Assembly: GCA_016193335.1 (NCBI GenBank)
Contig: JACPSK010000001.1
Location: 343,424 to 407,423, forward strand
Length of the DNA stretch: 64,000 nucleotides
Direction: 5' to 3'
From: Candidatus Magasanikiibacteriota bacterium
GTDB lineage: Bacteria; Patescibacteriota; Patescibacteriia; Magasanikbacterales; UBA922
Both the position numbers and the translations under genes were made by a program. The notes under the pieces are model-generated. The model saw only the letters and a list, made by a program, of their open reading frames with translations. It did not search any database and was not told the DNA's origin. Each line of letters starts with the position of its first letter. Positions within the stretch are counted from its first letter, which is position 1. Positions 1 through 64,000 of the stretch are shown one piece after another.

Positions 1-64
1 GACATTTTGGTGCTTTTGGGTGATGACTTCCCTGAAGAATAAACAAGGAGTATAATCCCATCCT

Positions 65-1477
65 ATGCCAAGTCCGTCAAAATTGCATACAGACAATCTG
101 CCTGTTATCGTACTTCTGGGACGCGCCAATGTCGGTAAATCGACCTTGTTTAATACACTCGCGGAAGAGCACAAGGCTCTCGTTTCAAGCGTGGCAGGGA
201 CCACCAGAACAAACAATGAAGCCGATCTGCTATGGCGGGGTATGTATGTGCATCTTATAGACACCGGCGGTCAAGACGCTCTTGAAAATGAACCTTTTGC
301 CAAAGGCATCATAGAGCAAGCTGAGCAGGCCATCAAACGCGCAGACATTATGGTACTTGTGGTAGACGCCCAAGATGGATTACTGCCCCAAGAGAGAGAG
401 CTCGCCAGGTCCATGCAAAAACTATCAAAAAAACAAGGCGCCGAATTGTTTCTGGTCGCCAACAAAGTTGACAACCACCGTGTTGAAAAAAAGGTAGAGG
501 AGGAAAATTGGCAGAACTTGGGCATTGGAGACCCCCTGATGGTTTCCGCGGTGAGCGGCAGAGGCGTCGGTGATTTTCTTGATCATGCGTACAAGCTCAT
601 GAAGAATCGGGAAACACAGCCAAAAAATAAAATAGAACTGCCAAGAGACGACACCATTTCAGTGAGTTTAATCGGCAAACCGAACGTGGGCAAATCTTCA
701 TTATTCAACAAACTTATAGGCCAAGACAAAGTTCTGGTAAGCGATCTGGCGCATACCACCAGAGAACCGCACGATACTTTGGTGGAATATACAGAAGAGG
801 ACGAACAAGCTACCCCTCGTACATGGTTCATCAAGTTTGTAGACACGGCCGGCATACGCAGAAAAGCCAAAGTTTCAGGTTTGCTTGAGAGAGAAGGCAT
901 ACAAAAAAGTATCGAGACCGTAGAGAAATCAGATATCATTCTTCTTGTTCTCGACGGAAGTGAACCCATATCGTCCCAAGATCTACAGCTTGGGGGTCTT
1001 GTGATACGGAGAAACAAAAGCGTTATTATCGTGGTAAATAAATGGGACCTGGCGGCCGAGACAAACGACGCGGAGCGCAAAAAAGTAACGAACATGGTGA
1101 GGTCTTATTTCCCTCATCTCGATTTTGCCCCTATCATGTTTAGCAGCGGAAAAACCGGCTATCGAATTCACAAACTGTTTCCCCTTCTCATAGAAGTGGC
1201 GCAGGCCCGCAAAACGGTTATCAGCAATCACGCCGTGGAGGCCTTCATGGAGCGCATCACGCATGCCCACAAACCGTCCCGAGGCAAAGGCACGAGACAG
1301 CCAAAATTGCTCGGCTTTAAACAAGTACACGCCAATCCCCCCATATTCGAATTGTTTATAAAACATGGGACTTCTTTGCATCGATCATACCTCAATTTCA
1401 TTGAAAGGAAATTGAGGGAAGAACATAACTTTATCGGAGCTCCTATCGTGATAAAAATGACAAAGATCAAAAAATAA
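65..1477 (+). CDS. der: GTPase Der (EngA), ribosome-biogenesis GTPase with two tandem G domains plus a KH-like C-terminal domain
   Basis: Two P-loops (GRANVGKSTLFN at the N-terminus; GKPNVGKSSLFN near aa 200), DTAG motifs and NKxD motifs. The 470-aa length and domain order are typical of Der. Confidence 0.85.
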   Translation: MPSPSKLHTDNLPVIVLLGRANVGKSTLFNTLAEEHKALVSSVAGTTRTNNEADLLWRGMYVHLIDTGGQDALENEPFAKGIIEQAEQAIKRADIMVLVVDAQDGLLPQERELARSMQKLSKKQGAELFLVANKVDNHRVEKKVEEENWQNLGIGDPLMVSAVSGRGVGDFLDHAYKLMKNRETQPKNKIELPRDDTISVSLIGKPNVGKSSLFNKLIGQDKVLVSDLAHTTREPHDTLVEYTEEDEQATPRTWFIKFVDTAGIRRKAKVSGLLEREGIQKSIETVEKSDIILLVLDGSEPISSQDLQLGGLVIRRNKSVIIVVNKWDLAAETNDAERKKVTNMVRSYFPHLDFAPIMFSSGKTGYRIHKLFPLLIEVAQARKTVISNHAVEAFMERITHAHKPSRGKGTRQPKLLGFKQVHANPPIFELFIKHGTSLHRSYLNFIERKLREEHNFIGAPIVIKMTKIKK

Positions 1478-1506
1478 AACCGTTGTAACATCATCCCAAA
1501 CGACCT

Positions 1507-2070
1507 ATGAAACTAGTCATCGGTCTCGGAAATCCGGGCAAACAATACATCAAAACGCGACACAACGCCGGTTTTATATTCCTTGATGCGCTTCATGACA
1601 GCCTGCTCAAAACACAGAGCGTCTCCCGATGGGAATTAAGCAAAAAATTCAACGCCGAAATCGCCGAAGGCACTTTTAAGGGACAAAAAATAATACTCGC
1701 CAAACCAATGACCTTCATGAATTTATCAGGACAAACAGCCCAATTAATAAGTCACTACTACAAACTGAAACCGGCAGATACCATAGTGGCGCATGACGAC
1801 AAAGACCTTAAGCTTGGAGACTGCAAAATACAAACCGATAAAGGGCACGCCGGCCATAATGGCGTGCGTTCGATTATAGAACATCTCGGGACCAAGTCGA
1901 TCACCAGAATTCGCTTGGGCATAGCTCCGGAGAATCCCAAAAAAATTAGAGACAGCTCTGTTTTCGTTTTGTCAAAGTTCGCTCTATTGGAAAAAAAACC
2001 ATTCCAGAGTATGATCAAAAAAGCTGTAGAGCTCAGCTTCGGTTTGCTCCAAGACCAGGCTCATAAATGA
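1507..2070 (+). CDS. pth: Peptidyl-tRNA hydrolase
   Basis: The N-terminus MKLVIGLGNPGKQY..TRHNAGF is the canonical Pth signature; 187 aa. Confidence 0.85.
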   Translation: MKLVIGLGNPGKQYIKTRHNAGFIFLDALHDSLLKTQSVSRWELSKKFNAEIAEGTFKGQKIILAKPMTFMNLSGQTAQLISHYYKLKPADTIVAHDDKDLKLGDCKIQTDKGHAGHNGVRSIIEHLGTKSITRIRLGIAPENPKKIRDSSVFVLSKFALLEKKPFQSMIKKAVELSFGLLQDQAHK

Positions 2071-2111
2071 ATCGTCTTTTAGGAAAGACATATTTTAAAA
2101 AAAATTAATCA

Positions 2112-2140
2112 AAACCCTGTACCTTGGTATCAGGGTTTTT
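2112..2140 (+). terminator. Rho-independent terminator after pth
   Basis: aaaaccctgtacc / ggtatcagggtttttt stem-loop followed by a T-run. Confidence 0.5.
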
Positions 2141-2227
2141 TAATCCCGACCAAAATTCGCTCTCGGTCTCTCTTATTAAGGAGAAAGGACACATGAGACC
2201 AATTATCTTCCTGACAGGGATTTTATT

Positions 2228-3328
2228 TTGATTCAAACACACATGAAAAAAGAAATTCTCTTGTCTTACTTCCCCAAAATATCCTACAAGCGCTACCAAG
2301 ATATTCTCCATTCTTTCCCCAATCTGGAACAAAGCTGGGGAGCGCCTCTCGAGGAACATCTGAAACGTTTAATATGGCCGACAGAAACTGTTTTGGAATT
2401 TTATTACTGGAAACAAAAATTGGAACCAGCCAAAATAGAAGCAACACTCAAGAAAGAAAACATTTACTGCGTAAGCATAGCTGATCCTCTTTATCCCACA
2501 CTTTTAAAACACATACCGGATCCGCCGGTCTGCTTGTTTTCCAAAGGGGATCTTCATATCCAGGCTCCGCCTTTGGCTGTGGTTGGAACACGAAAAAACA
2601 GCAACTACGGCGCCAGGATCACCAAGACCTTGCTTGGAGAACTTTTCAAGGAATATCGTATAACGCTCATAAGCGGCTTGGCTTTTGGCATAGACAGCAT
2701 AGCCCACCAGGTAGCACTCGACACAAAGCAGAAAACCATTGCCGTATTAGGTTCCGGAATAGACCCCAAGAGTTTATACCCAAAAGCCCAAGCAGGCCTT
2801 GCCGAAAATATCTTGCGAAACGAAGGCGCGGTAATCTCTGAATGTCCTCCCGGCACAGAAGCAAGTTTGTTTTCTTTTCCAAAAAGAAATCGTATCATAG
2901 CAGGGATGAGTTTGGGAACGCTGGTAATAGAGGCAGGGAAAAAATCAGGCGCGCTCATTACCGCAGACTGCGCTTTGGAATACAACAGAGAAGTCTTTGC
3001 TGTACCGCAAAACATAGATTCGCCCTCTGCCTGCGGGGTAAATGGATTGATAAAAAAAGGCGCCGTTCCCATACTTTCTGCCGAAGATCTGGCTGAGGCG
3101 CTGAATTTGCGCAAATCCACTCAATATGATAACAATCATAAGGATACCGGTTGTTCTCTCATGGAAAAACAAGTGCTGGAGCTTATCTCCCATGAACCAA
3201 CGCATATAGACCAAATTATACGCCAATCAGACGAAACGAGAGGAAACATAAACGCCGCTCTTAGCATCCTCGAAATCAATGGCCTCATCCGCAACGTCGG
3301 TTCTATGATGTATGAACTCGCCTCTTAG
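2228..3328 (+). CDS. dprA: DNA processing protein DprA (Smf)
   Basis: Rossmann-like core (VVGTRKNSNYG ... GIDSIAHQ ... ISGLAFGID) and a C-terminal winged-helix-like tail; 366 aa. Confidence 0.75.
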   Translation: MIQTHMKKEILLSYFPKISYKRYQDILHSFPNLEQSWGAPLEEHLKRLIWPTETVLEFYYWKQKLEPAKIEATLKKENIYCVSIADPLYPTLLKHIPDPPVCLFSKGDLHIQAPPLAVVGTRKNSNYGARITKTLLGELFKEYRITLISGLAFGIDSIAHQVALDTKQKTIAVLGSGIDPKSLYPKAQAGLAENILRNEGAVISECPPGTEASLFSFPKRNRIIAGMSLGTLVIEAGKKSGALITADCALEYNREVFAVPQNIDSPSACGVNGLIKKGAVPILSAEDLAEALNLRKSTQYDNNHKDTGCSLMEKQVLELISHEPTHIDQIIRQSDETRGNINAALSILEINGLIRNVGSMMYELAS

Positions 3329-4031
3329 GCCTAAAAATAATATGAAACAAAAAACAATTCTTATCACCGGGGCGGCAAAACATTTGGGCGCTCACCTGGC
3401 AAAAACTCTAGGAAAACAAAGCGCCTATCGTCTCGTGCTCCACTATCACAAAAGCGCGGACGCGATCAAAAAAGTGGCCAAGCAAAGCAATGCAGTAGGA
3501 TATTATCAAGCCGATCTCACTCAATTGGATCAAGTAAAAACAATGTTCTCGAAAATAGGCCGGGTGGATATTTTGATCAACACGGTCGGCAACTTCATAT
3601 ACAAACCGCTCAAAGAAACAGGCGCGGAAGAATTGAAAGCAATCATGGAAAACAATCTTCTCTCGGCATGGTATTGCATAAAAGAAGCGCTACCCGGGAT
3701 GCGCAAGCGTAGATTCGGACGCATTATCAACTTCGGCTCAGTAGGATGCGATCAAATCACCGTACGACCTCTCACCACTCCTTATTATATGGCCAAAAGC
3801 TCGCTACTTATGCTTAGCAAATCCCTAGCCAGAGAAGAAACCAAAAATGGCATAAGCATAAATATGATTTCCCCCGGGGTCTTGGCGCATGGTGTTTTGA
3901 ACAATACAAAAGATGTACCCACCATACCGTTTGAATCAGTCGGGAGAACTGTGTTATTCTTACTTGATGAAAAAAATGCTCACCTCAGCGGAGCCCATAT
4001 CGAAGTCAGCGCCGGATGGAGACCGGAGTGA
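3312..4031 (+). CDS. Short-chain dehydrogenase/reductase (SDR) family oxidoreductase
   Basis: N-terminal TGAAKHLG cofactor-binding motif, NNAG-like region, YxxxK (YYMAK), about 239 aa. The start may be the downstream MKQKT. Confidence 0.6.
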   Translation: MNSPLRPKNNMKQKTILITGAAKHLGAHLAKTLGKQSAYRLVLHYHKSADAIKKVAKQSNAVGYYQADLTQLDQVKTMFSKIGRVDILINTVGNFIYKPLKETGAEELKAIMENNLLSAWYCIKEALPGMRKRRFGRIINFGSVGCDQITVRPLTTPYYMAKSSLLMLSKSLAREETKNGISINMISPGVLAHGVLNNTKDVPTIPFESVGRTVLFLLDEKNAHLSGAHIEVSAGWRPE

Positions 4032-4083
4032 ATCCGAATCTATTCCAGCCATAAAGCCCGGCATAAGCTGGGCTTCAAACATT

Positions 4084-5388
4084 ATGACATACGTCCAGGC
4101 CGAACAATACCTATATTCGCTTTCCAATCTTCCACGCGCGGAATACATGAATGATCCGAAAGCCTGCAAAAATTATCTCAAACGCACGCAATCGCTCCTT
4201 AACATATTAGGCAATCCGGAATTATCCACCCCCCATTACGTCCATGTGGCCGGGACGAGCGGCAAAGGATCTCTGTGTCATTTTCTTCACAATATAATGC
4301 GCGCGAACGGCCGCAAAAGCGGTCTCTATGTCACACCGCATCCGACAGAGCTCAACGAACGTTGGCAGATCGGAGGCCGGCACATGTCAAAACAGACTTT
4401 TGCAGATCTCAGCAAAATCATGGAAGCCGCGCTCGATATCTACGTCCAAACAATATCAGAAGACCTGCCCTCATTTTTTGAAGTCACCACAACCATGGGC
4501 TTGTACTGGTTCGCTCGTGAAAAGGTGGAATGGGTCATTTTCGAAACAGGTTGTGGCGGACGCTATGATTCCACCAATGTGATACCCTACAAAGACGCGG
4601 CAGTCATCACCAATATTGGCCTGGATCACACCGACATATTGGGAACTAATTTAACTGAAATCGCCAAAGAAAAAGCCGGCATCATCCGCAAAACCAAGCT
4701 TGTCATAACCCAAGAGCAAAATCCGCGACTCCTAAAAATCATCCAAGAAGCATCAGGAAAAAATAAATTCATCCATTCAAAACCTCAATATGAACTATAC
4801 GAGCATAGTATATACGGCAGCGAATTCGCATACAGAGGAACGCATTATCGTATAAAGGCAGCCGGTGGACACCAGATAAAAAACGCCATTCTCGCGATAG
4901 AAACGGCAGAAGCCCTCGGGATAAAAAATCAAGATATCAAACGCGGTCTTGGCCAGACGCGATTTCCCATACGCATGGAGCCGATATCAAAAAATCCCCT
5001 CATCATACTGGATTCCGCTCATAATCCCGACAAGATGAAGACTACCGTAGAGACCATGCTTTCTCTCTTTGATCCAAAACGAAATAATATACATCTCTTG
5101 TTGGGTTTTTCTGAGAATAAACCAGTAAACCAAATGCTCGGTGAACTTGCCCTTTTAAAACCCAAACAAATAACAGCCACCCGTAATTCTTGCCATGCTT
5201 TTCGAAAAGTGGCAGACCCGCGCTCTGTAGCGAAACTATTGAAATTTTACGCACCTAAAATTAAAATAGACATCTTTCTCGAGCCTTTCAAAGCGCTTGA
5301 ACACGCGAAGTCAAAGCTCAAAAAGTCTGATATCTTGCTCATCACCGGCTCAGTATTTCTAAGCGGTCAACTGCGTCCGCGATTTTGA
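4084..5388 (+). CDS. folC: Folylpolyglutamate synthase / dihydrofolate synthase (Mur-ligase family)
   Basis: P-loop HVAGTSGKGS, Mur-ligase central and C-terminal domains. The long ORF from 3913 overlaps the SDR gene; the ATG at 4084 gives a 435-aa product, typical for FolC. Confidence 0.6.
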   Translation: MTYVQAEQYLYSLSNLPRAEYMNDPKACKNYLKRTQSLLNILGNPELSTPHYVHVAGTSGKGSLCHFLHNIMRANGRKSGLYVTPHPTELNERWQIGGRHMSKQTFADLSKIMEAALDIYVQTISEDLPSFFEVTTTMGLYWFAREKVEWVIFETGCGGRYDSTNVIPYKDAAVITNIGLDHTDILGTNLTEIAKEKAGIIRKTKLVITQEQNPRLLKIIQEASGKNKFIHSKPQYELYEHSIYGSEFAYRGTHYRIKAAGGHQIKNAILAIETAEALGIKNQDIKRGLGQTRFPIRMEPISKNPLIILDSAHNPDKMKTTVETMLSLFDPKRNNIHLLLGFSENKPVNQMLGELALLKPKQITATRNSCHAFRKVADPRSVAKLLKFYAPKIKIDIFLEPFKALEHAKSKLKKSDILLITGSVFLSGQLRPRF

Positions 5389-5433
5389 CTGAAACTTGAC
5401 ATCAGGCTCAATCTTATTTATGCTGTTGGCCAT

Positions 5434-7734
5434 ATGCCCAAAACCTTGGTGATCGTGGAATCACCCACAAAAGCGAAAACAATTTCAAAATTCCTCGGCT
5501 CAGAATTCTTGGTCGAATCTTCTTTGGGACATATTAGGGATCTGCCAAAAAGTAAAATGGGAGTCAACACCGAAGACGGCAGTTTCGAGCCTCAATATGT
5601 GATACCGCGCGACAAATCAAAGCATGTCAAAAAATTAAAAGAACTGGCCATCAAAAGCAAGGGCGTGATATTCGCGACTGATGAGGACCGAGAAGGGGAA
5701 GCCATCAGCTGGCACCTGGCCGAAGTCTTGGACATCCCCCTCAAGGAAGCCAAAAGAATCGTATTTCACGAAATCACTAAACACGCTATACAAGAAGCCC
5801 TCAAAGAGCCGAGATCCATAAACCAGCCTCTCGTGGATGCTCAGCAGGCCCGCCGCGTTCTGGACCGCTTGGTGGGATATGAACTTTCTCCTTTGTTATG
5901 GAAAAAAATCGCCCGAGGCTTGTCTGCGGGTAGAGTCCAATCGGTGGCCCTGCGCCTTATCGTAGAGAGAGAGCGAGAAATCCGCGCCTTTAAGAGTGAA
6001 GAATTTTGGAGTCTTGAGGGAATTTTTGCTCCCCTGTCTCTGTCTGGAACTTCCGCAAAGGAAGAGGAAAAATTCACAGCGGCTCTATACAGCGTGAAAG
6101 AAAAAAAACTTGATAAATTGGGCCTTCGCCGTGAGGAAGAAGTACAAAACATTATTTCAGATCTTGAAAATTGCGCGTATCATGTCGGGGAAATAGAAAA
6201 AAAGGAAACAAAACGAAACCCCCCTCCCCCCTTCCGGACTTCTACCCTGCAACAACAGGCAAACCAAAAATTCGGCTTTTCCTCAAAACAGACCATGCGT
6301 CTGGCTCAACAATTGTACGAAGGAATAGAACTCGGATCCGAAGGCCATGTCGGACTTATCACCTACATGAGAACCGATTCCACCAATTTGTCTTCAAAAT
6401 TTTTGAATGAAGCCTCTCAATATATCCAAAAAACATACGGGGCTTCATACAGCCTCGAGAGTCCGCGATTCTACAAGTCCACTGCCAAAGGGGCACAAGA
6501 GGCTCACGAAGCCATACGTCCAAGCGAACCCGAGAGAAGTCCGGAATCAATCCGCGCGCATCTTGAACCAAACCAATTCAAATTATATTCCCTTATCTGG
6601 AAAAGGGCCTTGGCCACTCAAATGTCTGAAGCGCGGCTCAATAAAACAAGTGTGGATGTAAAGGCAAAACAGTACCTGTTCAAAGCACATGGGCAGACTA
6701 TGATATTCGACGGCTGGCTCGCTCTGTATCCAGAAGCGATAAAAGAAGAATTACTGCCAGAATTGACTCAGGGAGAAGAGCTACGCTGTCTTGACTTAAA
6801 AAAAGAACAGCATTTTACTCAGCCGCCTGCTCGCTATTCAGACGCCACCTTGGTAAAAATACTCGAAGAGTACGGCATAGGCAGACCTTCCACCTACGCG
6901 CCCACCATATCCACCATAGAAGCCCGCAATTATGTGGAACGAGACGAAAATAAACGTCTCAAACCCCTCGATATAGCGGAAGTGGTAAACGACATGTTGG
7001 TAGAACATTTCCCAAACATAGTGGATTACCATTTTACGGCCCAAATGGAGGAAAATCTGGACGCCATAGCGGAAGGCACAAAACAATGGCGCCCCGTATT
7101 GTCGGACTTTTATAAGCCCTTCCATGAGCATATCGTAGAAAAAACCAAATCACTCTCCAAAGAAGACATGCTACAAGCAAGAGAATTGGGTCAAGATCCT
7201 GTGACAGGAAAACCGATTTACGCCCGCATTGGACGCTTCGGTCCTTTTGTCCAAAAAGGCTCGAAAGAAGACGAAGAGAAACCCACTTTCGCTTCCTTGC
7301 CAAAGGGAGTATCACTGCAGACCGTTACTTTGGAAGAAGCTCTTAAATTTCTAAGCCTGCCAAAAATACTAGGGCAGGATTCTGAAGGAAACGATCTTAC
7401 GGTAGGTATCGGGCGCTTCGGGCCCTATATAAAATGCCAATCTTCTTTTTACTCAATAAAAAATGCGGATCCTTATCATATCAATCTGGAAAATGCTCTG
7501 GAACTTATCCGAGAAAAACGAGAAGAAGAAACAAAAAAAATCATAGCAGTGTTTAAAGAAGAAAATATACAAATTCTAAACGGCAGATATGGCCCCTATG
7601 TGACCGATGGCTTAAAAAACGCCAGAATCCCAAAAGATACAGACCCTCTCTCACTCGGGCTAGATGACTGCAAAAAAATGCTCAGCACTGCCAAAGAGAA
7701 AAGAGGCAGAAGGAAAAAAATCAAAACTTCCTAA
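5434..7734 (+). CDS. topA: DNA topoisomerase I
   Basis: TOPRIM N-terminus (TLVIVESPTKAKTISKFLG), an active-site Tyr region, and a C-terminus with repeated GRFGPF/GRFGPY/GRYGPY motifs (Topo-I C-terminal repeats without zinc ribbons). Confidence 0.85.
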   Translation: MPKTLVIVESPTKAKTISKFLGSEFLVESSLGHIRDLPKSKMGVNTEDGSFEPQYVIPRDKSKHVKKLKELAIKSKGVIFATDEDREGEAISWHLAEVLDIPLKEAKRIVFHEITKHAIQEALKEPRSINQPLVDAQQARRVLDRLVGYELSPLLWKKIARGLSAGRVQSVALRLIVEREREIRAFKSEEFWSLEGIFAPLSLSGTSAKEEEKFTAALYSVKEKKLDKLGLRREEEVQNIISDLENCAYHVGEIEKKETKRNPPPPFRTSTLQQQANQKFGFSSKQTMRLAQQLYEGIELGSEGHVGLITYMRTDSTNLSSKFLNEASQYIQKTYGASYSLESPRFYKSTAKGAQEAHEAIRPSEPERSPESIRAHLEPNQFKLYSLIWKRALATQMSEARLNKTSVDVKAKQYLFKAHGQTMIFDGWLALYPEAIKEELLPELTQGEELRCLDLKKEQHFTQPPARYSDATLVKILEEYGIGRPSTYAPTISTIEARNYVERDENKRLKPLDIAEVVNDMLVEHFPNIVDYHFTAQMEENLDAIAEGTKQWRPVLSDFYKPFHEHIVEKTKSLSKEDMLQARELGQDPVTGKPIYARIGRFGPFVQKGSKEDEEKPTFASLPKGVSLQTVTLEEALKFLSLPKILGQDSEGNDLTVGIGRFGPYIKCQSSFYSIKNADPYHINLENALELIREKREEETKKIIAVFKEENIQILNGRYGPYVTDGLKNARIPKDTDPLSLGLDDCKKMLSTAKEKRGRRKKIKTS

Positions 7735-7754
7735 AGTGAAACCCAACGGCAAAA

Positions 7755-7849
7755 TTCAGGAGTATTATGTTTTTTTATAGGGTTATCTGTCTGAGCCCGG
7801 CCAAAGTCGGGCGAGTAATGACCCTGTAAAAAAACATAATACTCCTGAA
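7755..7849. repeat. Perfect 29-bp inverted repeat (hairpin with a 36-nt loop) immediately downstream of topA
   Basis: Left arm 7755-7784 (ttcaggagtattatgtttttttatagggtt) and right arm 7821-7849 (accctgtaaaaaaacataatactcctgaa) are reverse complements apart from one G:U position. The loop contains a smaller gcccgg/cgggc hairpin. Confidence 0.6.
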
Positions 7850-7931
7850 TTTCTGCCAATATAAAAACCCGTGCGCCTTAAACAGCGGACGGATTTTTAT
7901 ATGTGGCAAGGGAGATAACCTCAATGCCTAT

Positions 7932-8094
7932 GGTGATGTTAAGGTCCTCCACTCGCCACGAGGAGCAGTATAACAAATGTTTTCGAAAATGCAATACAGG
8001 GGAAACTCTATTTTTTACCTAAAATATAAGAAAACCCCGGTCCGAAACGGACTGGGGTTTCCTCTAAGCGTTTAGGCTGTTACCTTAACATCAC
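7932..8094. ncRNA. Candidate structured small RNA in the topA-relA intergenic region (475 bp without an ORF)
   Basis: A 13-bp long-range pairing (ggtgatgttaagg at 7932-7944 with ccttaacatcacc... at 8082-8094) closes a domain that contains the hairpin ccccggtccg-aaa-cggactgggg (8035-8057) and ctcct/aggag pairings. No conserved family motif could be matched by eye. Confidence 0.3.
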
Positions 8095-8209
8095 TGTGGC
8101 CCACTATAGCATAGTTTATCATATTTGTCAAGGTGGCTAAAACATGATACTTTACCAAAGATAAGATGCCTAAATTAGGTCTAAAATAGAGCCGTAGCGA
8201 GGTCTTTTT

Positions 8210-9709
8210 ATGACAAAAGGAAATAAAAAAAATATAGAGGGTCTCTTAAAAAAAATCAAAGCATACCATCCGGAAGCAGATCTGGACATGGTTCGCCTTG
8301 CTTATGATTTTGCCTTTGAAGCTCACAAAGGACAAATGCGAAAATCCGGAGAGCCATACATAGTACATCCTCTGTCCGCGGCCCATTACTTGGCAGACGT
8401 AAAAATAGACCCCACCATCATCATTGCCACCCTTCTGCACGACGTGCCAGAAGATACTCATGTTACTCTTGACGAAATCAAACAGAACTTCGGAGAAGAA
8501 ATAGCCTCATTAGTCCGCGGAATCACCAAACTCGGCAAACTCAAATATCGAGGCGTGGAGCGTTATATAGAAAACCTGCGCAAAATGTTTGTAGCCATGG
8601 CTGAGGATGTGCGGGTCATGATCATAAAATTCGCGGATCGAATTCACAACCTCAGCACTTTGGCCGCCCTTCCTCCTCAAAAAAGATACAGGATAGCCCT
8701 CGAAAGCTTGGAAATTTACGCCCCGATTGCCAATCGCCTTGGCATGGACGAAATGAGAGGAGAGTTGGAAGATTTGTCTTTTCAATACGTATATCCAAAA
8801 GAATACCAGAGGATAAAAAAAATCAGAGAAGAAAAACTCAAAGGCAAAGAACAGTACTTTAAAAAAATCATTGGAAAAGCCGAACAAGAACTGCAAAAAG
8901 CCAAATTAAAACCCATTTCCATCTACGGAAGAAACAAACGTCTCTACAGTTTATACCAAAAACTATTAAGAAAAGACAACCAAATCGCCAAAATTTACGA
9001 CCTGGTGGCGATACGAATTATCGTGCCCACCGTGGCTGATTGTTACGCTACGCTTGGCATTCTGCACAATCTATGGAAACCGGTGAAAGGCCGTATAAAA
9101 GACTATATATCCCAGCCCAAACCCAATGGCTATCAATCCTTGCACACCACGGTATTTGGAGATGGGGGCGAAGTCATCGAATTTCAAATACGCACTCCGC
9201 AGATGCATGAAGAAGCCGAATACGGAGTATCGGCCCATTGGCACTACGATGAATACGGAGAACGTCTGCCCAAAAAGGAAATAAAATGGGCGCAGGAATT
9301 GGCCGACATTCAAAAAGACATCCTCAACCGTCTATCCGATCTTGAGGAGATGAAAGTGGACTTTCTGCAGACACGCATTTTCGTGTTTACGCCAAAAGGA
9401 GACGTGATAGACCTGCCGGAAGGCGCGAGTCCTGTGGATTTTGCGTACCACATACACACTGAAATCGGCAATAAATGCACAGGCTCTATGATAAACGACA
9501 AATTATTGCCGCTCAGCACTCCTCTCAAAAATGGCGACGTGGTGGATATTGTAACCGACAAAAACAGAAAAGGACCAAGCCAAGATTGGCTTAACTTTGT
9601 AAAAACCCATACTGCCCGCTACCATATTAAAACACAGCTCAAACAACAAGAACGGACAGCTCTTACCAGATGGCTTAAATCAGTATTACCAGGTAAAAAA
9701 AAGGGCTGA
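8210..9709 (+). CDS. rel: Bifunctional (p)ppGpp synthetase/hydrolase (RelA/SpoT homolog), short form
   Basis: HD hydrolase domain (HDVPEDT), synthetase domain (RIKDYISQPKPNGYQSLHTTV), and a TGS domain at the C-terminus. The 499-aa protein lacks the distal regulatory (ACT/RRM) domains. Confidence 0.8.
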   Translation: MTKGNKKNIEGLLKKIKAYHPEADLDMVRLAYDFAFEAHKGQMRKSGEPYIVHPLSAAHYLADVKIDPTIIIATLLHDVPEDTHVTLDEIKQNFGEEIASLVRGITKLGKLKYRGVERYIENLRKMFVAMAEDVRVMIIKFADRIHNLSTLAALPPQKRYRIALESLEIYAPIANRLGMDEMRGELEDLSFQYVYPKEYQRIKKIREEKLKGKEQYFKKIIGKAEQELQKAKLKPISIYGRNKRLYSLYQKLLRKDNQIAKIYDLVAIRIIVPTVADCYATLGILHNLWKPVKGRIKDYISQPKPNGYQSLHTTVFGDGGEVIEFQIRTPQMHEEAEYGVSAHWHYDEYGERLPKKEIKWAQELADIQKDILNRLSDLEEMKVDFLQTRIFVFTPKGDVIDLPEGASPVDFAYHIHTEIGNKCTGSMINDKLLPLSTPLKNGDVVDIVTDKNRKGPSQDWLNFVKTHTARYHIKTQLKQQERTALTRWLKSVLPGKKKG

Positions 9710-9769
9710 CACAAAAGGGCCAGACCCGGGCTTCACATATTCTGCGATATCAAACAGCACCAAAATGTT

Positions 9770-10627
9770 TCATAGCAGTTCTTCCAAAATTCTTTTCAAC
9801 TCTTCTTTGGAATGAAAACTGATCTCTATGCTTCCATGTTCGCCTCTCACGTGGATGCGCGCTTTTGAACCGAAACGTTTTTCAAGCATTTCTTCTTGAA
9901 CCAGTATATTTGGATCCCTGCGCACAGATCCTTTTCTGGATTTCTCTCCTTTGCGCGCCACCGCGGCTTCAACATCTCGCACAGACAGACTCTGCCCTAT
10001 CATGCTTTTGAACAAAGCCATTTGCTCTTGAGGATCTTTTAGACTCAAAAGCGCTCGCGCTTTGCCAGCGCTCAGCGTTCCATCCGAGAGAGCTTTCTGT
10101 ATGTCCTCCGGAAGATCCAAAAGACGGATGGTGTTGGCTATCACCGGTCTGCTTTTGCCCAAACGCTCCGCCAATTCTTGCTGAGTGAGATTAAATTCTT
10201 CTATCAAACGTTTGAAAGCGAAAGCTTCTTCAACAGGACTCAAATCTTGACGTTGTATATTTTCAATGAGAGCAAGCTCTAATTTCTCTTGACGAGTGGC
10301 GCTCCGGACCAGCGCGGGCACGCTTACAAAGCCGGCAAGCTGAGCGGCTCGCAATCGGCGTTCGCCGGCTATCAATTCATAGCCCCCGTCTTCTTTCTCT
10401 GCCACGTTGAGCGGCTGAAGGATACCGTGGCGTTTGATGGATGAAACCAAATCTTGGAGTTCTTCTTCGGAAAAACGCTTCCGAGGTTGCTCTGAATTAG
10501 GCGTTATTTCCGATAACGGAATATGCCAGAGACGCTCGGAATGAGATATTTTTTCTTCACCGGCCGCTTTGCGTTCTTTGCCGGATCTGCTTGGTATAAG
10601 AGAGTTTAGACCTTTGCCAAGAGCCAT
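9770..10627 (-). CDS. parB: Chromosome partitioning protein ParB (Spo0J)
   Basis: ParB box (LIAGERRLRAAQLAG), HTH, GKGLNSLIP N-terminus; adjacent to parA. Confidence 0.85.
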   Translation of the reverse strand: MALGKGLNSLIPSRSGKERKAAGEEKISHSERLWHIPLSEITPNSEQPRKRFSEEELQDLVSSIKRHGILQPLNVAEKEDGGYELIAGERRLRAAQLAGFVSVPALVRSATRQEKLELALIENIQRQDLSPVEEAFAFKRLIEEFNLTQQELAERLGKSRPVIANTIRLLDLPEDIQKALSDGTLSAGKARALLSLKDPQEQMALFKSMIGQSLSVRDVEAAVARKGEKSRKGSVRRDPNILVQEEMLEKRFGSKARIHVRGEHGSIEISFHSKEELKRILEELL

Positions 10628-10729
10628 ATAACGTATAATTACTTAATTATGAAATGTCTTTTTCCAAAACAGCTTCTTCTGTCAACTACCGCGATAAACT
10701 GACCGAGTATGGATAAAGGTAAAAAAATG

Positions 10730-11507
10730 TTACGCCTCAGCCGCCGCATGCTTTTCCAGTATCTCTCTCGCCAAACGTTCATAAGCCCGAGCTCCTTTTC
10801 CTTTTGGATCATACTGAAAAATGGATTGTCCGAAACTGGGAGCTTCGGCCAAACGCACGGTTCTGGGGATCACGGAACGAAAAATCGTGTCGGGAAAATA
10901 TTTGTATAGTTCGTGCATCACTTCTTCGGACAAACGCGTCCTCTTGTCGAACATGGTGATAACAGCTCCGAGCACATTCAATTCTGGTTTTATGTGATTC
11001 TGGACCAAGCTAATAGTTTGCAGAAGCTGGCCAAGACCCTCGAGCGCGTAATATTCAGCCTGGACAGGTATCAAAAGCTCATCCGCCGCGACAAGACCAT
11101 TTATAGTCAGAAGCCCCAGAGAAGGCGGGCAATCTATAATAATGTAATCATACGCGTGTCGAGCTTCCAATAAAACGTCTGACAATTTGTGTTCCCGTCT
11201 CTCCATGCCCACCAGCTCCACATTGGCGCCTGCCAAATCTTGAGTGGCGGGACTGATTCGCAATCCTTCGTGTTTGGTATTATAGACCGTATCGTGCATG
11301 CGCCTTTCTCCTGAGAGAGCCTGGTAAATTCCCCCCGGGATTTTATCCCGAATGACTCCAAGCCCGCTCGTCGCGTTGCCCTGGGGGTCCATATCCACCA
11401 ATAGCACAAATTTGCCTGCTTCCGACAGGGCCGCGGCCACATTTACGGCTGAAGTGGTCTTCCCCACCCCGCCTTTTTGATTTACAACCGAAATAACGCG
11501 TGACATA
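10730..11507 (-). CDS. parA: Chromosome partitioning ATPase ParA (Soj)
   Basis: Deviant Walker A (NQKGGVGKTT). Start taken at MSRVISVV (11507), not the longer ORF beginning at 11614. Confidence 0.85.
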
Positions 11508-11584
11508 TGTTTAATAGTATAACTCAAATTGACATGAGCCACAATACAATATATACTGTCCCAACGTAATCCCAAGCCTCTCAA

Positions 11585-11669
11585 GCCCGAGTGGCGGAAT
11601 TGGCAGACGCGCACGACTCAAAATCGTGTGAAGCAATTCATGTGGGTTCGATTCCCACCTCGGGCACCA
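11585..11669 (+). tRNA. tRNA-Leu (anticodon CAA), CCA encoded
   Basis: Acceptor gcccgag/ctcgggc, anticodon loop ctCAAaa, long variable arm, T-arm gggttcgattccc, 3' CCA. Confidence 0.85.
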
Positions 11670-11718
11670 AAATCTGACTTTTGAATGCGGTCACATAAAC
11701 ACAGCATTCCCAGCGCAC

Positions 11719-12693
11719 ATGGCACTTCAACATATTGTATTTGACATCATAATAACCATACTCATACTCGCAAGCGCCTTGCCGGCGGCTTTTTTATTTT
11801 GGAAAATCAAGCTAAAAAAAGGAATTTTTTACAAATATAAAACTGTAAATTCAATCCTTGCCTGTCTGATGCTGTCCGGAAGCATTATCATATTCTACGG
11901 GAGTTACATAGAGCCGCGCATTATCATAAAAAAACAAAAAGAAATAGATCTCCCGGGCATAGAACAAAGTATCCGAATAGCTCTTATAGCGGATATGCAA
12001 CTGGGCCCTTACAAGCGAGAAAAATTCATGAATCGGATAGTGGAAAAAATAGACGCGGAAAAGCCTGATCTTGTTTTTATTGCCGGGGACTTGATAGACA
12101 ATACAGGAGGCGGCCTGCCTGAGCTTGAATTTTTGAATCCCATACAAAAACTTTCTGGTCGGACCCCTGTATACGCGGTAAACGGTAACCATGAATACGG
12201 GCTGTTTACCGCCAATGACATAGACAAACCGCGAACAAGCCTCGACTTGAGCAAAAAAACTGAAACAAAAATGGAGTCTCTTGGAGTCCGCTATCTGGCG
12301 AACGAACTTGAAACAATAACCGTGAATTCAGAATCGTTTTATTTGTTCGGAGGCGATGAATTCTGGACTCGAAAATTGGATTTGTCTCCACTCGATCGAC
12401 GTTTTGATTCTTCCAAACCCACCATAGCGCTCCTCCACAATCCAGCGGCCACTTGGGACTTGGCCGGGCATGATATAGACCTGGCTCTCATGGGGCACAC
12501 GCACGGAGGCCAAATAAGACTCCCCTTCATAGGTCCCCTCGGCCGAGCAGACCACGTTATACCATCAAAGTGGTACAAGGGATGGTACACCTTTGAAGGC
12601 CTAAAAGTATTTGTTACAAGCGGAGTTGGCGAAAGCGGCGCCAGAGCCCGTCTTTTTAATCCTCCTGAAATCGTGTATCTGACGATAAAATAA
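11719..12693 (+). CDS. Membrane-anchored calcineurin-like metallophosphoesterase
   Basis: N-terminal TM segments, then GDLID, GNHE and GHTHGG metallophosphatase motifs. Confidence 0.7.
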   Translation: MALQHIVFDIIITILILASALPAAFLFWKIKLKKGIFYKYKTVNSILACLMLSGSIIIFYGSYIEPRIIIKKQKEIDLPGIEQSIRIALIADMQLGPYKREKFMNRIVEKIDAEKPDLVFIAGDLIDNTGGGLPELEFLNPIQKLSGRTPVYAVNGNHEYGLFTANDIDKPRTSLDLSKKTETKMESLGVRYLANELETITVNSESFYLFGGDEFWTRKLDLSPLDRRFDSSKPTIALLHNPAATWDLAGHDIDLALMGHTHGGQIRLPFIGPLGRADHVIPSKWYKGWYTFEGLKVFVTSGVGESGARARLFNPPEIVYLTIK

Positions 12694-12699
12694 AATGAC

Positions 12700-13752
12700 T
12701 CAGCCAGCAGTTGGTACTCTCCACTCGTAATTGTTAAATACCCACTCCGCCGCGTCCCTTGCCTCGGTAAAACGTTTCTCATGAGTCGCGGCTCCAAGCA
12801 CGACGACATCAAGCTCCTGTCCCCCTTCAGAACCCACGCGCATCACAAAATTGTATCCGGCCGCCGGAATATATCCTGTTTTCCCTCCGGAAAATTTTGC
12901 GAAAGAATGAGGTATCCAGCCGAGCAGGAGCCAATCGGTATTCCACATGTGCTTTTCATAGTCTCCGTCCAAAGTTTTTATAGTAAATTCCTCTTTTTCC
13001 AGCGAGAGCCGTATTTTATCCTGCCTCATGGCTTCATCAAGAAGTATGACCAGATCTGACGCAGTCGATACATTTTCCTCATCAAGACCAGTGGGATCTC
13101 TAAACACGGTTTGTAGCATACCAAGTTCCATAGCCTTATGATTCATTCGTTCCACAAAAACTTCCCTGGATAACCCCATGCCATCTATAAGAGAAAGAAC
13201 AGCTTTGTTCGAAGATCCGACCAAAGAAGCCTCCCATAAATCTTCTGAGGCGTAAACGCTCCCCGGCATCAAAAAGCTGTCAAAAGTCTGATCAGAAACA
13301 GCAGTGCTTGTGGCCTTCCATTCCTGGCCGTGTTCGAGGATGACCAAAGCGCTCATCAGTTTGCTCACGCTGGCCATTGAATGGGATTCATATTCGTTTT
13401 TTCCAAGAAGAACTTTCCCGCTCTCAATATCCTTTACCAAAAGGCCAACCGCGCTGAAAACCGACATATCCAAATCACCCCCTTCTATTTTAACCGGGCC
13501 TTTCTCTTCAAAAAAAGATTTATGTATCTGAAGATCTCCGCCTTCCAAAGAAGGAGTTATAGTGTTCTCTGGTTCTGGCAAAGACGCTGAATCATTTGAC
13601 GTGTCTGCTCGCGCCGTCTCTAAAATTTGAAAAGACAAATACGGAGAAAAAATATAGACCGAAAAAGCAAGCAAGGCAAAAAAACACAAAACATTGCGAA
13701 AAATATTTTCAAAATACGATGGCGTGGAAAAAGGGTCTGAGATCATATTCAT
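12700..13752 (-). CDS. D-alanyl-D-alanine carboxypeptidase (PBP5/S11-type serine peptidase)
   Basis: Signal/TM N-terminus, SxxK (SVSKLM), SxN (GSSN), KTG (GGKTGY) motifs in the correct order. Confidence 0.7.
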   Translation of the reverse strand: MNMISDPFSTPSYFENIFRNVLCFFALLAFSVYIFSPYLSFQILETARADTSNDSASLPEPENTITPSLEGGDLQIHKSFFEEKGPVKIEGGDLDMSVFSAVGLLVKDIESGKVLLGKNEYESHSMASVSKLMSALVILEHGQEWKATSTAVSDQTFDSFLMPGSVYASEDLWEASLVGSSNKAVLSLIDGMGLSREVFVERMNHKAMELGMLQTVFRDPTGLDEENVSTASDLVILLDEAMRQDKIRLSLEKEEFTIKTLDGDYEKHMWNTDWLLLGWIPHSFAKFSGGKTGYIPAAGYNFVMRVGSEGGQELDVVVLGAATHEKRFTEARDAAEWVFNNYEWRVPTAG

Positions 13753-14300
13753 TCGTTCTCTTTTTCTGTTTCAACAAGAGGACGTATATTTTCATGTTTG
13801 CTCAAAAAATCATAATCAGGCAAGTCCGCGGGACTCGATATGCCTAAAGCCCTCATCGCGTCGATGGAAATATAATACTGAGGAAAAAGCTCGCGCGGAT
13901 CTTCTTTCTCCTCTATCAGACCTCTCTGGAGCAAATTCCTAATAATCACCGCGCAATTCACGCCTCTGATCTGTTCTATGCCAGCTCGCGTAATAGGCTC
14001 TCGGTATGCGATAACCGTTGCCGTCTCCAGCTGCGCGGGGGTCAATTCTCCGGAGCATTCTCGTTTTTTGAAACGTTCAACCTGTTCTGAACAAGCCGGA
14101 TTGCTTAGCATTTGAAAATCAATTCCATTATCCGCTATGCGCACACCCGATTCGGGAACATTGTACTTTTTCTTCAGTTCTTGTATAGCTTCTTGCACTT
14201 CTTCGATCCGGACTTCCAAAATACGCGCTATCTTCTTTATATCCAATGCCTGAGAAGCGACGAATAAAATGGATTCAACTTTGGTTTGTAAGGCATCCAT
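13749..14300 (-). CDS. scpB: Segregation and condensation protein B
   Basis: Winged-helix ScpB fold (ILFVASQALDIKKIARIL); operon with scpA. Confidence 0.75.
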   Translation of the reverse strand: MDALQTKVESILFVASQALDIKKIARILEVRIEEVQEAIQELKKKYNVPESGVRIADNGIDFQMLSNPACSEQVERFKKRECSGELTPAQLETATVIAYREPITRAGIEQIRGVNCAVIIRNLLQRGLIEEKEDPRELFPQYYISIDAMRALGISSPADLPDYDFLSKHENIRPLVETEKENE

Positions 14301-14317
14301 ATGATGTGTCTATTATC

Positions 14318-15019
14318 TTATGTAAGTTTCACTTTGCTCACTATAATATCTCCAAATAAAGATTCCTGGGCGGCGCTGACTTTTTTTTGCTTCAAAAGTT
14401 CCAATACGGCGAGAAAACTGGCTATGGCCTCACTCCGATTATAGGGATTTTTTAGTATAGCAAAAAAATTAAAATTCCGCTTCTTAAGGAGGAGATTTCT
14501 GATCTCCTTCATTTTTTGTTTTACCGAAACGACGCTGTACAGAGTGGACTTCGGCAAAACTTTGGGAGCTTCAAGACGAGTGATAAGTCTCTTCATGGCC
14601 TGCGCTATCGCGTCAATGTCAAAATGCTTGGGGGCTTCGTATGTCTTCGGTCTTTGGAGCGCTTCAATGCGTTCATAGGAAAAGCCTTGCGTGTTCCATA
14701 AACGGTTGACATTTTTCGCGGCCTCAACAAACATTTTATACACGCGCAATTGTTCGGCAAGATCTGATTCTGATTCTTCTTCTGGAAGAAGTTCAGGCAA
14801 AAGAGCCTTGGATTTGATAAGCAGTAGTTTGGTGGCAATCAACAAAAAATCCGCCAATTGTTCCGGTTGCCTTTCCTCGACTGTCTCCAAATGGCTGAGA
14901 TATTGTTCAGTAACCGAAGACAAAGAAACTTCTGTGATACTGAGTTCTTTTTCTTGTATAAGCGACAACAAAAGCTCCAAAGGTCCTGAAAATGATTGTA
15001 ATGTCACGGTTATGCTCAT
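14318..15019 (-). CDS. scpA: Segregation and condensation protein A (kleisin)
   Basis: Size and sequence character (LLELLLSLIQEKELSITEVSL ... FLAVLELLK) typical of ScpA; lies upstream of scpB. Confidence 0.7.
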   Translation of the reverse strand: MSITVTLQSFSGPLELLLSLIQEKELSITEVSLSSVTEQYLSHLETVEERQPEQLADFLLIATKLLLIKSKALLPELLPEEESESDLAEQLRVYKMFVEAAKNVNRLWNTQGFSYERIEALQRPKTYEAPKHFDIDAIAQAMKRLITRLEAPKVLPKSTLYSVVSVKQKMKEIRNLLLKKRNFNFFAILKNPYNRSEAIASFLAVLELLKQKKVSAAQESLFGDIIVSKVKLT

Positions 15020-15232
15020 ATACGACCACGTTCTGTTTATCGTCAGGGAGAATATGAAAACCCGACGGATAAAGCACCGACGATTATTATTTTAGGGCCC
15101 GCGGAGTCAACCCGCTTCGCTCTCGCGCGCGTCCTCGGCCCTCTAAAACAATAATCATCAGTGCGAAACTGCCAGTGTTTTCACACAATGAAAGCCGAAT
15201 AAATAAAGTCAGACGACCAGAACCTAACAAGA

Positions 15233-16966
15233 TCAAATTGAATTCATGTCAAAAACCACATAAGCGTCCGATTCGTAAACGTTCTTAAAATAGGGTTCTT
15301 GAAATAATGAGGCGGGCAAGTTGATCTGGTAAGCTTTAATACCATTGGGGAAATCATCAAGATTAAAATATATTGGATAAAAAATTTTTCTGTCATTAAA
15401 AAAAATAAAACGATCTATGGCCCCAAAAAAACTCCCCTTTATGAGGTTGTGCAATTCTTCCGGCGATTTTGACCTGGCCATGTCCTCGATAAAACCCAGG
15501 CGTTCCGAGAAACGCGCGGCCGGATGCGAAACATGCATATTATAATATATAAATGAATTTAAGGGCAGTAGAGCCTGCAACTGCAATATGCCCGAATGCA
15601 GAGTTACGGTTTCGGGAAGCTTCTCCTGTTTGGACAAAAAATCCCGCAAGCTCGGAATACCCGGAGTGAATGATTTTGCTTGGACTCTAGTTTCATGGAC
15701 GGCCGGATAATCCGAAAAAGCGCCAAAAATGGAACCATGGACAGCAAGAAGAAGAATAAGGATTATACTGATTGAATGCTGATGATATCGAAAAAAAATC
15801 CGCTCTCTGAAACGCCGGCGCAGTCGCTCTATCCCATATCCGACTGCCAAGGCCAAAACCGCATCATTAAAATACATAAAACCCTTTGATTCTTGAAGCG
15901 GTGAAGCGAAAAAAAGAATGGAAACATAGCCCATTAATTGCCAAATATAAGGAACAACAAACAGACAAAGCAAAGAGCGCGCGTAGCGTTCTTTGCGAAA
16001 CCAAAGGAGAGAGGCCAAGCCCAAAAAAGCCGCCAAACCCCTGGGGCTAAAAACATCTGTGGGCAGATCTGTTTTTAAACGATCAATAATAGTAAAACCC
16101 AGTTGCCAATTTTCCGCCCCGAAACTCAGGTAAGCTTGCGCCAAAGGAAACCAATAGGGCAAAGCCACAAGGACCAGACATAGCCCTACTGCCGTGAACC
16201 AGGCATAGCGTTTCAGCCCGACTTTTTCATCCGAAAACAGATTGTAGATGGCCAGGCCAATGACCGCAAGGAAAATCCAAAAATAGAATGTCATAAAGAG
16301 CAAACCGCCTGTTACACCAAAGAAAAGCAAATGTTTATAATTGAAACTTTTCCGATACATGGAATCCAAAAACCAGACAGCCCACAAGACACTGAGCGAA
16401 GCGCTGACAAATTCATATTGTTTTATAATCACCGCGTCCGGATCCACCAAAGCAAAAAGAAGCAGGGCAGAGACAAGCCAAGCAGTCGCATTTGGCAGGC
16501 CTTTGTCTTCTCTGTCTATCTGCCTATGCCAATACCATTTTTGAATGGCATAAAAAAAAGCGGGATACAGAAGGAAAATGGAGAATGTCGCGAGCTTTGC
16601 CAGCTGGATCCCGTTTAAATCAAACCACTGGCCCGGCAATCTGAACAAAAGAAAAAATAAGGGCGGATAATAGGCCGGCAAACTCGGATACACAAAATCG
16701 AAAAAGGGCTTGCCATGAGCCGCCATTTCATATAAAGCGGCTATAAAATTTTCATCGCCGATCATTCCCCAAAACATGAGATCCATACCATCCACTAAAA
16801 TATAATAAGCGGCCGCGGAACAAAAACCAAAAAGAGCCAGAAACCAAATTGGTTTAGCACGCTTATACACACAGACAATTCCGAGCAAAACAAAAAAAAC
16901 AAGACAAAGCTTGATAAGTATAAAATGCTGTAGGTCCGTATAAAAAAGTTCTTGCATGAAAAACAA
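15233..16966 (-). CDS. Polytopic integral membrane protein, possible GT-C-type glycosyltransferase
   Basis: 577 aa, at least 12 predicted TM helices, aromatic-rich loops. No defining catalytic motif recognised. Confidence 0.35.
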   Translation of the reverse strand: MFFMQELFYTDLQHFILIKLCLVFFVLLGIVCVYKRAKPIWFLALFGFCSAAAYYILVDGMDLMFWGMIGDENFIAALYEMAAHGKPFFDFVYPSLPAYYPPLFFLLFRLPGQWFDLNGIQLAKLATFSIFLLYPAFFYAIQKWYWHRQIDREDKGLPNATAWLVSALLLFALVDPDAVIIKQYEFVSASLSVLWAVWFLDSMYRKSFNYKHLLFFGVTGGLLFMTFYFWIFLAVIGLAIYNLFSDEKVGLKRYAWFTAVGLCLVLVALPYWFPLAQAYLSFGAENWQLGFTIIDRLKTDLPTDVFSPRGLAAFLGLASLLWFRKERYARSLLCLFVVPYIWQLMGYVSILFFASPLQESKGFMYFNDAVLALAVGYGIERLRRRFRERIFFRYHQHSISIILILLLAVHGSIFGAFSDYPAVHETRVQAKSFTPGIPSLRDFLSKQEKLPETVTLHSGILQLQALLPLNSFIYYNMHVSHPAARFSERLGFIEDMARSKSPEELHNLIKGSFFGAIDRFIFFNDRKIFYPIYFNLDDFPNGIKAYQINLPASLFQEPYFKNVYESDAYVVFDMNSI

Positions 16967-17003
16967 CTCTTTCTAATTTCGACCGGACTCGGCCGGCCGG
17001 CTT

Positions 17004-18794
17004 TCAAATTATTTTAATTCCCAACTCTTTCAGCTGTTTTTCATCAACCGGAGAAGGGCTGCCCATCATAGGCTCCTCGGCCTTTTGATTTTTCGGGAAA
17101 GGCACCACGGTTCTGATGCTCTTTTCGCCGAGAAGCGCCATAACCAAACGTTCGATCCCCGGAGCGAAACCGCAGTGAGGAGGCGCGCCAAATTCAAAAG
17201 CTTTTATCATGTGTCCAAATTTGCGATCCACGTCTTCTTTTTTGTATCCCGCGATTTCAAATGCTTTGTACATGATCTCAGGATCTTTGTTGCGGACCGC
17301 TCCCGAAGAGAGCTCCAGACCATTGGCGATAATATCATACTGATGGGCCAATATCTCAAGAGGATTCTTATTCAGGAGAGCCTCCAAACCACCCTGTGGC
17401 ATTGAGAAAGGATTGTGCCCAAAATCAATACGCTGTTCTTGTTCATTCCATTCGAACATGGGAAAATCCACAATCCAAGCCCAGGCAATGAGATTGGGGT
17501 CAGCGAGATTTTGTTTTTCCGCAACAAGAGTGCGCACCGCTCCAAGCGCCTCGCAACTCGTCTTCCAATGGTCCGCGGAAAAAAAGATGATACTTCCCTC
17601 GCCCGGTTTTAATTGTTCTTCCAAATTTCTTAATTGTTCTTCATCAAAAAATTTAACAATGCCGCCTTCGAATGCTTTGCTCGTATATTTCATCCAGGCC
17701 AAACCTTTCGCGTGAGCTCTCATGGCGACATCAGTATATTCTTCATCTATTTCTTTGCGAGTAAATTCAGCCCCGCCCGGTACTGCAAGCGCCCGGATAT
17801 GTTTCGCGTTTTTAAAGACATTGAATTCAGTCTTATGAGCCCAGTCGCTTATGTCTTTTAATTCCAAATCATAGCGCAGATCAGGCCTGTCTCCACCATA
17901 TCTTTCCATGATTTCTTTGTAAGCCAATCTGGGGAAAGGCTTCTGCTTCACCTTTTTCCCGGTCAATTCTTCGGTAAGTCCTATAAATAAAGGCTCCATA
18001 AGATCAAAAAATTCGTCCTGCTCCAAAAAACTGGTTTCAACATCAAGCTGGTAAAATTCACCCGGGCTTCGGTCCGCGCGCGGATCTTCATCTCGCATAC
18101 AAGGAGCGATCTGATAATACCGATCAAAACCCGCGACCATAAGGAGCTGTTTGTATTGCTGAGGCGCTTGGGGTAAAGCGTAGAATGACCCGGGATGCAG
18201 ACGGCTCGGCACCAAAAAATCGCGGGCTCCTTCCGGAGAAGATACCGTAAGTATGGGAGTCGCCACATTCACGAAATTTCTGGATTCCATGAAATTCCTG
18301 ATATAAGACTCCATGCGGGCCCGGAACAAAATATTATTTTTTAACTTTTCTCTTCTGAGCTCGAGAAAACGATATCTGAGACGCAAATCTTCGTCTTCTT
18401 CGCCTTTGCCTGTTTCAAAAATTTCAAAAGGCAGGGTCTTGGCCACGCTCAGTATTTCGAGATTTTTAGCGGAAATTTCTATCTCTCCGGTTGGCAATTC
18501 TTTGTTTATGGTTTTTTCTTCACGAAGAAGCACTTCGCCGGAAACTTTTATGATATATTCATATTTTAAAGTCTCCACCAGTTGGAAATTACCCACTTCT
18601 TCCGGATGAAACACCACTTGAGTAATACCATAGCGATCTCTCAAATCCACAAAAATAAGCCCGCCCAGGTCCCTTCTCTTGTGCACCCAGCCGGACAAAG
18701 TAACCTTCTGCCCTACTTGTTCTTTTTTCAATTCTCCGCAGGTATGGGTTCTGTACATAATTGAGAGTATGAATATTTTAATCAAGTTCTCCAT
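17004..18794 (-). CDS. aspS: Aspartyl-tRNA synthetase
   Basis: N-terminal OB anticodon-binding domain (RTHTCGEL ... GWVHKRRDLGGLIFVDLRDRYG), class II motifs 1-3 (FYALPQSPQ, GFDRYYQIA, GLAPGIERL-like). True start probably MYRTH at 18758. Confidence 0.85.
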   Translation of the reverse strand: MENLIKIFILSIMYRTHTCGELKKEQVGQKVTLSGWVHKRRDLGGLIFVDLRDRYGITQVVFHPEEVGNFQLVETLKYEYIIKVSGEVLLREEKTINKELPTGEIEISAKNLEILSVAKTLPFEIFETGKGEEDEDLRLRYRFLELRREKLKNNILFRARMESYIRNFMESRNFVNVATPILTVSSPEGARDFLVPSRLHPGSFYALPQAPQQYKQLLMVAGFDRYYQIAPCMRDEDPRADRSPGEFYQLDVETSFLEQDEFFDLMEPLFIGLTEELTGKKVKQKPFPRLAYKEIMERYGGDRPDLRYDLELKDISDWAHKTEFNVFKNAKHIRALAVPGGAEFTRKEIDEEYTDVAMRAHAKGLAWMKYTSKAFEGGIVKFFDEEQLRNLEEQLKPGEGSIIFFSADHWKTSCEALGAVRTLVAEKQNLADPNLIAWAWIVDFPMFEWNEQEQRIDFGHNPFSMPQGGLEALLNKNPLEILAHQYDIIANGLELSSGAVRNKDPEIMYKAFEIAGYKKEDVDRKFGHMIKAFEFGAPPHCGFAPGIERLVMALLGEKSIRTVVPFPKNQKAEEPMMGSPSPVDEKQLKELGIKII

Positions 18795-19148
18795 TCCCGG
18801 CTAAGCCGAATTAACTACGAGGGATTATCAACATATTCCTCAATGAGATCACTGATTTGGAAATCCTGCGAAGTTAAACCGCTTCGCTCTGTCACTCGTC
18901 TTTAGGTTTTCCAGATCAGCCGCATCATTGGAGAATACCTATGGGATTTTTCCAATCTGTCTGACCGGTGTTAAATTCGTCTGGTATTGTAACAAAATGA
19001 GACATTTTTGCAATGCCTGAAATTGCTCTTTACATAGGGTAAAAAAATCTCTTTTTTCTCCCCAAAAAGCACCGTCCAAAATTGACAAAACCCATAAAAT
19101 ATGCTCTACTTACTCTGATTTCATGCTATGTATGAATGCTCTTTTACG

Positions 19149-19160
19149 AGCAAGGCGCGG
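19149..19160. repeat. Left arm of the cassette-1 terminal inverted repeat (agcaaggcgcgg)
   Basis: Exact reverse complement of 19849-19860 (ccgcgccttgct), which lies 5 nt after the stop codon. Embedded in the motif gctcttttacgagcaaggcg, which is shared with cassette 2. Confidence 0.7.
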
Positions 19161-19271
19161 ATGAACAATCACAACGTATAACGGTTGCGTTTCCAGCAAA
19201 GATATCTGCTGAAAATGTTACCGTTATACTGTTTGGAATGTTCTACTTTCAGCCACCGGCGGGAGGGCAAC

Positions 19272-19844
19272 ATGATTCGTTTCATCGCGACGTCGCTGTT
19301 TTTGGTCTGCGCTTCTTGCGCAGGAGACGCGGGCACGCCCGCCCCTACCAATGACTTTGACGTAAAGAAACCCGGATATTCACCAGACTCCGGAGTCTGG
19401 TATTCGGCCGAAGTCGCCGACTCGGGTGGAGCTCAAGACACCAAAGGCCTCGAAACAGAGGCGCCTGATCATGGTCCTGAGACGCCCGATGTTGAGCCGG
19501 ACCACTGCAAAAAGTTCGTGGTCTACGGACTGTGCCAGACTTGGTACAAAGACTTTGACTTGACGAGCCCCACTGAAGTGGTCTGCCTTTCCGTGCCGGG
19601 AACCGAATTCGGGCTCGGGACCTGCCGGATCCACATGGGCGCGAACTGGCTAAGCGGAGGCAATATCTTCTTTGGCACCGCTCTGCCGCTCGAGAATGAC
19701 CTCGGCACTATGCAGGTAATGCTGGACTTGACGCTCTGCCCCTCCAAGAAAGAAGGAGCAGACAACAACGAGTGCATGGCCTACCGCGTTCGGTTGACCA
19801 ACAGCACCAAGTGGTTCAGCGTGGATTGGTTTTGGCATCTCTGA
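19272..19844 (+). CDS. GC-rich (about 60% GC) Cys-containing secreted lipoprotein, cassette copy 1
   Basis: SD-like gggagggcaacATG; signal peptide MIRFIATSLFLVCASCAG; acidic Pro/Glu linker; C-terminal Cys/Trp-rich domain. Composition contrasts sharply with the AT-rich flanks. Confidence 0.6.
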   Translation: MIRFIATSLFLVCASCAGDAGTPAPTNDFDVKKPGYSPDSGVWYSAEVADSGGAQDTKGLETEAPDHGPETPDVEPDHCKKFVVYGLCQTWYKDFDLTSPTEVVCLSVPGTEFGLGTCRIHMGANWLSGGNIFFGTALPLENDLGTMQVMLDLTLCPSKKEGADNNECMAYRVRLTNSTKWFSVDWFWHL

Positions 19845-19848
19845 TCCG

Positions 19849-19860
19849 CCGCGCCTTGCT
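19849..19860. repeat. Right arm of the cassette-1 terminal inverted repeat
   Basis: ccgcgccttgct is the reverse complement of 19149-19160. Confidence 0.7.
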
Positions 19861-20016
19861 TCCCAATCGATATCTATTTACTTGAAGGGATAGGCTCCTC
19901 CTATTTATCCACCGCATACACACAGATGTATAAATACTCGCTTGACAGCCTACGGCACCTTATGTTCTACTTATTATGGATGATTCTTTTCGTATGTATC
20001 TTCCGCTCTTTTACAA

Positions 20017-20027
20017 GCAAGGCGTAG
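20017..20027. repeat. Left arm of the cassette-2 terminal inverted repeat (gcaaggcgtag)
   Basis: Exact reverse complement of 20794-20804 (ctacgccttgc), 3 nt after the stop. Differs from the cassette-1 arms by compensatory changes (cgg to tag, ccg to cta). Confidence 0.7.
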
Positions 20028-20149
20028 AAAATACAGTGTTGTGGTGTATGTAGGGAACAAGCCAAATAAAAAGGCAATTGCTCCTTACATACATCACAAC
20101 ACCCAAATCACATCTCTCTCTTTTTCTCCCACTCAGGGAGGAGGGCAAC

Positions 20150-20791
20150 ATGAACCGCTTCGTCGTCTTCTTCGCGGCCTTGGCCGTTTGTCTCGCCGGC
20201 TGTGAAGCCGGCTCTCCGGCCGTTGTTGATCCCCGAGCCGGGGTCAAGACCGTGGGGGGTGAAGACCCCTCGTTTAACAACGGCTTTGAGGCCGCTCCCG
20301 CTCAGGCGTCTGAGACGCCGAGCACTTCGCCGGAGCCCGCCGAGGTTCCTCCTGAGATCGAGCCTGTGCTCGACAACGACCCCAACGATGACTGGGAGCT
20401 CTGCGTCAAGTACAAGGCCTTCGAGGGAAAGTGGTGGACTGTAGAGTTCGAGAATGGGTACGGATTCAAGTACCCGGCGAACAAGGGGTGGTTCGCGTGC
20501 ACCTGCACGCCTGTCCCCGAAAAAACGGCCTGCAACATCAGTTGCTTGGGCGAAGCACCTGCTGATGCCGGTTTGCCGGTGAAGTCCGGGGTCTTCCACA
20601 CGGAGACCTACGACCCGGTGTGGGGCACCACCACCGTTACCGACCAGTGGGAAGAGACCACCTTCGAGCCCTGCTCAAACAGGGTGGTCCCCGGACACCC
20701 GGACTACGAGGAAACCTGCGTAGTCCAAAGAGACTATCTGAATGGCAACTTGGACTCCGAGTGGTGGTGGTCTAGAGCCGCTGCTGACTGA
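20150..20791 (+). CDS. GC-rich Cys-containing secreted lipoprotein, cassette copy 2 (paralog of 19272-19844)
   Basis: Same SD context (gggaggagggcaacATG); lipobox LAGC; acidic PE-rich linker; Cys/Trp-rich C-terminal domain; about 62% GC. Confidence 0.6.
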   Translation: MNRFVVFFAALAVCLAGCEAGSPAVVDPRAGVKTVGGEDPSFNNGFEAAPAQASETPSTSPEPAEVPPEIEPVLDNDPNDDWELCVKYKAFEGKWWTVEFENGYGFKYPANKGWFACTCTPVPEKTACNISCLGEAPADAGLPVKSGVFHTETYDPVWGTTTVTDQWEETTFEPCSNRVVPGHPDYEETCVVQRDYLNGNLDSEWWWSRAAAD

Positions 20792-20793
20792 AC

Positions 20794-20804
20794 TACGCCT
20801 TGCC
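20794..20804. repeat. Right arm of the cassette-2 terminal inverted repeat
   Basis: ctacgccttgc is the reverse complement of 20017-20027. Confidence 0.7.
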
Positions 20805-20821
20805 CCTCACTTCACATAGTC

Positions 20822-20905
20822 AAAAATAAATACACCAAAGTGTATTTTTTTGTTTAAAAAAAATAAAATTACAAAACAAAAGACAAGCCCCAAACGCTTG
20901 TCTTT
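20822..20905. terminator. Bidirectional terminator region between the convergent cassette-2 gene and the giant gene
   Basis: Hairpins aaatacac-caaa-gtgtattttttt and aagacaagc-cccaaac-gcttgtcttttt with T-runs on both strands. Confidence 0.5.
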
Positions 20906-20929
20906 TTGGGATTGTCCCATCCCCAATTA

Positions 20930-23900
20930 TCACTTCTTATAAGGCACCACAATAATACTACCTTTATATTGGGTCCAAGCCTTATCATAATCTTCTTTGG
21001 TTTTTTCCAGTTTTTGCTTTTTCACATCAGACGGCTCAATAGCATCAAAGGCTTTGCCATTGCATTGATCATACAAAACACCATAGACCTTAGCGCCTGA
21101 AATAATTTGTCCATTATATTTTGTATAACACCCCATCTCCGAATTTGGCAGAACACCCCCCGGCATTACTTGGCAGGTGCCATTACACCAACCCCAATTG
21201 TCCAGGACCTGAACTTTGGGTTTGAATTTGCAGACGTATGGAGTGTCCGCGGCCGTATAACCCATGCTCTTGAGAGTAACTTGCTCGCCCTCGGTGAGAG
21301 AACCATAAGACACCACATAATCAAAACCATCTTTACCCGCGAGTGTAACATCAAGCTCAGAGCAACCATAGCCATGGACAAATTCAAAGTATCCTTCTTG
21401 GCAGGCCCTGGGCTGATTGCCAAACAAAGGAGATTTAAGCTCATAATTGACCAAATTGTCCGGGGTCTTAAAATCTATGTTCTTTCGTTCCTCGGGAGTG
21501 GCACACTGAAATTCATCTAATAACATGCAATCATTATCAGCAAGACAGGTAAGACCAGAAAAAATGTAGCCCCCTGTTGTTAATGGAGCTCCGAAACAGA
21601 GCCCTACGGTAGGATCAGAAGCGGCTTCAGCTTCGGCGCAAAAAGGTTTTCTATTTTTGTATCTGCCATACATGTGCTCGTTGAGTATACCCGTGGAATC
21701 GGACCAATCTATCATCACTCGTTTTATAGGCATGCGATTGTCATCGGCCCAGGCAAAAAATCTCAACTTTGCTTCAAGACTGGAAACGCCCACTACCGGC
21801 ATAGGATCATTGGTGCCTGGCACCAATTCTTCGAGTTTTCCGTCTCCGTCGTAATCTGAAACCACACCATTTTGCTCATTTACGGTAATGTTGTTTGCTC
21901 CGGCGGCCACGCAGTCCGGAGTCTTGATGTTACTCCCTTTAAAGAAACAACGGAATGGATTCAGGGAATACACTTTTGGCGCCAGGCCTGTTTTATCCAC
22001 GACATAACTGTAGTCAGGCCCCTCAAACATCGGGGATATTTCATGAAGAAGCCAAGAATCGCGAACTTTGTAAGTACGAGCGAAAAGTTGTCTTAATAAA
22101 TCCGTACCGGCAAGTGTATTTTCAGCAGGGGTAACTAATATCTTCTGGGTTGGATCCGAAGCCGCAAACATTTCATAAGAAGTGCCCTTAAAAGCTCCGC
22201 AACCTATGCCGCCGGGATAATTGGCTGTGCTTGGGGCTATCGTCCCAAATTCATATTCAGGTTTATTCTCTGACGCGGCAGTCCAATAAGGTTCCTTATA
22301 CACCGGAGATTTGCAAGCGTATGGAATGCCTGAGAATAAATCTATCCGATCAAAATTGTACACAGCAAACAAGTTGTCTACCTGCTCGTCCGGCAATTTG
22401 AATTGATTTTCATCCACATAAGTAGAACCATAGGGCCTCACAAAACTGTCTAGCGTGATATTACCAAAAAACTTGGAAATAAAGGCATTAATATCTTTGA
22501 ATATGGGGCCCAGATAATAACCCGCGCCCTGCCAGACCCTGTTTGTCCATGCCTTGCTGGTGGATTCGGAAGGATCTTGCTCGGCGATTCCGGAGTCGTA
22601 GACCTGTTGGAATTCAGTACAGCGAGGATAGTACTCCACTGAGGCGGCGAGCAGTTGGTCTCCTCCCTGCAACAATCTCCAATATTTGATGAATTCTTTA
22701 CTTTTATAATATCTGAAGTCGGTTTGGATAACGCTGTTTGGATTTTGGAATTCTAATTTCAAATTTTGGTCCACATCGTATTTATTGTATACGTTTCCTT
22801 CCAAAGTAAAACGAACATAAAACAACATATACGCTGGCACATCATCGTGGATAGGAACAAAGTCATTCTGTTTGTATCCTTTGCCATTGGCGATAAAACC
22901 TTTGACCCACTCAATGAAGGTTTTAGTATTTTGAACATCACCATTCTTACCCTCCAAATCTTCCAAAGGAATAAACAAACCATACAGATTGCCGCCATCA
23001 GGCATTTTACTTTTGAATCCAAATTGGAATTCCTGGCCCCATCTGGAATCAAGTACTTTCTTTGTATAACGTATAACGCCATTCGGCCCCTCAAATTCAA
23101 GGGCACTCCCTCTGTTCAAAGCATCAAAATCAAGCTCCGCTCTATCTGTTATGTACAGTCTTCTGTCATCTGGTACATAGTCATTTCCTCCACCTACAGA
23201 ATTTGCCCAAATCCTAAACGCGTGAACCACCAAAGGCCCAAAACGAATCTTTCGTATCATGTCTTCCCTCGGAAGAAGTTCATTCATCTCTATGACAGAT
23301 GTTTCACCCAAATCAACAAGCTTTTCATAACCAAGTGTAGGCTTCCAATTCGGCAGACCTACGCTCCCTGCATCATTCCACGCATTATTTATGTAGGTCT
23401 CATATACTGAAGGCTCATTGTGGTATGTTATCCACTCTTTCGGGTTATTCACAAACCACACATGTGAATTTGGTTCTCTAAAAGAAAACCAATTATGGCT
23501 GGACATGTAGGTATAGAGATACTTTTGGTATTCTGCGGCAGACGTTACTGCGCCAAAATTACCTTGCTGAGACGCGGCGGGAAAATGATGGAGCCAAGAC
23601 AGATTCGGCGTTACCGAAAATACAGACGGCACGTCGGGGTCATCATTGCTATTTGGCTCAAAAGAATAACCCCAAGAACGATACTTTTCGTATTCGCTTG
23701 ATTGGTTATTGCCCGGCAAAGCTATAAACAAATCCTTTTTATACTGTCCCAAACCATGAGCGTCTGAATCTGTGCAATATACTTGTCCGCCGATAATAGT
23801 CTTGTCGTTGTTGCTCTTGGACACCGCGTCAACCAGCGGATAGTAACCGGCTAGCGGATCATTATTGTATAGATCCACTTGAGTGGCAGACACATCCACC

Positions 23901-26900
23901 GGCAACCAAGTAAGACAGGCGAATTCGCCTTTTGTTTTGTCTATGGGCCTGCTTAGATCTCGCTCCAAACAAAAACCATATAAACCGGTATGTGTTTCAA
24001 TATTCTCCACGCGCGCGCAAGATCCTCCTGAAACCAGATTCTCATCAACATCATAGGTATTGCAATCTTTCTCCACGGCGCAGGGTTTCTTTTCTTTGTC
24101 TCCTCCAACGCAGATCCCTTGGATATAGCTGTCTTTGCTGCTCGGCCAAAAATCAGGGATAGGCAAACCGTTGTATTCTGTTTTTTTGTAAGAGCAAGAA
24201 CAATCTCCATCCTGGCAAATATTGGCTCCTTCGAATCCAGCCCTTTTCGTCGTAAATTCTTTTCTTGTCTGGCCTTCTACGCTAAACTCTTCCACCTGTG
24301 TGGCGATACTGAACGAATAGGGGCTGTTTTGTTCCGGAGGAGCTTTGCAAGAACCGCCGGTAAGATATCTAGTGATCAAACTTGTGCCGCCATTCGCCTC
24401 CACTGCGTTCAGATCCAAATCAGCGGGCCAAGCACCCTCAACCGGGAAAATGCAGGTGTTATTGTAACAACGCCCGCCTTTAGTGCTCCCAAAACCGCAG
24501 CTGTCCCAATCTTCTTTGCCCGAAAGAGGGCCGCAACCAAGAGCGGGATCAATGTTATCGGTGATCAAGGAAGGCAATTCGTAGACAAGGTAGCTCACCG
24601 GTTCATCTTCTACCACCAACTGTTTGAGATCGTATATTTGGTGCTTGTTAAACAGGGAATAACCTGAATAGTCTTCACCAAACCAAGATGTGTCGCGCTT
24701 TACGTACACGCTTTCGCCGAGAGGCGTAAGATCAAAATCTCCGGTTCCTACCCAATCTACGCATTCCACGCCTTTTACCGTACTCCTGCAAGCGTCAAAA
24801 TTATAACAAACGGATTTTTGGGTCCCATCAGAATTGGAAATGACAGATTTATTCTTGCAAGCCAGCCATTCACTACAGATTCTGTCCCTATCCACTTTTA
24901 AGATCAGATTTGCGTCTTTATCCTGGCCTTCAGATACCGGAGCCACGAGCGCGTATTGCGGTTTTGCTTTTTCACTGAGTTCATAGGTCTTCGCGCTGTC
25001 ATAGAGTTTGTTGGGCTGGTCGGTTCTGTTGAACAAAACGCAACCTTCTTTGAGACTCACTTTTCCTTCGCAATCACCGGCTTTGGAAAGCAGCTGCTGG
25101 TCTACAATAACATAATAAGAAGACCCTTCGGGCTTAAGCTCAGAAGAATCTGCCGGATCAATAAGTTCGGTACACAGATGATGATTCTCCGAGCAAAGGC
25201 CGACAAATCCGTCATACTTTTCCGAATCATTGGACCAAATGCCATATTCCCCTCCGGCTTTCACAAAATTGCCATAACATTCGATTTTCCCTTTATCCAC
25301 GCATTCAGCATTCTCTTCTTCGCCGCATTGAACATTTTCAGAGCAGAGCTGTTCGAGATTATTGGAGCAACGTCCTACTCCATCTTTGAACCAACCAAAT
25401 TTAACTTGGCCGTTTATATCTTGTTGCTCTTTGTATGAACATATTTTGTGCGCGGTCAAAGCGGGATCTTTGAAATACAGCAAATCATTGCCGGACTTGT
25501 ATTCTGAACAACCGAGAAGATCGGATCTACAGAGAGTTTGTTCATAGTGAGCCGGATCGTTTTTTACCAAAGTGGCATTGAAGGCGTAAGAACCGCTCTT
25601 TTCATCGGGCACCAAATGGTCTTCGAGACCGGTGGCCTGACAGCCTCTAAACTGAGACTGACAGACAAATTCATTACGATACGTCAAAAATATCGGACTT
25701 TCTTCGGGCGTGTCTTGAGGCACTACCACGCTTGATTCTTTTATCCAGGAACTTTCCAAATCCGCAAGCGTCGGCACGATAACCGGAGAACTTATATAAC
25801 AGCCTTTTTGTCCTTTTAAGATTTCACAGGAGCCCAAGTCTTGTCCGTTCTTTGATAGCGTACAAGTTCCTTCCGCGTCCGAAGCGCACCATGCATTGTG
25901 CACGCGAGCTTGCTCTTCGTCTTCCATATCCACGGTATTGTAAGTATCGTACAAAGCCATGCAACCGGCGGCCTGGGGTCTGCAGAGTTTGTCGAAACCG
26001 GTGGCGTACACAGGCTCGCTGAATTCCACATCCGTATATTCTCTGCAACCAAGGGCGGAGCCGGGTAATCCATCATCCGGTTTGTCATCGCAACTTAAAG
26101 GCACGTCTGCTGTAACAGTCTCGCCGTTGAGATCAATCCGTTGTTTCCAGGAATTTTTGACATAATGATCTTGACTTTCCACTTCTATAATACGCAGCGA
26201 ATCTATAAAATACGGGCCCGAAGCGCCCACGAACGAGCGTTCGAAAATAAGATGGCTTTTTTTGGATCCATCGCCAGAAAAACGCACCGGCCCAAGCCTA
26301 TAACTCTGCCAGGCCTCGCCAACAGGAACTTTAATTTGTTTGCCCGGCACACTCGGATCTGCGGTGAAATCGGCTTTTATAATATCTCCTGCCTCTGTGT
26401 CTCCTCCGAGAAGTTGCGTTATCTGTATGGAAAGATTTTGCGGCGTGCCATGAGCCCAAAATTCAAGCTCATACCACTTTTCGCTTTGTATCACGTCAGG
26501 CTCAAAGGCATAAGCAAGCATGCTGTCATTAACTTGCAAAGAATACAATCCCACTTGCGTGGCATCCGGCTTTACGGCGATGGGTCCGTCTTCTTGAGCG
26601 CCGAACCAGCCAGCGGCCGCTTGATTCAAAGCATCTTCAGAATCAGCCTCCGGCTCAAAGCTGAAATATTCGACTGTCCTTATGTTGTTGCCGAAATTGC
26701 CATTAAAAGCGCGACAGCCGTTAAACTCGGCAGGACAAGATTCCGCTTCACTGGTTATACTCCAATATACGCAAGAGCCATCTTTGTACTCTCCGCCATT
26801 GAAACATCTCTTGCAGATTCCGGTGGCTCCGCTTCCGGTCCACATTCCCTTTTTGTCCAAGCACAGAGCTTCATTCCCTTTCAAATTATCATCTTCTTCA

Positions 26901-29809
26901 AGAGAAGCTTCAGTAATGCGCAAAGGATGACAATCTTCTGACACGCTCACCGTATCATTAAGCATACGGTAATAAATATGACCTTCTTCATCATACAAGG
27001 CTCTGCAATTCGAATTGGCCGCTTCTAAATCATAAGGATTATTTATCAAAACCGTATAATTTATCTCATTACAAAAATCATAAGCATTTTGCAGTGAAGC
27101 TTCACTATCATTCGCGAAAGCCGGAGCACCCGGGCCAAACACTGAAGCCGAACTGTCGCCCACATTAAGGGCAAGATTCAAAGCAGAGATATATTGAGAT
27201 TCTTTTTGATCAATCTGGAGCATCCGATGGACACGAAGCACAAAACCTTCGCTGGCCGAACCTTCCCATGAGTAATAGGTGCGTTCATTGGCTCCACTCG
27301 GTTTCTGACAATACTTGATGTCTTTGTAATACTCCAAACCTTCTCCCCCGGACAGGGCGGTGTCTATATTGGTAAATTCACTGCAGCCGTTGTAAGTGGC
27401 AGAGCAAGCGGTGGCCTGAGAAGGAATAAAATACAAGGGGAACACAGAAGCCTCAAAAGGAGCTTCTTCTTGTCTAAAGGTGTCATACCCCAGACATTCT
27501 TCTTTGCAACTGTTGCCACCCACCACCGCCACAAAATTCGAGCCTTCGGTTTTTGGCTGATATTCAATACAGCCTTCTTCTTCGGGCAGACATACTTGGG
27601 CGTATTGATTGCAGGCCTCGGGACGCTCGCTTAGTTTTTCCAAGTCCAATTCGTTGACCGGCCAATTTACCACGCCTTTGCTCAGAAGATTGATATCATA
27701 ACAACCCAGATACTCAGGAGCCTTTTTGAGATGAACCTGGTCTGTGGTCTTTTTGTAGCTGTCTGTGTTCAAGTCAAATCCGGCGATATAAAAAGTACTG
27801 CAACCAATGGAATCCGGCGGACAATTATTAAACTGCTCAACGGCACGGTTGAAGAAAATAGTCTGGTTAATCCCCTGTTTTTTGAGAGCAAGATCTATGG
27901 CGCCGCTATTCGTCCATGCGTCCCCTTCCTGATACATACTGTATGCTCTGCACCCCACGGCTTCTTGGCTACATTCACCGGCGTCAAGAGTTCTCGTTAA
28001 ATAAGATGAAACCGTGTTTGATTTGGTATTTATAAAGGTACGACAGGTGCTAAACTGCGCAGGACAGCTATTCCCGCCCACGCGCCACACATTTTGCTCA
28101 CGCAAGCAATATCCATAATTACTGAGACAAGCTCCATTTTCGTCCTGCTGCAAGCAAGTGGAAATGTCCACGCATTCCTGCTGTCTTTGTGGAGCTTCAG
28201 GGGTGACCAAATTGGGCCCAAAAACCTTTGCCTCGCAACGAGGTTCAGGTAAACGGATAATCCATTTGGGATCAATAAGATGACAAAACGGAAATTCGGA
28301 ATTTGGAGCGCCATTCGGCGCACAATCGTAAAACCCCTTTACCACCGCGCCCAAAGTCCATTTTTGTGGCGCATCCGGATCGGCCTTCAAAGCCGCGATC
28401 TCAAATCCAAGAGGTACGATGCGAGCTTTGCGGAGTTTTTGTATATTCGCATAACAATATTTTCCGGAAGAACAAGCGCGCACCGCGTTTATGCCCTCGT
28501 GGTCTATGGTGCGACGAGGCGAGATAAGAGGCCAATCTTCGTGGAGAAGCCCCTGGGCCAAAGCCTGCTCTATAGTGAGGGGAATTCCAACATTTGCCCG
28601 CTCCACAGCCTGCCTCAACCCCGCGTCTATTACACAATTATTTAAGCCCGGATTCTCCGGACAACTGGAATATTGGTCAAGCAAAGGATAGATATTGATT
28701 TCTTTGATTGGCACTGAAGTAAACAAAAAGTTAAAGCTGTTTTCAGCGGCCTTCCTATTCACATTAAGTACAGACGCGAATTCACTAACGACCGAATCCG
28801 CTATAGAAGTATCTGTACCCTTGTCTCCCACGTCAGTAGCATCCGGAAAAAGTCCTTCTGTCAGAAGCTGGTCGAGCAAACTGGAAACAAGGGTATTTAA
28901 AAATACCGAGAGCGCGGATGGAATAACCTGGAGCATCCCAGAACCGTAAATTCCCGCCACTTGGCCGGCGCTCAACTGACCCTGATGTTTGGCTGTCACG
29001 GCTTTGGTTTCTTCTTGAATTATCTGAGCCGGTGTTTTTACTTTTCCTTGAATCAAGTTGCTAAGAGGCTTAAAACCCTGCCCTTCAAGACGATCGGTAT
29101 CTGCGCCCTTTTTGGCATCCACGGCTACTCTGCCCACCTGAGCGCTGAGGCCGAGAGCTATGCCAAAATCAGACTGGTCGACTTTTACCGCGTTCGCGAA
29201 GGCTCCTGAAATCGTGTCATATGGAGTATCACCCAATTGATTGCCAAATTCTTTCCAGCTTTCGCTAAATTCATTCCACTGACAACGAGGTCTCGGTCCG
29301 CCTTTGCCATCTATGTCGTCGTATAATGAGCGGAGACCAACCTGTATAAAGACTTGAGCTTCTAAATTGGGAGGGCGGCACAAGCTAACGCCAAAAAGAC
29401 CTTCTCCAAACTGATCTATGGCTCCGGCCGCTGTGTCCAAAGCAACACTTTTGAAATATTCTCCAGCGCCTTGTTCAAAAGCGAGAGCTCCCTGGCCTTT
29501 GCCTCCGGAAGCCACCCACTTGGCGCTATCGTACGCGAGTTTGCGTGTAAAATATGAGGTGGCATTCACCAAAGTACCCAAAGCGACAGCCAACAAAGCA
29601 TCGCCTATGGTATCCATGATATTGGTTGTCTTTTCCGGGATGCTTTCAATAACGCTTACCGGCAGACCGGCATAGGCAGGCCGCGCGAAGGTGCCGAGCC
29701 CTATCACCTGCACAGACAAAAACAAAACTATGAGGCCGATTAACGCGAATCTGGTTCTTCTTTTTGTGGTGCCATGCATACTCATAGCTACTGTCTTCTT
29801 AAGCTTCAT
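20930..29809 (-). CDS. Giant (2,959 aa) Cys-rich secreted/surface protein with an N-terminal signal-anchor
   Basis: Single uninterrupted 8.9 kb ORF. N-terminal TM/signal (FALIGLIVLFLSVQVIGLG), then a very large extracytoplasmic region with many closely spaced Cys (e.g. CVDISTCLQQDENGACLSNYGYCLREQ...SCPAQFSTC). No enzymatic motif recognised. Confidence 0.8.
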   Translation of the reverse strand: MKLKKTVAMSMHGTTKRRTRFALIGLIVLFLSVQVIGLGTFARPAYAGLPVSVIESIPEKTTNIMDTIGDALLAVALGTLVNATSYFTRKLAYDSAKWVASGGKGQGALAFEQGAGEYFKSVALDTAAGAIDQFGEGLFGVSLCRPPNLEAQVFIQVGLRSLYDDIDGKGGPRPRCQWNEFSESWKEFGNQLGDTPYDTISGAFANAVKVDQSDFGIALGLSAQVGRVAVDAKKGADTDRLEGQGFKPLSNLIQGKVKTPAQIIQEETKAVTAKHQGQLSAGQVAGIYGSGMLQVIPSALSVFLNTLVSSLLDQLLTEGLFPDATDVGDKGTDTSIADSVVSEFASVLNVNRKAAENSFNFLFTSVPIKEINIYPLLDQYSSCPENPGLNNCVIDAGLRQAVERANVGIPLTIEQALAQGLLHEDWPLISPRRTIDHEGINAVRACSSGKYCYANIQKLRKARIVPLGFEIAALKADPDAPQKWTLGAVVKGFYDCAPNGAPNSEFPFCHLIDPKWIIRLPEPRCEAKVFGPNLVTPEAPQRQQECVDISTCLQQDENGACLSNYGYCLREQNVWRVGGNSCPAQFSTCRTFINTKSNTVSSYLTRTLDAGECSQEAVGCRAYSMYQEGDAWTNSGAIDLALKKQGINQTIFFNRAVEQFNNCPPDSIGCSTFYIAGFDLNTDSYKKTTDQVHLKKAPEYLGCYDINLLSKGVVNWPVNELDLEKLSERPEACNQYAQVCLPEEEGCIEYQPKTEGSNFVAVVGGNSCKEECLGYDTFRQEEAPFEASVFPLYFIPSQATACSATYNGCSEFTNIDTALSGGEGLEYYKDIKYCQKPSGANERTYYSWEGSASEGFVLRVHRMLQIDQKESQYISALNLALNVGDSSASVFGPGAPAFANDSEASLQNAYDFCNEINYTVLINNPYDLEAANSNCRALYDEEGHIYYRMLNDTVSVSEDCHPLRITEASLEEDDNLKGNEALCLDKKGMWTGSGATGICKRCFNGGEYKDGSCVYWSITSEAESCPAEFNGCRAFNGNFGNNIRTVEYFSFEPEADSEDALNQAAAGWFGAQEDGPIAVKPDATQVGLYSLQVNDSMLAYAFEPDVIQSEKWYELEFWAHGTPQNLSIQITQLLGGDTEAGDIIKADFTADPSVPGKQIKVPVGEAWQSYRLGPVRFSGDGSKKSHLIFERSFVGASGPYFIDSLRIIEVESQDHYVKNSWKQRIDLNGETVTADVPLSCDDKPDDGLPGSALGCREYTDVEFSEPVYATGFDKLCRPQAAGCMALYDTYNTVDMEDEEQARVHNAWCASDAEGTCTLSKNGQDLGSCEILKGQKGCYISSPVIVPTLADLESSWIKESSVVVPQDTPEESPIFLTYRNEFVCQSQFRGCQATGLEDHLVPDEKSGSYAFNATLVKNDPAHYEQTLCRSDLLGCSEYKSGNDLLYFKDPALTAHKICSYKEQQDINGQVKFGWFKDGVGRCSNNLEQLCSENVQCGEEENAECVDKGKIECYGNFVKAGGEYGIWSNDSEKYDGFVGLCSENHHLCTELIDPADSSELKPEGSSYYVIVDQQLLSKAGDCEGKVSLKEGCVLFNRTDQPNKLYDSAKTYELSEKAKPQYALVAPVSEGQDKDANLILKVDRDRICSEWLACKNKSVISNSDGTQKSVCYNFDACRSTVKGVECVDWVGTGDFDLTPLGESVYVKRDTSWFGEDYSGYSLFNKHQIYDLKQLVVEDEPVSYLVYELPSLITDNIDPALGCGPLSGKEDWDSCGFGSTKGGRCYNNTCIFPVEGAWPADLDLNAVEANGGTSLITRYLTGGSCKAPPEQNSPYSFSIATQVEEFSVEGQTRKEFTTKRAGFEGANICQDGDCSCSYKKTEYNGLPIPDFWPSSKDSYIQGICVGGDKEKKPCAVEKDCNTYDVDENLVSGGSCARVENIETHTGLYGFCLERDLSRPIDKTKGEFACLTWLPVDVSATQVDLYNNDPLAGYYPLVDAVSKSNNDKTIIGGQVYCTDSDAHGLGQYKKDLFIALPGNNQSSEYEKYRSWGYSFEPNSNDDPDVPSVFSVTPNLSWLHHFPAASQQGNFGAVTSAAEYQKYLYTYMSSHNWFSFREPNSHVWFVNNPKEWITYHNEPSVYETYINNAWNDAGSVGLPNWKPTLGYEKLVDLGETSVIEMNELLPREDMIRKIRFGPLVVHAFRIWANSVGGGNDYVPDDRRLYITDRAELDFDALNRGSALEFEGPNGVIRYTKKVLDSRWGQEFQFGFKSKMPDGGNLYGLFIPLEDLEGKNGDVQNTKTFIEWVKGFIANGKGYKQNDFVPIHDDVPAYMLFYVRFTLEGNVYNKYDVDQNLKLEFQNPNSVIQTDFRYYKSKEFIKYWRLLQGGDQLLAASVEYYPRCTEFQQVYDSGIAEQDPSESTSKAWTNRVWQGAGYYLGPIFKDINAFISKFFGNITLDSFVRPYGSTYVDENQFKLPDEQVDNLFAVYNFDRIDLFSGIPYACKSPVYKEPYWTAASENKPEYEFGTIAPSTANYPGGIGCGAFKGTSYEMFAASDPTQKILVTPAENTLAGTDLLRQLFARTYKVRDSWLLHEISPMFEGPDYSYVVDKTGLAPKVYSLNPFRCFFKGSNIKTPDCVAAGANNITVNEQNGVVSDYDGDGKLEELVPGTNDPMPVVGVSSLEAKLRFFAWADDNRMPIKRVMIDWSDSTGILNEHMYGRYKNRKPFCAEAEAASDPTVGLCFGAPLTTGGYIFSGLTCLADNDCMLLDEFQCATPEERKNIDFKTPDNLVNYELKSPLFGNQPRACQEGYFEFVHGYGCSELDVTLAGKDGFDYVVSYGSLTEGEQVTLKSMGYTAADTPYVCKFKPKVQVLDNWGWCNGTCQVMPGGVLPNSEMGCYTKYNGQIISGAKVYGVLYDQCNGKAFDAIEPSDVKKQKLEKTKEDYDKAWTQYKGSIIVVPYKK

Positions 29810-29821
29810 GAAACTAAAAAC

Positions 29822-30526
29822 CTATTGCCCCTCAGCCTCTGATCCGAAAAATAAGGATTCCACCTTTTGATCCTTTATCAAAGATTGAACCATGCCGAGC
29901 AATTCTTGATCAGAAAATTTTTCCAATTCTTCTTTTTTGATTTTGCCGGTGCTCATGAGAATACTTCTAAGTTGCGCCGGATCTTTGAGCAGGGTATCAA
30001 TTTGAGAAACAGAACTCCCCGCGTCTGGAGCTTCTTTGCCGAACAAAACTTCGCCAACGCTCGGAGTGCTTTCCAAAAGAGGAGAACCTATGGAAGCTTT
30101 GGGAGAGGCTCCGCTCGCGGTCTCAGTGAGAGCGCATACAGACCCCTCCGGACACAGAGGATCTGTTCCGCTATCAATTTCCTTTTTGTCTTCCACGCCA
30201 TCAGAATCCGTATCCGGCAAGTAGGGACTTGTTTCATAAAAATTTAATTCCTCATAATCATTGATGCCGTCTTGGTCTGTGTCAATTCTCTGAAGACGGA
30301 GCGTTTCATCCAGAAAGAGTTCATTCTTGTTCAGATCATCTTTGGAAGACATTTTCGCGAAAGGGCCATAAATGGTATTTCGAAGCTGAAGAGCTCCAAG
30401 ACTTACCGTGAGAATAGCAAAAAGAAGTAGGAAGACAAAACCTACCTTGCGTTCACGCGTAAGCGGATGAGGATCATTTTGATTTTGAACCATATCCGTG
30501 TAAGAGACTATGAGACAGTATAACAA
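29822..30526 (-). CDS. Membrane-anchored protein with thrombospondin-type-3-like Ca-binding repeats
   Basis: TM anchor (VGFVFLLLFAILTVSLGAL), then two DxDxDGxxDxxE motifs (DTDQDGINDYEE, DTDSDGVEDKKE). Stop lies 12 bp upstream of the giant gene start, so it is in the same operon. Confidence 0.6.
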   Translation of the reverse strand: MLYCLIVSYTDMVQNQNDPHPLTRERKVGFVFLLLFAILTVSLGALQLRNTIYGPFAKMSSKDDLNKNELFLDETLRLQRIDTDQDGINDYEELNFYETSPYLPDTDSDGVEDKKEIDSGTDPLCPEGSVCALTETASGASPKASIGSPLLESTPSVGEVLFGKEAPDAGSSVSQIDTLLKDPAQLRSILMSTGKIKKEELEKFSDQELLGMVQSLIKDQKVESLFFGSEAEGQ

Positions 30527-30675
30527 AAAATAAAAAAATAATAAAGCGAAATAGTGCTGCCGAGATTCACCGCTTGAGATATATGATTGTTTTCCCGGAA
30601 TTTCATTCCGACCAAATCAAAATCCCAAGTCGAGACAAAAATCTTGACTGACAAAATGTATGGTCCAGATCCGGC

Positions 30676-31506
30676 TCAATCCAATCGCTGAAATAAATCC
30701 TTCCACTGCGCAAGACTGAGTTCTTGAGCTCGTATTTTTTCGTTTCCGGCTACTTCAAAGAGCTCCCCCTTAACTCGTTCTTGAGGTATATTCAAAACCG
30801 TGCAGATATTTCTCCAGGCTTGTTTGCGTTTATTGGAAAAAGCCGCACGGATCAGATTGAAAAAAGCCTCGTTGTTTTGGTTTCTATGTATATCTGTAAT
30901 TAAAATAATAGAAGAGTCCACCTTTGGCTGAGGCCAAAAAGCGCCTCTCGGTACTTGGGCTATAACCTGAGGATGGCCAAAATATTGTACTGAAACAGAC
31001 AAAATACTCATGTCTCCCGCCTTGGCGCAGATCCGTTCTGCCACTTCCTTTTGAACCATACAGGCTACAAGCCGTGGCAGGTTCTTGAGTTCAAAAAGCG
31101 TTCTAAAAGTCTGAGACGTTATCTGGTACGGGAGATTGGCCAAAACTTTGTATGGCCGAGTCTCAATATCCGGAAAAACAGGCAGGGCATTGAGAGCATT
31201 GCCCCATATAATATGTATATTTTTATGTTTCTCCGTTAGACCCTCCCAATACGGCTTGAGTCTCTGCTCAATTTCAAAGGCATACACGCGCTCGACTTTC
31301 TCTGAAACCGGAAGAGTCAAAGATCCAAAGCCCGGCCCTATTTCCACAATTGTGTCAGTGTTTTTGAGGTCGGCGGCCTTCATCATTTTTGCGACAGGAG
31401 CGGGGGAAATCAAAAAATGCTGGCCATAACGCTTGCTCGGACTGAACCCGTATTGCGCGCACAATTCTTTTAGATGAAAAGGTTTATATAAAAAATCAAA
31501 GTCCAT
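30676..31506 (-). CDS. rsmA: 16S rRNA (adenine1518/1519-N6)-dimethyltransferase
   Basis: GQHFL motif and SAM-binding VEIGPGFGSLT; 276 aa. Confidence 0.85.
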   Translation of the reverse strand: MDFDFLYKPFHLKELCAQYGFSPSKRYGQHFLISPAPVAKMMKAADLKNTDTIVEIGPGFGSLTLPVSEKVERVYAFEIEQRLKPYWEGLTEKHKNIHIIWGNALNALPVFPDIETRPYKVLANLPYQITSQTFRTLFELKNLPRLVACMVQKEVAERICAKAGDMSILSVSVQYFGHPQVIAQVPRGAFWPQPKVDSSIILITDIHRNQNNEAFFNLIRAAFSNKRKQAWRNICTVLNIPQERVKGELFEVAGNEKIRAQELSLAQWKDLFQRLD

Positions 31507-31598
31507 ACTTTAATACTGAATACCGATTAAACTAGAGCCCCAGCTCAAAAGGCTGTCTTAATTTTTAATTTGAAATTTTCAATTTTTAAACTCCAATT

Positions 31599-32756
31599 TT
31601 ATGGGGAGTCAATCTTTAATCCTGCTTCTGTATAACGATTGGCCGCGTTCCACAAAAGCCAGCCCCCCTTTGTGTATTGTTCCACCGTGTCAATTTCGGC
31701 TCTTATTTTGTCCGCGTCATAATAAGCTCCCAGATGAAAAGCTTGAATCCACGGTCTCAATTTCGCGCGTTTATCTTGAAAAAAACCAATACCTTTTTTC
31801 ATTCCATTATCTATAACAGCGGCCGGGTGTTCAGCAGGATTTGCCAGCCCCAAATGTCCGGTAGGATAATGGGAGGGATACATCATCGGCGAGATGTAAT
31901 CCACATAATCCACCGCGTCTTCGAGACGCTGGCCTATAGACATGCCGTCGTAGCGCTCCATGACAAAACCGAACATATCAATGGAAATCCAGGCCGGTAG
32001 ATCGGAAAGTTGTTCATCGAGATAGCTAAAAAATGCTTTCATTATTTCGTGACGTTTTTGCGCTCCATTAGAATAAACCACAAGGCTTATGTTCCCATCC
32101 GAAGGGAAGCGGACATAGTCAAAATTAATTTCGTCAAAGCCCAAACGAATGGCCTCCTTCGTGAGCGCCACATTATAACGCCATACTCCTTGTTCAGTAG
32201 GGTCTACCCAGGCAAGACCCAAATTGTCTCTCCACAATCCCCCCTTTTTGCTTTTAATCGCCCATTCGGGTTTGCGCTCCGCCAGAATCGGATCCTGAAA
32301 CACGGTCTGCCGCGCGATAACATATATATCGTGTTCATGAAATTTTTTTATAAGAGCTCCCAAATCCCCTATTCTGTTTTCTTCCGTTTTGAGCGTGTTT
32401 ACCATAAGCAGATTGCTGTCATAGAGCACTTTCCCGCTGTAATCTTTTATATCAATAACCACTGCGTTGAGTTCCGTACGATCCATGAGATCTATAATCT
32501 TATCGACGGTCCCAATATTTCCCGCTGAATAAGCGGTAAGATAAAGGCCTTTAGCTTCTCGCTTGGCAGGCTTCATTTTTTTCTTCTGCAAAATAAGTTC
32601 AGGCCGATTTTTGACAACAGGCGTTATGTCTGCGGTGAGAGATACTTCTTCGGCGGCCTGCAGGGCTTCAGTCCATTGCCAGACAATCAACAAAGCAGAG
32701 CCCAGAGAGACTGCCAGCAACACTATGGCGTAGAGCCTTGGGTGTTTTGTATTCAT
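31599..32756 (-). CDS. Membrane-anchored putative glycoside-hydrolase-like TIM-barrel protein (TM1410/GHL-type)
   Basis: N-terminal TM, then a LYLTAYSAG..LNAVVIDIKD..GKVLYDS pattern. Family assignment made by eye only. Confidence 0.4.
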   Translation of the reverse strand: MNTKHPRLYAIVLLAVSLGSALLIVWQWTEALQAAEEVSLTADITPVVKNRPELILQKKKMKPAKREAKGLYLTAYSAGNIGTVDKIIDLMDRTELNAVVIDIKDYSGKVLYDSNLLMVNTLKTEENRIGDLGALIKKFHEHDIYVIARQTVFQDPILAERKPEWAIKSKKGGLWRDNLGLAWVDPTEQGVWRYNVALTKEAIRLGFDEINFDYVRFPSDGNISLVVYSNGAQKRHEIMKAFFSYLDEQLSDLPAWISIDMFGFVMERYDGMSIGQRLEDAVDYVDYISPMMYPSHYPTGHLGLANPAEHPAAVIDNGMKKGIGFFQDKRAKLRPWIQAFHLGAYYDADKIRAEIDTVEQYTKGGWLLWNAANRYTEAGLKIDSP

Positions 32757-32762
32757 AGCTCT

Positions 32763-33374
32763 CTAAACAAACTCAAGAATAATTTCTCCTTGTCGAATAA
32801 TTTCAGCCTTCCCGTTGCGGATCCGCACAACCGTGGATGGACTATTGTATGGAAGCTCGCCCGCGTCAATGATGATATCAGGTTGGAGATTTTGATTCTG
32901 AAACATGGCGATAACATCCTCAATATGATAAGGGTTCTCGAATGAAGCCAAATTCGCCGAGGTGGAGACGAGGGGCTTGCCCAATCTTCGGCTTATCTCG
33001 GCGGCGAACTCGTGCTTCGTAATTCTAAAAGCCAAACTTCCGTCCGAAGCGACGACTCCATTCGCGAGAGAGGAAGAATGTTTTGCCGGAACCACAACCG
33101 TGAGAGGGCCGGGCCAGTATTTGCGCGAAATCTCTTCAAGCGCCGGACTCCAATCCACATATTCAGCCATCATGGCAGGGTCGCTCGCCACCACAAGCAA
33201 AGGCTTGTCCTTTTGTCTATTCTTAATTTCAAAAATACGGTTCACGGCTTCTTGGTTTCCGGCGTCACAGCCCAAACCGTAACAGGTTTCAGTGGGATAA
33301 ACCATAGACGCGCCTTGTCTCAGAAGCTCGAGCAATTCATCTATAGATGTTTCCGTTTTTTTTATTAGACGCAT
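32763..33374 (-). CDS. tsaC: L-threonylcarbamoyladenylate synthase (YrdC/TsaC)
   Basis: YPTETCYGLGCDAGNQEAVNRIFEIKNR signature; 203 aa. Confidence 0.8.
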   Translation of the reverse strand: MRLIKKTETSIDELLELLRQGASMVYPTETCYGLGCDAGNQEAVNRIFEIKNRQKDKPLLVVASDPAMMAEYVDWSPALEEISRKYWPGPLTVVVPAKHSSSLANGVVASDGSLAFRITKHEFAAEISRRLGKPLVSTSANLASFENPYHIEDVIAMFQNQNLQPDIIIDAGELPYNSPSTVVRIRNGKAEIIRQGEIILEFV

Positions 33375-34380
33375 AGTGCAATCCCTTTGCTATTCCATAT
33401 AATCTGTAAACGCCAGGTCGTAAAATCACATCAAAGGCATCCGGATACTGAAAAGGTTTGCCGCCAAACCCCGCTTTAAATCTGGTAATACCGCCCCAAG
33501 GATGCCCTTGAGACCAACATAGCCCATTAAAACAGATTTTCACGTCTGAACCTGAAGGCGACGAGTCTGCTTCCTGGTTTGTTGGAGCTATGCCCCAAAA
33601 ATCGAAGGTTTTCGCTCCCAACACTTCTGCCTTTTTTATAGCCGTCCACATCAAGAGATAAGGGGCCATGGCGTTTCTGTGTTTGTCCGAGGAAGCTCCA
33701 TGCAGATAAGTGAAACGGTCTGCGCACCATATATATATATTGCTCGCGATTGTCTCCCCTTTCCAACGCGCGTTCAGTTGAAAAATGGAATCCGTTTCCA
33801 GCATCTTCTTGTAATACTCCTTTGGATGTCCACCGAAACCGTCCCTTCGCGATGTCTCTTTGTGTAAAAGCCAAAACAAATCCGCGTTTTTTTCTTCATC
33901 TATTTCCAAACCTTTTTTAAGGGCCAAACCTATATTATACCGTGTCTTATGATGCATCTCTCCCAAAAGCTCCTTTTCCGATTTATCCAAATCCAAAAAA
34001 AGCGTGGAGGCGGGCTGTCTTGGATGTATATTTCGGATTTCTGGGTCAGGGGAAATATCGCGACTCTGCCATTCGGCCGGCTCTATTCTCATAAAAGAAT
34101 AAGAACGAGAAAGGCAACGATCCCGAAGATTCCTTAGCCAGATTTTAGAGCATACGACGCGGGGTATATATAAGTACTTTAGACCCAAAGCGAGCCGGTG
34201 CTCAAAACCCTGAAATAAAGCCACTGCCTCCCCTCGCTCTTCTCCAACGAGACGCAAGACTGTCTTGCCGGTCTTTTTTTGAAATTCTCCCCATTCCCAG
34301 GATTGCAAAAATTCCTTCACGCTCAGATCCGCGAAGGCCGTATTCCATTCATTTTTGTCGTAAACTTCGCGGAGATTCAT
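33337..34380 (-). CDS. FemAB-family peptidoglycan peptide-bridge aminoacyltransferase
   Basis: FemAB N-terminal signature (FLQSWEWGEFQKKTG), GNAT-like duplicated fold length of 347 aa. Overlaps the tsaC start. Confidence 0.65.
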   Translation of the reverse strand: MNLREVYDKNEWNTAFADLSVKEFLQSWEWGEFQKKTGKTVLRLVGEERGEAVALFQGFEHRLALGLKYLYIPRVVCSKIWLRNLRDRCLSRSYSFMRIEPAEWQSRDISPDPEIRNIHPRQPASTLFLDLDKSEKELLGEMHHKTRYNIGLALKKGLEIDEEKNADLFWLLHKETSRRDGFGGHPKEYYKKMLETDSIFQLNARWKGETIASNIYIWCADRFTYLHGASSDKHRNAMAPYLLMWTAIKKAEVLGAKTFDFWGIAPTNQEADSSPSGSDVKICFNGLCWSQGHPWGGITRFKAGFGGKPFQYPDAFDVILRPGVYRLYGIAKGLHYASNKKNGNIYR

Positions 34381-34502
34381 GTTGCTATGATAGCCAAAAT
34401 TGCCCTATTTGGCAATGGAGGAGATAGAGCTTTGGCCAGGGCTTGATTTTTCTATCCTAACAGTATATAGTGTGTCTTGTAATTTATATAAATCATATTG
34501 AT

Positions 34503-34739
34503 ATGGGCTTACCGTCAAAGCGACGCACCAGGACCTCTAAAAGACAGCGGGCATCTCACTTTGCTTTAAAAGAATCAAATCTCAGACGCTGCGACAACTG
34601 TAAATCCCCCATTATCCCCCATCAGGCTTGTGGAAAATGCGGGAATTACCGAGGCAGGACAGTGCTCAACGTCAAAAAAAGAACAGAGCGATCCTTACGA
34701 AATAGACCCCGAACTCGAGAAAAAATGAAAGAATCCTAA
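34503..34739 (+). CDS. rpmF: 50S ribosomal protein L32
   Basis: [23 protein letters not shown] ... [23 protein letters not shown] is the L32 signature with a zinc ribbon. Start set at ATG 34503. Confidence 0.8.
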
Positions 34740-34740
34740 T

Positions 34741-35178
34741 ATGTCCAAAAGACATCTTGCTCGTGAAATTATAATACAGTCTCTCTATCAGTGGGATTTC
34801 CGCGACCGACCCACGGCCGCTCTGCCCGCAATCATAGAGCAAAATGTTTCTGAATTTGGAATGGGTATAGAAGACAACCTGGATTATATACAAAAAACAA
34901 TAGAGGGCATCACAGACAAACAAGAAGAAATAGATCTTATTATCGCCGAGTACGCTTCAAATTGGCCTCTTGACCAAATGACATTGGTGGACAGAAACAT
35001 ACTCAGACTTGGCATATATGAAATGAAATATAATGATGATATACCGCCAAAAGTGGCCATAAACGAATCCATAGAATTGGCAAAGGCTTATGGGGGTCCT
35101 TCTTCAGGCAAATTCGTAAATGGCGTTTTGGGAGCTTTTTACCATAAAGTATTTAAAGAAAAAGAAACTCATTCATAA
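34741..35178 (+). CDS. nusB: Transcription antitermination factor NusB
   Basis: [20 protein letters not shown] ... all-helical, 145 aa. Confidence 0.8.
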
Positions 35179-35369
35179 ATAAAGCATCCGATTTGCCAGC
35201 ATCTAACATAATAATGAATGTTAGATGCTGTGAATTAGGAAACGGACATGCACGAGAATATACGCGGGGCAAAGCCTAAAATAAAAAAGGCAAAATCCAC
35301 CACGCAAAAGCTCACATTTCCTAATTCACAGTATAGGCTGAAAATCGCGTGTTAACATAATAATATCTT

Positions 35370-36131
35370 ATGGCTGTCCCGTCCTATACTGAAAAAAATT
35401 TCAAGGCTCTGGAAGAATCCATCGGAATTTCATTCAAAAATCCAGACCATATCGTCCAGGCTCTCGTACACCGATCATTCCTCAATGAAAATAGAGAGTT
35501 TCCCCTCGCGCATAACGAACGATTGGAATTTTTGGGAGACGCGGTGCTTGAACTTGTAGTAACAGAATTTCTCTTCGAAAACTATCTCAACCCTGAAGGA
35601 GAACTCACCAACTGGAGGGCGGCTTTGGTAAATTCCAAAATGTGCGCGAGCGTGGCGAGGGAAATAGGGTTTGAACCGTATCTTTTCTTGAGTCATGGAG
35701 AATCAAAAGACGAAAACACCAAAGCCCGCGACTATATTTTGGCGAACGCTTTGGAGGCTGTCATAGGATCTATTTATATAGATCAAGGCTGGGACATCGC
35801 GAAACAATTCGTAACTCGCTGGGTTATCAGCAAACTGCCGGAAGTCTTGGAGCATGGTCTTTGGATGGATCCAAAATCACGCTTCCAAGAAGCGGCCCAG
35901 GAAATTATCGGCATCACGCCGACTTATAAAGTTATAAAAGAAGAAGGGCCAGACCATGCGAAAGAATTTCTTGTGGGCGTTTTCCTAGGCAAAGAAGAAG
36001 TGGCAGAGGGCCAAGGAGGAAGCAAACAGGAAGCTCAAATCGACGCTGCCGAGCATGCTCTTAAAGTTAAAAAATGGAAAGGGCCAAAAGTAGACATCCT
36101 GGAAAGAAAACCGGAGGACCCAATAGGCTAA
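35370..36131 (+). CDS. rnc: Ribonuclease III
   Basis: Catalytic signature ERLEFLGDAVLELVV plus a C-terminal dsRBD. Confidence 0.85.
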   Translation: MAVPSYTEKNFKALEESIGISFKNPDHIVQALVHRSFLNENREFPLAHNERLEFLGDAVLELVVTEFLFENYLNPEGELTNWRAALVNSKMCASVAREIGFEPYLFLSHGESKDENTKARDYILANALEAVIGSIYIDQGWDIAKQFVTRWVISKLPEVLEHGLWMDPKSRFQEAAQEIIGITPTYKVIKEEGPDHAKEFLVGVFLGKEEVAEGQGGSKQEAQIDAAEHALKVKKWKGPKVDILERKPEDPIG

Positions 36132-36180
36132 GCCAAAAAAATACGCGCGTCGTGACATATAATACAAGCGTCCGTGGTAT

Positions 36181-36253
36181 GGGTCGCTAGCTCAGCTGGT
36201 AGAGCAGTTGCCTCTTAAGCAAACGGTCCCGGGTTCGAGCCCCGGGCGACCCA
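36181..36253 (+). tRNA. tRNA-Lys (anticodon CTT)
   Basis: Acceptor gggtcgc/gcgaccc, D-arm agctcagctggtagagc, anticodon loop ctCTTaa, T-arm gggttcgagcccc. No encoded CCA. Confidence 0.75.
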
Positions 36254-36298
36254 CTCGTCTTCGCCAAGCTTGCCCGGCCTAGTTTTAGCGAAGCCTGT

Positions 36299-36373
36299 GC
36301 CCTCATAGTTCAATGGATAGAACATCGGTCTTCGGAACCGAATATGGGGGTTCGATTCCCTCTGAGGGCACCA
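36299..36373 (+). tRNA. tRNA-Arg (anticodon TCG; anticodon assignment tentative), CCA encoded
   Basis: Acceptor gccctca/tgagggc, T-arm gggggttcgattccctc, anticodon stem tcggt/accga with loop ctTCGga, 3' CCA. Confidence 0.6.
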
Positions 36374-36417
36374 AAATCTGACTTTCTGCAAGCAAAATTC
36401 AGCAAGCAGTACTTTTT

Positions 36418-37776
36418 ATGGCAACAGACACCGACAGGCGCGGAAGCGCGTATAGCTTAGTATTTTTTATTATCGCGATGGCATTGTTTTTTGCCTCGCA
36501 CCCGGCCGCCGCTCAAACCTGCCCGCTTGGGACGCAACAAGCGTATAAAGCTCCGGGGGCATCGTCAGTGTATTATATAACCGATGCCTGTACCAAGCGT
36601 GCGTTTACAAACTCCAAAATATTTTTTACTTATTTTCCAAAATGGGATTATGTGGCGGGCGCGCCGGTACAACTGTTTCAATCCATTCCAAATGATCCGC
36701 TCGGTTTTATGCCATATGGACCCTTATACGATCCGCAGTACGGCGCTCTGGTGAAAATCGTGAATGATCCAAAAGTGTATTTGCTCCTTGGCGGAGAAAA
36801 ATACTGGATCAGGTCTGAAGAGGTGTTTAACGCACTCAATTATCAATGGGATTGGATCGAAGATATTGATACGCGCCTGCTCGACAAATACGCGACCGGA
36901 AGTGAGATCACTGACACCACGCGACACCCGAATTTTACGCTTATAAAATACGCGGACAGTCCGAATGTATATCGGCTTGAGGATAAAAATGCTGCGCAGA
37001 TAAAACGCCACATCACCGACGAAACAGTATTCGCCAAACTTGGTTTCCGGCTGGACCGCATTGTAACGATTCAAAAATCCGAAGCCTATCCTGACGGCGC
37101 GCCGCTCACAGACAAAGATGTGAAACCAGCGCCGCGGGCAGACGAAGCCCTGCCCTGGGGGGAGCTGGCCTGTGAAAAAAATCCGAATCCGGTGTTTACG
37201 CGCATGATCGTTGAACCGGCTATGGTCACGAATATCCTTCCTCCGCCCAATATCCATAAAGCGAGCGGCCATCTGAAAACACACAGCTACATTAGCACAA
37301 CAAAAATCGGCGTCCCCATTTATGCACCCGTTGATATGGAACTTTTCAAAGGATCACATTATGTGGGAGGTCCCTACTATTTGGATTTTAGGATAAGCTG
37401 TGAAGTGCGCCTGCGCGTGGCCCACATAGATCCGGTGCAAAAAATAAAAGACTTCTTCCCCGCTGAGGCAATTCTCAACGCTCCGGAAACCGAAATTAAA
37501 CCGGCGATGAAATTCAAAGCAGGCGATGTGATCGCGTATGTGTATCAGGACCAAGGAGTTTTAAACGTTGGCTTGGATTTCGGCGTATACCATTCCGAGC
37601 GTCCGAACAAGTATGTCGAGAGCTCTGACCCTATCGTCAAACAAAGCGACATTAACACGAATGCCGTCTGTCCCTATAGTTTCTTTACCAAAATACTCGA
37701 GTCCGCGTACCGCGCGAAATTCAATCTCGAAATCCATGAGGGGATGAAAAAAGATGGATCTTCGTTTTGCGAGTAG
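36418..37776 (+). CDS. Secreted hypothetical protein
   Basis: Signal peptide (FFIIAMALFFASHPAAAQTCP); 452 aa; no motif recognised with confidence. Confidence 0.4.
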   Translation: MATDTDRRGSAYSLVFFIIAMALFFASHPAAAQTCPLGTQQAYKAPGASSVYYITDACTKRAFTNSKIFFTYFPKWDYVAGAPVQLFQSIPNDPLGFMPYGPLYDPQYGALVKIVNDPKVYLLLGGEKYWIRSEEVFNALNYQWDWIEDIDTRLLDKYATGSEITDTTRHPNFTLIKYADSPNVYRLEDKNAAQIKRHITDETVFAKLGFRLDRIVTIQKSEAYPDGAPLTDKDVKPAPRADEALPWGELACEKNPNPVFTRMIVEPAMVTNILPPPNIHKASGHLKTHSYISTTKIGVPIYAPVDMELFKGSHYVGGPYYLDFRISCEVRLRVAHIDPVQKIKDFFPAEAILNAPETEIKPAMKFKAGDVIAYVYQDQGVLNVGLDFGVYHSERPNKYVESSDPIVKQSDINTNAVCPYSFFTKILESAYRAKFNLEIHEGMKKDGSSFCE

Positions 37777-37929
37777 AATATACTGAAGATATACCTGAGT
37801 GACTTCGAAAAATCGAACAAAAATTGACCAAACTTTTGAGAGCCAAGATAATAAGCGGCATGCAGTGCCGCCTATTATTTTATTAGAAAAATTCAGAAAT
37901 TTAGTATCCTGACACGATAAGGTAAAGCC

Positions 37930-39933
37930 TCATTCCAATAAAATTTCATCACCTACCACGATAAAAGACCTGCCGGTCTGAATATCAAGGGCCTGCCCGC
38001 GCACATGCGAAGTAAGATTGGATTGAGTGGGATTTCTTTTATTCAAACTTATACTGAATTCCAAAGCTAAAACATCAAGACTTCTTGGCATGGAGTCAAT
38101 ACGCCAGATCAACTTTTTATCTTCTGCTTTGTACTCAATTTTGCCCGCAGGAATCGAAACGCTCGATTCGTCAAAACTAAGATCTCCGTATAGGTCTGTT
38201 GAAAGTTCAATATCCTTTAAATCATGAAAACTATTTTTTAGAAGCCAGGTAATGTTGTGTTTTTCAACTCCGTTTTTTTGCTCTTTCTCATCGCGGACTT
38301 CTACGCGGGTATCGGAATGAAAACTGAGCCCGACCGTATTACTGCTCAAAGTCTCGACCTCGTCCGAATCTGGTTTGCTATAAGCCAGCTGGGTTGAAAT
38401 TGAACCCACATAAGATAGAAAAGCGCCAAGATCAATTTGTTCGCTGTCGCGAACCGGCAATCTGACATCAATAGTGATTTTTTCTCCCGGAGAAAGTTGA
38501 GCCAATTCTGGCTGATGTTTTTTGGACCAACTGATATATCCTCTCCTCAATTCCTCGCTTGTCTGCTCCCCCACGATATCTCCGTCAAGCGGATCTTCGA
38601 GCGACTGCCAGGCGTATATACTGCTTTTATTGAATGAAGGGCCCTCAAACATGGTCCGGAGTTTAAGTTCTTCAAAAGTTATGGTTCCAGAATTTTCGAG
38701 GATTATGCTGACGTTGAGAAAATCTCCGGGTTGGGTATCCAAATCCTCCGCGCTTCCGTTTACAATGGTCCTAAGCAGAATGTCGAGATCATTAAGTTTA
38801 ATTTCCCGCCGCTCCGAAAGGTATAAAACTTCGCGATCAGGATATAAACCGCTCAAACTGAAACGCAGAGCCGGAGCGGCTTCCTCAGAGCCTGTCGCGG
38901 TAAATACACCTTTTATCGATATGGATTGAGCGGCTTTTAATTCACTAAAAATCCATTCTTGTTTTGTCTTATCAGCAAGCTCTGGCTCGGCCGACAGTAT
39001 GGAAAACTCCCCCTCCGGTTCCAGACGCAAAACAATTTTGTCGGGTTTTTGTCCCGTCAAAAATTCAGGGACTGACTCTAGGACCACTTCATAGATTTCT
39101 TCAGCTCCGGCATGAGTTTCTGAAGGAGCTTTAAGCGCCAAAGTATAAGGGGCCCCCGCCAGCTTTGTCTCGGCTGTCTCCACTTTTTGGAAAGTGGAAC
39201 TGAAATTTTCCGGCTGATAATTGAAAAATAATCTAAAAGAATGATTCGACCCTGCATCTCCTATCAAAACACCCCGTATATCAAAATACCCGCTTTCTTG
39301 AGGACCCAAAAAACCAAGATCCCAATGACTATTGTCCTCGTTCGAAGCTGGCTTGGTGCTGCTTACAAAACGAAATTGTTCAGGATATTTTATGTCAAGC
39401 CCGGCCTGTTTTAGGGCAAAATTTTGAGCGTTTCTATAACGAACGCGATAATTCAATTCCTGGCCTATCGCGGCCTCTTCCGGGCCGGAAATGCTTATAA
39501 CGATGTCCTGCTCGGAAAACTGGCTCCTGGGCTGTAAAACCGCGAAACCAAGCCAAGAAACTCCGATCAAAAACAAAAGCGAAAAAGCAAGAAAAACAAA
39601 GGCCCGTACTTTTCTTTTTTTCTTACCCCGAACAAAAGTCTTCATATCAGGCAAATTTCCGTTTTCGTCTTCATAAATAGCCGCTAATTCTTCCCCAACA
39701 GTTTTTTGGCTATTGATACCTTTCGTTTTAGAAAAATACTTCTTGTGCCCTCGCCGCGGTATGACAGAATCCTTTTTCTCTCCGGGTTTCTCTGTGTCAA
39801 GAACATCTGCGGCCGAAGACTCTATATCTTTTTTTTCTTCTGAATCCGGAAGTATTTTTTTTACAAAAATATGAGATTCATGATGAATCTCTGCTTCTTC
39901 TTTTTTTGGCGTTTCTTCTTCAAGATGAGACAT
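37930..39933 (-). CDS. Bitopic membrane protein with a Lys/Glu-rich cytoplasmic N-terminus and a large extracytoplasmic domain
   Basis: Single TM (AFVFLAFSLLFLIGVSWLGFAVL) followed by about 540 aa of beta-rich sequence. Same strand as, and adjacent to, the gene at 39962-42469. Confidence 0.4.
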   Translation of the reverse strand: MSHLEEETPKKEEAEIHHESHIFVKKILPDSEEKKDIESSAADVLDTEKPGEKKDSVIPRRGHKKYFSKTKGINSQKTVGEELAAIYEDENGNLPDMKTFVRGKKKRKVRAFVFLAFSLLFLIGVSWLGFAVLQPRSQFSEQDIVISISGPEEAAIGQELNYRVRYRNAQNFALKQAGLDIKYPEQFRFVSSTKPASNEDNSHWDLGFLGPQESGYFDIRGVLIGDAGSNHSFRLFFNYQPENFSSTFQKVETAETKLAGAPYTLALKAPSETHAGAEEIYEVVLESVPEFLTGQKPDKIVLRLEPEGEFSILSAEPELADKTKQEWIFSELKAAQSISIKGVFTATGSEEAAPALRFSLSGLYPDREVLYLSERREIKLNDLDILLRTIVNGSAEDLDTQPGDFLNVSIILENSGTITFEELKLRTMFEGPSFNKSSIYAWQSLEDPLDGDIVGEQTSEELRRGYISWSKKHQPELAQLSPGEKITIDVRLPVRDSEQIDLGAFLSYVGSISTQLAYSKPDSDEVETLSSNTVGLSFHSDTRVEVRDEKEQKNGVEKHNITWLLKNSFHDLKDIELSTDLYGDLSFDESSVSIPAGKIEYKAEDKKLIWRIDSMPRSLDVLALEFSISLNKRNPTQSNLTSHVRGQALDIQTGRSFIVVGDEILLE

Positions 39934-39961
39934 ATTTTGTGAAAAACCTTATAATGCGCGG

Positions 39962-42469
39962 CTATAAACGCTCCATAACCAAACCATAGGATCGGTCTTG
40001 ATCCAAAATCCCGGAAAACATAATCCCGTTACTGCCGGCTTCGATGTTTTCGCCAGAATACCACACCGGCCTCCAGGCATCGGGGAAAATAAGCGTCGAA
40101 TCGAATTCACTATTTGTGCCTGACTGTTTTTGCACCAAGAGCGAATAACGCGCTGTCTCTGCTCTCTTGCCAGCGCCAAAACCTTGCCACATTGTTTCGG
40201 CGTAAGAAGAATCGCCTTGCTCTTGTTTATTAAAATCAAAATTAAAGGGAAGCCGATAAACAAAAAATACTTCAGAGTCTTCCCCCGGCTTTGTCCGTGT
40301 CCAATTCCCGAATGCCGTCTTGCCAAATTCCTGAGTAATGCCAGTACCTGTGTTCACATGCAGAGTCTGAGTATCAGCTATGGCCTTCAGATCCGGGTCA
40401 TTCTCATACCAAGGCTCAGGAGCCAAAAAAGATTCCTCTTCAGGAAAAGAAAAACCGCCGGCATCTAAAAGCTCTGAACCCAAGGGCACATACACTCTCA
40501 AATAATTAATGTTCGGAGCTCCATAAAAATCTTCACCCGGCCTGCCCTCATGTTCTCGTTTTATTTTAACATAAGCTATGGCGCTGCCATCCGCCTGTAC
40601 CGCAACCTGATGGCTGATATGCTGACGAATCCGGGCGTCACTTTTTTCTCCGCCGATATTTGAATTCACTACCATGAGATAGTCTTGGTTATCTTGGGTA
40701 GGAATAATTTCGCCGGACCAACCGAATGTCTTGATTTTTTCCTGAACTTTTTCATCAGTAAAATACAATTGAATTTCCTTTTCTTGCAGAGCTCCATGCA
40801 ACTCCACGACCAGACGCAAGAGCTGATCAGGTTCGAGATTCCGCGTTTCAAGGATGAGCTGATCCAGCACCGAAGCCAAAACTTCCTTTGGCTGATTTTT
40901 TTCTTTGTCATAGCTGTTTTCCACTTCGTCTTGCAAAACATTCAGGCTCTTGTCTGCATCCAAATTAATATCAAAGGCTTCATTATACACAGGACCAAGC
41001 ACCTTGAGCACTCGTTCCAAAACAGAGGCATTGATGGCAATAACTCCGTCCACCGAAGTCCCGCGGCTATGCTGGTAAAACCAAGACATTTTTTTTGCTG
41101 TAGCCGGAAAATCCGGAAACCAATTGGAATCGTGGAATTCCCAGCGGCCGTTTACCAACTGCAAGGGCAAGGGCGGTTTTAAAAAGGTATCAAGTTGCCC
41201 CTGGACCTCGTAGGCCCCGCCGCCGGGCAGATCAAGAGAAAGCAATTTGCCTTTTTGCAAATCCATGACCGCGAAACTGCCCATAAATCCGCCGCTGGCG
41301 CGGAGTTCATGATTATTTTGAAATACAAGGAGGTAACGCTTGAAATCATCAGCGCCAAGGATCATATTCAAGCCCTCAAGAACTTGATTCATGTCTTCCA
41401 TATCATCTATAAAAGCCCCGAACAAAATTTTGAACTCATCAAAAACAGATTGGTATTCCACGGGAAGACTCGCGTTATCAACACGCATCAATTCTTCCAA
41501 GGCGGCTTGATATTGTGGCAAAGCGCTTCTTATATGCGCTCTAAATACGGACAATCTATCCGTGGGACTCAGGTCTTTTGCACGGGTCATTTCATCAACT
41601 CCTTTTACCAAATAGGTATTGCCAAGCGCCACATGATGACCGGCCTGCAACAAATCTTGCCTGCTTCTCACTTGTTTGCCAACGACGGGCAAAAGCTCAA
41701 CAACATACAAAAGGGCTTTATATTGTTTATCAATGATAGATTCGGTCTCGGCAAAAGAATTAAGAGCTTCGTTCAAATCATATTGAGCTTGATCAATATT
41801 GCTCGACAAAGCAGCGATGGTAGAAGACTGGAGAGACAAAAAAGCGTCAACACTTTTTTGAACCGCGTAAGAACTGTCCGACTTGATCTGGCGATAATAT
41901 GAAAGAGTCGGGTAAGGCAAAGTGACAGAAACAAACAAAACGATGAATCCATAAGAAAGACGTTTTAGGTCAAAATGTTGCCGTAAAGCGGCAAGGGGAC
42001 GATTTAGGATCATTTTCAACTCTCGAAGTGAAAAAAAAGAAACATGAAACCCGAGGAGCTGTGTTGAAAAAACGCGGGATAGTATTTTTTTGAGCGGAAA
42101 AAAATGCTCGCCTTTCCTGATTGGTGCAGAGGCCCGTTTCAGAGACTTTTCCGGTTTCAAAGGATTGTTGGCTTGTCTTACCAAAGCGGCGAAATCAATG
42201 TTTTGTCTTTTTTCAGTGAAAGACTGTTCTCGGTAAACCTCTACTCGTTCGGAGTGCCTTGGCTTCAGACTCCCAAGGTCAACGAGGTGGGGAGAGCTGA
42301 GCGGTTTTTGGTGCGCGTTAACAAAAATATACGCCGGCCCCTTGTCTTTGCTCTTTCTATTCTCGCAAGTCAATTTTGTATGACCCGGGATACGACAAAC
42401 AGAGCATTTTCGCTTTGCCCTTCCTTCTTTCCGACCGGCTTCCTTTTTTAACTTACGAGAACTACTCAT
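39962..42469 (-). CDS. Membrane protein with an N-terminal CCHC zinc knuckle and a large extracytoplasmic domain (DUF4012-like)
   Basis: CSVCRIPGHTKLTC matches CX2CX4HX4C exactly. A TM follows (YGFIVLFVSVTLPYPTLSYY), then about 650 aa. Confidence 0.4.
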   Translation of the reverse strand: MSSSRKLKKEAGRKEGRAKRKCSVCRIPGHTKLTCENRKSKDKGPAYIFVNAHQKPLSSPHLVDLGSLKPRHSERVEVYREQSFTEKRQNIDFAALVRQANNPLKPEKSLKRASAPIRKGEHFFPLKKILSRVFSTQLLGFHVSFFSLRELKMILNRPLAALRQHFDLKRLSYGFIVLFVSVTLPYPTLSYYRQIKSDSSYAVQKSVDAFLSLQSSTIAALSSNIDQAQYDLNEALNSFAETESIIDKQYKALLYVVELLPVVGKQVRSRQDLLQAGHHVALGNTYLVKGVDEMTRAKDLSPTDRLSVFRAHIRSALPQYQAALEELMRVDNASLPVEYQSVFDEFKILFGAFIDDMEDMNQVLEGLNMILGADDFKRYLLVFQNNHELRASGGFMGSFAVMDLQKGKLLSLDLPGGGAYEVQGQLDTFLKPPLPLQLVNGRWEFHDSNWFPDFPATAKKMSWFYQHSRGTSVDGVIAINASVLERVLKVLGPVYNEAFDINLDADKSLNVLQDEVENSYDKEKNQPKEVLASVLDQLILETRNLEPDQLLRLVVELHGALQEKEIQLYFTDEKVQEKIKTFGWSGEIIPTQDNQDYLMVVNSNIGGEKSDARIRQHISHQVAVQADGSAIAYVKIKREHEGRPGEDFYGAPNINYLRVYVPLGSELLDAGGFSFPEEESFLAPEPWYENDPDLKAIADTQTLHVNTGTGITQEFGKTAFGNWTRTKPGEDSEVFFVYRLPFNFDFNKQEQGDSSYAETMWQGFGAGKRAETARYSLLVQKQSGTNSEFDSTLIFPDAWRPVWYSGENIEAGSNGIMFSGILDQDRSYGLVMERL

Positions 42470-42645
42470 GATATGAGTTCATTTTTTATTAAGTATACCA
42501 CAAAAAATATAGGGTTCACAAACCTCGTAGAGTGTGTGTGATTAGTAATTTTTAATTTGTAATTTATAATTTTTAATTCCGAGACGCGAGTATAATCTAT
42601 TATGATTTGCTAACAGAAACCTTGGTTCTCTCACCATTCCAACGT

Positions 42646-43797
42646 TCATCCCGTTTGATCGAGATAAACATTCCTGGTAATGCCGGCCAGAGTATCCCAT
42701 GAATATCTAAGCAGCTCAGACCGGGCGGCTTGTCTCAGCTCATATCTTAGATCAGAATCGCTGAGAACTCGGTGTATGGCATCTGCCATCTGATCGGCGC
42801 TCATGGGATCCACATACGAAGCGGCCCCGCCCAAAATTTCCGGAATGCTACCCGCGTGAGAACTGATTACCGGCAATCCTCTGCTCATGGCTTCAAGCGG
42901 AGGCAAGCCGAAACCTTCATAGAGACTGGGGAACACAAAACATTCGGCTTTTTTGTACAAAAGGTCCAGATCCGCGTCAGAGACAAAACCCGTGTATAAA
43001 ACTTGTTTTGTCTGCACGCCGCGATTAAGCCCGCGAAATAGTTCCGAGTCAGTTAAATTTTTATAAGCGAAATCTTCTTTCCCTACTAAAACAAGCTGCC
43101 GTAGATTGCCATAGCGCTCACCATATACGTCCCAAGCCTTGAGCAATGTGTTCAAATTTTTGTGCGGATAAGCCGCTCCCACATAGAGAATAAAAGGCTT
43201 CTGAATTCCATGCACAGACAGTGTCGTTTCTTCATTTCCACTTTTATTTTCATAAGAATGCTCAAGACCGAAAGGAGCCTGGTATGTTACCTGTATCTTA
43301 TCTGCGGATACGCCAAGCATACCCACTATATCGTGCTTGGTATATTCACTGGTGGCAAATATATGACGCGCCGAGCCTGCCGCGTGGCGCAAGACCGATT
43401 TATACGCAAGGTGTTTAAATTTATAATACAAAGGGTTCAGAGTGCTGGCGCTCTCGTCCGGATAATGCAAGAGCAAAAGATCATGGATAGTGAGCACAAA
43501 GGGTTTTCTATATGAAAGCGGTACATTCCAATGCGGAAAATGCATCAGATCAACTCTTTCTTGTTGGAAAATTTTTGTGAGTTTGGTCTGTTCTTCCCAA
43601 CCATACCAATGAATATCAGCCAAAACTTTTTTGAAACACGGATTCTTGGGTTCGTATTCTCGCCAATTATCTTTTTTGAAAAATAAAACATACTCGTGTT
43701 CTCGTTCGATTTTCTCAAGATGCAAAACCAATTGCTGTATATAGCGCCCTATGCCGAATCCACTTCCCCACATACGAGCGTCTATGCCTATTTTCAT
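42646..43797 (-). CDS. Glycosyltransferase family 4 (GT-B, GT1/GT4 clan)
   Basis: C-terminal EGFGLPPLEAMSRGLPVI (E-X7-E region); 383 aa. Confidence 0.75.
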   Translation of the reverse strand: MKIGIDARMWGSGFGIGRYIQQLVLHLEKIEREHEYVLFFKKDNWREYEPKNPCFKKVLADIHWYGWEEQTKLTKIFQQERVDLMHFPHWNVPLSYRKPFVLTIHDLLLLHYPDESASTLNPLYYKFKHLAYKSVLRHAAGSARHIFATSEYTKHDIVGMLGVSADKIQVTYQAPFGLEHSYENKSGNEETTLSVHGIQKPFILYVGAAYPHKNLNTLLKAWDVYGERYGNLRQLVLVGKEDFAYKNLTDSELFRGLNRGVQTKQVLYTGFVSDADLDLLYKKAECFVFPSLYEGFGLPPLEAMSRGLPVISSHAGSIPEILGGAASYVDPMSADQMADAIHRVLSDSDLRYELRQAARSELLRYSWDTLAGITRNVYLDQTG

Positions 43798-43981
43798 AGA
43801 TTTCAGTTAATCGAAGTAATCCTACCATTAGGCTTTATTCAGAGTCAAAAAAGTGTCCAACCCATAAAGAGCCCAAAGCTATGTACAAAAAACCAACACT
43901 GTGTTAAAGTCATTTGATTCTTCAAAATCAACGAAGAAGAATCGTGGACCAACCGGGCCGAGTGTCAGGACGGAGGAGAGC

Positions 43982-44665
43982 ATGAACATCAAACCTGTAT
44001 CCGTGGCCTGCCAAGAAGGCGTGGAAGATTGGGAGCGCGAGGCCGTGCTCCATGCCATACGCCTGGTCTTGGAAACCGGACGGGTGTTGCATTCTACGGA
44101 GATCGTGGACTGCGGTCTTTGGCGGAGTGATGCTTGGCTTTCCTCTCAAGGAGAGCTAAGCGCTTGGGAGAGCGTGGATTGGTATATCTCCCACGCTCGG
44201 GCCGAGAGCTCGAGACCCACTCAGCTCAACGGGCACACGCTGATGCGGCTCCTCCTGGCTGAGCCATGCCGACGTGAAAAAGACGGAGACCACTACGACG
44301 CGCTGGTCGTTGCAGACGACATGTACGACGGGGGCGAGACCAACTTCGTGCTCGGCCTCGGAGCCCCGGGACTTGGTACTGTGTTGTCGGTCAACCGTCT
44401 TCGGAGTCTGGAGCCTGAGCTTGCGAGCCTCTGCATCAGCACGCTTGCTCTGCACGAATTCGGACATGCTTGCGGTTTGATCGCGGACGACCGAAGAGAG
44501 AACTTCGAAACCTCGCTCGGACGACATTGCACGAATCGCTGCGTAATGCGCCAGGGCCTCTATGTGCCGCAGGACTGGATCCGCTTCACTGAGGAACGTC
44601 TGGAGGAAGGCCGAAACTTCTGCGCCCAGTGCAGGGACGAGCTGGGCCGTTGGTTTCGGAGATAG
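43982..44665 (+). CDS. Archaemetzincin-like (M54-type) zinc metalloprotease, GC-rich island
   Basis: HEFGHACGL...RHCTNRCVM...FCAQC approximates the archaemetzincin HEXXHXXG...CX3-4CXM...CXXC pattern. About 58% GC versus about 40% in the flanks; opposite strand to the surrounding GT genes; SD ggaggagagcATG. Confidence 0.5.
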   Translation: MNIKPVSVACQEGVEDWEREAVLHAIRLVLETGRVLHSTEIVDCGLWRSDAWLSSQGELSAWESVDWYISHARAESSRPTQLNGHTLMRLLLAEPCRREKDGDHYDALVVADDMYDGGETNFVLGLGAPGLGTVLSVNRLRSLEPELASLCISTLALHEFGHACGLIADDRRENFETSLGRHCTNRCVMRQGLYVPQDWIRFTEERLEEGRNFCAQCRDELGRWFRR

Positions 44666-44672
44666 GAGACAC

Positions 44673-44708
44673 GAATCTCACTCGCGAGGGTGAGATTCTT
44701 CATTTTAT
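44673..44708 (+). terminator. Rho-independent terminator after the metalloprotease gene
   Basis: gaatctcac-tcgcgagg-gtgagattc perfect 9-bp stem followed by ttcatttta. Confidence 0.55.
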
Positions 44709-44928
44709 GGACCCTAGAAATAATCTACTATTTTCTACGGATGCCGATAAAACTTTGTGTCTAATGCTGAATTACAAAAAATAAAATCCTTCTGAAAATC
44801 CCCCACCGGGGAAGATACCACGAAAACATTAAAACAAAATAAACCTTATTTCTAGAGCCTCACCTCAAAAATAATTTTGAGCTGGAGTTCTAAATACTCT
44901 ATCCCAAACTAACCAAGAATGAATTACA

Positions 44929-46062
44929 TCACATAGAATGGATAAGAGACAAAAATTGAAGCGCTGTTTTCTCCCAACTGAAAAAAATAGACCTAACCAA
45001 AGCCTTTTGGGAATAATAGCCGGCCAAGACAGTATCCTCTGCCAGAAGTTTTATGGCATGAGCAAGTTCAGAAACATTATATGGATTCACGAGATAAGCA
45101 GCGTCTGAAACGAGCTCTGGTAATGAAGAACGGCTACTTGTGATAACCGGAAGACCGGCTGACATAGCCTCGAGCACGGGGAACCCAAAGCCCTCATACA
45201 AACTTGGATACACAAAAATACGGGCCAATTTATACAAAGCGCATTTATCTTCATGTTTTACATAGCCTACATACCGGGCCTTCCGAGTCTCTGCCATTGC
45301 CCGGTGTATCGAATGTGTTTTCCATCCTTCCGGCCCGGCGATGATAAGATGATAACCCTTGTCCGCCAGTCTGCTCAATTCAAAAGCCTTGAGCAGAGCT
45401 TGAATATTTTTTCGAGGTTCCAAAGTCCCAAGAAAAAAAAGATATTTCTCCGGCAAAGCATAAGCTTGCCTGACTGCTTCTAACCCGGAATTCTCTCGTT
45501 TCATGGCTGAAGAAATACCGGGATATAAAATCTGTATTTTGTCTGCTTCCAAAGCATACTGCGTGATAAGATCTTGCCTCGTATTTTCTGACGGTACGAA
45601 TATACGATCCGCTCCAAGGCACTGCGAGCGCGGATTGATAATTCTGTGCCGCCATTGTTGTTTGAAGGTAAAACAGTCCGGCAACAATTCAAAAGAAAGA
45701 TCATGAACAGTCAATATGACTTTGCTTGTCTTTGACCACGAAGAGAAATGGAGATTCGGGAAAAACATACAATCAATCTTTCTGCCAATCTTTGATTCCA
45801 AAAAACGGTCAAGACGCGGATGGCCTGAAATCGCGATGCTCCCATGCAAAAATTTATTGGGTAAACGAGTGGAAACATATTGTACATTATCGTAATTCCA
45901 CTTTGGTAGATAGCTAGAAACGTCTTCAAACGAATTATAAAAAAGAACATAATGATTGCTCCGGTCAATCGAAAAGAGAGCGGCAAGAAGCTCAAAGGTA
46001 TATTCCCCAACACCCGTACGCAAGGGGCTTGCGAGACATCTGATGTCAATGGCTATAACCAC
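44929..46062 (-). CDS. Glycosyltransferase family 4
   Basis: EGFGFPVLEAMSAGLPVI motif; 377 aa. Confidence 0.75.
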   Translation of the reverse strand: MVIAIDIRCLASPLRTGVGEYTFELLAALFSIDRSNHYVLFYNSFEDVSSYLPKWNYDNVQYVSTRLPNKFLHGSIAISGHPRLDRFLESKIGRKIDCMFFPNLHFSSWSKTSKVILTVHDLSFELLPDCFTFKQQWRHRIINPRSQCLGADRIFVPSENTRQDLITQYALEADKIQILYPGISSAMKRENSGLEAVRQAYALPEKYLFFLGTLEPRKNIQALLKAFELSRLADKGYHLIIAGPEGWKTHSIHRAMAETRKARYVGYVKHEDKCALYKLARIFVYPSLYEGFGFPVLEAMSAGLPVITSSRSSLPELVSDAAYLVNPYNVSELAHAIKLLAEDTVLAGYYSQKALVRSIFFSWEKTALQFLSLIHSM

Positions 46063-46300
46063 AGATTAAAATTTTTAATTTATAATTTGTAATGACACAA
46101 TTTCTAATGAGGTAAATAAAACACTGTCATCCGAAAGATACCGCAGAGATTCAGTCATTAGAAATGAATCACTTCGCAGCAAGCTAACGAGGTATCAAAT
46201 ACCAAACTCAGGAAGAAATTCGCAGCAGAGCTGCGGGGAACTAACCCCGAAGGGATTAGAAATTAAGAGAATAAATTATAAATTGGAAATTGTTTACAAA

Positions 46301-47470
46301 TTAAAAATTAAAAATTTTGTTATTATTTACATAAAAATCCAAACGGCATTGATTCAGCCCGCGCAAAAATTCTTCATAGTGGTTTTCCACATAGCGCCGC
46401 ATTCGCTCTTTGAACTGTTTCTTGTCAAAACGTTCGGCCCAGTGACGAATGTCCTGGCTATTCCATGCGTAAGGGTCAAAATTAAGCACAGCGTCATATA
46501 AAGATTCCCAATTCTGTTCATGAAAAAAAATACCTGTTCTGCCCGGAATCAAAGTCTCGGTAACGCCTCCCTCTCTATACGCTATCACCGGCCGTCCGCT
46601 TGCCATAGATTCGATGGGCGTAATGCCCAGGTCTTCCACCTGAGGATGCACAAAGGCTTTTGCCCTGCTCAACAGGTCTGCTTTGTCTTTTTCATTGATT
46701 TTACCTAAAAACTGAATATTTCTTCTGGCCCTCTTTCGGAGGGACTCCAATTCCGGCCCCGAGCCGAAAATTTTGAGAGGAACCTTGAGTCTATTGAAAG
46801 CCTGAACCAGCAAATCAAAACGCTTGTAGGGGACGAGCCTGCCGCCGGAAACAAAATAGCTTCCTATATCATTTGATATATAAAATCGTTCCACATCCAC
46901 CGGCGGGTAAATCACATCGCTTTCACGGCGATAATACTTCGCGATTCTTCCCTGTACGGTCCTCGAGTTCGCGATAAAACGATCCACCCGGTCTACGCTC
47001 ATTTTATCCCAAAGCCGAAGTTTATGAATCAAACGAGGCAAAAGAGACTTCACCACGCGGTTGTACTTGAGATCTGCCAAATACTTGTAGGTATCAGTCC
47101 ACAAATAACGCGTTGGCGTGTGGCAATACGACACATGAAAAGTATCAGGCCGCGTAAGAACCCCTTTGGCGAAAGCGCTGGTGGATGACAAGACAACGTC
47201 AAAGCGATTTAAATCATGCCGTTCCGTGGCCAAAGGCATCCAAGGAAGATACCATTGATACCGCGTTTTCCCAAAAGGCATTTTTGCGATAAAAGACTGG
47301 CGCACATCCGCGTCTTTTGAAAAATCACTGATTTTTTTGCGGTCATGAAACAACACAAAAATCGGAGCCTCGGGCCACAATTCATGAAAAGCTTGAAGCA
47401 CGCGTTCCGCGCCGCCGTCCTGAGAAAGATAATCATGCACCAAGGCAATTTTCATAATGTGATAAGGCAA
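46301..47470 (-). CDS. Glycosyltransferase family 4
   Basis: IESMASGRPVIAYREGGVTE region, GT-B fold length of 389 aa. Start may be MKIALVHDY at 47455. Confidence 0.7.
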   Translation of the reverse strand: MPYHIMKIALVHDYLSQDGGAERVLQAFHELWPEAPIFVLFHDRKKISDFSKDADVRQSFIAKMPFGKTRYQWYLPWMPLATERHDLNRFDVVLSSTSAFAKGVLTRPDTFHVSYCHTPTRYLWTDTYKYLADLKYNRVVKSLLPRLIHKLRLWDKMSVDRVDRFIANSRTVQGRIAKYYRRESDVIYPPVDVERFYISNDIGSYFVSGGRLVPYKRFDLLVQAFNRLKVPLKIFGSGPELESLRKRARRNIQFLGKINEKDKADLLSRAKAFVHPQVEDLGITPIESMASGRPVIAYREGGVTETLIPGRTGIFFHEQNWESLYDAVLNFDPYAWNSQDIRHWAERFDKKQFKERMRRYVENHYEEFLRGLNQCRLDFYVNNNKIFNF

Positions 47471-47643
47471 GATTGGAAATACTGAAGATGCTTATTAAAA
47501 AAATCCGCAATCCAGAGCCACTTTATGAAGCAACTCATAAGGAAATCCGTTTTAGATTGACTCAACGCTATTTCGGAATATATTCTGATTATTGCTTAGC
47601 CGGTTCTTACACTAAAATTGTTTAAAAATGAAAAATAAAAACT

Positions 47644-49062
47644 CTACAAAGCCCGTCTTTTTTTAAATAGAATAAAAGGAGTTTTGAGAAAAATAATCAT
47701 GTCCAAAAATAAACTCCAACGCTCCATATACAAAATATCCAACTTCATCTCCTCTTCAAATGAAAGATCACTGCGCCCTGAAATCTGGGAAAGTCCGGTA
47801 ATCCCGGGCTTAATGGAAAAAATCGACTTATGATGTTTTTCATAAGCCTCCACTTCCCTCGGCTGGTGAGGTCTGGGGCCCACCAGACTCATCTCCCCTT
47901 TTAAAACATTATAAAACTGGGGCAATTCGTCCAAGCTCCAACGCCTTATGAAGGCTCCCACTTTTGTCACGCGGGGATCATCACCTATTTTGTAAATGGG
48001 TCCTTCTTTTGTGCCTTGTTTCCGTATCAATTCTTGTTCTCGCTCTTCGGCTTTTTTGCCCGAACTGCCAAATTGAGCGCCCGTGCATTCATCTTGGTAC
48101 ATGGAACGAAATTTGAAAGTAAAAAAATGCTTCCCTCTAAGACCCACGCGTTCATTTTTGTAAATAACCGGAGAACCTGTTTCTGCGTACACGGCCAAAA
48201 GCACCAAAATCATAAGAGGCCCAAGCGCAATAAGCGCTACAAGGCTCAACAAGGTATCAAAAACTGTTTTGATAACAGAACCCCAGCCGTCCAGACGCAC
48301 CCGTTTGAGTTCCACTATGGGGATACCGCCCACCGGATGGACCGACATGTTGCTGGTATAGGTGGAAAATAAATCAGCTGAATACTTAAATGTTATATGG
48401 CGCTCATTGCAATAATCCAAAGCTTGGATGGCCTCCTCTTCATGCGCACGGGGATTGGCAAACAAAAATTCATCTATCTCCATGCCGTCGAGTTTTTTTA
48501 CCAGAATTGAATCATAGCAAGGAAAAATGCCGAGCACGCGATATCCGAATTCAGGCCTCTCGCGAAACGTGGACGCGATCGTTTCGGCGAAACGCTGATC
48601 GCCCACGATTACGATAGTACGAAGTCCAATAGACAAACGGTACAAAATACCTTTCAGACCTCGCATCAAAAGACGACCCAAGACAACATACACAAGCGCG
48701 AAAAACCAGGCCGCGGCCACCAAAAACCGTGAATCAAAAAGTTGCTGACTAAACATCAAATACATGGCAAGAAAAGCAAGGCCTGTGGAGCAGGCGACAA
48801 AAATTCTGTTCAGGATATTGGAAAACCTCCGATTCGGGTTTGGAGAATACAAACCAACCATAGCGAATATAAGAAGCCAGACAGTCGCCATCCAAAAAAC
48901 AATACCCATGAATTCGGAAAGATCCAACTCAAACATAACCGGACGCAAAGCCAAAGCCCAATCGCTAAAACGGGCATAATAGGCCGAGAGACCCGCCAAA
49001 AGCAACATAAACAAGTCTACGGGGACCTGCAAAACCATGAGTAAAATCTCTGTTTTTTTCAT
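47644..49062 (-). CDS. Undecaprenyl-phosphate sugar phosphotransferase (bacterial sugar transferase, WbaP/EpsL type)
   Basis: N-terminal TM bundle, then the C-terminal 'bacterial sugar transferase' signature PGITGLSQISGRSDLSFEEEMKLDILY. Start set at MKKTEILLM (49062). Confidence 0.75.
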   Translation of the reverse strand: MKKTEILLMVLQVPVDLFMLLLAGLSAYYARFSDWALALRPVMFELDLSEFMGIVFWMATVWLLIFAMVGLYSPNPNRRFSNILNRIFVACSTGLAFLAMYLMFSQQLFDSRFLVAAAWFFALVYVVLGRLLMRGLKGILYRLSIGLRTIVIVGDQRFAETIASTFRERPEFGYRVLGIFPCYDSILVKKLDGMEIDEFLFANPRAHEEEAIQALDYCNERHITFKYSADLFSTYTSNMSVHPVGGIPIVELKRVRLDGWGSVIKTVFDTLLSLVALIALGPLMILVLLAVYAETGSPVIYKNERVGLRGKHFFTFKFRSMYQDECTGAQFGSSGKKAEEREQELIRKQGTKEGPIYKIGDDPRVTKVGAFIRRWSLDELPQFYNVLKGEMSLVGPRPHQPREVEAYEKHHKSIFSIKPGITGLSQISGRSDLSFEEEMKLDILYMERWSLFLDMIIFLKTPFILFKKRRAL

Positions 49063-49302
49063 AGCTTTTGATTCATTGATTTTGTTGATTACATAATACT
49101 CAAATACACCCCCAGGGTCAATGGAAGCAAGACCCTGGATTTTGCTCCGTTTGCCATAAAAGAGACTGCAGCGCCGAACCGTTCTCATTGTTATAAATCA
49201 TGCCAATTTAGTCTCAAAAATTAAAATCGTAAATTAAAAATCAAAAATTTTGTTCAGTCCCTAACAATCTTGACCAAGCATCCGATTTGTGTTATATTTG
49301 GA

Positions 49303-49719
49303 CCGTCTTACTCACGGAAGACAGTCGATCCGGCACATGCCGGATAGGAAAGTCCGAACTCCTTATGCGAAAGCATGGACAATAGATAGTGGGTAACGCC
49401 CACCCCCGGCTCGGCGACGAGTTAGGGCGGGAAAGTGCCACAGAGACGATACTATCCCGATCTAATCGGGAAAAAGGTGAAACGTGTGAGGGTGTGTTGA
49501 TAGGCCGGAGCATATGCGCCATATCAACGCTACTTCACTTCCCGGCTTAGCCGGGATGGCAAACCCTATCTGGAGAAAGAGCAGCCCTTCCCGATTAAAT
49601 CGGGATTGGAAAAGTTAGCTCGTTTGAGCCTAGCAGCAATGCCAGGCCTAGAGAAATGACTGTCGCTCCTGATGAAAATCAGGATGTCACAGAATTCGGC
49701 TTACCTGTGGGTAAGATAA
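49303..49719 (+). ncRNA. rnpB: RNase P RNA, bacterial type A
   Basis: P1 (cgtcttactcacgg with cctgtgggtaag), P2 (gacagtcg with gactgtc), P3 hairpin (atccggcacatgccggat), P4 aggaaagtcc...; conserved gggtaacgccc, gccacagagacga, aggtgaaac, cctagagaaatgactgtcgc and cacagaattcggcttac blocks in canonical order. Confidence 0.85.
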
Positions 49720-49721
49720 TA

Positions 49722-49755
49722 AAAACTCGGCTTTTGATAAGCCGAGTTTTTATTA
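49722..49755 (+). terminator. Rho-independent terminator after rnpB
   Basis: aaaaactcggctt-ttgat-aagccgagttttt followed by a T-run. Confidence 0.6.
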
Positions 49756-49774
49756 TTTTCTGAAATTTTTTATC

Positions 49775-50995
49775 TTAAGTCTGCAAGGCATTCTTTAACT
49801 TTGAAATTTGTTCAATAAGCAAAGTGTTTGCCGCCAAAATGATAATAAAAATAAGAATAAGGGAATTACTGCCCAAAAAAATTCCACCCATAATAGCCAC
49901 TATAGCCGCTCCCAGAGTTGTGACGATATTATCCATGGCTACTCCCACAACAGCATCGCCAATACGACCCTTCGGATGAACTGAAAAATTGTGTACCACG
50001 AGCATTTCGCCAAAACAACCGATAAGCCCGGCCAAGATGCCGGTAAGCACAAAAGGAATATGCGTAATATGCGAAAAAACCTCCATTGCTTTGACCATAC
50101 TTTCCGCGGCAAACAGAATAGCTATACCGGAAAAAACAAGATCAAGCCAAATCCGTGTTCCCTTTTGGCCGGCATAGTATCGTTCCTCTTCCGCAATCTC
50201 TTCAATGGGTGATTCGGGACGATGACTCTTGCGGAAATAATAGAGTACAGCGGCGCAAAGGATAAATAACATGATACCTAAGGGGAGAGTGAGTCTATAC
50301 AAATCACCTGCTATTTTTTCGTCCGCTCCCTTGACCTGGCCGAACAAAACCATACTGACGGCGACAAAAGCGGTGAGGAGAGTTAAGGCCGTTAAAATCC
50401 GAATTGCGGAATCCATTTCTATGAGAGATGGCTTTACCGTATGTTTTTCAAAAGGCGTCAGACTTCCGCCGATTTTGAATGGCGGGAACATAAGCACTGT
50501 TTTGCGCTCTGTGTTTGCCAGGTTCTGTCGGTACATGCACCAGACGGCGTGTACAATATTATAGATATTAGAGCCAAAAGTAGTGGAGGCCGCGATTATA
50601 GAGAGATTGATAGCGCGCACATAATCTATATCTCTTACCTGCAAGGCGGTAAACGCGGCCACCACGCCAATCACCATATCCGGGAAAGCGGTTCCAAAGG
50701 ATTGGAGAAAGCCGCCGGCCAACTTTGTCCTGTCTTTCAGAACATCGGTGGTTTCCTCGATCACTTTCGCCGTTCCCCGAAAAACATAGCCAATCCCAAT
50801 ACCAAAAATTAATATAATGAGCAAGGCCTGGAGCCAGACAAGTTCAGTATTTTCCAAAATTCGATCCACAATTACAAATCGCAGACCAAGAGCCAAAAAC
50901 ACGTACACGACAATTTTAAGAAATTGATTTTTTGTCCGCATAGGATCGGCTATTTTATTCTGGAAAAGTTTTGTTCTAATGCTGTAATTATACAC
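49775..50995 (-). CDS. Ca2+/cation antiporter (CaCA family, YrbG-like) membrane protein
   Basis: Two internal repeats with alpha-repeat-like motifs (GTAFPDMVIGV resembling GTSLPE; FGSNIYNIV resembling GSNIFNIL); about 10 TM. Confidence 0.45.
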   Translation of the reverse strand: MYNYSIRTKLFQNKIADPMRTKNQFLKIVVYVFLALGLRFVIVDRILENTELVWLQALLIILIFGIGIGYVFRGTAKVIEETTDVLKDRTKLAGGFLQSFGTAFPDMVIGVVAAFTALQVRDIDYVRAINLSIIAASTTFGSNIYNIVHAVWCMYRQNLANTERKTVLMFPPFKIGGSLTPFEKHTVKPSLIEMDSAIRILTALTLLTAFVAVSMVLFGQVKGADEKIAGDLYRLTLPLGIMLFILCAAVLYYFRKSHRPESPIEEIAEEERYYAGQKGTRIWLDLVFSGIAILFAAESMVKAMEVFSHITHIPFVLTGILAGLIGCFGEMLVVHNFSVHPKGRIGDAVVGVAMDNIVTTLGAAIVAIMGGIFLGSNSLILIFIIILAANTLLIEQISKLKNALQT

Positions 50996-51047
50996 TTTTT
51001 CACTTTAAGCAAACTATCTTACTCATTCTCTTTATTAAATTAATTAC

Positions 51048-51506
51048 TTAATGGCTTGTTTTCAGAGAATCAACCTTTTCCAAGGACATAGACAATTTCT
51101 GGGCCAGATAAGAAGAAAACGGCAACAAAAAGGTCATCTGCACGATTGGCGCGAGACCAACCCGCAGATACGAGATAATCGGCATTTCGCTGCCGTAGCT
51201 CCACCTTCCAGTAATGATTGCATGCTGTTCTACGAGAATAGCAACCAAAAAACCAAGAATCGCAAGTGCGATAAAATCGGTCCAATTAAATCGTGCAAAT
51301 TCTGTCCGCTTAACCAAAATTATAAAAAATAACGCTCCAATGCTAATTACCACATCACCCAGCGCGCCCCTTAAACACATTATAAAATGATCAGGAAAAG
51401 AAACGAATCCGGTATATAGAGGTGCCTGAATATTTTCCCAAAAAATATGGAGTACAAAGGAAATTACCGCGAAAAGAAAAAGATAATGAAGATTAAGACT
51501 TTTCAT
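51048..51506 (-). CDS. Small integral membrane protein (4 TM), function unknown
   Basis: 152 aa and hydrophobic. Confidence 0.35.
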   Translation of the reverse strand: MKSLNLHYLFLFAVISFVLHIFWENIQAPLYTGFVSFPDHFIMCLRGALGDVVISIGALFFIILVKRTEFARFNWTDFIALAILGFLVAILVEQHAIITGRWSYGSEMPIISYLRVGLAPIVQMTFLLPFSSYLAQKLSMSLEKVDSLKTSH

Positions 51507-51509
51507 AAC

Positions 51510-51719
51510 CTACACGCCGAGTAAAAAATCCAACACAAAAGCCAACACAATACAGACCATCCCAACGTAGCCAAAAAACTGTTCCCAACGCATCGCTACA
51601 AATGTATGTCGGTCAATTTTTTCTTCACGCAAAACCCGATGGTGAACTTTGAGTGCGGCAACCGCGATTAACAAGGTTCCCAGAGTCTGCAGAAAACTGA
51701 CTGCCAAATGTATGTTCAT
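51510..51719 (-). CDS. Small membrane protein (2 TM), function unknown
   Basis: 69 aa, immediately downstream of the gene at 51048-51506, suggesting coupled expression. Confidence 0.3.
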   Translation of the reverse strand: MNIHLAVSFLQTLGTLLIAVAALKVHHRVLREEKIDRHTFVAMRWEQFFGYVGMVCIVLAFVLDFLLGV

Positions 51720-51786
51720 GGATTTAGATAATTGTCCCCGATACTCAAGTATGGTACTATTTTAGCATACATTAGCAAAACTTCCT

Positions 51787-52437
51787 ATGCTCCAAAACAT
51801 AATATTCCTGGTTGACGTAGACAATACACTCCTCAATAATGACCTCGTAAAACAACAGATTAAAAAATCCCTCGCGGGTGTGCTCGGCGCGGCCGAAGCC
51901 GCTCATTTCTGGCAGCACCATGATGAATTCAGATCATACCAAAAATTGGTCGACTTCCCGGCCATAACGCGTCAGTACTGTTCTGAACAGCATTCGGACA
52001 GATGCGAGATACTGGTGGGTGACATATTCACGGAGATCAGGTTCGCCGATGCCCTCTACCCGAAAGCACTCCACGTGCTACAGCATCTTAAAACACTTGG
52101 CACAGTTCTCATTTTTTCCGAGGGAGACATGGTGTATCAAAAATTGAAAATTGAACAAAGCGGCATTGCCGGGACTGCCGACGGTGTATTGCTCTTTACT
52201 CACAAACTTGACCATTTGCCGGAAATAATCAAGCAATACCAATCTAGCCATTTGGTTTTTATCGACGACCGCGATGACAAACTTATGGAAATTAAAAAAC
52301 AGGCGCCTGAAGCCATAACTATCGTCGTGTGCCAGGGACATTATGCCAAACCGGGTTGTCTCATGGAGCACTCCGCTGACCGGGTGCTTGGTTCGGTGGC
52401 AGATCTACTGAAGCTTACCGCGGAACAACTGCTCTAA
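51787..52437 (+). CDS. HAD-superfamily hydrolase
   Basis: Motif I DVDNTLL at the N-terminus, motif IV-like FIDDRDD; 216 aa. Confidence 0.6.
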   Translation: MLQNIIFLVDVDNTLLNNDLVKQQIKKSLAGVLGAAEAAHFWQHHDEFRSYQKLVDFPAITRQYCSEQHSDRCEILVGDIFTEIRFADALYPKALHVLQHLKTLGTVLIFSEGDMVYQKLKIEQSGIAGTADGVLLFTHKLDHLPEIIKQYQSSHLVFIDDRDDKLMEIKKQAPEAITIVVCQGHYAKPGCLMEHSADRVLGSVADLLKLTAEQLL

Positions 52438-52498
52438 ATCAGCGAGACTGCCGACGCCATTTATTTCGTCGGCCGATACCAATACTGTGGCCGTTCCT

Positions 52499-54889
52499 TT
52501 ACTTTTTTTTCCTCGGCTTCTTGGCGACATCATGGCCGCCAAATTGATTACGAAGCGCGGACACTACCTGGCCCGTGTAATTCGGCCGTTTTTTTGATCG
52601 ATTACGGAATAAAAGCGCCTCATGAATGACTTTGTCGGCAACGCCCATTTCGTGAGCTGTTTTGACGGTCCAGGCGCCTTCACCAAGCCCGTCAACGGAT
52701 CCAAAAATTGGTTTGAGATTTTCGCCATACATTTCAAAAGCATTTTTAAGCCACCCGATAAGGCGAGACTCTATGACGCTACCCTTGTTGTAAATATCAC
52801 TCACGCGGGTGAGATCAAGTTTAAAATGAGCTTTTTTAAGAATGGTAAATCCCTCCGCGATGGCTTGCATCATTCCGTACTCAATACCATTATGAACCAT
52901 CTTTACAAAATGACCGGCTCCATGACCAGCGAAAAATTGATACCCGCCGGGCAAGGCAAAATCGCGGAATAGTTGTTCTACAAGTTCAAAATCTTTTTGA
53001 ACTCCGCCGATCATAAGACAGGCACCACGGCGGGCGCCTCCGGGGCCACCGGATGTTCCCGCGTCTAAAAATTTGATCCCATATTTTTTTAACTTTGCTG
53101 CGCGTCGGGTAGTGTCCTTGTAATAAGAATTACCACCGTCAATTACCATGTCACCCTTTTTGAGATACTTGGTAAGACCATTTTTACCAAATAAAACTTC
53201 ATCCACCGGCTTTCCGGCCGGGATCATAAGCCACACAATCTTTTTTGGTGACAATTTTTTGATTGCTTCCCCAATACTATATGCCGGCACGAGACCTTCC
53301 TTTGCCAATACTTCGGTGGCATCCGGAGTATGGTTGTATCCAACTACTTTCCAATTTTGATCCATCATTCGCCGCGCCATATTTCCACCCATTTTTCCCA
53401 AACCGATAATAACCATTTCCTTGCATAACCCATTAGTTGGTGCCTTAGTTCCAATTCGATTGGCATCCACAATCATTTTGTTTGTTCCCGGCGCGTAATT
53501 AACAAGTGGAACTATATTTTTTCTCCACGCGTTTTCTACGGGGTCGGTAAACTTCCACTCCGCCATTATTTCTCGTTCGGAAACAAAACTGTCCAGGTCG
53601 CCCATTAAACAATTAAAGATAAGTTCGGCATATTCTTCGACGTATTGAGTTTTTTGCGCGTGCTCGTAAAGAAAAAAATTAAAAACACGTTCTTCAAGTT
53701 TTTTTTCAAAACCCGGAGTCTTGGTCCAGAAGTGAATGGAGATGCGATCTTCCGGCGCCAAACTAAATACCACTTGATTATGTATGTGACGGTCTGGAGC
53801 ACACGCCACGCAGAGGCTTGGATGCTTCATCGTAACCACAATTTCTTTTTTGGACTCAGGGCAACGTTTGCCCGCCTCAAGAGTGACGGGAATACCCTGC
53901 CAAGCTGGATGAGTAAGTTCGGTTTTCAACTTAAAATAGGTTTCAGTCCCGGATTTTGGCGACACCCCCGCGATACTTTTAAAACCGTCGTATTGAGCGC
54001 GGAAGGTATTGTGTTTGATATCTTGGCTTGTCCACAATGCAAGTGATTCCAAAATTTCCGCCCGGCGCGCACGGTGTGTTTCGGCGTTCATATCGCGCGG
54101 TATGTCCATGGTGAGAGTCGCAAGCATTTGCAGTAAATGATTTTGCCCGACATCTTTAAATGCCCCTACGGCATCGTAAAAAGCGCCCCGATCTTCAGCA
54201 CCGATGGTTTCGAGCAGCCGCACGTCGATGCGTTCGATTGAACTTTTATCCCAGGAGCGCTCAAATAAGTTGTTTGAAAAACGAAAATGTAAAATAGCTT
54301 GTACGATCTCTTTGGCTAAATAATGGTCGATTAAGTATAATTGTTTTTCTTTAAAGTATTTTTTTAAAAGAGTAAATAATTTTTTTGCACTTTTTTCATC
54401 AGCCCCAAAAGGCTTCTCAACCAAAAGGCGTGTCCAGCCCAACTCGCCGCCGCAGGGAATATTTAATCCCACCTTAGCCATGTTTTGAAAAATAATTTCA
54501 AAATGTTCCGGTGGTACTGCCAGATAGAATAATTTATTGGTGCACACACCCCACTCATTATCAATATTTTCTAATTCATTTTTAAGATTAGCAAAAGATG
54601 TGGCGTCAGAAAATTCTCCGGTTGTGTAGCTGAATCGTTCTATGATTTCATTAACCATTTTTTTATCGGCCTCGAGTATCCGCTCTTGAATGTCAGCGCG
54701 CATTTGCTTTCGGAATTGATCGTTCGACATTTCTCTTCTCGCCATACCCACCACGCGAAAACGTGTAGGGAGTCGTTTGTTAATATAAAGATGATAGACC
54801 GAAGGCGCGATTTTTTTCTTTACCAAATCTCCGGTTGCGCCAAGCACGACCAGAATAGTGGGGATTTCAATGGTAAGCGGTGCTTTCAT
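52499..54889 (-). CDS. zwf-gnd: Fusion protein: glucose-6-phosphate dehydrogenase (N-terminal, about 480 aa) plus short-form 6-phosphogluconate dehydrogenase (C-terminal, about 300 aa)
   Basis: N-terminus VVLGATGDLVKKKIAPSVYHL and the EKPFG active-site region are G6PD signatures. The C-terminus has a Rossmann IIGLGKMGGNMARR and a 6PGDH catalytic region (GHFVKMVHNGIEYGMMQAIAEGF). One ORF without an internal stop. Confidence 0.7.
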   Translation of the reverse strand: MKAPLTIEIPTILVVLGATGDLVKKKIAPSVYHLYINKRLPTRFRVVGMARREMSNDQFRKQMRADIQERILEADKKMVNEIIERFSYTTGEFSDATSFANLKNELENIDNEWGVCTNKLFYLAVPPEHFEIIFQNMAKVGLNIPCGGELGWTRLLVEKPFGADEKSAKKLFTLLKKYFKEKQLYLIDHYLAKEIVQAILHFRFSNNLFERSWDKSSIERIDVRLLETIGAEDRGAFYDAVGAFKDVGQNHLLQMLATLTMDIPRDMNAETHRARRAEILESLALWTSQDIKHNTFRAQYDGFKSIAGVSPKSGTETYFKLKTELTHPAWQGIPVTLEAGKRCPESKKEIVVTMKHPSLCVACAPDRHIHNQVVFSLAPEDRISIHFWTKTPGFEKKLEERVFNFFLYEHAQKTQYVEEYAELIFNCLMGDLDSFVSEREIMAEWKFTDPVENAWRKNIVPLVNYAPGTNKMIVDANRIGTKAPTNGLCKEMVIIGLGKMGGNMARRMMDQNWKVVGYNHTPDATEVLAKEGLVPAYSIGEAIKKLSPKKIVWLMIPAGKPVDEVLFGKNGLTKYLKKGDMVIDGGNSYYKDTTRRAAKLKKYGIKFLDAGTSGGPGGARRGACLMIGGVQKDFELVEQLFRDFALPGGYQFFAGHGAGHFVKMVHNGIEYGMMQAIAEGFTILKKAHFKLDLTRVSDIYNKGSVIESRLIGWLKNAFEMYGENLKPIFGSVDGLGEGAWTVKTAHEMGVADKVIHEALLFRNRSKKRPNYTGQVVSALRNQFGGHDVAKKPRKKK

Positions 54890-54893
54890 ATGG

Positions 54894-55502
54894 CTACGAA
54901 ATTACGGGCAAACCCGCTAATTCTTCCTTATTAATTTTAATATACAATGGATTTCTTTTCAACGCCGGTTTTCCGTTATGTTCGACCACGTAGTAGGCAA
55001 ACCCGCGCATTTTTTTAACAATTTCGTAATCGGCGTGGCCAGGCATACTAACTGGATTGGCTTCATCGAAATTTACCGGACTGTCGTCGGCCGTGACAAA
55101 ATAAATACTGCCGGTATTAACTGCTAAGTGTCCGTAACCAGGCGACATATAGACGCTGTCGCCGGCTTTGACCGGAATCGCGATAAATTCCTCAATAACA
55201 TCGGGGATGGACTGGCCTTGCTCATCTACCGCCATTTTTTGTTTGAGCACAATCCCCTCGCCAAACAAAACCCAGTAGGTCTCGTCAAGCTGACCGATGT
55301 GATAATGTCCGTACGTTTTGATGTATTCACCACTGATAGTTCCCGGTTCCCACACGGTAATGTTGCGCTGGTCGCTGCCGCCGCGGATCATATAGTAATG
55401 AATGGCCGGGCCGGCGCTATTCGGATCCATAAGAACTTCCCGCATTTTCGCCTGATCACGGGCGGCGTAATGTTTTGGGACGAAAGTGAAATCTATGGAC
55501 AT
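54894..55502 (-). CDS. Cupin-type (archaeal-type) glucose-6-phosphate isomerase
   Basis: TYGHYH...E and SPGYGHLAVN match the cPGI signatures TXGHXHX6-8E and PPXXXHX3N; 202 aa. Confidence 0.5.
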   Translation of the reverse strand: MSIDFTFVPKHYAARDQAKMREVLMDPNSAGPAIHYYMIRGGSDQRNITVWEPGTISGEYIKTYGHYHIGQLDETYWVLFGEGIVLKQKMAVDEQGQSIPDVIEEFIAIPVKAGDSVYMSPGYGHLAVNTGSIYFVTADDSPVNFDEANPVSMPGHADYEIVKKMRGFAYYVVEHNGKPALKRNPLYIKINKEELAGLPVIS

Positions 55503-55511
55503 ATAAAAAAA

Positions 55512-56381
55512 TTATTTGGTTAAGTTATTCCAATCAGCAGAAAATTTAACAATCCCTTTTTGAGTCAAGGGATGGCTGATGTCAAACGTCCACCAAGGAG
55601 CCTCGATGTCATAATTTTCGTATACAATATGTTTGCTACCGAGTACTCCCTCATCAACATCCGGCATGGACGTTGGCACGGGCGAGCCAAGCACGATCCA
55701 ATCTTTGATAATCGAAGTCGGAACAGTAATAATATCGGTTTTGAGATACAATGAATATAATAAATGGTTTACGGTCCGTATGCTTGCGACAAGCAGTTCA
55801 ACGTGTCCATCACCGGACGCATACATTTTTTGAATATTTTTTATTAAATCCATACCGTGTTCGTGCCTGTCGTCAAGCCTGCCGTCAAACGGCGAAATAA
55901 ACACCTGCCCCCTGATTGCTCCGCATGTGGCCGCGTACACGGCCGCCGCCTGTGCTTGCGAAAAGCACAGCGTCATGTTTACGCGTAATCCATCTTTTAC
56001 TAATTTCTCAGCCGCTTCAAGACCGGCGGACGTAATGGGCAGTTTAATATGGGCATTGGGAATCCATTTGAACATTTCTTTTCCTTGAGCAATCATTTCT
56101 TGGGCAGTCGTATGTTCGTCTGCATAGACTTCAATTGAAACCGACCCACGTGGTATCTGTTCGGATATTTTTTCCACGATTCCGCGGTAAAAGGCAAAAA
56201 TTTCTTCACGATTAAATTTTTTACCCACTGTCAAACGTTGCATAGCGTCCGGATTTTTTGCAATCAGCGTCGGATTAGTGGTTTGTCCATCGAGCCATCC
56301 GAGTTCCAAGATTATTTTCTTTGTTTCTTGCGGGTCGCCACTATCGAGAAAAATTTTGGTTGAAAGATTTTTTGGTTTCAT
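55512..56381 (-). CDS. tal: Transaldolase
   Basis: IFLDSGDPQE ... DGQTTNPTLI signature; 289 aa. Confidence 0.75.
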   Translation of the reverse strand: MKPKNLSTKIFLDSGDPQETKKIILELGWLDGQTTNPTLIAKNPDAMQRLTVGKKFNREEIFAFYRGIVEKISEQIPRGSVSIEVYADEHTTAQEMIAQGKEMFKWIPNAHIKLPITSAGLEAAEKLVKDGLRVNMTLCFSQAQAAAVYAATCGAIRGQVFISPFDGRLDDRHEHGMDLIKNIQKMYASGDGHVELLVASIRTVNHLLYSLYLKTDIITVPTSIIKDWIVLGSPVPTSMPDVDEGVLGSKHIVYENYDIEAPWWTFDISHPLTQKGIVKFSADWNNLTK

Positions 56382-56455
56382 ATTTTACATGAAAAAATAA
56401 CATTCGCTGTTGGCGCAGTTTACATGGTCGTGGTGGTTTTTTTACAATTGCTCGT

Positions 56456-56539
56456 CTAGGCTCCAACTTTAGTCGTGCAACCGCAGGTACAGCTGCCGTC
56501 ATTGTTGGTGTGTTCGTGTCCACATTGAGTGCATGTCAT
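56456..56539 (-). CDS. 27-aa Cys-rich (metallothionein-like) peptide
   Basis: Not in the ORF track (shorter than 60 aa). Translates to MTCTQCGHEHTNNDGSCTCGCTTKVGA (6 Cys of 27); shares CGH[DE]H and DG[ST]C motifs with the 60-aa peptide at 58621-58803. Confidence 0.35.
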   Translation of the reverse strand: MTCTQCGHEHTNNDGSCTCGCTTKVGA

Positions 56540-56664
56540 ATACATTCTATTAAAAAAATTTACCGTTAATTATTTACCCCCCCCCCACTTGTTTTTGCAT
56601 CATGGTGCTCAAGCGCACCGGCATCATGATGAGAGCGATTAAAATGCCCGTGAGCATACCGCTA

Positions 56665-57048
56665 TTACTCCCATATGCGTAACAGTTTACCCGTGTATTC
56701 TACCACCACGTATAACCAGACTACATACGCCACCGCGCCAACTGCGAGAGTGATGGCGACGATATTGATAATTTCACTCCGCCGTCGTTTTGCTTGATCC
56801 AGAGTGCAAATGCCTTTGGTTTTTCTTAAGTATAACACAATACTGGCCACGAGTAATAGAAATCCAAGTATTCGAAACCACCACCGATATTCACCATAAA
56901 ATACCGTGCCAAGCGAAGCCGCGAAAGTGACTGAACTTAAACCAAACAAAACCAAAATAACCGGACTCAGGCAACAGAGCGATGCCGCAACGACCGGTAG
57001 CCAGGTGATTTTAAAAATTTCTTTCGCTCTCATATCTTTTTCATACAA
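56665..57048 (-). CDS. MerT-like heavy-metal transport membrane protein
   Basis: TM1 carries SLCCLSPVILVLFG, which matches the MerT ACCLGPLVLIALG vicinal-Cys motif. 3 TM and a loop Cys (GICTLD). Start possibly MRAKEIF at 57033. Confidence 0.45.
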   Translation of the reverse strand: MYEKDMRAKEIFKITWLPVVAASLCCLSPVILVLFGLSSVTFAASLGTVFYGEYRWWFRILGFLLLVASIVLYLRKTKGICTLDQAKRRRSEIINIVAITLAVGAVAYVVWLYVVVEYTGKLLRIWE

Positions 57049-57050
57049 AA

Positions 57051-57803
57051 TTACAAATAATTCAAAAGTTTATCGTAATTAATAAAATTAAACGTCTGAT
57101 AAAAAAAAGACATCCAGGTTCCTAAGTTATTCGTAAGCAATAATATTCCCAAAAAAACTAAAAACACGCCGCCAATGAAAGAAATCGTTTTGAGATATTT
57201 ACTGATTTTGTGAATATACGCGGTGGCTGAACTGAACCCAATGGCCACCAAGAGAAAGGGCACAGCTAGACCAAGAGAAAATACCAAAAGCAGGCCGGCG
57301 CCTTGGAGCACAGTCGTATAGGAAGCAGCCAAGGTGAGCACTGTCCCCAGAATCGGTCCAATACAGGGTGTCCAGCCGAACGCAAAAGCCATGCCAAAAA
57401 TAAGCGAACTAAACGGACGGCCGGGTTTCAAAGCGCTAACGTGAAAGCGTTTCTCGCTATTAAAAAATGGAATCTTGAGGAGGTGCATCATGTAGAGTCC
57501 AAAGATAATGACAAACACTCCACCAATCCGAGCCAGCCAATATCGGTATTCCGCGAGGTATGCTCCGCCAAGTCCAAAGACCGTACCAAGTATCACAAAA
57601 ACCGAACTGAAACCAAGCACGTACAGAAGTCCATTAAAAAATATTTTCCGTCTGACCATTTTGGCTCGGTTTGGATCATTAAGGTCGCCAATCGCGACAC
57701 CGCTGATAAACCCCAAATAACCGGGTACAAGCGGCAAGGTACAGGGCGCGAGAAACGTGAGCACTCCGGCCAGAAATGACGAGAATATAAGAGTAAAATC
57801 CAT
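57051..57803 (-). CDS. ccdA: Cytochrome c-type biogenesis / thiol-disulfide transporter CcdA (DsbD TM domain)
   Basis: Two conserved Cys in TM helices (LAPCTLPLVPGYLGF; GWTPCIGPILG); 6 TM; 250 aa. Confidence 0.8.
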   Translation of the reverse strand: MDFTLIFSSFLAGVLTFLAPCTLPLVPGYLGFISGVAIGDLNDPNRAKMVRRKIFFNGLLYVLGFSSVFVILGTVFGLGGAYLAEYRYWLARIGGVFVIIFGLYMMHLLKIPFFNSEKRFHVSALKPGRPFSSLIFGMAFAFGWTPCIGPILGTVLTLAASYTTVLQGAGLLLVFSLGLAVPFLLVAIGFSSATAYIHKISKYLKTISFIGGVFLVFLGILLLTNNLGTWMSFFYQTFNFINYDKLLNYL

Positions 57804-57805
57804 AC

Positions 57806-57973
57806 TTATTTTTGTTCTTCCGGCAAGGCGTGTTTAATAATATCGAGATTGCAACTCTGATGCGCCGCGCACCAGGCCTCACATTGTTCGGCGATCTTTT
57901 GGTCAACATAATTTAAACCACACACTTCACAGGTATACGCGGGTTGCTGATTTTTTTCAATTTTTTTTACCAT
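57806..57973 (-). CDS. 55-aa zinc-ribbon-like miniprotein coupled to ccdA
   Basis: Not in the ORF track. MVKKIEKNQQPAYTCEVCGLNYVDQKIAEQCEAWCAAHQSCNLDIIKHALPEEQK has CxxC plus a CxxxC pair. Stop lies 2 nt before the ccdA ATG. Confidence 0.4.
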   Translation of the reverse strand: MVKKIEKNQQPAYTCEVCGLNYVDQKIAEQCEAWCAAHQSCNLDIIKHALPEEQK

Positions 57974-57985
57974 ATCAAAATAAAA

Positions 57986-58540
57986 TTACGGTATTAATTT
58001 TTTAACCTTGGCACGCATTTCTTCCAATTCCATTGGGCCCCTTTTGTGGTCAGTAATGTCTCCGCGGACATCAACGAAGATAGTCTCAGGCATTGAAAAA
58101 GCGCCAATTCCCCTATAAAAAGAGTCATCCGGATCAAGTAAATATAAAACATTCCCCAGTCCTGCCAGGCGGTCAGTATATTCCCTGGCGATTTCAAGTG
58201 ATTCACCTCGATTTATAGCGATCACCAAAATTTTTTCGCCAAATTCTTTTTGCAGGGTAATAAAATCCGGCAACTCGTTTTTACAAAATGGACACCATGA
58301 CGCCCAGGAGTTAATTACAAGTGTTTTCCCGACTAAACCGCGTAGACTTACGTCCTTTCCACTGTAATCTTTTAGAACCAGATCGGGAATAGCCGTGCTT
58401 TTTGTTGTTTCACTCGTCGGGGTAGCGGCCGATGGCGGAGTTGAAACTACGGGCTTGCATCCCGCTCCCATGATAACCGATACGGTGAAGAAAGTAGTAA
58501 TGAAAAATATTTTCGACATATATTCTTGACTGTAAATCAT
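57986..58540 (-). CDS. Thiol-disulfide oxidoreductase lipoprotein (TlpA/ResA thioredoxin-like family)
   Basis: Lipoprotein signal (IMGAGCKP) and thioredoxin-fold active site WASWCPFCKNELPD. Confidence 0.8.
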   Translation of the reverse strand: MIYSQEYMSKIFFITTFFTVSVIMGAGCKPVVSTPPSAATPTSETTKSTAIPDLVLKDYSGKDVSLRGLVGKTLVINSWASWCPFCKNELPDFITLQKEFGEKILVIAINRGESLEIAREYTDRLAGLGNVLYLLDPDDSFYRGIGAFSMPETIFVDVRGDITDHKRGPMELEEMRAKVKKLIP

Positions 58541-58620
58541 CCGCCTCCGGTTCTGATTGATCAGAACCAGAAAGAATGTCTAAATTATCCTCAACAGGAT
58601 AATTTAGCTGGCTATTTGTA

Positions 58621-58803
58621 TCAGCAAGAGCACGTTGCGCAGTCGCAGCTGCCGCAAGTCCCATCACCATCTTTATGCTTGTCGTGGCCGCATGATGAAC
58701 ACGAACCACCATCGCTTGTTTTCATGCCACACGTGTGTGTTGCGCCCTCGACTCCGGCGCAGGCCTGGCATGAACCGGCCGGCATTGGTTGAGACTGATC
58801 CAT
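58621..58803 (-). CDS. 60-aa Cys-rich metallothionein-like peptide
   Basis: 13 Cys of 60 aa (SCQAC..THTCG..GSCSSCGHDKHKDGDGTCGSCDCATCSC). Low-complexity metal-binding character; sits in the redox operon. Confidence 0.45.
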   Translation of the reverse strand: MDQSQPMPAGSCQACAGVEGATHTCGMKTSDGGSCSSCGHDKHKDGDGTCGSCDCATCSC

Positions 58804-58846
58804 AGTATATATAGTTACAAGTTACATTAGTAAATTCGACCTTTGG

Positions 58847-59797
58847 CTATTTAAACAGTTCCGTATCCGGATGCGCCGCTGCCCAACTGAACCAGTAGAC
58901 GGCCACGGGGTTCAAACGCTCGAGCGTCCCGTCCGGTTTCTTTTCAAACAATCGGACCGCTTCGATGTCGGTATCGTACTCTCCTACTATTATTTTCCCG
59001 GCAAGGCTGTCTTCAATTTTCCCGGCCCTCTGAATGGCGACCGGATAATAGGCCTTGGCGTGACCATTTACCACCAAACCGAGAACAAGTTCTTTATCGT
59101 CCAATCGATTGTCAGTATGATTTATCGGGAAGTACGTCCCAGACGTGGTGTAATAATTTCCATATGGGTCGGTGCCGTAATCGCGAATCTGACCGGTGTT
59201 ACGAGACAAGACTTCGCCTTGTGGGAATGCTCTTTTCCAAGCGCCAAAGCGAATGATGTCCGATGCTAGTACCTTAAGTTTTGTACCCGTCATGTCCCCG
59301 ACGATCGCCTCACCAAGCACTTGGGACCACAAACTATGTGTTTTTCGGTCATACATCACGAGGTTTGAATTCCATAATTTCCCCGAAGTGCCAAATTCAA
59401 CGCGTTCACCGGCCACTACCGGATCAAATACAATGCCCGAACGACAGAGCGGACAATAGGTCACGAGCACGCGAATATCATCGAACAAGTCATTCACTAT
59501 TTCGTGCCATACCAAAATTTGAAAAGGATAAAAACGAGACCGGCCTTTATAATTAAGTGCCAAACCAATTTCAGCTTCACTTAAAAATTTTTCCGCTTCA
59601 TCAATTGCAACAAATTGCGGGTGGTCAATCGGAGGAATCCCGTCGGGCGGCGGGCCACCGTTCACAATTTCATCCAAAGGAACACTACGCTTTACCCCGC
59701 CAAAAAGACGAACCTGTTTTTCATAACCCCGCCAAACCAGCAAGCTTGGTACCAAGAGCGCAATTGCTATAATGGCATAGGTTATTTTTTGCGACAT
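58847..59797 (-). CDS. DUF3179-family protein (secreted or membrane-anchored)
   Basis: N-terminal TM/signal and the conserved GGPPPDGIPPIDHPQF block typical of DUF3179. Confidence 0.6.
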   Translation of the reverse strand: MSQKITYAIIAIALLVPSLLVWRGYEKQVRLFGGVKRSVPLDEIVNGGPPPDGIPPIDHPQFVAIDEAEKFLSEAEIGLALNYKGRSRFYPFQILVWHEIVNDLFDDIRVLVTYCPLCRSGIVFDPVVAGERVEFGTSGKLWNSNLVMYDRKTHSLWSQVLGEAIVGDMTGTKLKVLASDIIRFGAWKRAFPQGEVLSRNTGQIRDYGTDPYGNYYTTSGTYFPINHTDNRLDDKELVLGLVVNGHAKAYYPVAIQRAGKIEDSLAGKIIVGEYDTDIEAVRLFEKKPDGTLERLNPVAVYWFSWAAAHPDTELFK

Positions 59798-60768
59798 ACA
59801 GATTTTACTTTAGACATGGTCGGCCGGGCATGCCACGGACACAACTCGCCGTGAATCTTGTGATCGTCATAGGCAGACGTAGCCGCCACCGCGCCCGTTG
59901 CCGCCGCGGTAATATCTTGCTTGAAGGCGCCGAAGTGATTCACTGCGTCCCCAGCCGAAAAAACGCCATCCACGTTTGTTCCCATCAGATTGTCAACTTT
60001 TATATAGCCCTTCTCATCGAGCTCAAGCCCAAGTTGTTTAGCCAGTTCGATATTCGGAACCGCGCCAATTTCCACAAATAAGCCATCAACAACAAGTTCA
60101 GATGATCCATTATATTGTTTGGATAGGGTAATTTTTTCCAACTGCTTTTCACCAACTGCCGCAGTGACCTCAGTTTCAAAAAGTACCGTAACCTTATTGC
60201 CGAGAGCCTGCATCCGTTCATAGTTAATGGGATCAGCCTTAACTTCTTTGCCGCGGACAATCAAATAAATTTTACTCACGTATTCGGCGGCTAAATTTAA
60301 TCCTTTCACGGCCGCGTCACCGCTACCAACGAGCGCGATCGTTTTATTTCGGTACAACGGTCCATCGCAGGTCACACAATAACTAATACCATGGCCGGTT
60401 AATTGTTTTTCATTCGGCAACCCCAGTTTACGACGTTCCGCGCCCTGAGCCAGAATAATTTCGTGCGCTTGATATATCTTGTCGCCAGCGGTGACTTCAA
60501 AACAATGCTCGGCACGCTTTATCGACGTAACTTTAGCGTCGACAACAGGTGTATCAAGAGCGACGGCTTGTTCTTTGATAAGACTCATAAGTTCAAAGCC
60601 GTCCACAGCTTTGAACCCTGGATAATTTTCAATCTTCCCCGCCAGCGCAGTTTCGCCACCAAGGGTTTCACCGATCACTACCGTCTTCAAACGATAGCGG
60701 GCGGCGTAAATTGCTGCCGAAAGACCAGCCGCGCCCGAACCAACAATGATCAGATCGTACATTTCCAT
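59782..60768 (-). CDS. trxB: Thioredoxin reductase
   Basis: FAD site DLIIVGSGAAGLSAA, redox-active CVTCDG, NADPH site GSGDAA; 328 aa. Confidence 0.85.
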   Translation of the reverse strand: MEMYDLIIVGSGAAGLSAAIYAARYRLKTVVIGETLGGETALAGKIENYPGFKAVDGFELMSLIKEQAVALDTPVVDAKVTSIKRAEHCFEVTAGDKIYQAHEIILAQGAERRKLGLPNEKQLTGHGISYCVTCDGPLYRNKTIALVGSGDAAVKGLNLAAEYVSKIYLIVRGKEVKADPINYERMQALGNKVTVLFETEVTAAVGEKQLEKITLSKQYNGSSELVVDGLFVEIGAVPNIELAKQLGLELDEKGYIKVDNLMGTNVDGVFSAGDAVNHFGAFKQDITAAATGAVAATSAYDDHKIHGELCPWHARPTMSKVKSVCRKK

Positions 60769-60769
60769 A

Positions 60770-61003
60770 TTAAACGCCGAGTAACGCGCTCAGTTTGGCT
60801 TTGTCAAAACCAAGCACTAATTCACCATCAATATCAATCACCGGCACGCCCATTTGTCCGGAGCGTTTCACCATTTCTTCACCCGCGGCCTGGTCGGCCG
60901 AAACATCTTTTTCTTCGTAGGCGACATTGTGCTCTTTAAAAAAGGCTTTGGCCATTTTGCAAAAACCACAGGTTGGCGTCGTATAGATAAGGACTTTATG
61001 CAT
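60770..61003 (-). CDS. Glutaredoxin/NrdH-like small redoxin
   Basis: VLIYTTPTCGFCKMAK active site; 77 aa. Confidence 0.8.
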   Translation of the reverse strand: MHKVLIYTTPTCGFCKMAKAFFKEHNVAYEEKDVSADQAAGEEMVKRSGQMGVPVIDIDGELVLGFDKAKLSALLGV

Positions 61004-61041
61004 ATGGTTGTCTGTTAAAAAAATAAATAAGTGAAGTAAAT

Positions 61042-61341
61042 TTAGCCGCAGATAAGTTTCTCCAGTTGCTTGGTGAACTCATTTCTGATGAGCATATAGC
61101 AGACCATATTACCAATTCGATGCGTTTCAAAATAGCCGTTGTCGCGCATGATCTGTAGGTGATGCGAAACCGCGTTGACACTCATATCCAAACTTTCGGC
61201 AATGTCCGAAACACAGGCTTTGTCGTACTCAAACATAAAACAAAGAATGCGCATTCGCGTTGGGTCGCCGGCCAGTTCGATCAGACGAGCTTTTTTGATC
61301 AATTCAGGATGAATGGGTATTTTTTTATAGTTTGGTTTCAT
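61042..61341 (-). CDS. ArsR/SmtB-family metalloregulatory transcriptional repressor
   Basis: Winged-HTH LAGDPTRMRILCFMFEYDKACVSDIAESLDMSVNAVSHHLQIMR; start set at MKPNYKK (61341). Confidence 0.75.
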   Translation of the reverse strand: MKPNYKKIPIHPELIKKARLIELAGDPTRMRILCFMFEYDKACVSDIAESLDMSVNAVSHHLQIMRDNGYFETHRIGNMVCYMLIRNEFTKQLEKLICG

Positions 61342-61363
61342 AGTTGCTATGGAGTGGTGATGT

Positions 61364-61405
61364 AAGTATACAGTATTCCAATATACATTGGAATACTGTA
61401 TACTT
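61364..61405. promoter_or_regulatory. 19-4-19 perfect palindromic operator, candidate ArsR-family binding site
   Basis: aagtatacagtattccaat-atac-attggaatactgtatactt. The arms are exact reverse complements, and the site lies 23-64 nt upstream of the ArsR start on the minus strand. Confidence 0.55.
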
Positions 61406-61927
61406 AATCCTGTGGATAAACAAAAAATTACGCCGAATAGCGCAAATTCCCCTGTTTCCTCGGCCATAATGCCGAAATCAAGGACAAAACGCTTTCAATC
61501 AATTAAGACGATCCGAAATTTTACGGCGAAAACAAAAGCGGATTTTGCTATTAATCCAAAAAGTTACTTCTGGTGTATCTATACCACCACGCTCGAACCT
61601 ATTTTAGCAAGAATTTTTGAAATGGACGAACGCTCCGCCCCGCCGCCAGCCGCCGCAAAGCGGCGGCCTGCCTCGCAGAAAAACTTTCTTTACAATTTTT
61701 GATTTTGCGCGCGCCACCACTTTTTCTTCTAAAAGGAAAAGAAAGTTTTTCTGCTCGGCTCCGCGCTCAATCGTGCGGGGCGGCGGGGCTTCGCTTCGGC
61801 TCAGGCGGCTTTTTTTTCGGCGGGCTTACCCTTTCCTTACCCCTCCCACCCTGCGCGGAAAAGGTTAAGGAACTCCCTGTGCATAAAATACTTGTTGCGC
61901 CTTTTCTTTTTGTTTGCTATCATTTGA

Positions 61928-62251
61928 ATGTGTATGCAAATGAAAAATATTCAAAAAATTAGAAAAGAACTGAACGACAGGAAAGCGATTCTCCGCTGTG
62001 CCGAGGAATTTAACATGGTGGGCGACCCGACACGGCTCAAAATTTGCTATCTCTTGTGTCGGCACAAAGAACTATCAGTGGGCGAGATTTCAGAAATTAT
62101 CGGCGTTTCCATTTCGGCTGTTTCTCATACGCTCAAAAAGTTGCAAAAGGCGGGCATGGTTGAAAACCGCCGAGAATTCCGAACGGTATATTACAAACTT
62201 AAACAAACGCCCCTTGCCGATATGCTCAAGGAACGACTCAATACTTTATGA
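61928..62251 (+). CDS. ArsR/SmtB-family regulator (probable regulator of the mer operon)
   Basis: VGDPTRLKICYLLCRHKELSVGEISEIIGVSISAVSHTLKKL winged HTH; first gene of the merT-merA operon. Confidence 0.7.
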   Translation: MCMQMKNIQKIRKELNDRKAILRCAEEFNMVGDPTRLKICYLLCRHKELSVGEISEIIGVSISAVSHTLKKLQKAGMVENRREFRTVYYKLKQTPLADMLKERLNTL

Positions 62252-62278
62252 ATAATCTAAAGTCATCAAAAAAAAAGA

Positions 62279-62500
62279 TTGAGTTGTGCAATTACCGGTA
62301 CGTTACTTGTGGCGCTGTGCTGTTTTACCCCTCTTCTAGTTATCGCGCTGATAACGATAGGACTTGGGGCATTTACACCATATCTTGATTACATTTTATT
62401 TCCAGCATTGGCAGTAATGGTCATTGTGACATATCTCTCGTATCGCAAATACAAAAGCGAGTGCGCCAGTTGCGATGTTATAAGTAGCAATAAACAATAA
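62279..62500 (+). CDS. merT: Short MerT-like mercuric ion transport protein (2 TM)
   Basis: TM1 has ALCCFTPLLVIALI, matching the MerT ACCLGPLVLIALG motif; C-terminal CASC pair. 73 aa (MerT is normally about 116 aa). Confidence 0.5.
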   Translation: MSCAITGTLLVALCCFTPLLVIALITIGLGAFTPYLDYILFPALAVMVIVTYLSYRKYKSECASCDVISSNKQ

Positions 62501-62509
62501 CAAGTAATT

Positions 62510-63913
62510 ATGAAAAAATTTGACTTAATAATTATTGGCGGAGGAGCAGGCGCGTTTGCGGCCGCTATCCGTGCCAATGAGCTGAAAGCCAAAACGGCGA
62601 TTGTGAACGCTGGACTTCCGCTTGGCGGCACCTGCGTAAATGTCGGGTGTGTGCCGTCAAAGACACTTCTGTACGCCGGTGAAATGTTACACCACGCCAA
62701 ACATCACGGCGTTGCCGGTGTTGAGCTTGAAGTGAAAAATTTTGATTTTCAAAAAGTCGTGCAAGACGAACTCTCGCTCGTAGAAAAATTGCGCCAAGAG
62801 AAATACGAGAAGGTGCTAAAAAATTTAGAGTATGTAACAGCAATCGAGGGAAAAGCAAAATTTGTTTCTCAAAATGAGATAGAGGTGAACGGCGAAAGAT
62901 TGAGTGCGAAAAAATTTATTATCGCCGCGGGCTCCACCGCCAATGTGCCGCCGATTGAGAGAATCCGTGAGGTGGGCTTCGTTACGCACATTGAAGCGTT
63001 GCGCCTTGAAAAACAACCGAAGGAATTAGTCGTCATCGGTGCAGGCCCTGTCGGCTTGGAGTTTGCCCAACTGTTCAGCCGTTTTGGCACGAAAGTAACT
63101 ATTTTACAGCGCGGCGATTCAATTTTTCCGCACTCTGAAAAAGCTCTTACTGATCAGCTCGCCGAAATACTTTCAAAAGAAGGAATCATTATCAAAACAA
63201 ATGTTGAGGTGAAAAGTGCGCGTAAAGAGAACGGTAAAAAAGTCATCTTGTACACCATAAACAGCATGCAAGAAGAAACGGCCGCGGACGAGATACTTTT
63301 AGCGGCAGGCAAAACACCTAACACGCGAGGGCTTGGCCTCGATGTTGTTGGCGTTGAAGTGAACAAACAACAAGCGGTCGTCGTAAATCAGCATTTCCAA
63401 ACATCCAATCCGAAAATTTTTGCCGTCGGCGATGTAACGAGCGGACCCTTGCGGCTTGAGCCAACTGCCGGACGCGAGGGCACGCTTGCCGCAGAAAACG
63501 CCCTCAAAGGTACAACGCTTTCCATTGATTACAACGCCGTGCCCTATACTATTTTTACCGACCCCCAGCTTGCCGGTGTCGGCTTTACCGAAGATGAACA
63601 AATGAAGCAAATGGGGGTGTGCGCCTGTCGTACGGTTTCGTTTGAGGATGTGCCAAAAGCGATTATCATGCACCGCACCGAGGGAATGATAAAAATGGCG
63701 ATTCATCCGCAAACAAAGCAAATTCTCGGAGTTCACATTCTCGCGCCAAACGCCGGAGAGCTGATCGCCGAGGCGATGATGCTCATAAAAAACAAAAACA
63801 CGATTGACGATGTAACAAATTCCTTGCCGATGTTCCCAACGCTTTCCGAGGCGATAAAAATCGTCGCGCTTTCTTTTACCAAAGATATTTCTAAATTGAG
63901 TTGTTGTATCTAA
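62510..63913 (+). CDS. merA: Mercuric reductase MerA (core form without the N-terminal HMA domain)
   Basis: FAD site IIIGGGAGAFAAA, redox-active GGTCVNVGCVPSK (identical to the MerA motif), pyridine-nucleotide-disulfide oxidoreductase dimerisation domain. The C-terminus ends in a vicinal Cys pair (KLSCCI), the MerA hallmark. Confidence 0.7.
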   Translation: MKKFDLIIIGGGAGAFAAAIRANELKAKTAIVNAGLPLGGTCVNVGCVPSKTLLYAGEMLHHAKHHGVAGVELEVKNFDFQKVVQDELSLVEKLRQEKYEKVLKNLEYVTAIEGKAKFVSQNEIEVNGERLSAKKFIIAAGSTANVPPIERIREVGFVTHIEALRLEKQPKELVVIGAGPVGLEFAQLFSRFGTKVTILQRGDSIFPHSEKALTDQLAEILSKEGIIIKTNVEVKSARKENGKKVILYTINSMQEETAADEILLAAGKTPNTRGLGLDVVGVEVNKQQAVVVNQHFQTSNPKIFAVGDVTSGPLRLEPTAGREGTLAAENALKGTTLSIDYNAVPYTIFTDPQLAGVGFTEDEQMKQMGVCACRTVSFEDVPKAIIMHRTEGMIKMAIHPQTKQILGVHILAPNAGELIAEAMMLIKNKNTIDDVTNSLPMFPTLSEAIKIVALSFTKDISKLSCCI

Positions 63914-64000
63914 AAATATGAGTCAAATATTAAACACCTTGTGGTTTGGTATTCGTGAGCCATTCAAGAAAATGACTTATGCTTATCTTTTTCTCGCCTC

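Follow-up and report, generated by a model that had tools for sequence, protein, structure and literature searches.

Inverted repeats around two GC-rich lipoprotein genes of Candidatus Magasanikbacteria most likely pair each mRNA leader with sequence just past its stop codon

Two diverged tandem copies of a lipoprotein gene lie in the window (the 64,000-nucleotide stretch of DNA analyzed here, from a Candidatus Magasanikbacteria MAG), and each is flanked by inverted repeats whose existence our analysis confirmed. Most likely, the arms pair the 5′ leader with sequence just past the stop codon and thereby close a GC-rich, folded mRNA. We put at roughly 0.6 the probability that the two arms come together as a long-range intramolecular RNA helix, P1, which stabilizes or controls the lipoprotein mRNA. 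The architecture is conserved in Candidatus Magasanikbacteria and their relatives, where it belongs to a lipoprotein gene that evolves fast.

RESULTS

Exact Inverted Repeats Flank Both Genes

The genes, the arms of the leader-trailer helix P1 and the features downstream are as follows.

19149–19160, + strand: 5′ arm of P1, gene 1 (AGCAAGGCGCGG), exact 12-nt complement of 19849–19860
19272–19844, + strand: gene 1, 190-aa lipoprotein with signal peptide, lipobox Cys16, acidic linker and Cys/Trp-rich domain; GC3 0.69
19849–19860, + strand: 3′ arm of P1, gene 1 (CCGCGCCTTGCT), starting 4 nt past TGA
20017–20027, + strand: 5′ arm of P1, gene 2 (GCAAGGCGTAG), exact 11-nt complement of 20793–20803
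20150–20791, + strand: gene 2, 213-aa orphan lipoprotein with lipobox LAGC; GC3 0.76
20793–20803, + strand: 3′ arm of P1, gene 2 (CTACGCCTTGC), starting 1 nt past TGA
20878–20906, no strand assigned: bidirectional intrinsic terminator of gene 2 and the giant gene, 11-bp stem, T-runs on both strands
20930–29809, − strand: convergent giant surface-protein gene, 2,959 aa, conserved syntenic partner of the lipoprotein gene

The repeats are exact over 12 nt around gene 1 and 11 nt around gene 2, as the initial annotation had stated. In the search space examined, about 0.001 exact 12-mer complements would be expected, and the 5′/3′ pairing scores of the two lipoprotein genes (34 and 29) exceeded the background of 17–23 found for the other genes of the window. 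The arms were paired in both the MFE and the centroid folds, with duplex energies of −27.4 kcal/mol for gene 1 and −21.2 kcal/mol for gene 2; cross-pairing of gene 2 with the arms of gene 1 was weaker than its cognate pairing (−16.5 and −19.4 versus −21.2 kcal/mol). Comparison of the two sets of arms revealed two doubly compensated pairs, C-G to U-A and G-C to A-U. Three variable pairs had been said to covary, and this held for two of them; the third is G-C in both copies.

The 5′ arms lie ∼32–39 nt downstream of the transcription starts predicted near 19117 and 19978, and the 3′ arm of gene 2 lies ∼100 nt ahead of the terminator. The predicted helix is thus internal and domain-closing, set in from the predicted start and the terminator, rather than a pairing of transcript ends as first proposed. 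Scanning of 19845–19900 and 20792–20820 for terminator-like sites revealed neither a local hairpin nor a T-run at the 3′ arms. A duplicated intrinsic terminator was accordingly rejected as their identity; the real terminator is at 20878–20906.

Complementarity Is Kept at Related Loci with Different Arms

To place the repeats in a comparative setting, 80 related loci were anchored by the giant-protein gene, and 63 had enough sequence. A convergent lipoprotein gene was found in 47–51 of these 63, and at every related locus the lipoprotein gene is convergent to the giant gene. The 5′UTR and 3′UTR of 33 cassettes (cognate pairs) were then compared with 926 non-cognate 5′UTR/3′UTR pairs from the related loci. 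Exact complementarity of at least 11 nt was present in 24% of the cognate and 2.2% of the non-cognate pairs, complements of at least 12 nt occurred in 0.1% of the 926 non-cognate pairs, and the helix scores of the two groups differed (Mann-Whitney p = 3.5e-7). Ten of the 33 cassettes scored above the non-cognate 95th percentile, so that a clear helix rises above background in about one third of the loci only. The arm sequences all differ and are unrelated between lineages. That relatives keep 5′/3′ complementarity with wholly different arms supports the earlier proposal of a base-paired structure under selection, probably a pairing of leader and trailer in the RNA.

The strong 3′ arms cluster 1–47 nt past the stop codon, and the 3′ strand in relatives lies 1–50 nt past it. 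The ortholog of gene 1 at locus L012 retains 11 of the 12 P1 pairs. Locus L013 has the gene order of the window and other arms, GCGTGCGAC/GTCGCACGC nested with GCTTGGCT/AGCCAAGC; its pairing is divided into 9 and 8 nt with asymmetric spacers, an RNA-like arrangement. AspRS-anchored synteny showed that the arrangement is common to L013 only, and probably L015, and is absent in L016–L018. The UTRs are better conserved than the ORFs: the L038 and L049 5′UTRs are identical at 190 of 190 positions, and the dS of their ORFs is 0.64. P1 helices are nearly all Watson-Crick, and their mismatches are more often A·C than G·U (18 versus 6); this count, which is confounded by composition (57:43 predicted from composition alone), gives no sense-strand RNA signature for P1. 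Whole-transcript MFE folds gave 15.8 versus 9.7 long-range pairs; they discriminate P1 weakly because the ends pair even when the trailers are swapped. A scan of 185,579 genomes for the motif of the two cassettes, a search of other genomes having been suggested by the initial annotation, returned four chance matches, all in coding sequence that by eye is TetR-family-like (“LFYEQGV”).

The Leaders Share a Promoter, a Motif and a Long Hairpin

The leader features of the two genes are as follows.

19082–19110, + strand: predicted sigma-70-type promoter, gene 1 (−35 TTGACA 19082–19087; TG 19102–19103; −10 TCTACT 19105–19110)
19138–19144, + strand: leader motif GCTCTTT, gene 1 (consensus GYTCTTTnMAA)
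19176–19229, + strand: long leader hairpin P2, gene 1, 23-nt arms and 8-nt loop
19261–19267, + strand: Shine-Dalgarno (SD) GGGAGGG, gene 1, read from sequence
19942–19971, + strand: predicted promoter, gene 2 (−35 TTGACA 19942–19947; −10 TCTACT 19966–19971)
20005–20011, + strand: leader motif GCTCTTT, gene 2, same motif as gene 1
20036–20102, + strand: long leader hairpin P2, gene 2, 25-nt arms and 17-nt loop
20136–20145, + strand: SD region, gene 2 (GGGAGGAGGG)

TTGACA-N17/18-TCTAMT stands upstream of genes 1 and 2, the L012 ortholog, L013a and L013b, and several further loci, and the transcription starts of genes 1 and 2 are predicted from this promoter sequence. The GYTCTTT motif is present in 23 of 30 distinct leaders, close to the predicted 5′ end. 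In the 64-kb window the shared upstream motif noted earlier, GCTCTTTTACRAGCAAGGCG, occurs at 19138 and 20005 only (0.01 expected from shuffles), and the common SD and start sequence GGAGGGCAACATGA was likewise found at both genes. As a candidate anti-SD element resembling the ucb of hok, the GYUCUUU motif was rejected as a general feature, its pairing with the SD having a median rank of 0.37.

Each leader also contains a long hairpin, P2, which the first annotation had overlooked. P2 is imperfect, with arms of 19–37 nt, and arms of at least 19 nt were present in ∼28 of 34 leaders. Between gene 1 and its L012 ortholog 91% of P2 is paired, with three doubly compensated pairs, compared with 28–46% paired in slid controls. 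In the L048 group, compensatory changes affect 8 of 59 pairs of the consensus structure predicted for the entire leader; the double changes sit in the flanking leader helices, and P2 there changes on one side only. Mismatches of P2 favor the sense strand (G·U 57 versus A·C 34), and P2 is present alongside P1 in the MFE and the centroid fold of each transcript. At the gathering threshold, Rfam gave no match in the window region or in nine related loci; P2 of gene 2 had sub-threshold pre-miRNA-like matches only, which indicates a generic long hairpin. The window carries a gene for RNase III (rnc) at 35370–36131.

The Coding Regions Are GC-rich and Excessively Folded

Both genes are GC-rich as described (0.57 for gene 1 and 0.61 for gene 2, noted earlier as about 60%), and their GC3 of 0.69 and 0.76 compares with ∼0.45 in host genes. 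The chromosome around them, which had been called AT-rich, is only moderately so, the GC content of the genome being 45%. Across the lipoprotein loci the median GC3 exceeds the locus GC by 0.30, and lipoprotein GC3 reaches 0.92 in genomes of 33–48% GC. The GC profile climbs through the proximal leader and stays up for ∼40 nt into the 3′UTR. Against shuffled controls, the ORFs folded with a mean z of −4.35 (−2.8 for gene 1, −4.6 for gene 2), compared with −0.48 for nine host genes. Individual ORF helices were not conserved between relatives, 28.7% being kept versus 29.1% in the control; a modest surplus of double compensations was observed.

GC-biased gene conversion was rejected as the source of the high GC, since the end of the giant gene that diverges along with the lipoprotein gene lacks a high GC content. 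A foreign origin, suggested at the outset, was not supported either. Among 15 billion proteins, no homologs of the lipoprotein ORFs were found outside the group or in GC-rich organisms, which led us to reject a GC-rich donor, and the gene is the syntenic, clade-wide partner of the giant gene. In dozens of lineages, one vertically inherited gene has remained 20–50 GC3 points higher than its genome, and neither horizontal transfer nor recombination-driven GC bias nor codon selection accounts for the excess.

The Products Are Lipoproteins without Detectable Paralogy

The cassettes encode lipoproteins of 110–320 aa, and pattern matching found a lipobox-like Cys after a hydrophobic stretch in 34 of 34 cassette proteins. 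Against the Lgt/LspA-substrate pattern [LVI][ASTVI][GAS]C, gene 2 has LAGC and gene 1 has CASC, which is atypical at −3. Gene 1 is a real coding gene, given a dN/dS of 0.26 against its ortholog P0002/L012, to which it is 59–60% identical (108 of 182 aligned). The search with its protein returned one 60%-identical cluster and two weak matches to repeat proteins, and its AlphaFold model from the single sequence had a pLDDT of 37. The sole match of the gene 2 protein among 5.8 billion proteins was itself, annotated as Ca. Magasanikbacteria HYY51_01605. The two genes had been described as paralogs; the mature proteins, however, have no detectable paralogy (BLASTP E = 0.3), and similarity is confined to the promoter, the leader ends, the SD, the signal peptide and the 3′ arm. 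Pfam gave no match for the lipoproteins, the C-terminus of the giant protein or a third GC-rich gene.

The neighbors within ∼12 kb are housekeeping genes, including AspRS, ParA/B, ScpA/B-region genes, KsgA and FemAB, and no recombinase, integrase or transposase was found over this distance from the cassettes. In seven independent assemblies from different samples the cassettes are identical and in one orientation. A MITE or IS element was rejected, the motif occurring at the two cassettes only in the window and no transposase lying within ∼12 kb.

DISCUSSION

We propose that P1 would form in the sense transcript and would close one domain holding P2, the strong SD and the whole GC-rich, self-paired coding region. 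The order of the proposed architecture would be promoter, GYUCUUU motif, 5′ arm, P2, SD, GC-rich lipoprotein CDS and 3′ arm. P1, P2 and the GC-hardened body together may yield a compact, nuclease-resistant, long-lived message, in which P1 would stop 3′ exonucleases and shield the leader. P1 may double as a translation-sensitive latch, because in genes 1 and 2 a terminating ribosome would have to melt the 3′ arm, and P2 is long enough to be a candidate RNase III substrate. Both functions of P1, stabilization and latch, are put forward by analogy with known mRNAs.

It is possible, although we consider it rather unlikely, that the helix instead works as a fold-back latch like tac/fbi of hok, in which P1 would keep the full-length mRNA in an inactive, stored form until 3′ trimming or the opening of P1 allows the leader to refold and exposes the SD. 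This alternative agrees that P1 is an RNA helix and differs from stabilization in its purpose. The layout is alike, with a 5′/3′ closing helix around a highly structured message; in genes 1 and 2 the GCUCUUU motif adjoining the 5′ arm can pair with the SD at about −10 kcal/mol, within the top 2–4% of leader windows; the GCUC of the motif is also able to pair with the bases that open the 5′ arm; and leaders of the L048 group hold an internal copy of the 3′-arm core that competes for the 5′ arm. However, the motif-SD pairing is not general (same median rank of 0.37; present in 1 of 23 leader MFE folds), P1 makes no contact with the SD, and neither an antisense RNA nor any toxin logic is apparent, the products being ordinary secreted lipoproteins. 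A helix acting on the antisense strand, in read-through RNA of the giant gene or in single-stranded DNA, rather than in the lipoprotein mRNA, seems quite improbable to us. The A·C mismatches of P1 would be G·U in the antisense, and a conserved AACACGGAACTT/AAGTCCCGTGTT pair at three loci would form a perfect antisense helix, but base composition predicts most of the P1 mismatch bias, the bias of P2 is the opposite, i.e. sense-strand, and the convergent genes have a strong bidirectional terminator between them. The least credible account is that the repeats arose by chance or are left over from a duplication, for example of half a terminator. Genes 1 and 2 do have an 8–9-nt arm core in common by descent and are therefore counted as a single origin, but a 12-mer complement is so rarely expected and so rare among non-cognate pairs, the 3′ arms have neither hairpin nor T-run, and independent lineages have arms of their own.

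Among explanations at the level of DNA, an invertible segment, with phase variation flipping the gene relative to an outside promoter, is improbable. It would suit a promoter outside and a gene inside the arms, arms that are perfectly Watson-Crick with few wobble pairs, and a variable surface protein, which is a typical target of phase variation. Inversion between the arms of gene 1 would be expected to leave a junction such as AGCAAGGCGCGG followed by CGGATCAGAGATGCC. Against inversion, the seven assemblies are identical in one orientation, all related loci are convergent, the split pairing of L013 is RNA-like, and no recombinase lies within ∼12 kb. Moreover, with arm sequences that are unrelated from one lineage to the next, a site-specific enzyme would lack a conserved target. 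Still more doubtful, and in our judgment very improbable, are integron-like or MITE/IS-like mobile cassettes carrying foreign GC-rich genes, with the arms as recombination ends. The composition is sharply unlike that of the host, and copy number apparently differs between the window and L012, with a breakpoint at the CGCCTTGC core that is read from 16 nt of flank only. Yet the gene is syntenic across the clade and has no homolog in GC-rich organisms, the 5′ arm lies within host-like leader sequence, neither integrase nor transposase nor GTTRRRY attC ends are present, and the divergence into the C-terminus of the giant gene agrees with allelic homologous exchange rather than with the capture of a cassette. 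The same evidence, namely the lack of recombinase or transposase within ∼12 kb, the identical assemblies, the unconserved arms and the lack of attC features, argues against the initial suggestion of a recombination or mobilization boundary.

The integron attC site has R″/L″...L′/R′ cores (RYYYAAC ... GTTRRRY) with adjacent IntI, attI and Pc, and integron cassettes are promoterless. Repeats that bracket a single ORF beside a promoter are a likeness to integron cassettes and invertons, but here neither an integrase nor an invertase lies within ∼12 kb, the site sequence is not conserved, and the seven assemblies show no orientation variant. GTTRRRY is at neither boundary (arms AGCAAGGCG.../...CGCCTTGCT), the hairpins lie 5′ of the ORFs without conserved cores, and each gene has its own conserved promoter. 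Flanking complementary sequences that enclose a functional RNA are also a likeness to the processing stems of rRNA operons. Compared with RNase III hairpins, P2 (19–37 bp) is of substrate size and rnc is present, whereas P1, at only 9–14 bp, falls short of the length of a canonical RNase III site.

Structures at or near the ends of abundant envelope-protein messages guard them against 5′-end-dependent and 3′-exonucleolytic decay. Stabilizers of this kind include the ompA-type 5′ stem-loops and the 3′ “retroregulator” stem-loops of Bacillus thuringiensis cry, and the lpp lipoprotein mRNA of E. coli is very stable. The ompA and cry stabilizers are local hairpins, unlike the arrangement here, in which one helix would draw on both UTRs and the whole coding sequence, recoded to high GC, folds in excess.

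The leader-trailer pairing is best read as a further form of known bacterial 5′-3′ UTR interactions. In hok mRNA, a long-distance 5′/3′ UTR helix (tac/fbi), originally supported by covariation, closes a compact, stable full-length message (summarized in PMC9841398). Here, too, a closing 5′/3′ helix is predicted for genes 1 and 2, and it recurs at related loci. Unlike hok/sok, the locus has no toxin ORF, no Sok-like antisense RNA in a consensus promoter scan and no mok frame, and SD sequestration by the upstream box is not general; the message is 0.7–1 kb, encodes a secreted lipoprotein, and is chromosomal, syntenic and found in one CPR clade only. In the icaR mRNA of Staphylococcus aureus, the 3′UTR pairs with its own 5′UTR at the SD region, which blocks initiation and creates an RNase III site (PMC3868564). 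The likeness lies in a bacterial mRNA whose 3′UTR pairs with its own 5′UTR; the 5′ arms here, however, are 90–250 nt upstream of the start codon and leave the SD untouched.

At the lipoprotein loci, 5′-3′ UTR pairing appears as a conserved, covarying trait that marks an entire gene family of an uncultivated lineage. To our knowledge, long-range pairing of this type has been documented for only a handful of bacterial mRNAs, and we know of almost nothing on post-transcriptional control in CPR bacteria. Should the composition result from RNA folding, the family would clearly illustrate, in nature, how the structure of an mRNA can shape the composition of its coding sequence, and would offer a handle on post-transcriptional control in these bacteria. 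A bolder and rather speculative idea, to which we give little weight, is that selection has “armored” the lipoprotein mRNA of the clade by high-GC recoding, excess pairing and P1 closure, giving a quasi-circular stored or long-lived message whose translation would be governed by a latch read by the terminating ribosome or RNase III. If so, this would amount to a new class of gene control at the mRNA level, in which RNA structure, and not mutation bias or transfer, would set the base composition of a gene.

The literature search found nothing on the lipoprotein/giant-gene locus. The C-terminus of the giant protein is conserved in LDNWGWC and further motifs, and the divergence of the lipoprotein ORF runs on into the C-terminus of the giant gene. 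The lipoprotein and the giant-protein C-terminus form one hypervariable block, which points to a physical partnership of the two at the cell surface of these episymbionts.

Exact inverted repeats bracket two lipoprotein genes

The window encodes two lipoproteins, W1 (gene 1, ORF1, 19272-19844, +, 190 aa) and W2 (gene 2, ORF2, 20150-20791, +, 213 aa), convergent with a giant gene for a 2,959-aa surface protein (20930-29809, -). The initial annotation had placed an inverted repeat around each lipoprotein gene, and both repeats were confirmed as exact reverse complements.

19138-19144 and 20005-20011: leader motif GYTCTTTnMAA of gene 1 and gene 2, respectively
19149-19160: gene 1 5' arm, AGCAAGGCGCGG, exact reverse complement of 19849-19860
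19849-19860: gene 1 3' arm, CCGCGCCTTGCT, beginning 4 nt past the first stop codon
20017-20027: gene 2 5' arm, GCAAGGCGTAG, exact reverse complement of 20793-20803
20793-20803: gene 2 3' arm, CTACGCCTTGC, beginning 1 nt past the second stop codon
20878-20906: bidirectional intrinsic terminator (11-bp stem, T-runs on both strands) common to ORF2 and the giant gene

The cognate arms form stronger duplexes (-27.4 and -21.2 kcal/mol) than do the cross-paired ones (-16.5 and -19.4). Of three pairs said to vary between the copies, two do differ, both by double transitions that keep pairing, and the third is unchanged. The leader-trailer helix (P1) is present in the MFE and centroid folds of both window transcripts, together with a long imperfect leader hairpin (P2) absent from the initial annotation (19176-19229, 23-nt arms; 20036-20102, 25-nt arms). 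The upstream block GCTCTTTTACRAGCAAGGCG has only two sites in the window, one per gene (0.01 matches expected from shuffles), and GGAGGGCAACATGA at the Shine-Dalgarno (SD) sequence and start codon is common to both. The interval from ORF1 to the ORF2 promoter holds no terminator, so ORF1 transcripts may read into ORF2. Just beyond the shared terminator, the last 19 nt of one Logan contig (L007 3770-3788; window ~20918) differ from the window, which could reflect misassembly or strain variation.

The lipoprotein genes are syntenic across the clade

Both proteins carry lipoprotein signal peptides (lipobox CASC in W1, LAGC in W2), and no Pfam family matches either. Although they had been called paralogous, mature W1 and W2 have no detectable similarity (BLASTP E = 0.3). 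W2, annotated at source as from a Candidatus Magasanikbacteria MAG, had no match but itself in 5.8 billion proteins. For W1, 1.84 billion cluster representatives were searched exhaustively and without a profile, which returned one relative, P0002 (60% identical), and two weak matches to repeat proteins. The 981-nt contig that encodes P0002, L012, shares with the window the promoter, leader motif, arms and hairpin; dN/dS between the orthologs is 0.26, and gene 1 is, judged from its sequence, a real coding gene. Among Logan assemblies of different runs, seven contigs agree exactly with the window sequence, all of them in its orientation.

A related contig, L013, encodes an AspRS 77% identical to that of the window and has the same gene order: giant gene, two GC-rich lipoprotein genes, aspS. 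We then aligned the conserved C terminus of the giant protein and scanned JGI metagenomes, which yielded 80 loci. In most of them a GC-rich island lies directly past the giant gene, formed by a convergent gene whose product has a lipoprotein signal peptide. Where downstream sequence reached 1 kb or more (63 loci), this gene was found in 47 by a strict pattern and in ~51 by looser criteria. The sequence comparisons thus indicate a clade-wide syntenic gene rather than foreign cassettes; with synteny across the clade and no homologs beyond it, the proposed foreign, mobile cassette is not supported. In L015, a GC-rich lipoprotein gene (123-713, -) lies directly upstream of aspS; the contig ends there, and the giant gene may follow. 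GC-rich islands near aspS in L016 (12345-13004, +) and L018 (1-1060) are not lipoprotein genes.

Leader-trailer complementarity is conserved while the arms change

Related loci have arm pairs of their own. In L013 the arms are GCGTGCGAC/GTCGCACGC nested with GCTTGGCT/AGCCAAGC; four more are listed, and further loci follow the same pattern.

L030 arms: GCGTGTGAGGCGG/CCGCCTCACACGC
L035 arms: TGCATGCAAGAG/CTCTTGCATGCA
L043 arms: ACGTGAATGTCA/TGACATTCACGT
L020 arms: TTCGCGGGTGCGCA/TGCGCGCCCGCGAA

Across these loci the complementarity is conserved as a feature and the arm sequence is not. We compared 33 cognate leader/trailer pairs with 926 non-cognate pairs from related loci. Exact complementarity of at least 11 nt occurred in 8 of the 33 cognate pairs (24%) versus 2.2% of non-cognate pairs, and of at least 12 nt in 12% versus 0.1%. 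A G·U-tolerant helix score also separated the sets (Mann-Whitney p = 3.5e-7), exceeding the non-cognate 95th percentile in 10/33 cognate pairs. Strong 3' arms begin 1-47 nt past the stop codon, and the ATG follows the 5' arms by 90-250 nt. Other window genes scored at background, including a third GC-rich gene (43982-44665) and an ordinary lipoprotein-like redoxin gene. With cognate complementarity above background and arms differing between lineages, the inverted-repeat finding is real and its central reading as a selected base-paired structure is supported; the comparisons show complementarity that is selected and covarying.

In the leaders of L048, L050, L054 and L057 (alignment A5, columns 70-118) the 3'-arm core recurs internally as ACAGTCCC, ~35 nt past a fully conserved 5' arm. 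RNAalifold pairs the arm with this internal copy, which in that model may compete with the long-range helix.

The leader hairpin folds in sense RNA

Many loci have a predicted promoter, TTGACA-N17/18-(TG)-TCTAMT, 190-260 nt ahead of the ATG, giving predicted 5'UTRs of ~150-220 nt; in the window genes the 5' arm follows the predicted start by ~30-40 nt. The leader motif is found near the predicted transcript 5' end in 23 of 30 distinct leaders, with a one-mismatch variant in L050 and L054. A role as a general anti-SD was ruled out, SD sequestration holding for W1, W2 and L041 only.

P2 arms of at least 19 nt, unrelated in sequence, are present in ~28 of 34 leaders. W1 and its ortholog share the outer stem, and the inner stem has been replaced; 91% of cells are paired, versus 28-46% in slid controls, and 3 pairs are doubly compensated. 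Double changes affect 8 of 59 predicted leader pairs in a four-member sub-clade. Scored symmetrically, P2 stems contain 57 G·U versus 34 A·C, where composition predicts slightly more A·C; this excess shows, at the sequence level, that P2 is a sense-strand RNA hairpin. No Rfam family matched the window region or nine related loci, P2 giving only sub-threshold pre-miRNA-like matches. UTRs are better conserved than ORFs: L038 and L049 share 190/190 nt of 5'UTR and 98% of 3'UTR, versus 72% identity in the ORFs (dS 0.64), a comparison that shows purifying selection on the UTRs.

Possible roles of the pairing

Could the arms act in DNA or antisense RNA instead? P1 is almost entirely Watson-Crick, and its mismatches are more often A·C (18) than G·U (6), as such an explanation would have it, but most of that bias is expected from the base composition of leaders and trailers. 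The flank past the ORF1 ortholog's 3' arm in L012 (953-981, CCCTCACTCATTGTCA) resembles that past ORF2 (window 20792-20822, CCCTCACTTCACATAGTCA), as if L012 held a single cassette and the change in copy number had its breakpoint at the arm core; the comparison covers only 16 nt. Against a DNA-level event, the genes within ~12 kb are all of housekeeping type, with no recombinase, integrase or transposase among them; no orientation variants occur among the assemblies or related loci, the arms offer an enzyme no conserved core to recognize, and the L013 pairing is split into 9 + 8 nt with asymmetric spacers. The mismatch bias and the L012 flank leave DNA-level or antisense explanations a small probability.

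We infer instead that P1 forms in the mRNA, enclosing P2, the SD and the coding sequence in one domain. Its likeliest role would be message protection and longevity, P1 blocking 3' exonucleases and shielding the leader. P1 might also be a control element, because in both window genes the 3' arm falls within the footprint of the terminating ribosome, so that translation and P1 would be mutually exclusive at termination, and because P2 is of RNase III-substrate size and rnc is encoded in the window. RNA-related genes in the window, which also holds three tRNAs, are:

34741-35178, +: NusB gene
35370-36131, +: RNase III gene (rnc), whose product could process the long leader hairpins
49307-49719, +: class A RNase P RNA

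By analogy, the main functional rival would be a hok-like latch (mechanism in PMC9841398), but the step on which it hinges, sequestration of the SD by the upstream motif, is confined to the three leaders W1, W2 and L041. In icaR the 3'UTR pairs with the SD (PMC3868564), unlike in these lipoprotein mRNAs. As read from sequence, the leader-trailer pairing is a new form of bacterial 5'-3' UTR interaction with a putative function. It belongs to a clade-wide architecture of structured mRNAs that had not been described before and that shows an unexplained anomaly in base composition.

The message body is GC-rich and over-folded

Genes 1 and 2 have a GC content of 0.57 and 0.61 and a GC3 of 0.69 and 0.76, versus a GC3 near 0.45 in every ordinary window gene; in L013 the lipoprotein genes reach 0.87 and 0.83 versus 0.22 for aspS. 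Median lipoprotein GC3 equals locus GC + 0.30, with third positions preferring C to T (0.77) and likewise G to A (0.74). The excess starts within the final 100 nt of the leader and extends ~40 nt into the 3'UTR. Folded alone against dinucleotide shuffles, lipoprotein ORFs gave a mean z of -4.35 (n = 12; range -1.5 to -11.6; W1 -2.8, W2 -4.6) versus -0.48 for nine host genes of similar length. Part of this excess folding may stem from low-complexity acidic linkers. Relatives do not conserve specific helices (28.7% kept versus 29.1% in the control), and doubly compensated pairs are somewhat enriched (10.2% versus 5.8%). These data show a GC-hardened, over-folded message body.

Horizontal transfer was ruled out as the cause of the GC excess because the genes have no homologs outside the clade. 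Recombination-driven bias was also ruled out: the end of the giant gene co-diverges with the lipoprotein gene, yet only the latter is GC-rich. Between L038 (5919-9116) and L049 (6084-9323), whose flanks are 94-95% identical, the giant gene over its final 2.8 kb (~70%) and the mature lipoprotein (~72%) diverge jointly, and a single hypervariable block spans both convergent genes. This block suggests that the two proteins interact or are exchanged together.

The compositional trait varies within the clade, since the convergent lipoprotein gene that L024, L067/L068 and L074 keep is scarcely or not at all GC-enriched (GC3 0.40-0.45; genomes 36-39% GC); its gain or loss could serve to test the link with the helix. 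The third GC-rich window gene (43982-44665, +; GC 0.60, GC3 0.68) has host-like flanks. Its product, with HEFGH and downstream Cys motifs, is archaemetzincin-like by eye and has no Pfam match at E < 0.1; the gene has its own terminator hairpin just past the stop and an ORF folding z of -2.1.

Follow-up and report, generated by a model that had tools for sequence, protein, structure and literature searches.

Archaemetzincins (MEROPS M54, Pfam PF07998, NCBIfam NF033823) are a family whose physiological substrate is, to our knowledge, still not known. Structures of archaeal members (AmzA) are available from Methanopyrus kandleri (2x7m), Archaeoglobus fulgidus (3zvs, 4axq and 4a3w) and Methanocorpusculum labreanum (3lmc). 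Two archaeal AmzA enzymes, MkAmzA and AfAmzA, displayed no in vitro activity on any tested substrate and have occluded active sites (PMC3427221). AMZ-tk (TK0512) of Thermococcus kodakarensis exhibits zinc-dependent protease activity that needs the three His and the Glu (PMC4681839), and human AMZ1 and AMZ2 have been described as aminopeptidases (PMC3427221, PMC4681839). CarG of Myxococcus xanthus, a bacterial archaemetzincin-like protein, carries HQXXH (PMC3427221). No reports of M54 in Patescibacteria, or of horizontal gene transfer in glycosyltransferase clusters of Magasanikbacteria, came up in a search of the literature.

Within the window, a stretch of 64,000 nucleotides from a Candidatus Magasanikiibacteriota genome, an archaemetzincin-like gene on the plus strand is located between two minus-strand GT4 glycosyltransferase genes (42646-43797 and 44929-46062), breaking a minus-strand GT4 run as the initial annotation had described. 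Homology, the predicted fold, conserved motifs, a foreign composition and the lack of the gene at orthologous loci make it probable, in our view, that the gene encodes a divergent M54 zinc metallopeptidase and was acquired horizontally; it shows no sign of working with the operon. Two relatives with collinear BacTransf-GT-GT-GT-DUF4012 clusters, L036 (GCA_018658985.1) and L037 (GCA_000380885.1), served for comparison. The locus comprises the following features.

42646..43797, minus strand: GT4 glycosyltransferase GT383, 383 aa, with Pfam GT4 domains; downstream gene of the interrupted operon, 54% identical to its L036 and L037 orthologues
43798..43915, no strand: AT-rich spacer, about 30-45% GC, from the GT383 start to the GC block
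43916..43924, plus strand: 9-bp direct repeat GATTCTTCA, first of two copies, adjoining the GC block on its left side (repeat search)
43925..44702, no strand: GC-rich block, about 55-70% GC per 40-bp window, with sharp edges (fine GC profile and tetranucleotide analysis)
43972..43976, plus strand: Shine-Dalgarno GGAGG, 5 nt 5' of the ATG, foreign-type (sequence and upstream survey of 40 genes)
43982..44665, plus strand: CDS, identical to MBI2989881.1 / HYY51_01685, labelled 'hypothetical protein' at NCBI
44453..44476, plus strand: codons of H158-E159-F-G-H162-A-C-G165, with two putative zinc ligands, the catalytic Glu and the metzincin Gly
44477..44524, plus strand: codons of residues 166-181 (LIADDRRENFETSLGR), a subfamily-specific segment in which the alignments to 3zvs/4axq open a gap
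44525..44548, plus strand: codons of H182-C183-T-N-R-C187-V-M189, comprising the putative third zinc ligand and Met-turn Met as well as the first pair of zinc-finger Cys
44621..44632, plus strand: codons of C214-A-Q-C217, the last two Cys of the putative Cys4 zinc site, aligned to FCRECA of AfAmzA
44673..44708, plus strand: intrinsic terminator, in which an 11-bp stem with a loop of 4 nt precedes a T-rich tail
44694..44702, plus strand: second copy of GATTCTTCA, on the right side of the GC block, overlapping the end of the terminator stem
44703..44928, no strand: AT-rich spacer, about 23-45% GC, from the terminator to the GT377 stop; missing in the relatives, where the GT genes abut
44929..46062, minus strand: GT4 glycosyltransferase GT377, 377 aa, with Pfam GT4 domains; upstream gene of the interrupted operon, 47-48% identical to its L036 and L037 orthologues

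The gene had been assigned to 43901-44708. A gene is indeed present there and its longest reading opens at GTG 43901, but the sequence indicates that the true start is almost certainly ATG 43982, because the Shine-Dalgarno motif lies there, homologous proteins line up with Met1 at their N-terminal ends and the NCBI gene call is for 227 aa. The resulting open reading frame, 43982-44665, encodes 227 aa plus a stop and matches the NCBI protein exactly. The claim that the gene possesses a strong terminator of its own was borne out: downstream of the 11-bp stem at 44673-44698 comes TTCATTTTAT, and the free energy of -19.1 kcal/mol (z = -3.2) was equalled by none of 200 shuffles. The protein sequence contains no signal peptide or membrane segment, and the insert has no Rfam match that would denote an RNA element.

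Is the protein an archaemetzincin? Sequence profile, predicted fold and motif support its membership of the M54 family as a divergent member. The NCBIfam archmetzin model hits the protein with E = 5.9e-9 (36.1 bits, against a cut-off of 145) and matches all 14 of its closest relatives. A single-sequence search retrieved the archaemetzincins of the PDB (2x7m, 4axq and 3zvs) at E = 3e-4, and a 124-sequence profile at 1.1e-13 to 1e-7, ahead of ADAMTS and other metzincins; the best matches are archaemetzincins with the Cys motifs conserved, and not an unrelated HExxH family. The check suggested in the initial annotation, a search against Peptidase_M54, failed for this protein: a Pfam scan of the 227 residues gave no such match at E <= 10, and the curated thresholds of Pfam and NCBIfam are not reached by the query itself. 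Its assignment to M54 is made because relatives pass Pfam. Relative P0014, 42% identical to the query, scores 29.8 bits against a gathering threshold of 24.4, many of the closest matches carry precomputed PF07998 with the JGI name 'predicted Zn-dependent protease', and the Pfam M54 model matches 61 of the 124 family members. A Pfam 'Eclosion' match of the query (E = 0.067) is spurious. The size of the family depends on the method used: a word-indexed single-sequence search returned just three distant homologues, so that the family looked nearly orphan, and an exhaustive profile search uncovered a subfamily of roughly 680 clusters at 50% identity. These relatives reside mostly in CPR bacteria and DPANN archaea. 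Across the homologue and donor searches the best identity to the query was 48%, and no close sequence emerged as a donor. No neighbouring gene is conserved across 20 related loci, gathered with the 14 closest sequences, and three further annotated contexts.

The approximate archaemetzincin fingerprint reported earlier was confirmed, as HEFGHACGL, CTNRCVM and CAQC are all present; it is approximate because 14 inserted residues precede the His-Cys pair and about seven extra residues precede CxxC. The HEXXHXXG motif with its catalytic Glu (HEFGHACGL, residues 158-166) aligns to HEIGHVLG of AfAmzA, and H182-M189, which includes CTNRCVM at 183-189, to HCSNNCVM of the same protein. Sixteen residues instead of two separate Gly165 from the third His; the GXXHC fingerprint is not found as such, since the H182-C183 dyad is present but 17 residues after Gly165. 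In the subfamily the modal spacing from the first His to the Cys is 25 versus 11 in classical archaemetzincins, with a 14-residue gap relative to 3zvs/4axq, and the distance from Met to CxxC is 24 versus 17. It is because of the 14-residue insertion that the query lacks the fingerprint in its classical form and scores below the curated HMM cut-offs. The insertion is conserved throughout the subfamily with the consensus LIPxxRxxNVExSLGxHC, R171 and G180 within residues 166-181 are invariant among the 14 closest sequences, and this conserved segment beside the third zinc ligand delineates an archaemetzincin subfamily. Across an alignment of 124 sequences only C183, C187, C214 and C217 are invariant, and H158, G161, H182 and M189 are at least 90% conserved. 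The catalytic Glu occurs in 140 of 168 family sequences (83%), including this protein, and a His directly precedes the first Cys in 164 of them.

An AF2 model built on the 124-sequence alignment reached a pLDDT of 97.8 and a pTM of 0.93, superseding an earlier model from a 4-sequence alignment (pLDDT 64), and places short strands at 175-177 and 181-183. The top four Foldseek matches of this model, 2x7m (E = 1.9e-10, TM 0.79 per target), 4axq, 3zvs and 3lmc, are all archaemetzincins, and the same three-dimensional fold is predicted for the query; the archaemetzincin-like identity first proposed for the protein was upheld. From the homology to AmzA structures we infer how the metal would be bound and how catalysis would proceed. 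The catalytic Zn2+ would be held by His158 and His162 of the active-site helix and by His182, provided that it still reaches the metal despite the insertion, while Glu159 would polarise the zinc-bound water and Met189 would form the Met-turn below the metal. Cys183, Cys187, Cys214 and Cys217 would hold a second, structural zinc in a Cys4 finger. At the cleft, the insertion within 166-181 is probably folded as a loop or beta-hairpin, which may shape or gate substrate access. The product would be a cytoplasmic, single-domain zinc metallopeptidase of a divergent archaemetzincin subfamily (MEROPS M54), and a 'hypothetical protein' (MBI2989881.1) would acquire a testable zinc-peptidase assignment.

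How does the protein compare with described archaemetzincins? Its predicted fold matches AmzA, with Foldseek E values of 1.9e-10 to 8e-8. A residue-by-residue alignment holds for HExxHxxG, the His-Cys dyad, CX3C-X-M and the distal CxxC, and the protein is likewise small, cytosolic and single-domain. It differs from AmzA in that the sequence identity is only about 20%, the third His follows the Gly after 16 residues rather than two, the CxxC follows the Met after about 24 rather than 17, the curated family thresholds are not attained, and its subfamily belongs mainly to CPR bacteria and DPANN archaea, not to Euryarchaeota. AMZ-tk, also a divergent archaemetzincin, follows the same logic in its motifs, and Thermococcus homologues (L028-L033) share 28-38% local identity with the query; unlike the query, AMZ-tk comes from a hyperthermophile and has the classical HExxHxxGxxH spacing, and the alignment spans the C-terminal half only. 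Human AMZ1 and AMZ2 resemble it, by description, in the Cys4 motif and in the archaemetzincin core domain, but are much larger eukaryotic proteins. CarG (NF033824) is a bacterial archaemetzincin-like protein and a precedent for Glu loss as in a Chloroflexi/CPR clade of the subfamily, whereas the protein encoded in the window keeps Glu159; the query does not match NF033824, and one of its 14 relatives does so marginally.

The composition of the gene sets it apart from its surroundings. The contrast given in the initial annotation, about 58% against about 40% GC, was close to the computed figures: the CDS has 59.6% GC (65, 46 and 68% at the three codon positions) versus 43% and 41% in the 2-kb flanks and 45% on average in the window, a z-score of 4.6 among gene-length windows. 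At 40-bp resolution the profile is not uniform and has sharp edges at about 43925 and about 44702. GC3 amounts to 46 +/- 3.5% in 40 native genes, so that the 68% of this gene is 6.4 standard deviations higher. The tetranucleotide comparison that had been recommended makes the block an outlier (z = 5.9), and RSCU correlates with the background at r = 0.44 versus 0.82 for native genes. The GC-rich block of about 43925-44702 is the probable extent of imported DNA. The two GATTCTTCA copies at its edges may represent junction microhomology or a target duplication; about three 9-mer repeats are expected by chance in the region, so only their placement is suggestive. No flanking inverted repeats surround the gene, the window holds no further copies of the insert, and searches for a viral, phage or defence origin gave no IMG/VR (viral-contig), PHROG or PADLOC match.

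Comparison with the relatives agrees with an insertion. L036 and L037 are distant relatives (47-73% amino acid identity), and in both nothing lies between the orthologues of GT377 and GT383, which have a gap of 2 bp or an overlap of 4 bp; tblastn detected no homologue of the archaemetzincin-like gene in either. The word 'inserted' in the initial annotation was thus apt, and so was its suggestion of looking for the gene in orthologous clusters, two of which lack it in the same gene order. Because even the nearest relatives of this host locus share only about 50% identity with it, neither the date of the insertion nor its precise footprint can be fixed. We infer that the gene, together with its own Shine-Dalgarno motif and terminator, was transferred horizontally from a donor of about 60% GC that has not been sampled and would have landed, on the opposite strand, between two GT4 genes that are translationally coupled within a conserved operon for cell-envelope glycosylation. 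Such a transfer is an ordinary kind of event; here a clean single-gene insertion divides a glycosyltransferase operon, one with translational coupling, within a reduced CPR genome. Inside the spacer at 43798..43915 a promoter-like site on the minus strand (43848->43819, TTGACT-18-TAGGAT with TG) could, from its sequence, drive GT383 in the split operon.

Other explanations of the locus deserve consideration. An assembly or binning artefact that joined DNA of a GC-rich organism to a Magasanikbacteria contig is suggested by the abrupt GC shift on both sides and by the source, a metagenome-assembled genome, but its probability is negligible: both junctions are 100% identical in seven separate run assemblies, one of a different accession series (SRR4343435), and the block amounts to one tidy gene, complete with its signals, between intact host genes. 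That the gene is native to the lineage and owes its high GC to amino acid composition, expression level or local mutation bias is very improbable. The family is common in CPR bacteria, no close donor sequence was found anywhere, and the flanks are devoid of a mobility gene, a tRNA or a clear insertion scar, all of which would suit a native gene; against it, the GC excess peaks at synonymous sites (GC3 0.68 versus 0.46 +/- 0.035), tetranucleotides and codon usage are outlying, the Shine-Dalgarno type is foreign to the genome and the orthologous GT genes abut. Moreover, the GC of homologues elsewhere in the family tracks that of the host, from 0.29 to 0.62, which means that high GC is not intrinsic to the family. 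A functional position, with a peptidase recruited to the glycosylation operon that would, for example, process or regulate a GT or DUF4012 protein, strikes us as improbable, if slightly less so. The gene is indeed placed right between two GT4 genes in a Bac_transf-GT-GT-GT-DUF4012 cluster, and transcription of the operon must change with an insertion. Nevertheless it occupies the opposite strand with its own Shine-Dalgarno motif and terminator, its product has no export or membrane signal in the sequence, and an association with GT or envelope genes is absent from the related and annotated loci surveyed; we see no sign that it works with the GT operon.

A protein with the archaemetzincin fold that is no protease, acting instead as a zinc-dependent binding or regulatory protein like CarG, is unlikely but the most credible of these alternatives. 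In one clade of the subfamily (P0002-P0013; Chloroflexi/Anaerolineae, with some CPR), HExxH is replaced by HS, HA, HH, HN, HY or HQxxH, yet the Cys4 site and RHCTNxCxMR persist, so the scaffold is under selection even where the catalytic base is gone. The inactivity of MkAmzA and AfAmzA and the HQXXH of CarG (PMC3427221) point in the same direction, and the NCBIfam model 'non-proteolytic archaemetzincin-like protein' is weakly touched by one of the 14 relatives. In this protein, however, Glu159, all three His and the Met are retained, the Glu as in 83% of the subfamily, and AMZ-tk and human AMZ1/2 are active peptidases (PMC4681839). We favour a zinc metallopeptidase, whose ancestral role may have been other than bulk proteolysis, because two AmzA enzymes are inactive in vitro and part of the subfamily has lost the Glu. 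A subfamily with Glu-bearing and Glu-less clades could help to part catalytic from scaffold roles.

Two GC-rich lipoprotein genes at 19.2-20.8 kb of the window have the same GC3, tetranucleotide signature and Shine-Dalgarno type as the archaemetzincin-like gene. The resemblance of Shine-Dalgarno context noted in the initial annotation was confirmed, GGAGG-N5-ATG being present in all three genes versus 1 of 40 native genes in the upstream survey. Its further suggestion of a common foreign source fared less evenly: composition, codon use and Shine-Dalgarno type are consistent with it, but the inverted repeats that flank the lipoprotein cassettes are absent here. From the sequence, a common or similar donor fits the three genes; a shared cassette architecture was rejected, since the flanking inverted repeats and 5' hairpins of the lipoprotein genes are without counterpart around the archaemetzincin-like gene. 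A metagenome scan for the second lipoprotein retrieved nothing. A broader, two-part reading, which we regard as unlikely, is that the insertion-bearing CPR and DPANN proteins serve ultra-small episymbionts as an accessory peptidase with a function of its own, one that moves horizontally and crosses the boundary between bacteria and archaea, and that this gene and the two lipoprotein cassettes came from one GC-rich, Shine-Dalgarno-using donor, possibly the organism on which this Magasanikbacterium lives. If that were true, the three genes would be a trace of a host-symbiont relationship. At a more modest level, the contrast between Shine-Dalgarno-bearing imports and native genes that lack the motif is a handy marker of recent imports in this genome.

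The archaemetzincin-like gene is the single real gene in its region and interrupts, on the plus strand, a minus-strand run of glycosyltransferase (GT) genes.

Gene order around the peptidase gene
47644-49188, minus strand, Bac_transf gene
46301-47470, minus strand, GT gene
44929-46062, minus strand, GT4 gene
1131-bp gap between the GT4 genes, holding the peptidase gene
42646-43797, minus strand, GT4 gene
39962-42469, minus strand, DUF4012 gene

Its longest open reading frame spans 43901-44665 (+). Translation almost certainly starts at the ATG at 43982, because GGAGG is found upstream at 43972-43976 with a 5-nt spacer, the N-termini of homologues align at this Met and the NCBI record (MBI2989881.1 / HYY51_01685, ‘hypothetical protein’, on a 686-kb contig of a Candidatus Magasanikbacteria MAG) is 227 aa long. 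The initial annotation had the strand right, but its start moves from 43901 to 43982. The strong terminator it had described is confirmed: the 11-bp stem (44673-44698), followed by TTCATTTTAT, folds at -19.1 kcal/mol (z = -3.2), and none of 200 shuffles is equally stable.

We consider it highly probable that the peptidase gene was horizontally acquired. Two related loci, L036 (Magasanikbacteria GCA_018658985.1) and L037 (GCA_000380885.1), show the same orthologue order and carry no peptidase homologue; their two GT4 genes are separated by 2 bp or share a 4-bp overlap. Since the orthologues abut or overlap, the peptidase gene splits a pair that is translationally coupled elsewhere, in line with the insertion originally proposed. 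The flanking GT shares only ~50-56% identity with its closest available relatives, L036 and L037 among them. In L037 an extra NTP_transf_6 gene (2037-2600) lies between Bac_transf and the first GT, and thus small insertions are tolerated at other points of the cluster as well. In its Lys/Arg-rich N-terminus the 835-aa DUF4012 protein, encoded downstream of the GTs, opens with CSVCRIPGHTKLTC, a CCHC motif resembling a zinc knuckle.

The composition of the gene is equally distinctive. Its coding sequence is 59.6% GC (65, 46 and 68% at GC1, GC2 and GC3) versus 43% and 41% in the 2-kb flanks and a window mean of 45%, with z = 4.6 against gene-length windows; the high GC of the initial annotation is borne out. 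In tetranucleotide usage the gene lies at z = 5.9 from the window. GC3 averages 0.460 +/- 0.035 in the 40 other window genes (maximum 0.537), placing the peptidase gene 6.4 sd away, and its codon usage correlates with the background at 0.44, compared with 0.82 for native genes (minimum 0.64). The edges of the GC-rich block are sharp, at ~43925 and ~44702 (40-bp resolution), and the block therefore spans a short leader, the coding sequence and the terminator, with AT-rich spacers of ~120 and ~225 bp on either side. A chimeric assembly could produce such edges, but seven assemblies, each from a different sequencing run, match the window at 100% identity over both GC transitions, which rules it out. 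Nor is high GC a family trait, since family genes mostly track host GC over a range of 0.29-0.62.

A 9-bp direct repeat, GATTCTTCA, falls exactly on both block edges (43916-43924 and 44694-44702). Chance alone should give about three 9-mers in the region, and only the placement is notable: by our estimate both copies would come to lie 15-30 bp or less from the edges by chance in roughly 0.3-1% of cases. The repeat is possibly junction microhomology and nothing beyond. No inverted repeats flank the gene, no copies of the insert occur elsewhere within the window and no Rfam element was found in the insert. The downstream GT might now be transcribed from a promoter-like minus-strand site (43848->43819).

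The identity of the protein emerges from profiles and structure. A direct Pfam scan, the search suggested in the initial annotation, gives no Peptidase_M54 match for the window protein itself, and the NCBIfam archaemetzincin model scores 36 bits (E = 5.9e-9), its cut-off being 145. Among solved structures, three archaemetzincins match, with E from 3e-4 to 3.5e-3. A word-indexed search of 5.8 billion clusters returned the protein itself and only three relatives (26-30%); a profile search run exhaustively over 1.84 billion representatives recovered 682 at E <= 1e-3, 356 of them at E <= 1e-10, nearly all 200-250 aa long. Searches with the resulting family profile hit archaemetzincins from A. fulgidus (E = 1.1e-13), M. 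kandleri (1.4e-11) and M. labreanum (1e-7), with ADAMTS, snapalysin and other metzincins far weaker. Pfam M54 is detected at E <= 0.01 in 61 of 124 family members; P0014, 42% identical to the window protein, exceeds its gathering score (29.8 bits vs 24.4), and many closest matches have a precomputed PF07998 assignment, with ‘predicted Zn-dependent protease’ as their JGI name. AlphaFold2 with a deep alignment gave pLDDT 97.8 and pTM 0.93 (pLDDT 64 with four sequences only). In Foldseek searches of the PDB the model is closest to 2x7m (E = 1.9e-10, TM 0.79 per target), followed by 4axq, 3zvs and 3lmc; fragilysins and MMPs rank below these four archaemetzincins. Profile matches, relatives passing curated models and Foldseek together make it very nearly certain that the protein is an archaemetzincin homologue, with the archaemetzincin fold predicted by the model. 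The proposed identity thus stands by homology and fold, but not at curated thresholds or by the literal fingerprint.

That fingerprint is HEXXHXXGXXHCX4CXMX17CXXC, in which three His are catalytic zinc ligands, Glu acts as base, the Met-turn is built on Met and a zinc finger on the four Cys (PMC3427221, PMC4681839). The window protein reads H158-E-F-G-H162-A-C-G165, 16 residues, H182-C183-T-N-R-C187-V-M189, 24 residues, C214-A-Q-C217; HEFGHACGL, CTNRCVM and CAQC are all present as first reported, but their spacing departs from the classical one. Across 168 family sequences matching the pattern, the modal distance from first His to first Cys is 25, compared with 11 in classical archaemetzincins, and the modal Met-to-CxxC spacer is 23 rather than 17. 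His directly precedes the first Cys in 164 of the 168, and 140 have the catalytic Glu. In an alignment of 124 relatives only C183, C187, C214 and C217 are invariant, while W67, H104, G125, S136, H158, G161, H182 and M189 reach at least 90%. The inserted segment is conserved in the subfamily (consensus LIPxxRxxNVExSLGxHC; R171 and G180 invariant in the 14 closest sequences) and is modelled as short strands, 175-177 and 181-183, right after the active-site helix 145-163. We infer that it forms a loop or hairpin at the cleft edge and that His182 is still the third zinc ligand.

What might such a protein do? It is predicted to be cytoplasmic, because its N-terminus lacks hydrophobic character and a core strand is modelled at residues 6-10; most likely it is a cytoplasmic zinc peptidase, and we lean towards its being catalytically active. 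One clade, including P0002-P0013 (some from Anaerolineae and Chloroflexi), carries S, A, H, N, Y or Q in place of Glu and has kept the Cys4 site. These members, also seen at loci L008/L009 (Anaerolineae) and L024-L026, read HS/HA/HH/HN/HY/HQxxH and retain RHCTNxCxMR and CxxC. By analogy with the parallel Glu loss in non-proteolytic CarG, they are probably non-proteolytic derivatives. The window protein lies outside this clade and retains Glu.

Distribution was scanned in one genome per GTDB species with patterns drawn from the closest sequences. Among the matches listed, the subfamily is confirmed in DPANN archaea (Woesearchaeota, 47% and 42% identity; Nanoarchaeia, 38%; Pacearchaeota; Aenigmatarchaeota), CPR bacteria (Saccharibacteria, 45%; Paceibacterota, 42%; Moraniibacteriota, 40% and 38%; Patescibacteria; Uhrbacteria; Parcubacteria) and a single MAG from each of Planctomycetales, Gammaproteobacteria and Alphaproteobacteria. 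Classical archaemetzincins of Thermococcus and Vulcanisaeta are listed too, at ~30% local identity. Among matches listed with these patterns, a CPR/DPANN bias is suggestive. This distribution and the subfamily-wide insertion are noteworthy, yet do not constitute a new kind of system. In a crude neighbour-joining tree, which carries no support values, archaeal and bacterial sequences interleave and the window protein is a long branch near Woesearchaeota, Nanoarchaeia and Planctomycetales sequences. Horizontal transfer seems recurrent in the family, as hinted by members whose GC differs from that of their host (L019, +0.13; L015, +0.10; L017, +0.07; L011 and L018, -0.06). No neighbour gene is common to at least three of 20 loci, three further annotated contexts are mutually unrelated, and the family was not found in IMG/VR contigs, PHROGs or PADLOC. 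In an Alphaproteobacteria MAG (L027) two paralogues lie in tandem, at 6856-7734 and 7767-8615.

Besides the peptidase gene, just two genes in the window stand out in composition, both of them plus-strand lipoprotein genes (19272-19844 and 20150-20791).

GC-rich lipoprotein genes with their cassettes
19138-19860, plus strand, HYY51_01600
20005-20803, plus strand, HYY51_01605

All three genes carry GGAGG-N5-ATG. Native genes of this Magasanikbacterium (40 in the window) essentially lack Shine-Dalgarno sequences, with GGAGG upstream in 1 of 40, and the motif might help to flag genes that this genome has recently imported. Codon usage of the lipoprotein genes correlates with that of the peptidase gene at 0.84 and 0.66 (native genes: mean 0.38, maximum 0.64), although GC3-rich genes of any origin would correlate somewhat. 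Tetranucleotide distances between the three blocks (0.47-0.50) equal those separating randomly chosen native segments of this genome (0.489 +/- 0.048), while the peptidase block is 0.71 from native segments. These data fit the hypothesis of one donor, or donors of similar composition; of the initial proposal, the shared Shine-Dalgarno type holds in all three genes and the single source is still hypothetical.

Unlike the peptidase gene, the lipoprotein genes lie in cassettes with inverted repeats and long 5' hairpins (23-25 nt, in each leader). The repeat bracketing each gene has a conserved core, AGCAAGGCG / CGCCTTGC, and its extensions differ between cassettes yet remain complementary (CGG/CCG vs TAG/CTA), a compensatory difference between AGCAAGGCGCGG...CCGCGCCTTGCT and GCAAGGCGTAG...CTACGCCTTGC. 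The upstream arm sits within a 20-nt direct repeat, GCTCTTTTACRAGCAAGGCG. The inverted repeats could be the termini of a mobile cassette or serve long-range pairing of mRNA ends. Both lipoproteins are singletons in a 15-billion-protein collection, and a scan of JGI metagenomes for the second one found nothing. Directly downstream, on the opposite strand (20930-29809), lies the gene for a Cys-rich giant protein of 2959 aa.

Follow-up and report, generated by a model that had tools for sequence, protein, structure and literature searches.

The window analyzed in the present study, a 64-kb stretch from a genome of Candidatus Magasanikbacteria (CPR), contains three closely spaced genes on the minus strand, with intergenic gaps of 9 and 4 nt by their ORF coordinates. 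The first gene of this operon (55512..56381) encodes a transaldolase (Tal) of 289 aa, the second (54894..55502) a putative cupin-type phosphoglucose isomerase (cPGI) of 202 aa, and the third (52499..54889) is a single ORF for a 796-aa protein that joins Zwf (G6PD) to Gnd (6PGDH). The ORF positions and Pfam matches agree with the original prediction of an operon with transaldolase and cupin PGI genes 5' of the fusion. The tal-cPGI-zwf::gnd arrangement is lineage-specific. Other neighbors were found at six other fusion loci, and a functional link of tal and cPGI with zwf::gnd is therefore drawn from this lineage alone. The operon is located just downstream of a MerA/thioredoxin-reductase cluster of NADPH consumers, from which it is separated by 283 nt; neither a terminator nor a convincing promoter was predicted in this gap. 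The MerA neighbor scored 524 bits (cutoff 454), and the other redox neighbors are a thioredoxin-reductase-like enzyme, a glutaredoxin (Grx), a Redoxin protein, and DsbD. The other fusion loci are flanked by genes for ferric-reductase/NAD_binding_1, Cyt-b5, RibD_C, DsbD, and YjeF_N proteins. Based on their adjacency, the operon may be functionally linked to the MerA/thioredoxin cluster.

The 796-aa protein consists of a complete Zwf module (aa 11-470; 53480..54859, minus strand), a variable linker of approximately 20 aa (aa 471-490; 53420..53479, minus strand), and a complete short-form Gnd module (aa 491-791; 52517..53419, minus strand). The profile scores of both halves exceeded their cutoffs, as expected for a complete Zwf joined to a short-form Gnd in one ORF. 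The Zwf module matched TIGR00871 (zwf, 486 positions) over aa 11-470 with 416.9 bits, only just over the cutoff of 400.6, and the Pfam domains G6PD_N and G6PD_C with 184.5 and 221.8 bits, respectively. It carries the fingerprints GATGDL (17-22), EKPFG (158-162), LIDHYLAKE (186-194), and H251. R51, EKPFG, D188/H189/Y190/K193, H251, and K341 align to R46, E147-K148-P149, D177/H178/Y179/K182, H240, and K343 of Leuconostoc mesenteroides G6PD. In an alignment of 47 homologues, in which the catalytic residues of both the Zwf and Gnd halves are conserved, GATGDL and these residues (including H189, Y190, K193, and H251) are invariant except for R51 (42/47) and D188 (at least 90%). Arg51 was counted as evidence for the use of NADP. 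The Zwf module most likely oxidizes glucose-6-phosphate and is a probable producer of NADPH. The fused family also has the Cys pairs C116/C146 and C360-x-x-C363, which are common to only part of its unfused relatives.

Across aa 491-791, the Gnd module matched TIGR00872 (gnd_rel) with 337.2 bits (cutoff 297.2) and NF007161 with 346.5 bits (cutoff 271), and the Pfam domains NAD_binding_2 and 6PGD were both present. It contains the GHFVKMVHNGIEYG motif. We considered two related families as alternatives. The scores stayed far below the cutoffs, at 89.5 bits for 3-hydroxyisobutyrate dehydrogenase (HIBADH; cutoff 291.6) and 92.9 bits for tartronate semialdehyde reductase (cutoff 340.75). The C-terminal half was accordingly assigned to 6PGDH rather than to the beta-hydroxyacid dehydrogenases, as originally predicted. 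Catalytic residues were mapped by alignment onto solved 6PGDHs, and N587, S613, K663, H666, N667, E670, Y671, R762, R780, and H786 are invariant in all 47 homologues. We take the catalytic Lys/Glu pair and the 6PG-binding Arg and His of the C-terminal tail to be the equivalents of K183, E190, R446, and H452 in the sheep enzyme. The PF00393 match spans only positions 1-117 of 290, and the module therefore has a single helical domain, as in short-form (approximately 300-aa) Gnd.

Mean column conservation was 0.33 in the linker, whereas the modules on either side reached 0.64 and 0.72. In the AF2 model of the 796-aa protein (mean pLDDT 87.1, pTM 0.62), pLDDT was below 50 at residues 482-486, and the linker is predicted to be flexible and disordered. 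At least 120 full-length fusion homologues with 52-70% identity were found in CPR/Patescibacteria and a few other phyla. Both domains were present in 18 of the best 150 representatives in a 50%-identity library, and their order was always Zwf then Gnd.

The 202-aa protein matched PF06560 (GPI) with 70 bits (cutoff 20.7; profile positions 51-173 of 182). Both of the cPGI signatures noted in the original prediction are present, as T63-x-G65-H66-x-H68...E74 and P122-G-Y-G-H125-x-x-x-N129. A phmmer search against the PDB returned only archaeal cPGIs (1j3p, E 7.5e-8). The metal ligands H66, H68, E74, and H125 align to H88, H90, E97, and H136 of the Pyrococcus furiosus enzyme, and the substrate/phosphate residues T63, Y76, H156, and Y159 to T85, Y99, H158, and Y160. 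Furthermore, the top 12 Foldseek matches of its AF2 model (pLDDT 77.5) in the PDB were all cPGI-derived, comprising 11 cPGI entries and one engineered protein (3sxw), with E-values of 1e-10 to 2e-9 and TM scores of 0.61-0.68. Homologues occur in glycolytic and mannose-phosphate gene contexts. The assignment as a cPGI is thus well supported by the Pfam match, the active-site residues, the predicted fold, and the gene neighborhoods. However, the suggestion that this gene reflects lateral acquisition, understood as a recent event, did not hold. The CPR cPGI family is large and highly conserved (3074 database matches, the best 120 of which are 71-87% identical), the G+C content along the operon is unremarkable, and such enzymes have already been reported. 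Cupin PGIs were known from bacteria as early as Hansen et al. 2005, and Jaffe 2020 (PMC7304191) had already described CPR sequences of PF06560 as sister to the archaeal PGIs.

The transaldolase matched PF00923 (TAL_FSA) over its full length with 153 bits, whereas no NCBIfam equivalog cutoff was reached (best 132 bits versus 246), and the protein was therefore not placed in a subfamily. Its best PDB matches were the short transaldolases 9ui2, 1wx0, and 3r8r (E 1e-28), and it is of the short type (TalC/Bacillus subtilis-like) with approximately 40 additional residues near the C-terminus. The Schiff-base lysine is located in HIKLP, which aligns to VKLP of 9ui2. SPFDGR aligns to SPFLGR, with Phe, not Tyr, at the site that discriminates Tal from FSA; Tyr rather than Phe at this site is reportedly typical of F6P aldolases.

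The original prediction noted no separate 6-phosphogluconolactonase (6PGL) gene in the window, and the Pfam scan of the 64 kb likewise did not detect PF01182. The direct scan covered approximately 43 of the 46 window ORFs with 110 aa or more, but not the 2959-aa ORF at 20930-29809; three more ORFs are glycosyl/sugar transferases according to precomputed Pfam matches for the same DNA (L081). Since the contig is at least 687 kb long, this absence says little about the genome. PF01182 did not match the 796-aa protein at E <= 0.01, its 20-aa linker is too short for a domain, and the fusion is not of the G6PD::6PGL type.

We consider it probable, based on these sequence features, that tal, cPGI, and zwf::gnd form a real co-transcribed pentose phosphate pathway (PPP) module, in which a bifunctional 796-aa enzyme supports a cyclic supply of NADPH and pentoses. 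The N-terminal module would convert glucose-6-phosphate to 6-phosphogluconolactone, which may hydrolyze spontaneously or through a lactonase whose gene lies outside this region, and the C-terminal module would convert 6-phosphogluconate to ribulose-5-phosphate by oxidative decarboxylation. Each of the two oxidations most likely yields NADPH. Fructose-6-phosphate from transaldolase and the non-oxidative branch would be returned to glucose-6-phosphate by the cupin PGI, and the three genes together may thus supply what a cyclic pathway needs for NADPH and pentoses. The adjoining MerA, thioredoxin-reductase-like enzyme, glutaredoxin, and DsbD/redoxin may draw on this NADPH. The Zwf and Gnd modules presumably fold independently on a flexible, poorly conserved linker. 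Therefore, the chief effect of the fusion is most likely obligatory 1:1 co-expression and co-localization in a streamlined genome, rather than the formation of a physical substrate tunnel.

Several other explanations need to be weighed against this one. An assembly, frameshift, or sequencing artefact may have united two separate genes. In a CPR relative (L002, Moraniibacteriota), separate zwf and gnd genes are adjacent in this order with a 12-nt spacer and two in-frame stops, such that one sequencing error might, in theory, make separate genes look fused. However, the identical 796-aa protein was encoded on three contigs from different sources, including NCBI GCA_964404105.1 and Logan SRR12113428 (the same contig in six samples). 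At least 120 independent clusters (771-856 aa) carry the same four-domain architecture, and the linker remains in frame with a similar length (Y465-G496 spacing of 25 to 34 residues) in the 47 homologues. The junction, originally placed at approximately 53450, falls within the linker, and the same uninterrupted frame across many independent assemblies answers the concern about an artefact at this position. This explanation, which we regard as next to impossible, has effectively been refuted. It is more conceivable, although still improbable, that the 202-aa cupin is another sugar-phosphate isomerase or epimerase, such as phosphomannose isomerase, or a non-catalytic cupin. Its identity to characterized archaeal cPGIs is just 21-24%, NCBIfam models did not match it, its N-terminal 45 residues differ, it has two insertions, and mannose-phosphate genes adjoin some homologues. 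On the other hand, all four metal ligands and the phosphate/substrate residues of the P. furiosus enzyme are invariant in 27 homologues, and the fold search places cPGIs approximately four orders of magnitude in E-value before other cupins, the next family being the CapF cupin (E 9e-6). Moreover, one homologue is embedded in a glycolytic cluster (L092), between PGM/IMPase/PMI and GAPDH-PGK-PPDK-enolase. A separate MannoseP_isomer cupin adjoins the cPGI homologue at this locus and in L093, which argues that the phosphomannose isomerase is a different protein.

The Gnd module may instead depend on NAD+, in which case the enzyme would serve catabolism and the supply of NADH rather than that of NADPH. 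The best equivalog name, that of TIGR00872, is [quoted passage not shown], position 520 is His rather than Arg, and the solved short forms include the NAD-dependent 8ihe. However, NF007161, which is named "NADP-dependent", gave the higher score, and the neighboring consumers use NADPH. The cofactor loop is N519-H520-T521, with N519 at the end of strand beta2 (family: N 43/47, R/K 40/47). Asn at this position is NADP-like and is found in the NADP-dependent long form 2w8z (N-R-L), whereas the solved short forms have Asp (8ihe D-H-D, 4e21 D-L-N, 6xeq D-R-T, and 6vpb D-R-D). We consider NAD+ dependence to be unlikely; however, a preference for NADP is less certain for this protein than for the family because its loop is N-H-T and not the N-R-T/S of the family. 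The original proposal that the fusion would channel the production of NADPH is overstated and is only an inference. Step 1 yields the lactone, whereas step 3 uses a different substrate, and direct tunneling is therefore unexpected without a hydrolysis step. A true channelling device, in which the lactone is passed on or hydrolyzed on the enzyme and a dedicated lactonase is unnecessary, would allow two domains to perform all three oxidative steps. A 6PGL gene was not detected in the window or beside the fusion in seven genomic contexts, and the Zwf-to-Gnd order is invariant. Both parent enzymes, G6PD and 6PGDH, are oligomers, and an oligomeric assembly could bring the two active sites together. 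However, a lactonase, another domain, or a conserved motif was not found in the 20-aa linker in the sequence or the 47-homologue alignment. Given the predicted disorder of the linker and a low pTM despite the high pLDDT, the model does not confidently fix the inter-domain geometry. Furthermore, 6-phosphogluconolactone hydrolyzes spontaneously, and, to our knowledge, many bacteria have no annotated 6PGL. Such a device is accordingly a doubtful proposition. We give slightly less credence still to the speculation that the CPR Zwf::Gnd is a self-sufficient, redox-regulated oxidative PPP machine, in which the fusion replaces the lactonase through on-enzyme or proximity turnover and C116/C146 and C360-x-x-C363 act as thioredoxin-sensitive switches. 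These switches would tie the output of NADPH to the adjacent thiol and mercury stress systems.

The co-transcribed PPP module with a bifunctional Zwf::Gnd, which we favor, combines familiar components. The 202-aa cPGI has the fold, metal ligands, and substrate residues of the archaeal cPGIs (P. furiosus 1x82/1qxr and Thermococcus litoralis 1j3p); however, it is approximately 22% identical to them, mesophilic, and bacterial, its N-terminus is shorter and different, and it has two insertions. It shares its Pfam family with the CPR PGIs of Jaffe 2020 (PMC7304191), in which approximately 15 genomes had the cupin form as the sole PGI, while approximately 3000 relatives were found here. We did not find a description of a bacterial Zwf::Gnd fusion in the literature, where a diatom gene of disputed status is the sole precedent. 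The Phaeodactylum tricornutum G6PD/6PGD (protein id 54663; Kroth 2008, PMC2173943; Stover 2011, PMC3148214) likewise joins these two enzymes in one frame with a short spacer, the naming G6PD/6PGDH in both papers suggests the same domain order, and it was likewise interpreted as coupling two NADPH-forming steps. However, it is eukaryotic and limited to one species, its gene model was disputed and later split by JGI, and Stover 2011 (PMC3148214) reported no other such fusion in nr. Compared by published descriptions, the present fusion is bacterial, has a short-form Gnd of approximately 300 aa, and occurs in well over 100 sequence clusters. Zwf::Gnd is an under-described architecture built from ordinary enzymes and is modestly interesting. 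The G6PD::6PGL enzymes (Plasmodium GluPho, Giardia/Trichomonas, and vertebrate H6PD) similarly combine G6PD with another oxidative PPP enzyme and are thought to increase pathway efficiency. However, their partner is the lactonase of step 2 (PF01182), such that the reactions are consecutive, whereas Zwf::Gnd joins steps 1 and 3 and lacks step 2. Many bacteria link the same enzyme families genetically without fusing them, as adjacent separate short gnd and zwf genes. Among 80 sampled GTDB loci, gnd preceded zwf in 59 and zwf preceded gnd in 7, one of which is the Moraniibacteriota locus described above; the commonest order of the unfused pairs is opposite to that of the fusion.

The operon consists of three ORFs on the minus strand, in the order transaldolase (Tal; 289 aa, 55512-56381), cupin-type phosphoglucose isomerase (cPGI; 202 aa, 54894-55502), and zwf::gnd (796 aa, 52499-54889), exactly as located in the original prediction. 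Since the intergenic gaps are only 9 and 4 nt, the three genes are almost certainly co-transcribed and translationally coupled. The G+C content of this region (0.44-0.46) does not differ from that of the remaining window (0.42-0.49). A conserved tal-cPGI-zwf::gnd operon was rejected, as the arrangement was absent from six other fusion loci and three other cPGI loci. A HAD-superfamily hydrolase of 216 aa (51787-52437, plus strand; PF00702, 29 bits) is convergent with the 3' end of zwf::gnd, at a distance of 61 nt. Its family is not a lactonase family, and it might act as a sugar-phosphate phosphatase.

Both halves of the 796-aa protein were identified by profile searches. Pfam placed G6PD_N at aa 14-197, G6PD_C at aa 201-470, NAD_binding_2 at aa 494-645, and the first 117 of the 290 profile positions of the 6PGD C-terminal domain at aa 659-769. 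Among NCBIfam models, the Zwf half (aa 11-470) matched the zwf equivalog TIGR00871 (416.9 bits, cutoff 400.6), and the Gnd half (aa 491-791) matched the short-form 6-phosphogluconate dehydrogenase (6PGDH) models TIGR00872 (337.2 bits, cutoff 297.2) and NF007161 (346.5 bits, cutoff 271). A better match of the C-terminal half to beta-hydroxyacid dehydrogenases would have argued against Gnd. However, 3-hydroxyisobutyrate dehydrogenase and tartronate semialdehyde reductase reached only approximately 90 bits, far under their cutoffs, and the short-form Gnd identity stands. Alignment to solved glucose-6-phosphate dehydrogenases (G6PDs) showed that the Zwf module has the active-site features GATGDL, R51, EKPFG, D188/H189/Y190/K193, H251, and K341; the equivalent residues of Leuconostoc mesenteroides G6PD are R46, E147-P149, D177/H178/Y179/K182, H240, and K343. 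The Gnd half carries the GHFVKMVHNGIEYG motif, and N587, S613, K663, H666, N667, E670, Y671, R762, R780, and H786 are invariant in 47/47 homologues. Because the active-site residues of both modules are conserved, both halves look catalytically intact at the sequence level.

An assembly artefact joining two separate genes was rejected. The identical 796-aa protein is present on three contigs from different sources, one of which was seen in six samples; its NCBI annotation assigns it to a Candidatus Magasanikbacteria MAG. Furthermore, at least 120 clusters in the protein database (771-856 aa, 52-70% identity) carry all four domains. Recurrence in independent assemblies and in so many homologues confirms that the predicted fusion is genuine. 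The clusters span the candidate phyla radiation (CPR), including Magasanik-, Peregrini-, Parcu-, Levy-, Lipton-, Taylor-, and Portnoybacteria. Homologues also occur in Omnitrophota and Coriobacteriia MAGs with neighbourhoods unlike those of CPR. The fusion at the Omnitrophota locus (L089) is 66% identical to the window protein and is neighboured by AsmA and radical SAM genes, while that at the Coriobacteriia locus (L090) is 53% identical and is neighboured by AFOR and Fe-ADH genes. Since these neighbourhoods are clearly non-CPR, they suggest that the fused gene travels between phyla. In a 50%-identity library, 18 of the best 150 representatives contained both modules, 13 of them at full length and with identity down to 36%, and the order was Zwf to Gnd in every representative with both.

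Conservation is lowest in the inter-module segment (column mean of 0.33 vs 0.64 and 0.72 in the modules), and the spacing between Y465 and G496 ranges from 25 to 34 residues among the 47 homologues. Within the otherwise confident AlphaFold model (mean pLDDT 87.1), this segment is also the sole internal region where pLDDT drops under 50; the pTM of the model (0.62) indicates that the inter-domain geometry is not fixed. A search for an internal promoter for a separate Gnd gave 8 promoter-like matches against 7.9 expected from shuffles, and terminator-like matches numbered 8 against 6.2, so that neither exceeded expectation. Residue 491, a Met in the window protein, is not conserved across the fusion family.

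Gene arrangement was surveyed in 80 species-representative GTDB loci listed after seeding on Gnd motifs. Separate genes were found as gnd then zwf at at least 59 loci and as zwf then gnd at at least 7, and the fused gene at at least 1; CPR is under-sampled here, and the counts are not frequencies. The commonest bacterial arrangement among these loci is, therefore, the reverse of the fusion order. One of the zwf-then-gnd loci belongs to the CPR lineage Moraniibacteriota; its genes are separated by 12 nt that contain two in-frame stops, an arrangement that could plausibly either precede the fusion or result from a fission. To weigh a single against a multiple origin of the fusion, the Zwf and Gnd modules of the 50%-identity representatives were placed in neighbour-joining trees; no bipartition parted fused from unfused sequences, and many Zwf-only entries may be fragments at contig ends. 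Other architectures were also noted among database proteins: a fusion of a standard SIS-type PGI with a short-form Gnd (P0372, 735 aa; PF00342, PF03446, and PF00393), a G6PD preceded by a weak PF01182 (lactonase) segment (P0378), and a Zwf followed by a C-terminal region of approximately 410 aa without a Pfam match (P0254, 868 aa).

[quoted passage not shown] A Pfam scan that covered about 43 of the 46 window ORFs with 110 aa or more found no transketolase, Rpi, or Rpe, and these enzymes must, therefore, be encoded elsewhere. In agreement with the original prediction, no PF01182 lactonase was found in the window, nor was one found beside the fusion in seven contexts. At the Coriobacteriia locus, a divergent Amidohydro_2 gene adjoins the fusion; this superfamily includes sugar lactonases. 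Since the fusion joins steps 1 and 3 and lacks step 2, direct channelling is not straightforward, and co-expression and proximity of the two dehydrogenases provide the conservative explanation. The fusion may instead be a channelling device that operates without a lactonase, which we regard as a minority possibility.

The original prediction also assigned NADPH production to the fusion. In the solved short-form 6PGDHs, strand beta2 ends in Asp (D-H-D in 8ihe, which its depositors named NAD+-dependent, D-L-N in 4e21, D-R-T in 6xeq, and D-R-D in 6vpb), whereas one NADP-dependent long form has N-R-L. At this site, 43/47 members of the fusion family carry Asn, and the next residue is Arg or Lys in 40/47; N-H-T is the corresponding sequence of the window protein. 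In the Zwf module, the 2'-phosphate-binding Arg of L. mesenteroides G6PD is retained. Because of the beta2-end Asn and this Arg, NADPH appears to be the likelier product of the fusion, although this assignment is not secure for the window protein itself. Additionally, two pairs of cysteines in the Zwf module (C116, C146, C360, and C363) have no counterpart in solved G6PDs; each residue is present in 42-46 of the 47 fusion members. Among 145 related Zwf domains, these cysteines are gained and lost pairwise (CCCC, CC--, and --CC patterns), which suggests putative regulatory disulfides or a metal site or half-sites.

A mercury/thiol-redox cluster (56665-63913) lies directly upstream of the operon, on the same strand except for a divergent, bona fide MerA (62510-63913, plus strand; TIGR02053, 524 bits, cutoff 454). 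The minus-strand members are an ArsR/SmtB regulator (61042-61467), a glutaredoxin (60770-61003), a thioredoxin-reductase-like flavoprotein (59782-60768; TIGR01292, 296 bits, under the cutoff of 343), a DUF3179 protein (58847-59797), a TlpA-like redoxin (57986-58540), CcdA/DsbD (57051-57803), and a weak MerT-like membrane protein (56665-57048). Every member of the cluster is linked to NADPH or to thiols, and other fusion loci likewise have redox proteins or users of NAD(P)H on their flanks. As a matter of adjacency only, this fits a role in NADPH supply. A small ORF rich in Cys, MTCTQCGHEHTNNDGSCTCGCTTKVGA, was read by eye in the 283 nt that separate the MerT-like gene from tal (approximately 56454-56536, minus strand); it may encode a metal-binding peptide or be due to chance. 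Elsewhere in the window, a single 2959-aa ORF (20930-29809, minus strand), with a neighbouring 234-aa ORF that matches the bacterial TSP3 repeat, may encode a giant surface protein; such proteins are common in CPR genomes. Sizeable ORFs (145-667 aa) without any Pfam match are present at 15233-16966, 19185-20791, 36418-39933, 43901-44665, and 49775-51506.

The PGI identity of the 202-aa cupin is well supported. It passed PF06560 (70 bits vs 20.7), no NCBIfam model matched it, and its PDB matches were archaeal cupin PGIs only. Residues H66, H68, E74, H125, T63, Y76, H156, and Y159 align with H88, H90, E97, H136, T85, Y99, H158, and Y160 of the Pyrococcus furiosus enzyme, and all eight metal-ligand and substrate-binding residues are invariant in 27 homologues. 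The best folds for its AlphaFold model (pLDDT 77.5) were the PGIs of T. litoralis and P. furiosus; the top 12 comprised 11 cPGI entries and one engineered protein (E-values of approximately 1e-10, TM 0.61-0.68), and other cupins trailed by four orders of magnitude in E-value. A 75%-identical homologue sits within a PGM-IMPase-PMI-cPGI-GAPDH-PGK-PPDK-enolase cluster, and another adjoins ManC. The transaldolase is of the short type (nearest solved relatives 9ui2, 1wx0, and 3r8r), with the Schiff-base lysine conserved and an insertion of approximately 40 residues close to the C terminus.

Lateral acquisition of the cPGI had also been proposed. Jaffe et al. (2020) reported PF06560 PGIs scattered over CPR as a sister clade to the archaeal enzymes (PMC7304191), and bacterial cupin PGIs date from Hansen et al. 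(2005), as cited therein. Since the family is large and very conserved (3074 matches, the best 120 at 71-87% identity), the cPGI is an established CPR gene and not a recent import, and it brings nothing new beyond Jaffe et al. A cPGI 71% identical to that of the window is labelled Candidatus Nitrosocosmicus, an archaeal MAG (P0216); this reflects either contamination during binning or recent gene transfer between archaea and CPR. The original prediction was correct as an observation, including all three gene identities. Its interpretation was borne out in part.

The fusion can serve to correct automated pathway calls in CPR genomes. Because one gene annotated as "G6PD" also encodes a predicted 6PGDH, calls of an incomplete oxidative PPP may be wrong. 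Zwf::Gnd is also a natural test case for whether fusing non-consecutive pathway steps gives a kinetic benefit, and a compact candidate two-NADPH module for metabolic engineering.

Both dehydrogenases are textbook enzymes, and fusions of G6PD with the lactonase are known in this pathway. The JGI automatic product name already gives both activities. The sole described G6PD-6PGD fusion is a disputed gene of the diatom Phaeodactylum tricornutum, the model of which was later split (PMC2173943, PMC3148214); in 2011, its authors saw no second example in nr (PMC3148214), and a paper from 2024 described natural fusions as restricted to enzymes 1 and 2 (PMC10909971). Our literature search found no description of a bacterial or CPR Zwf-Gnd fusion. 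Zwf::Gnd is a genuine and widespread bacterial fusion, apparently not described before, that parallels a known kind of fusion in this pathway and is composed of ordinary enzymes.
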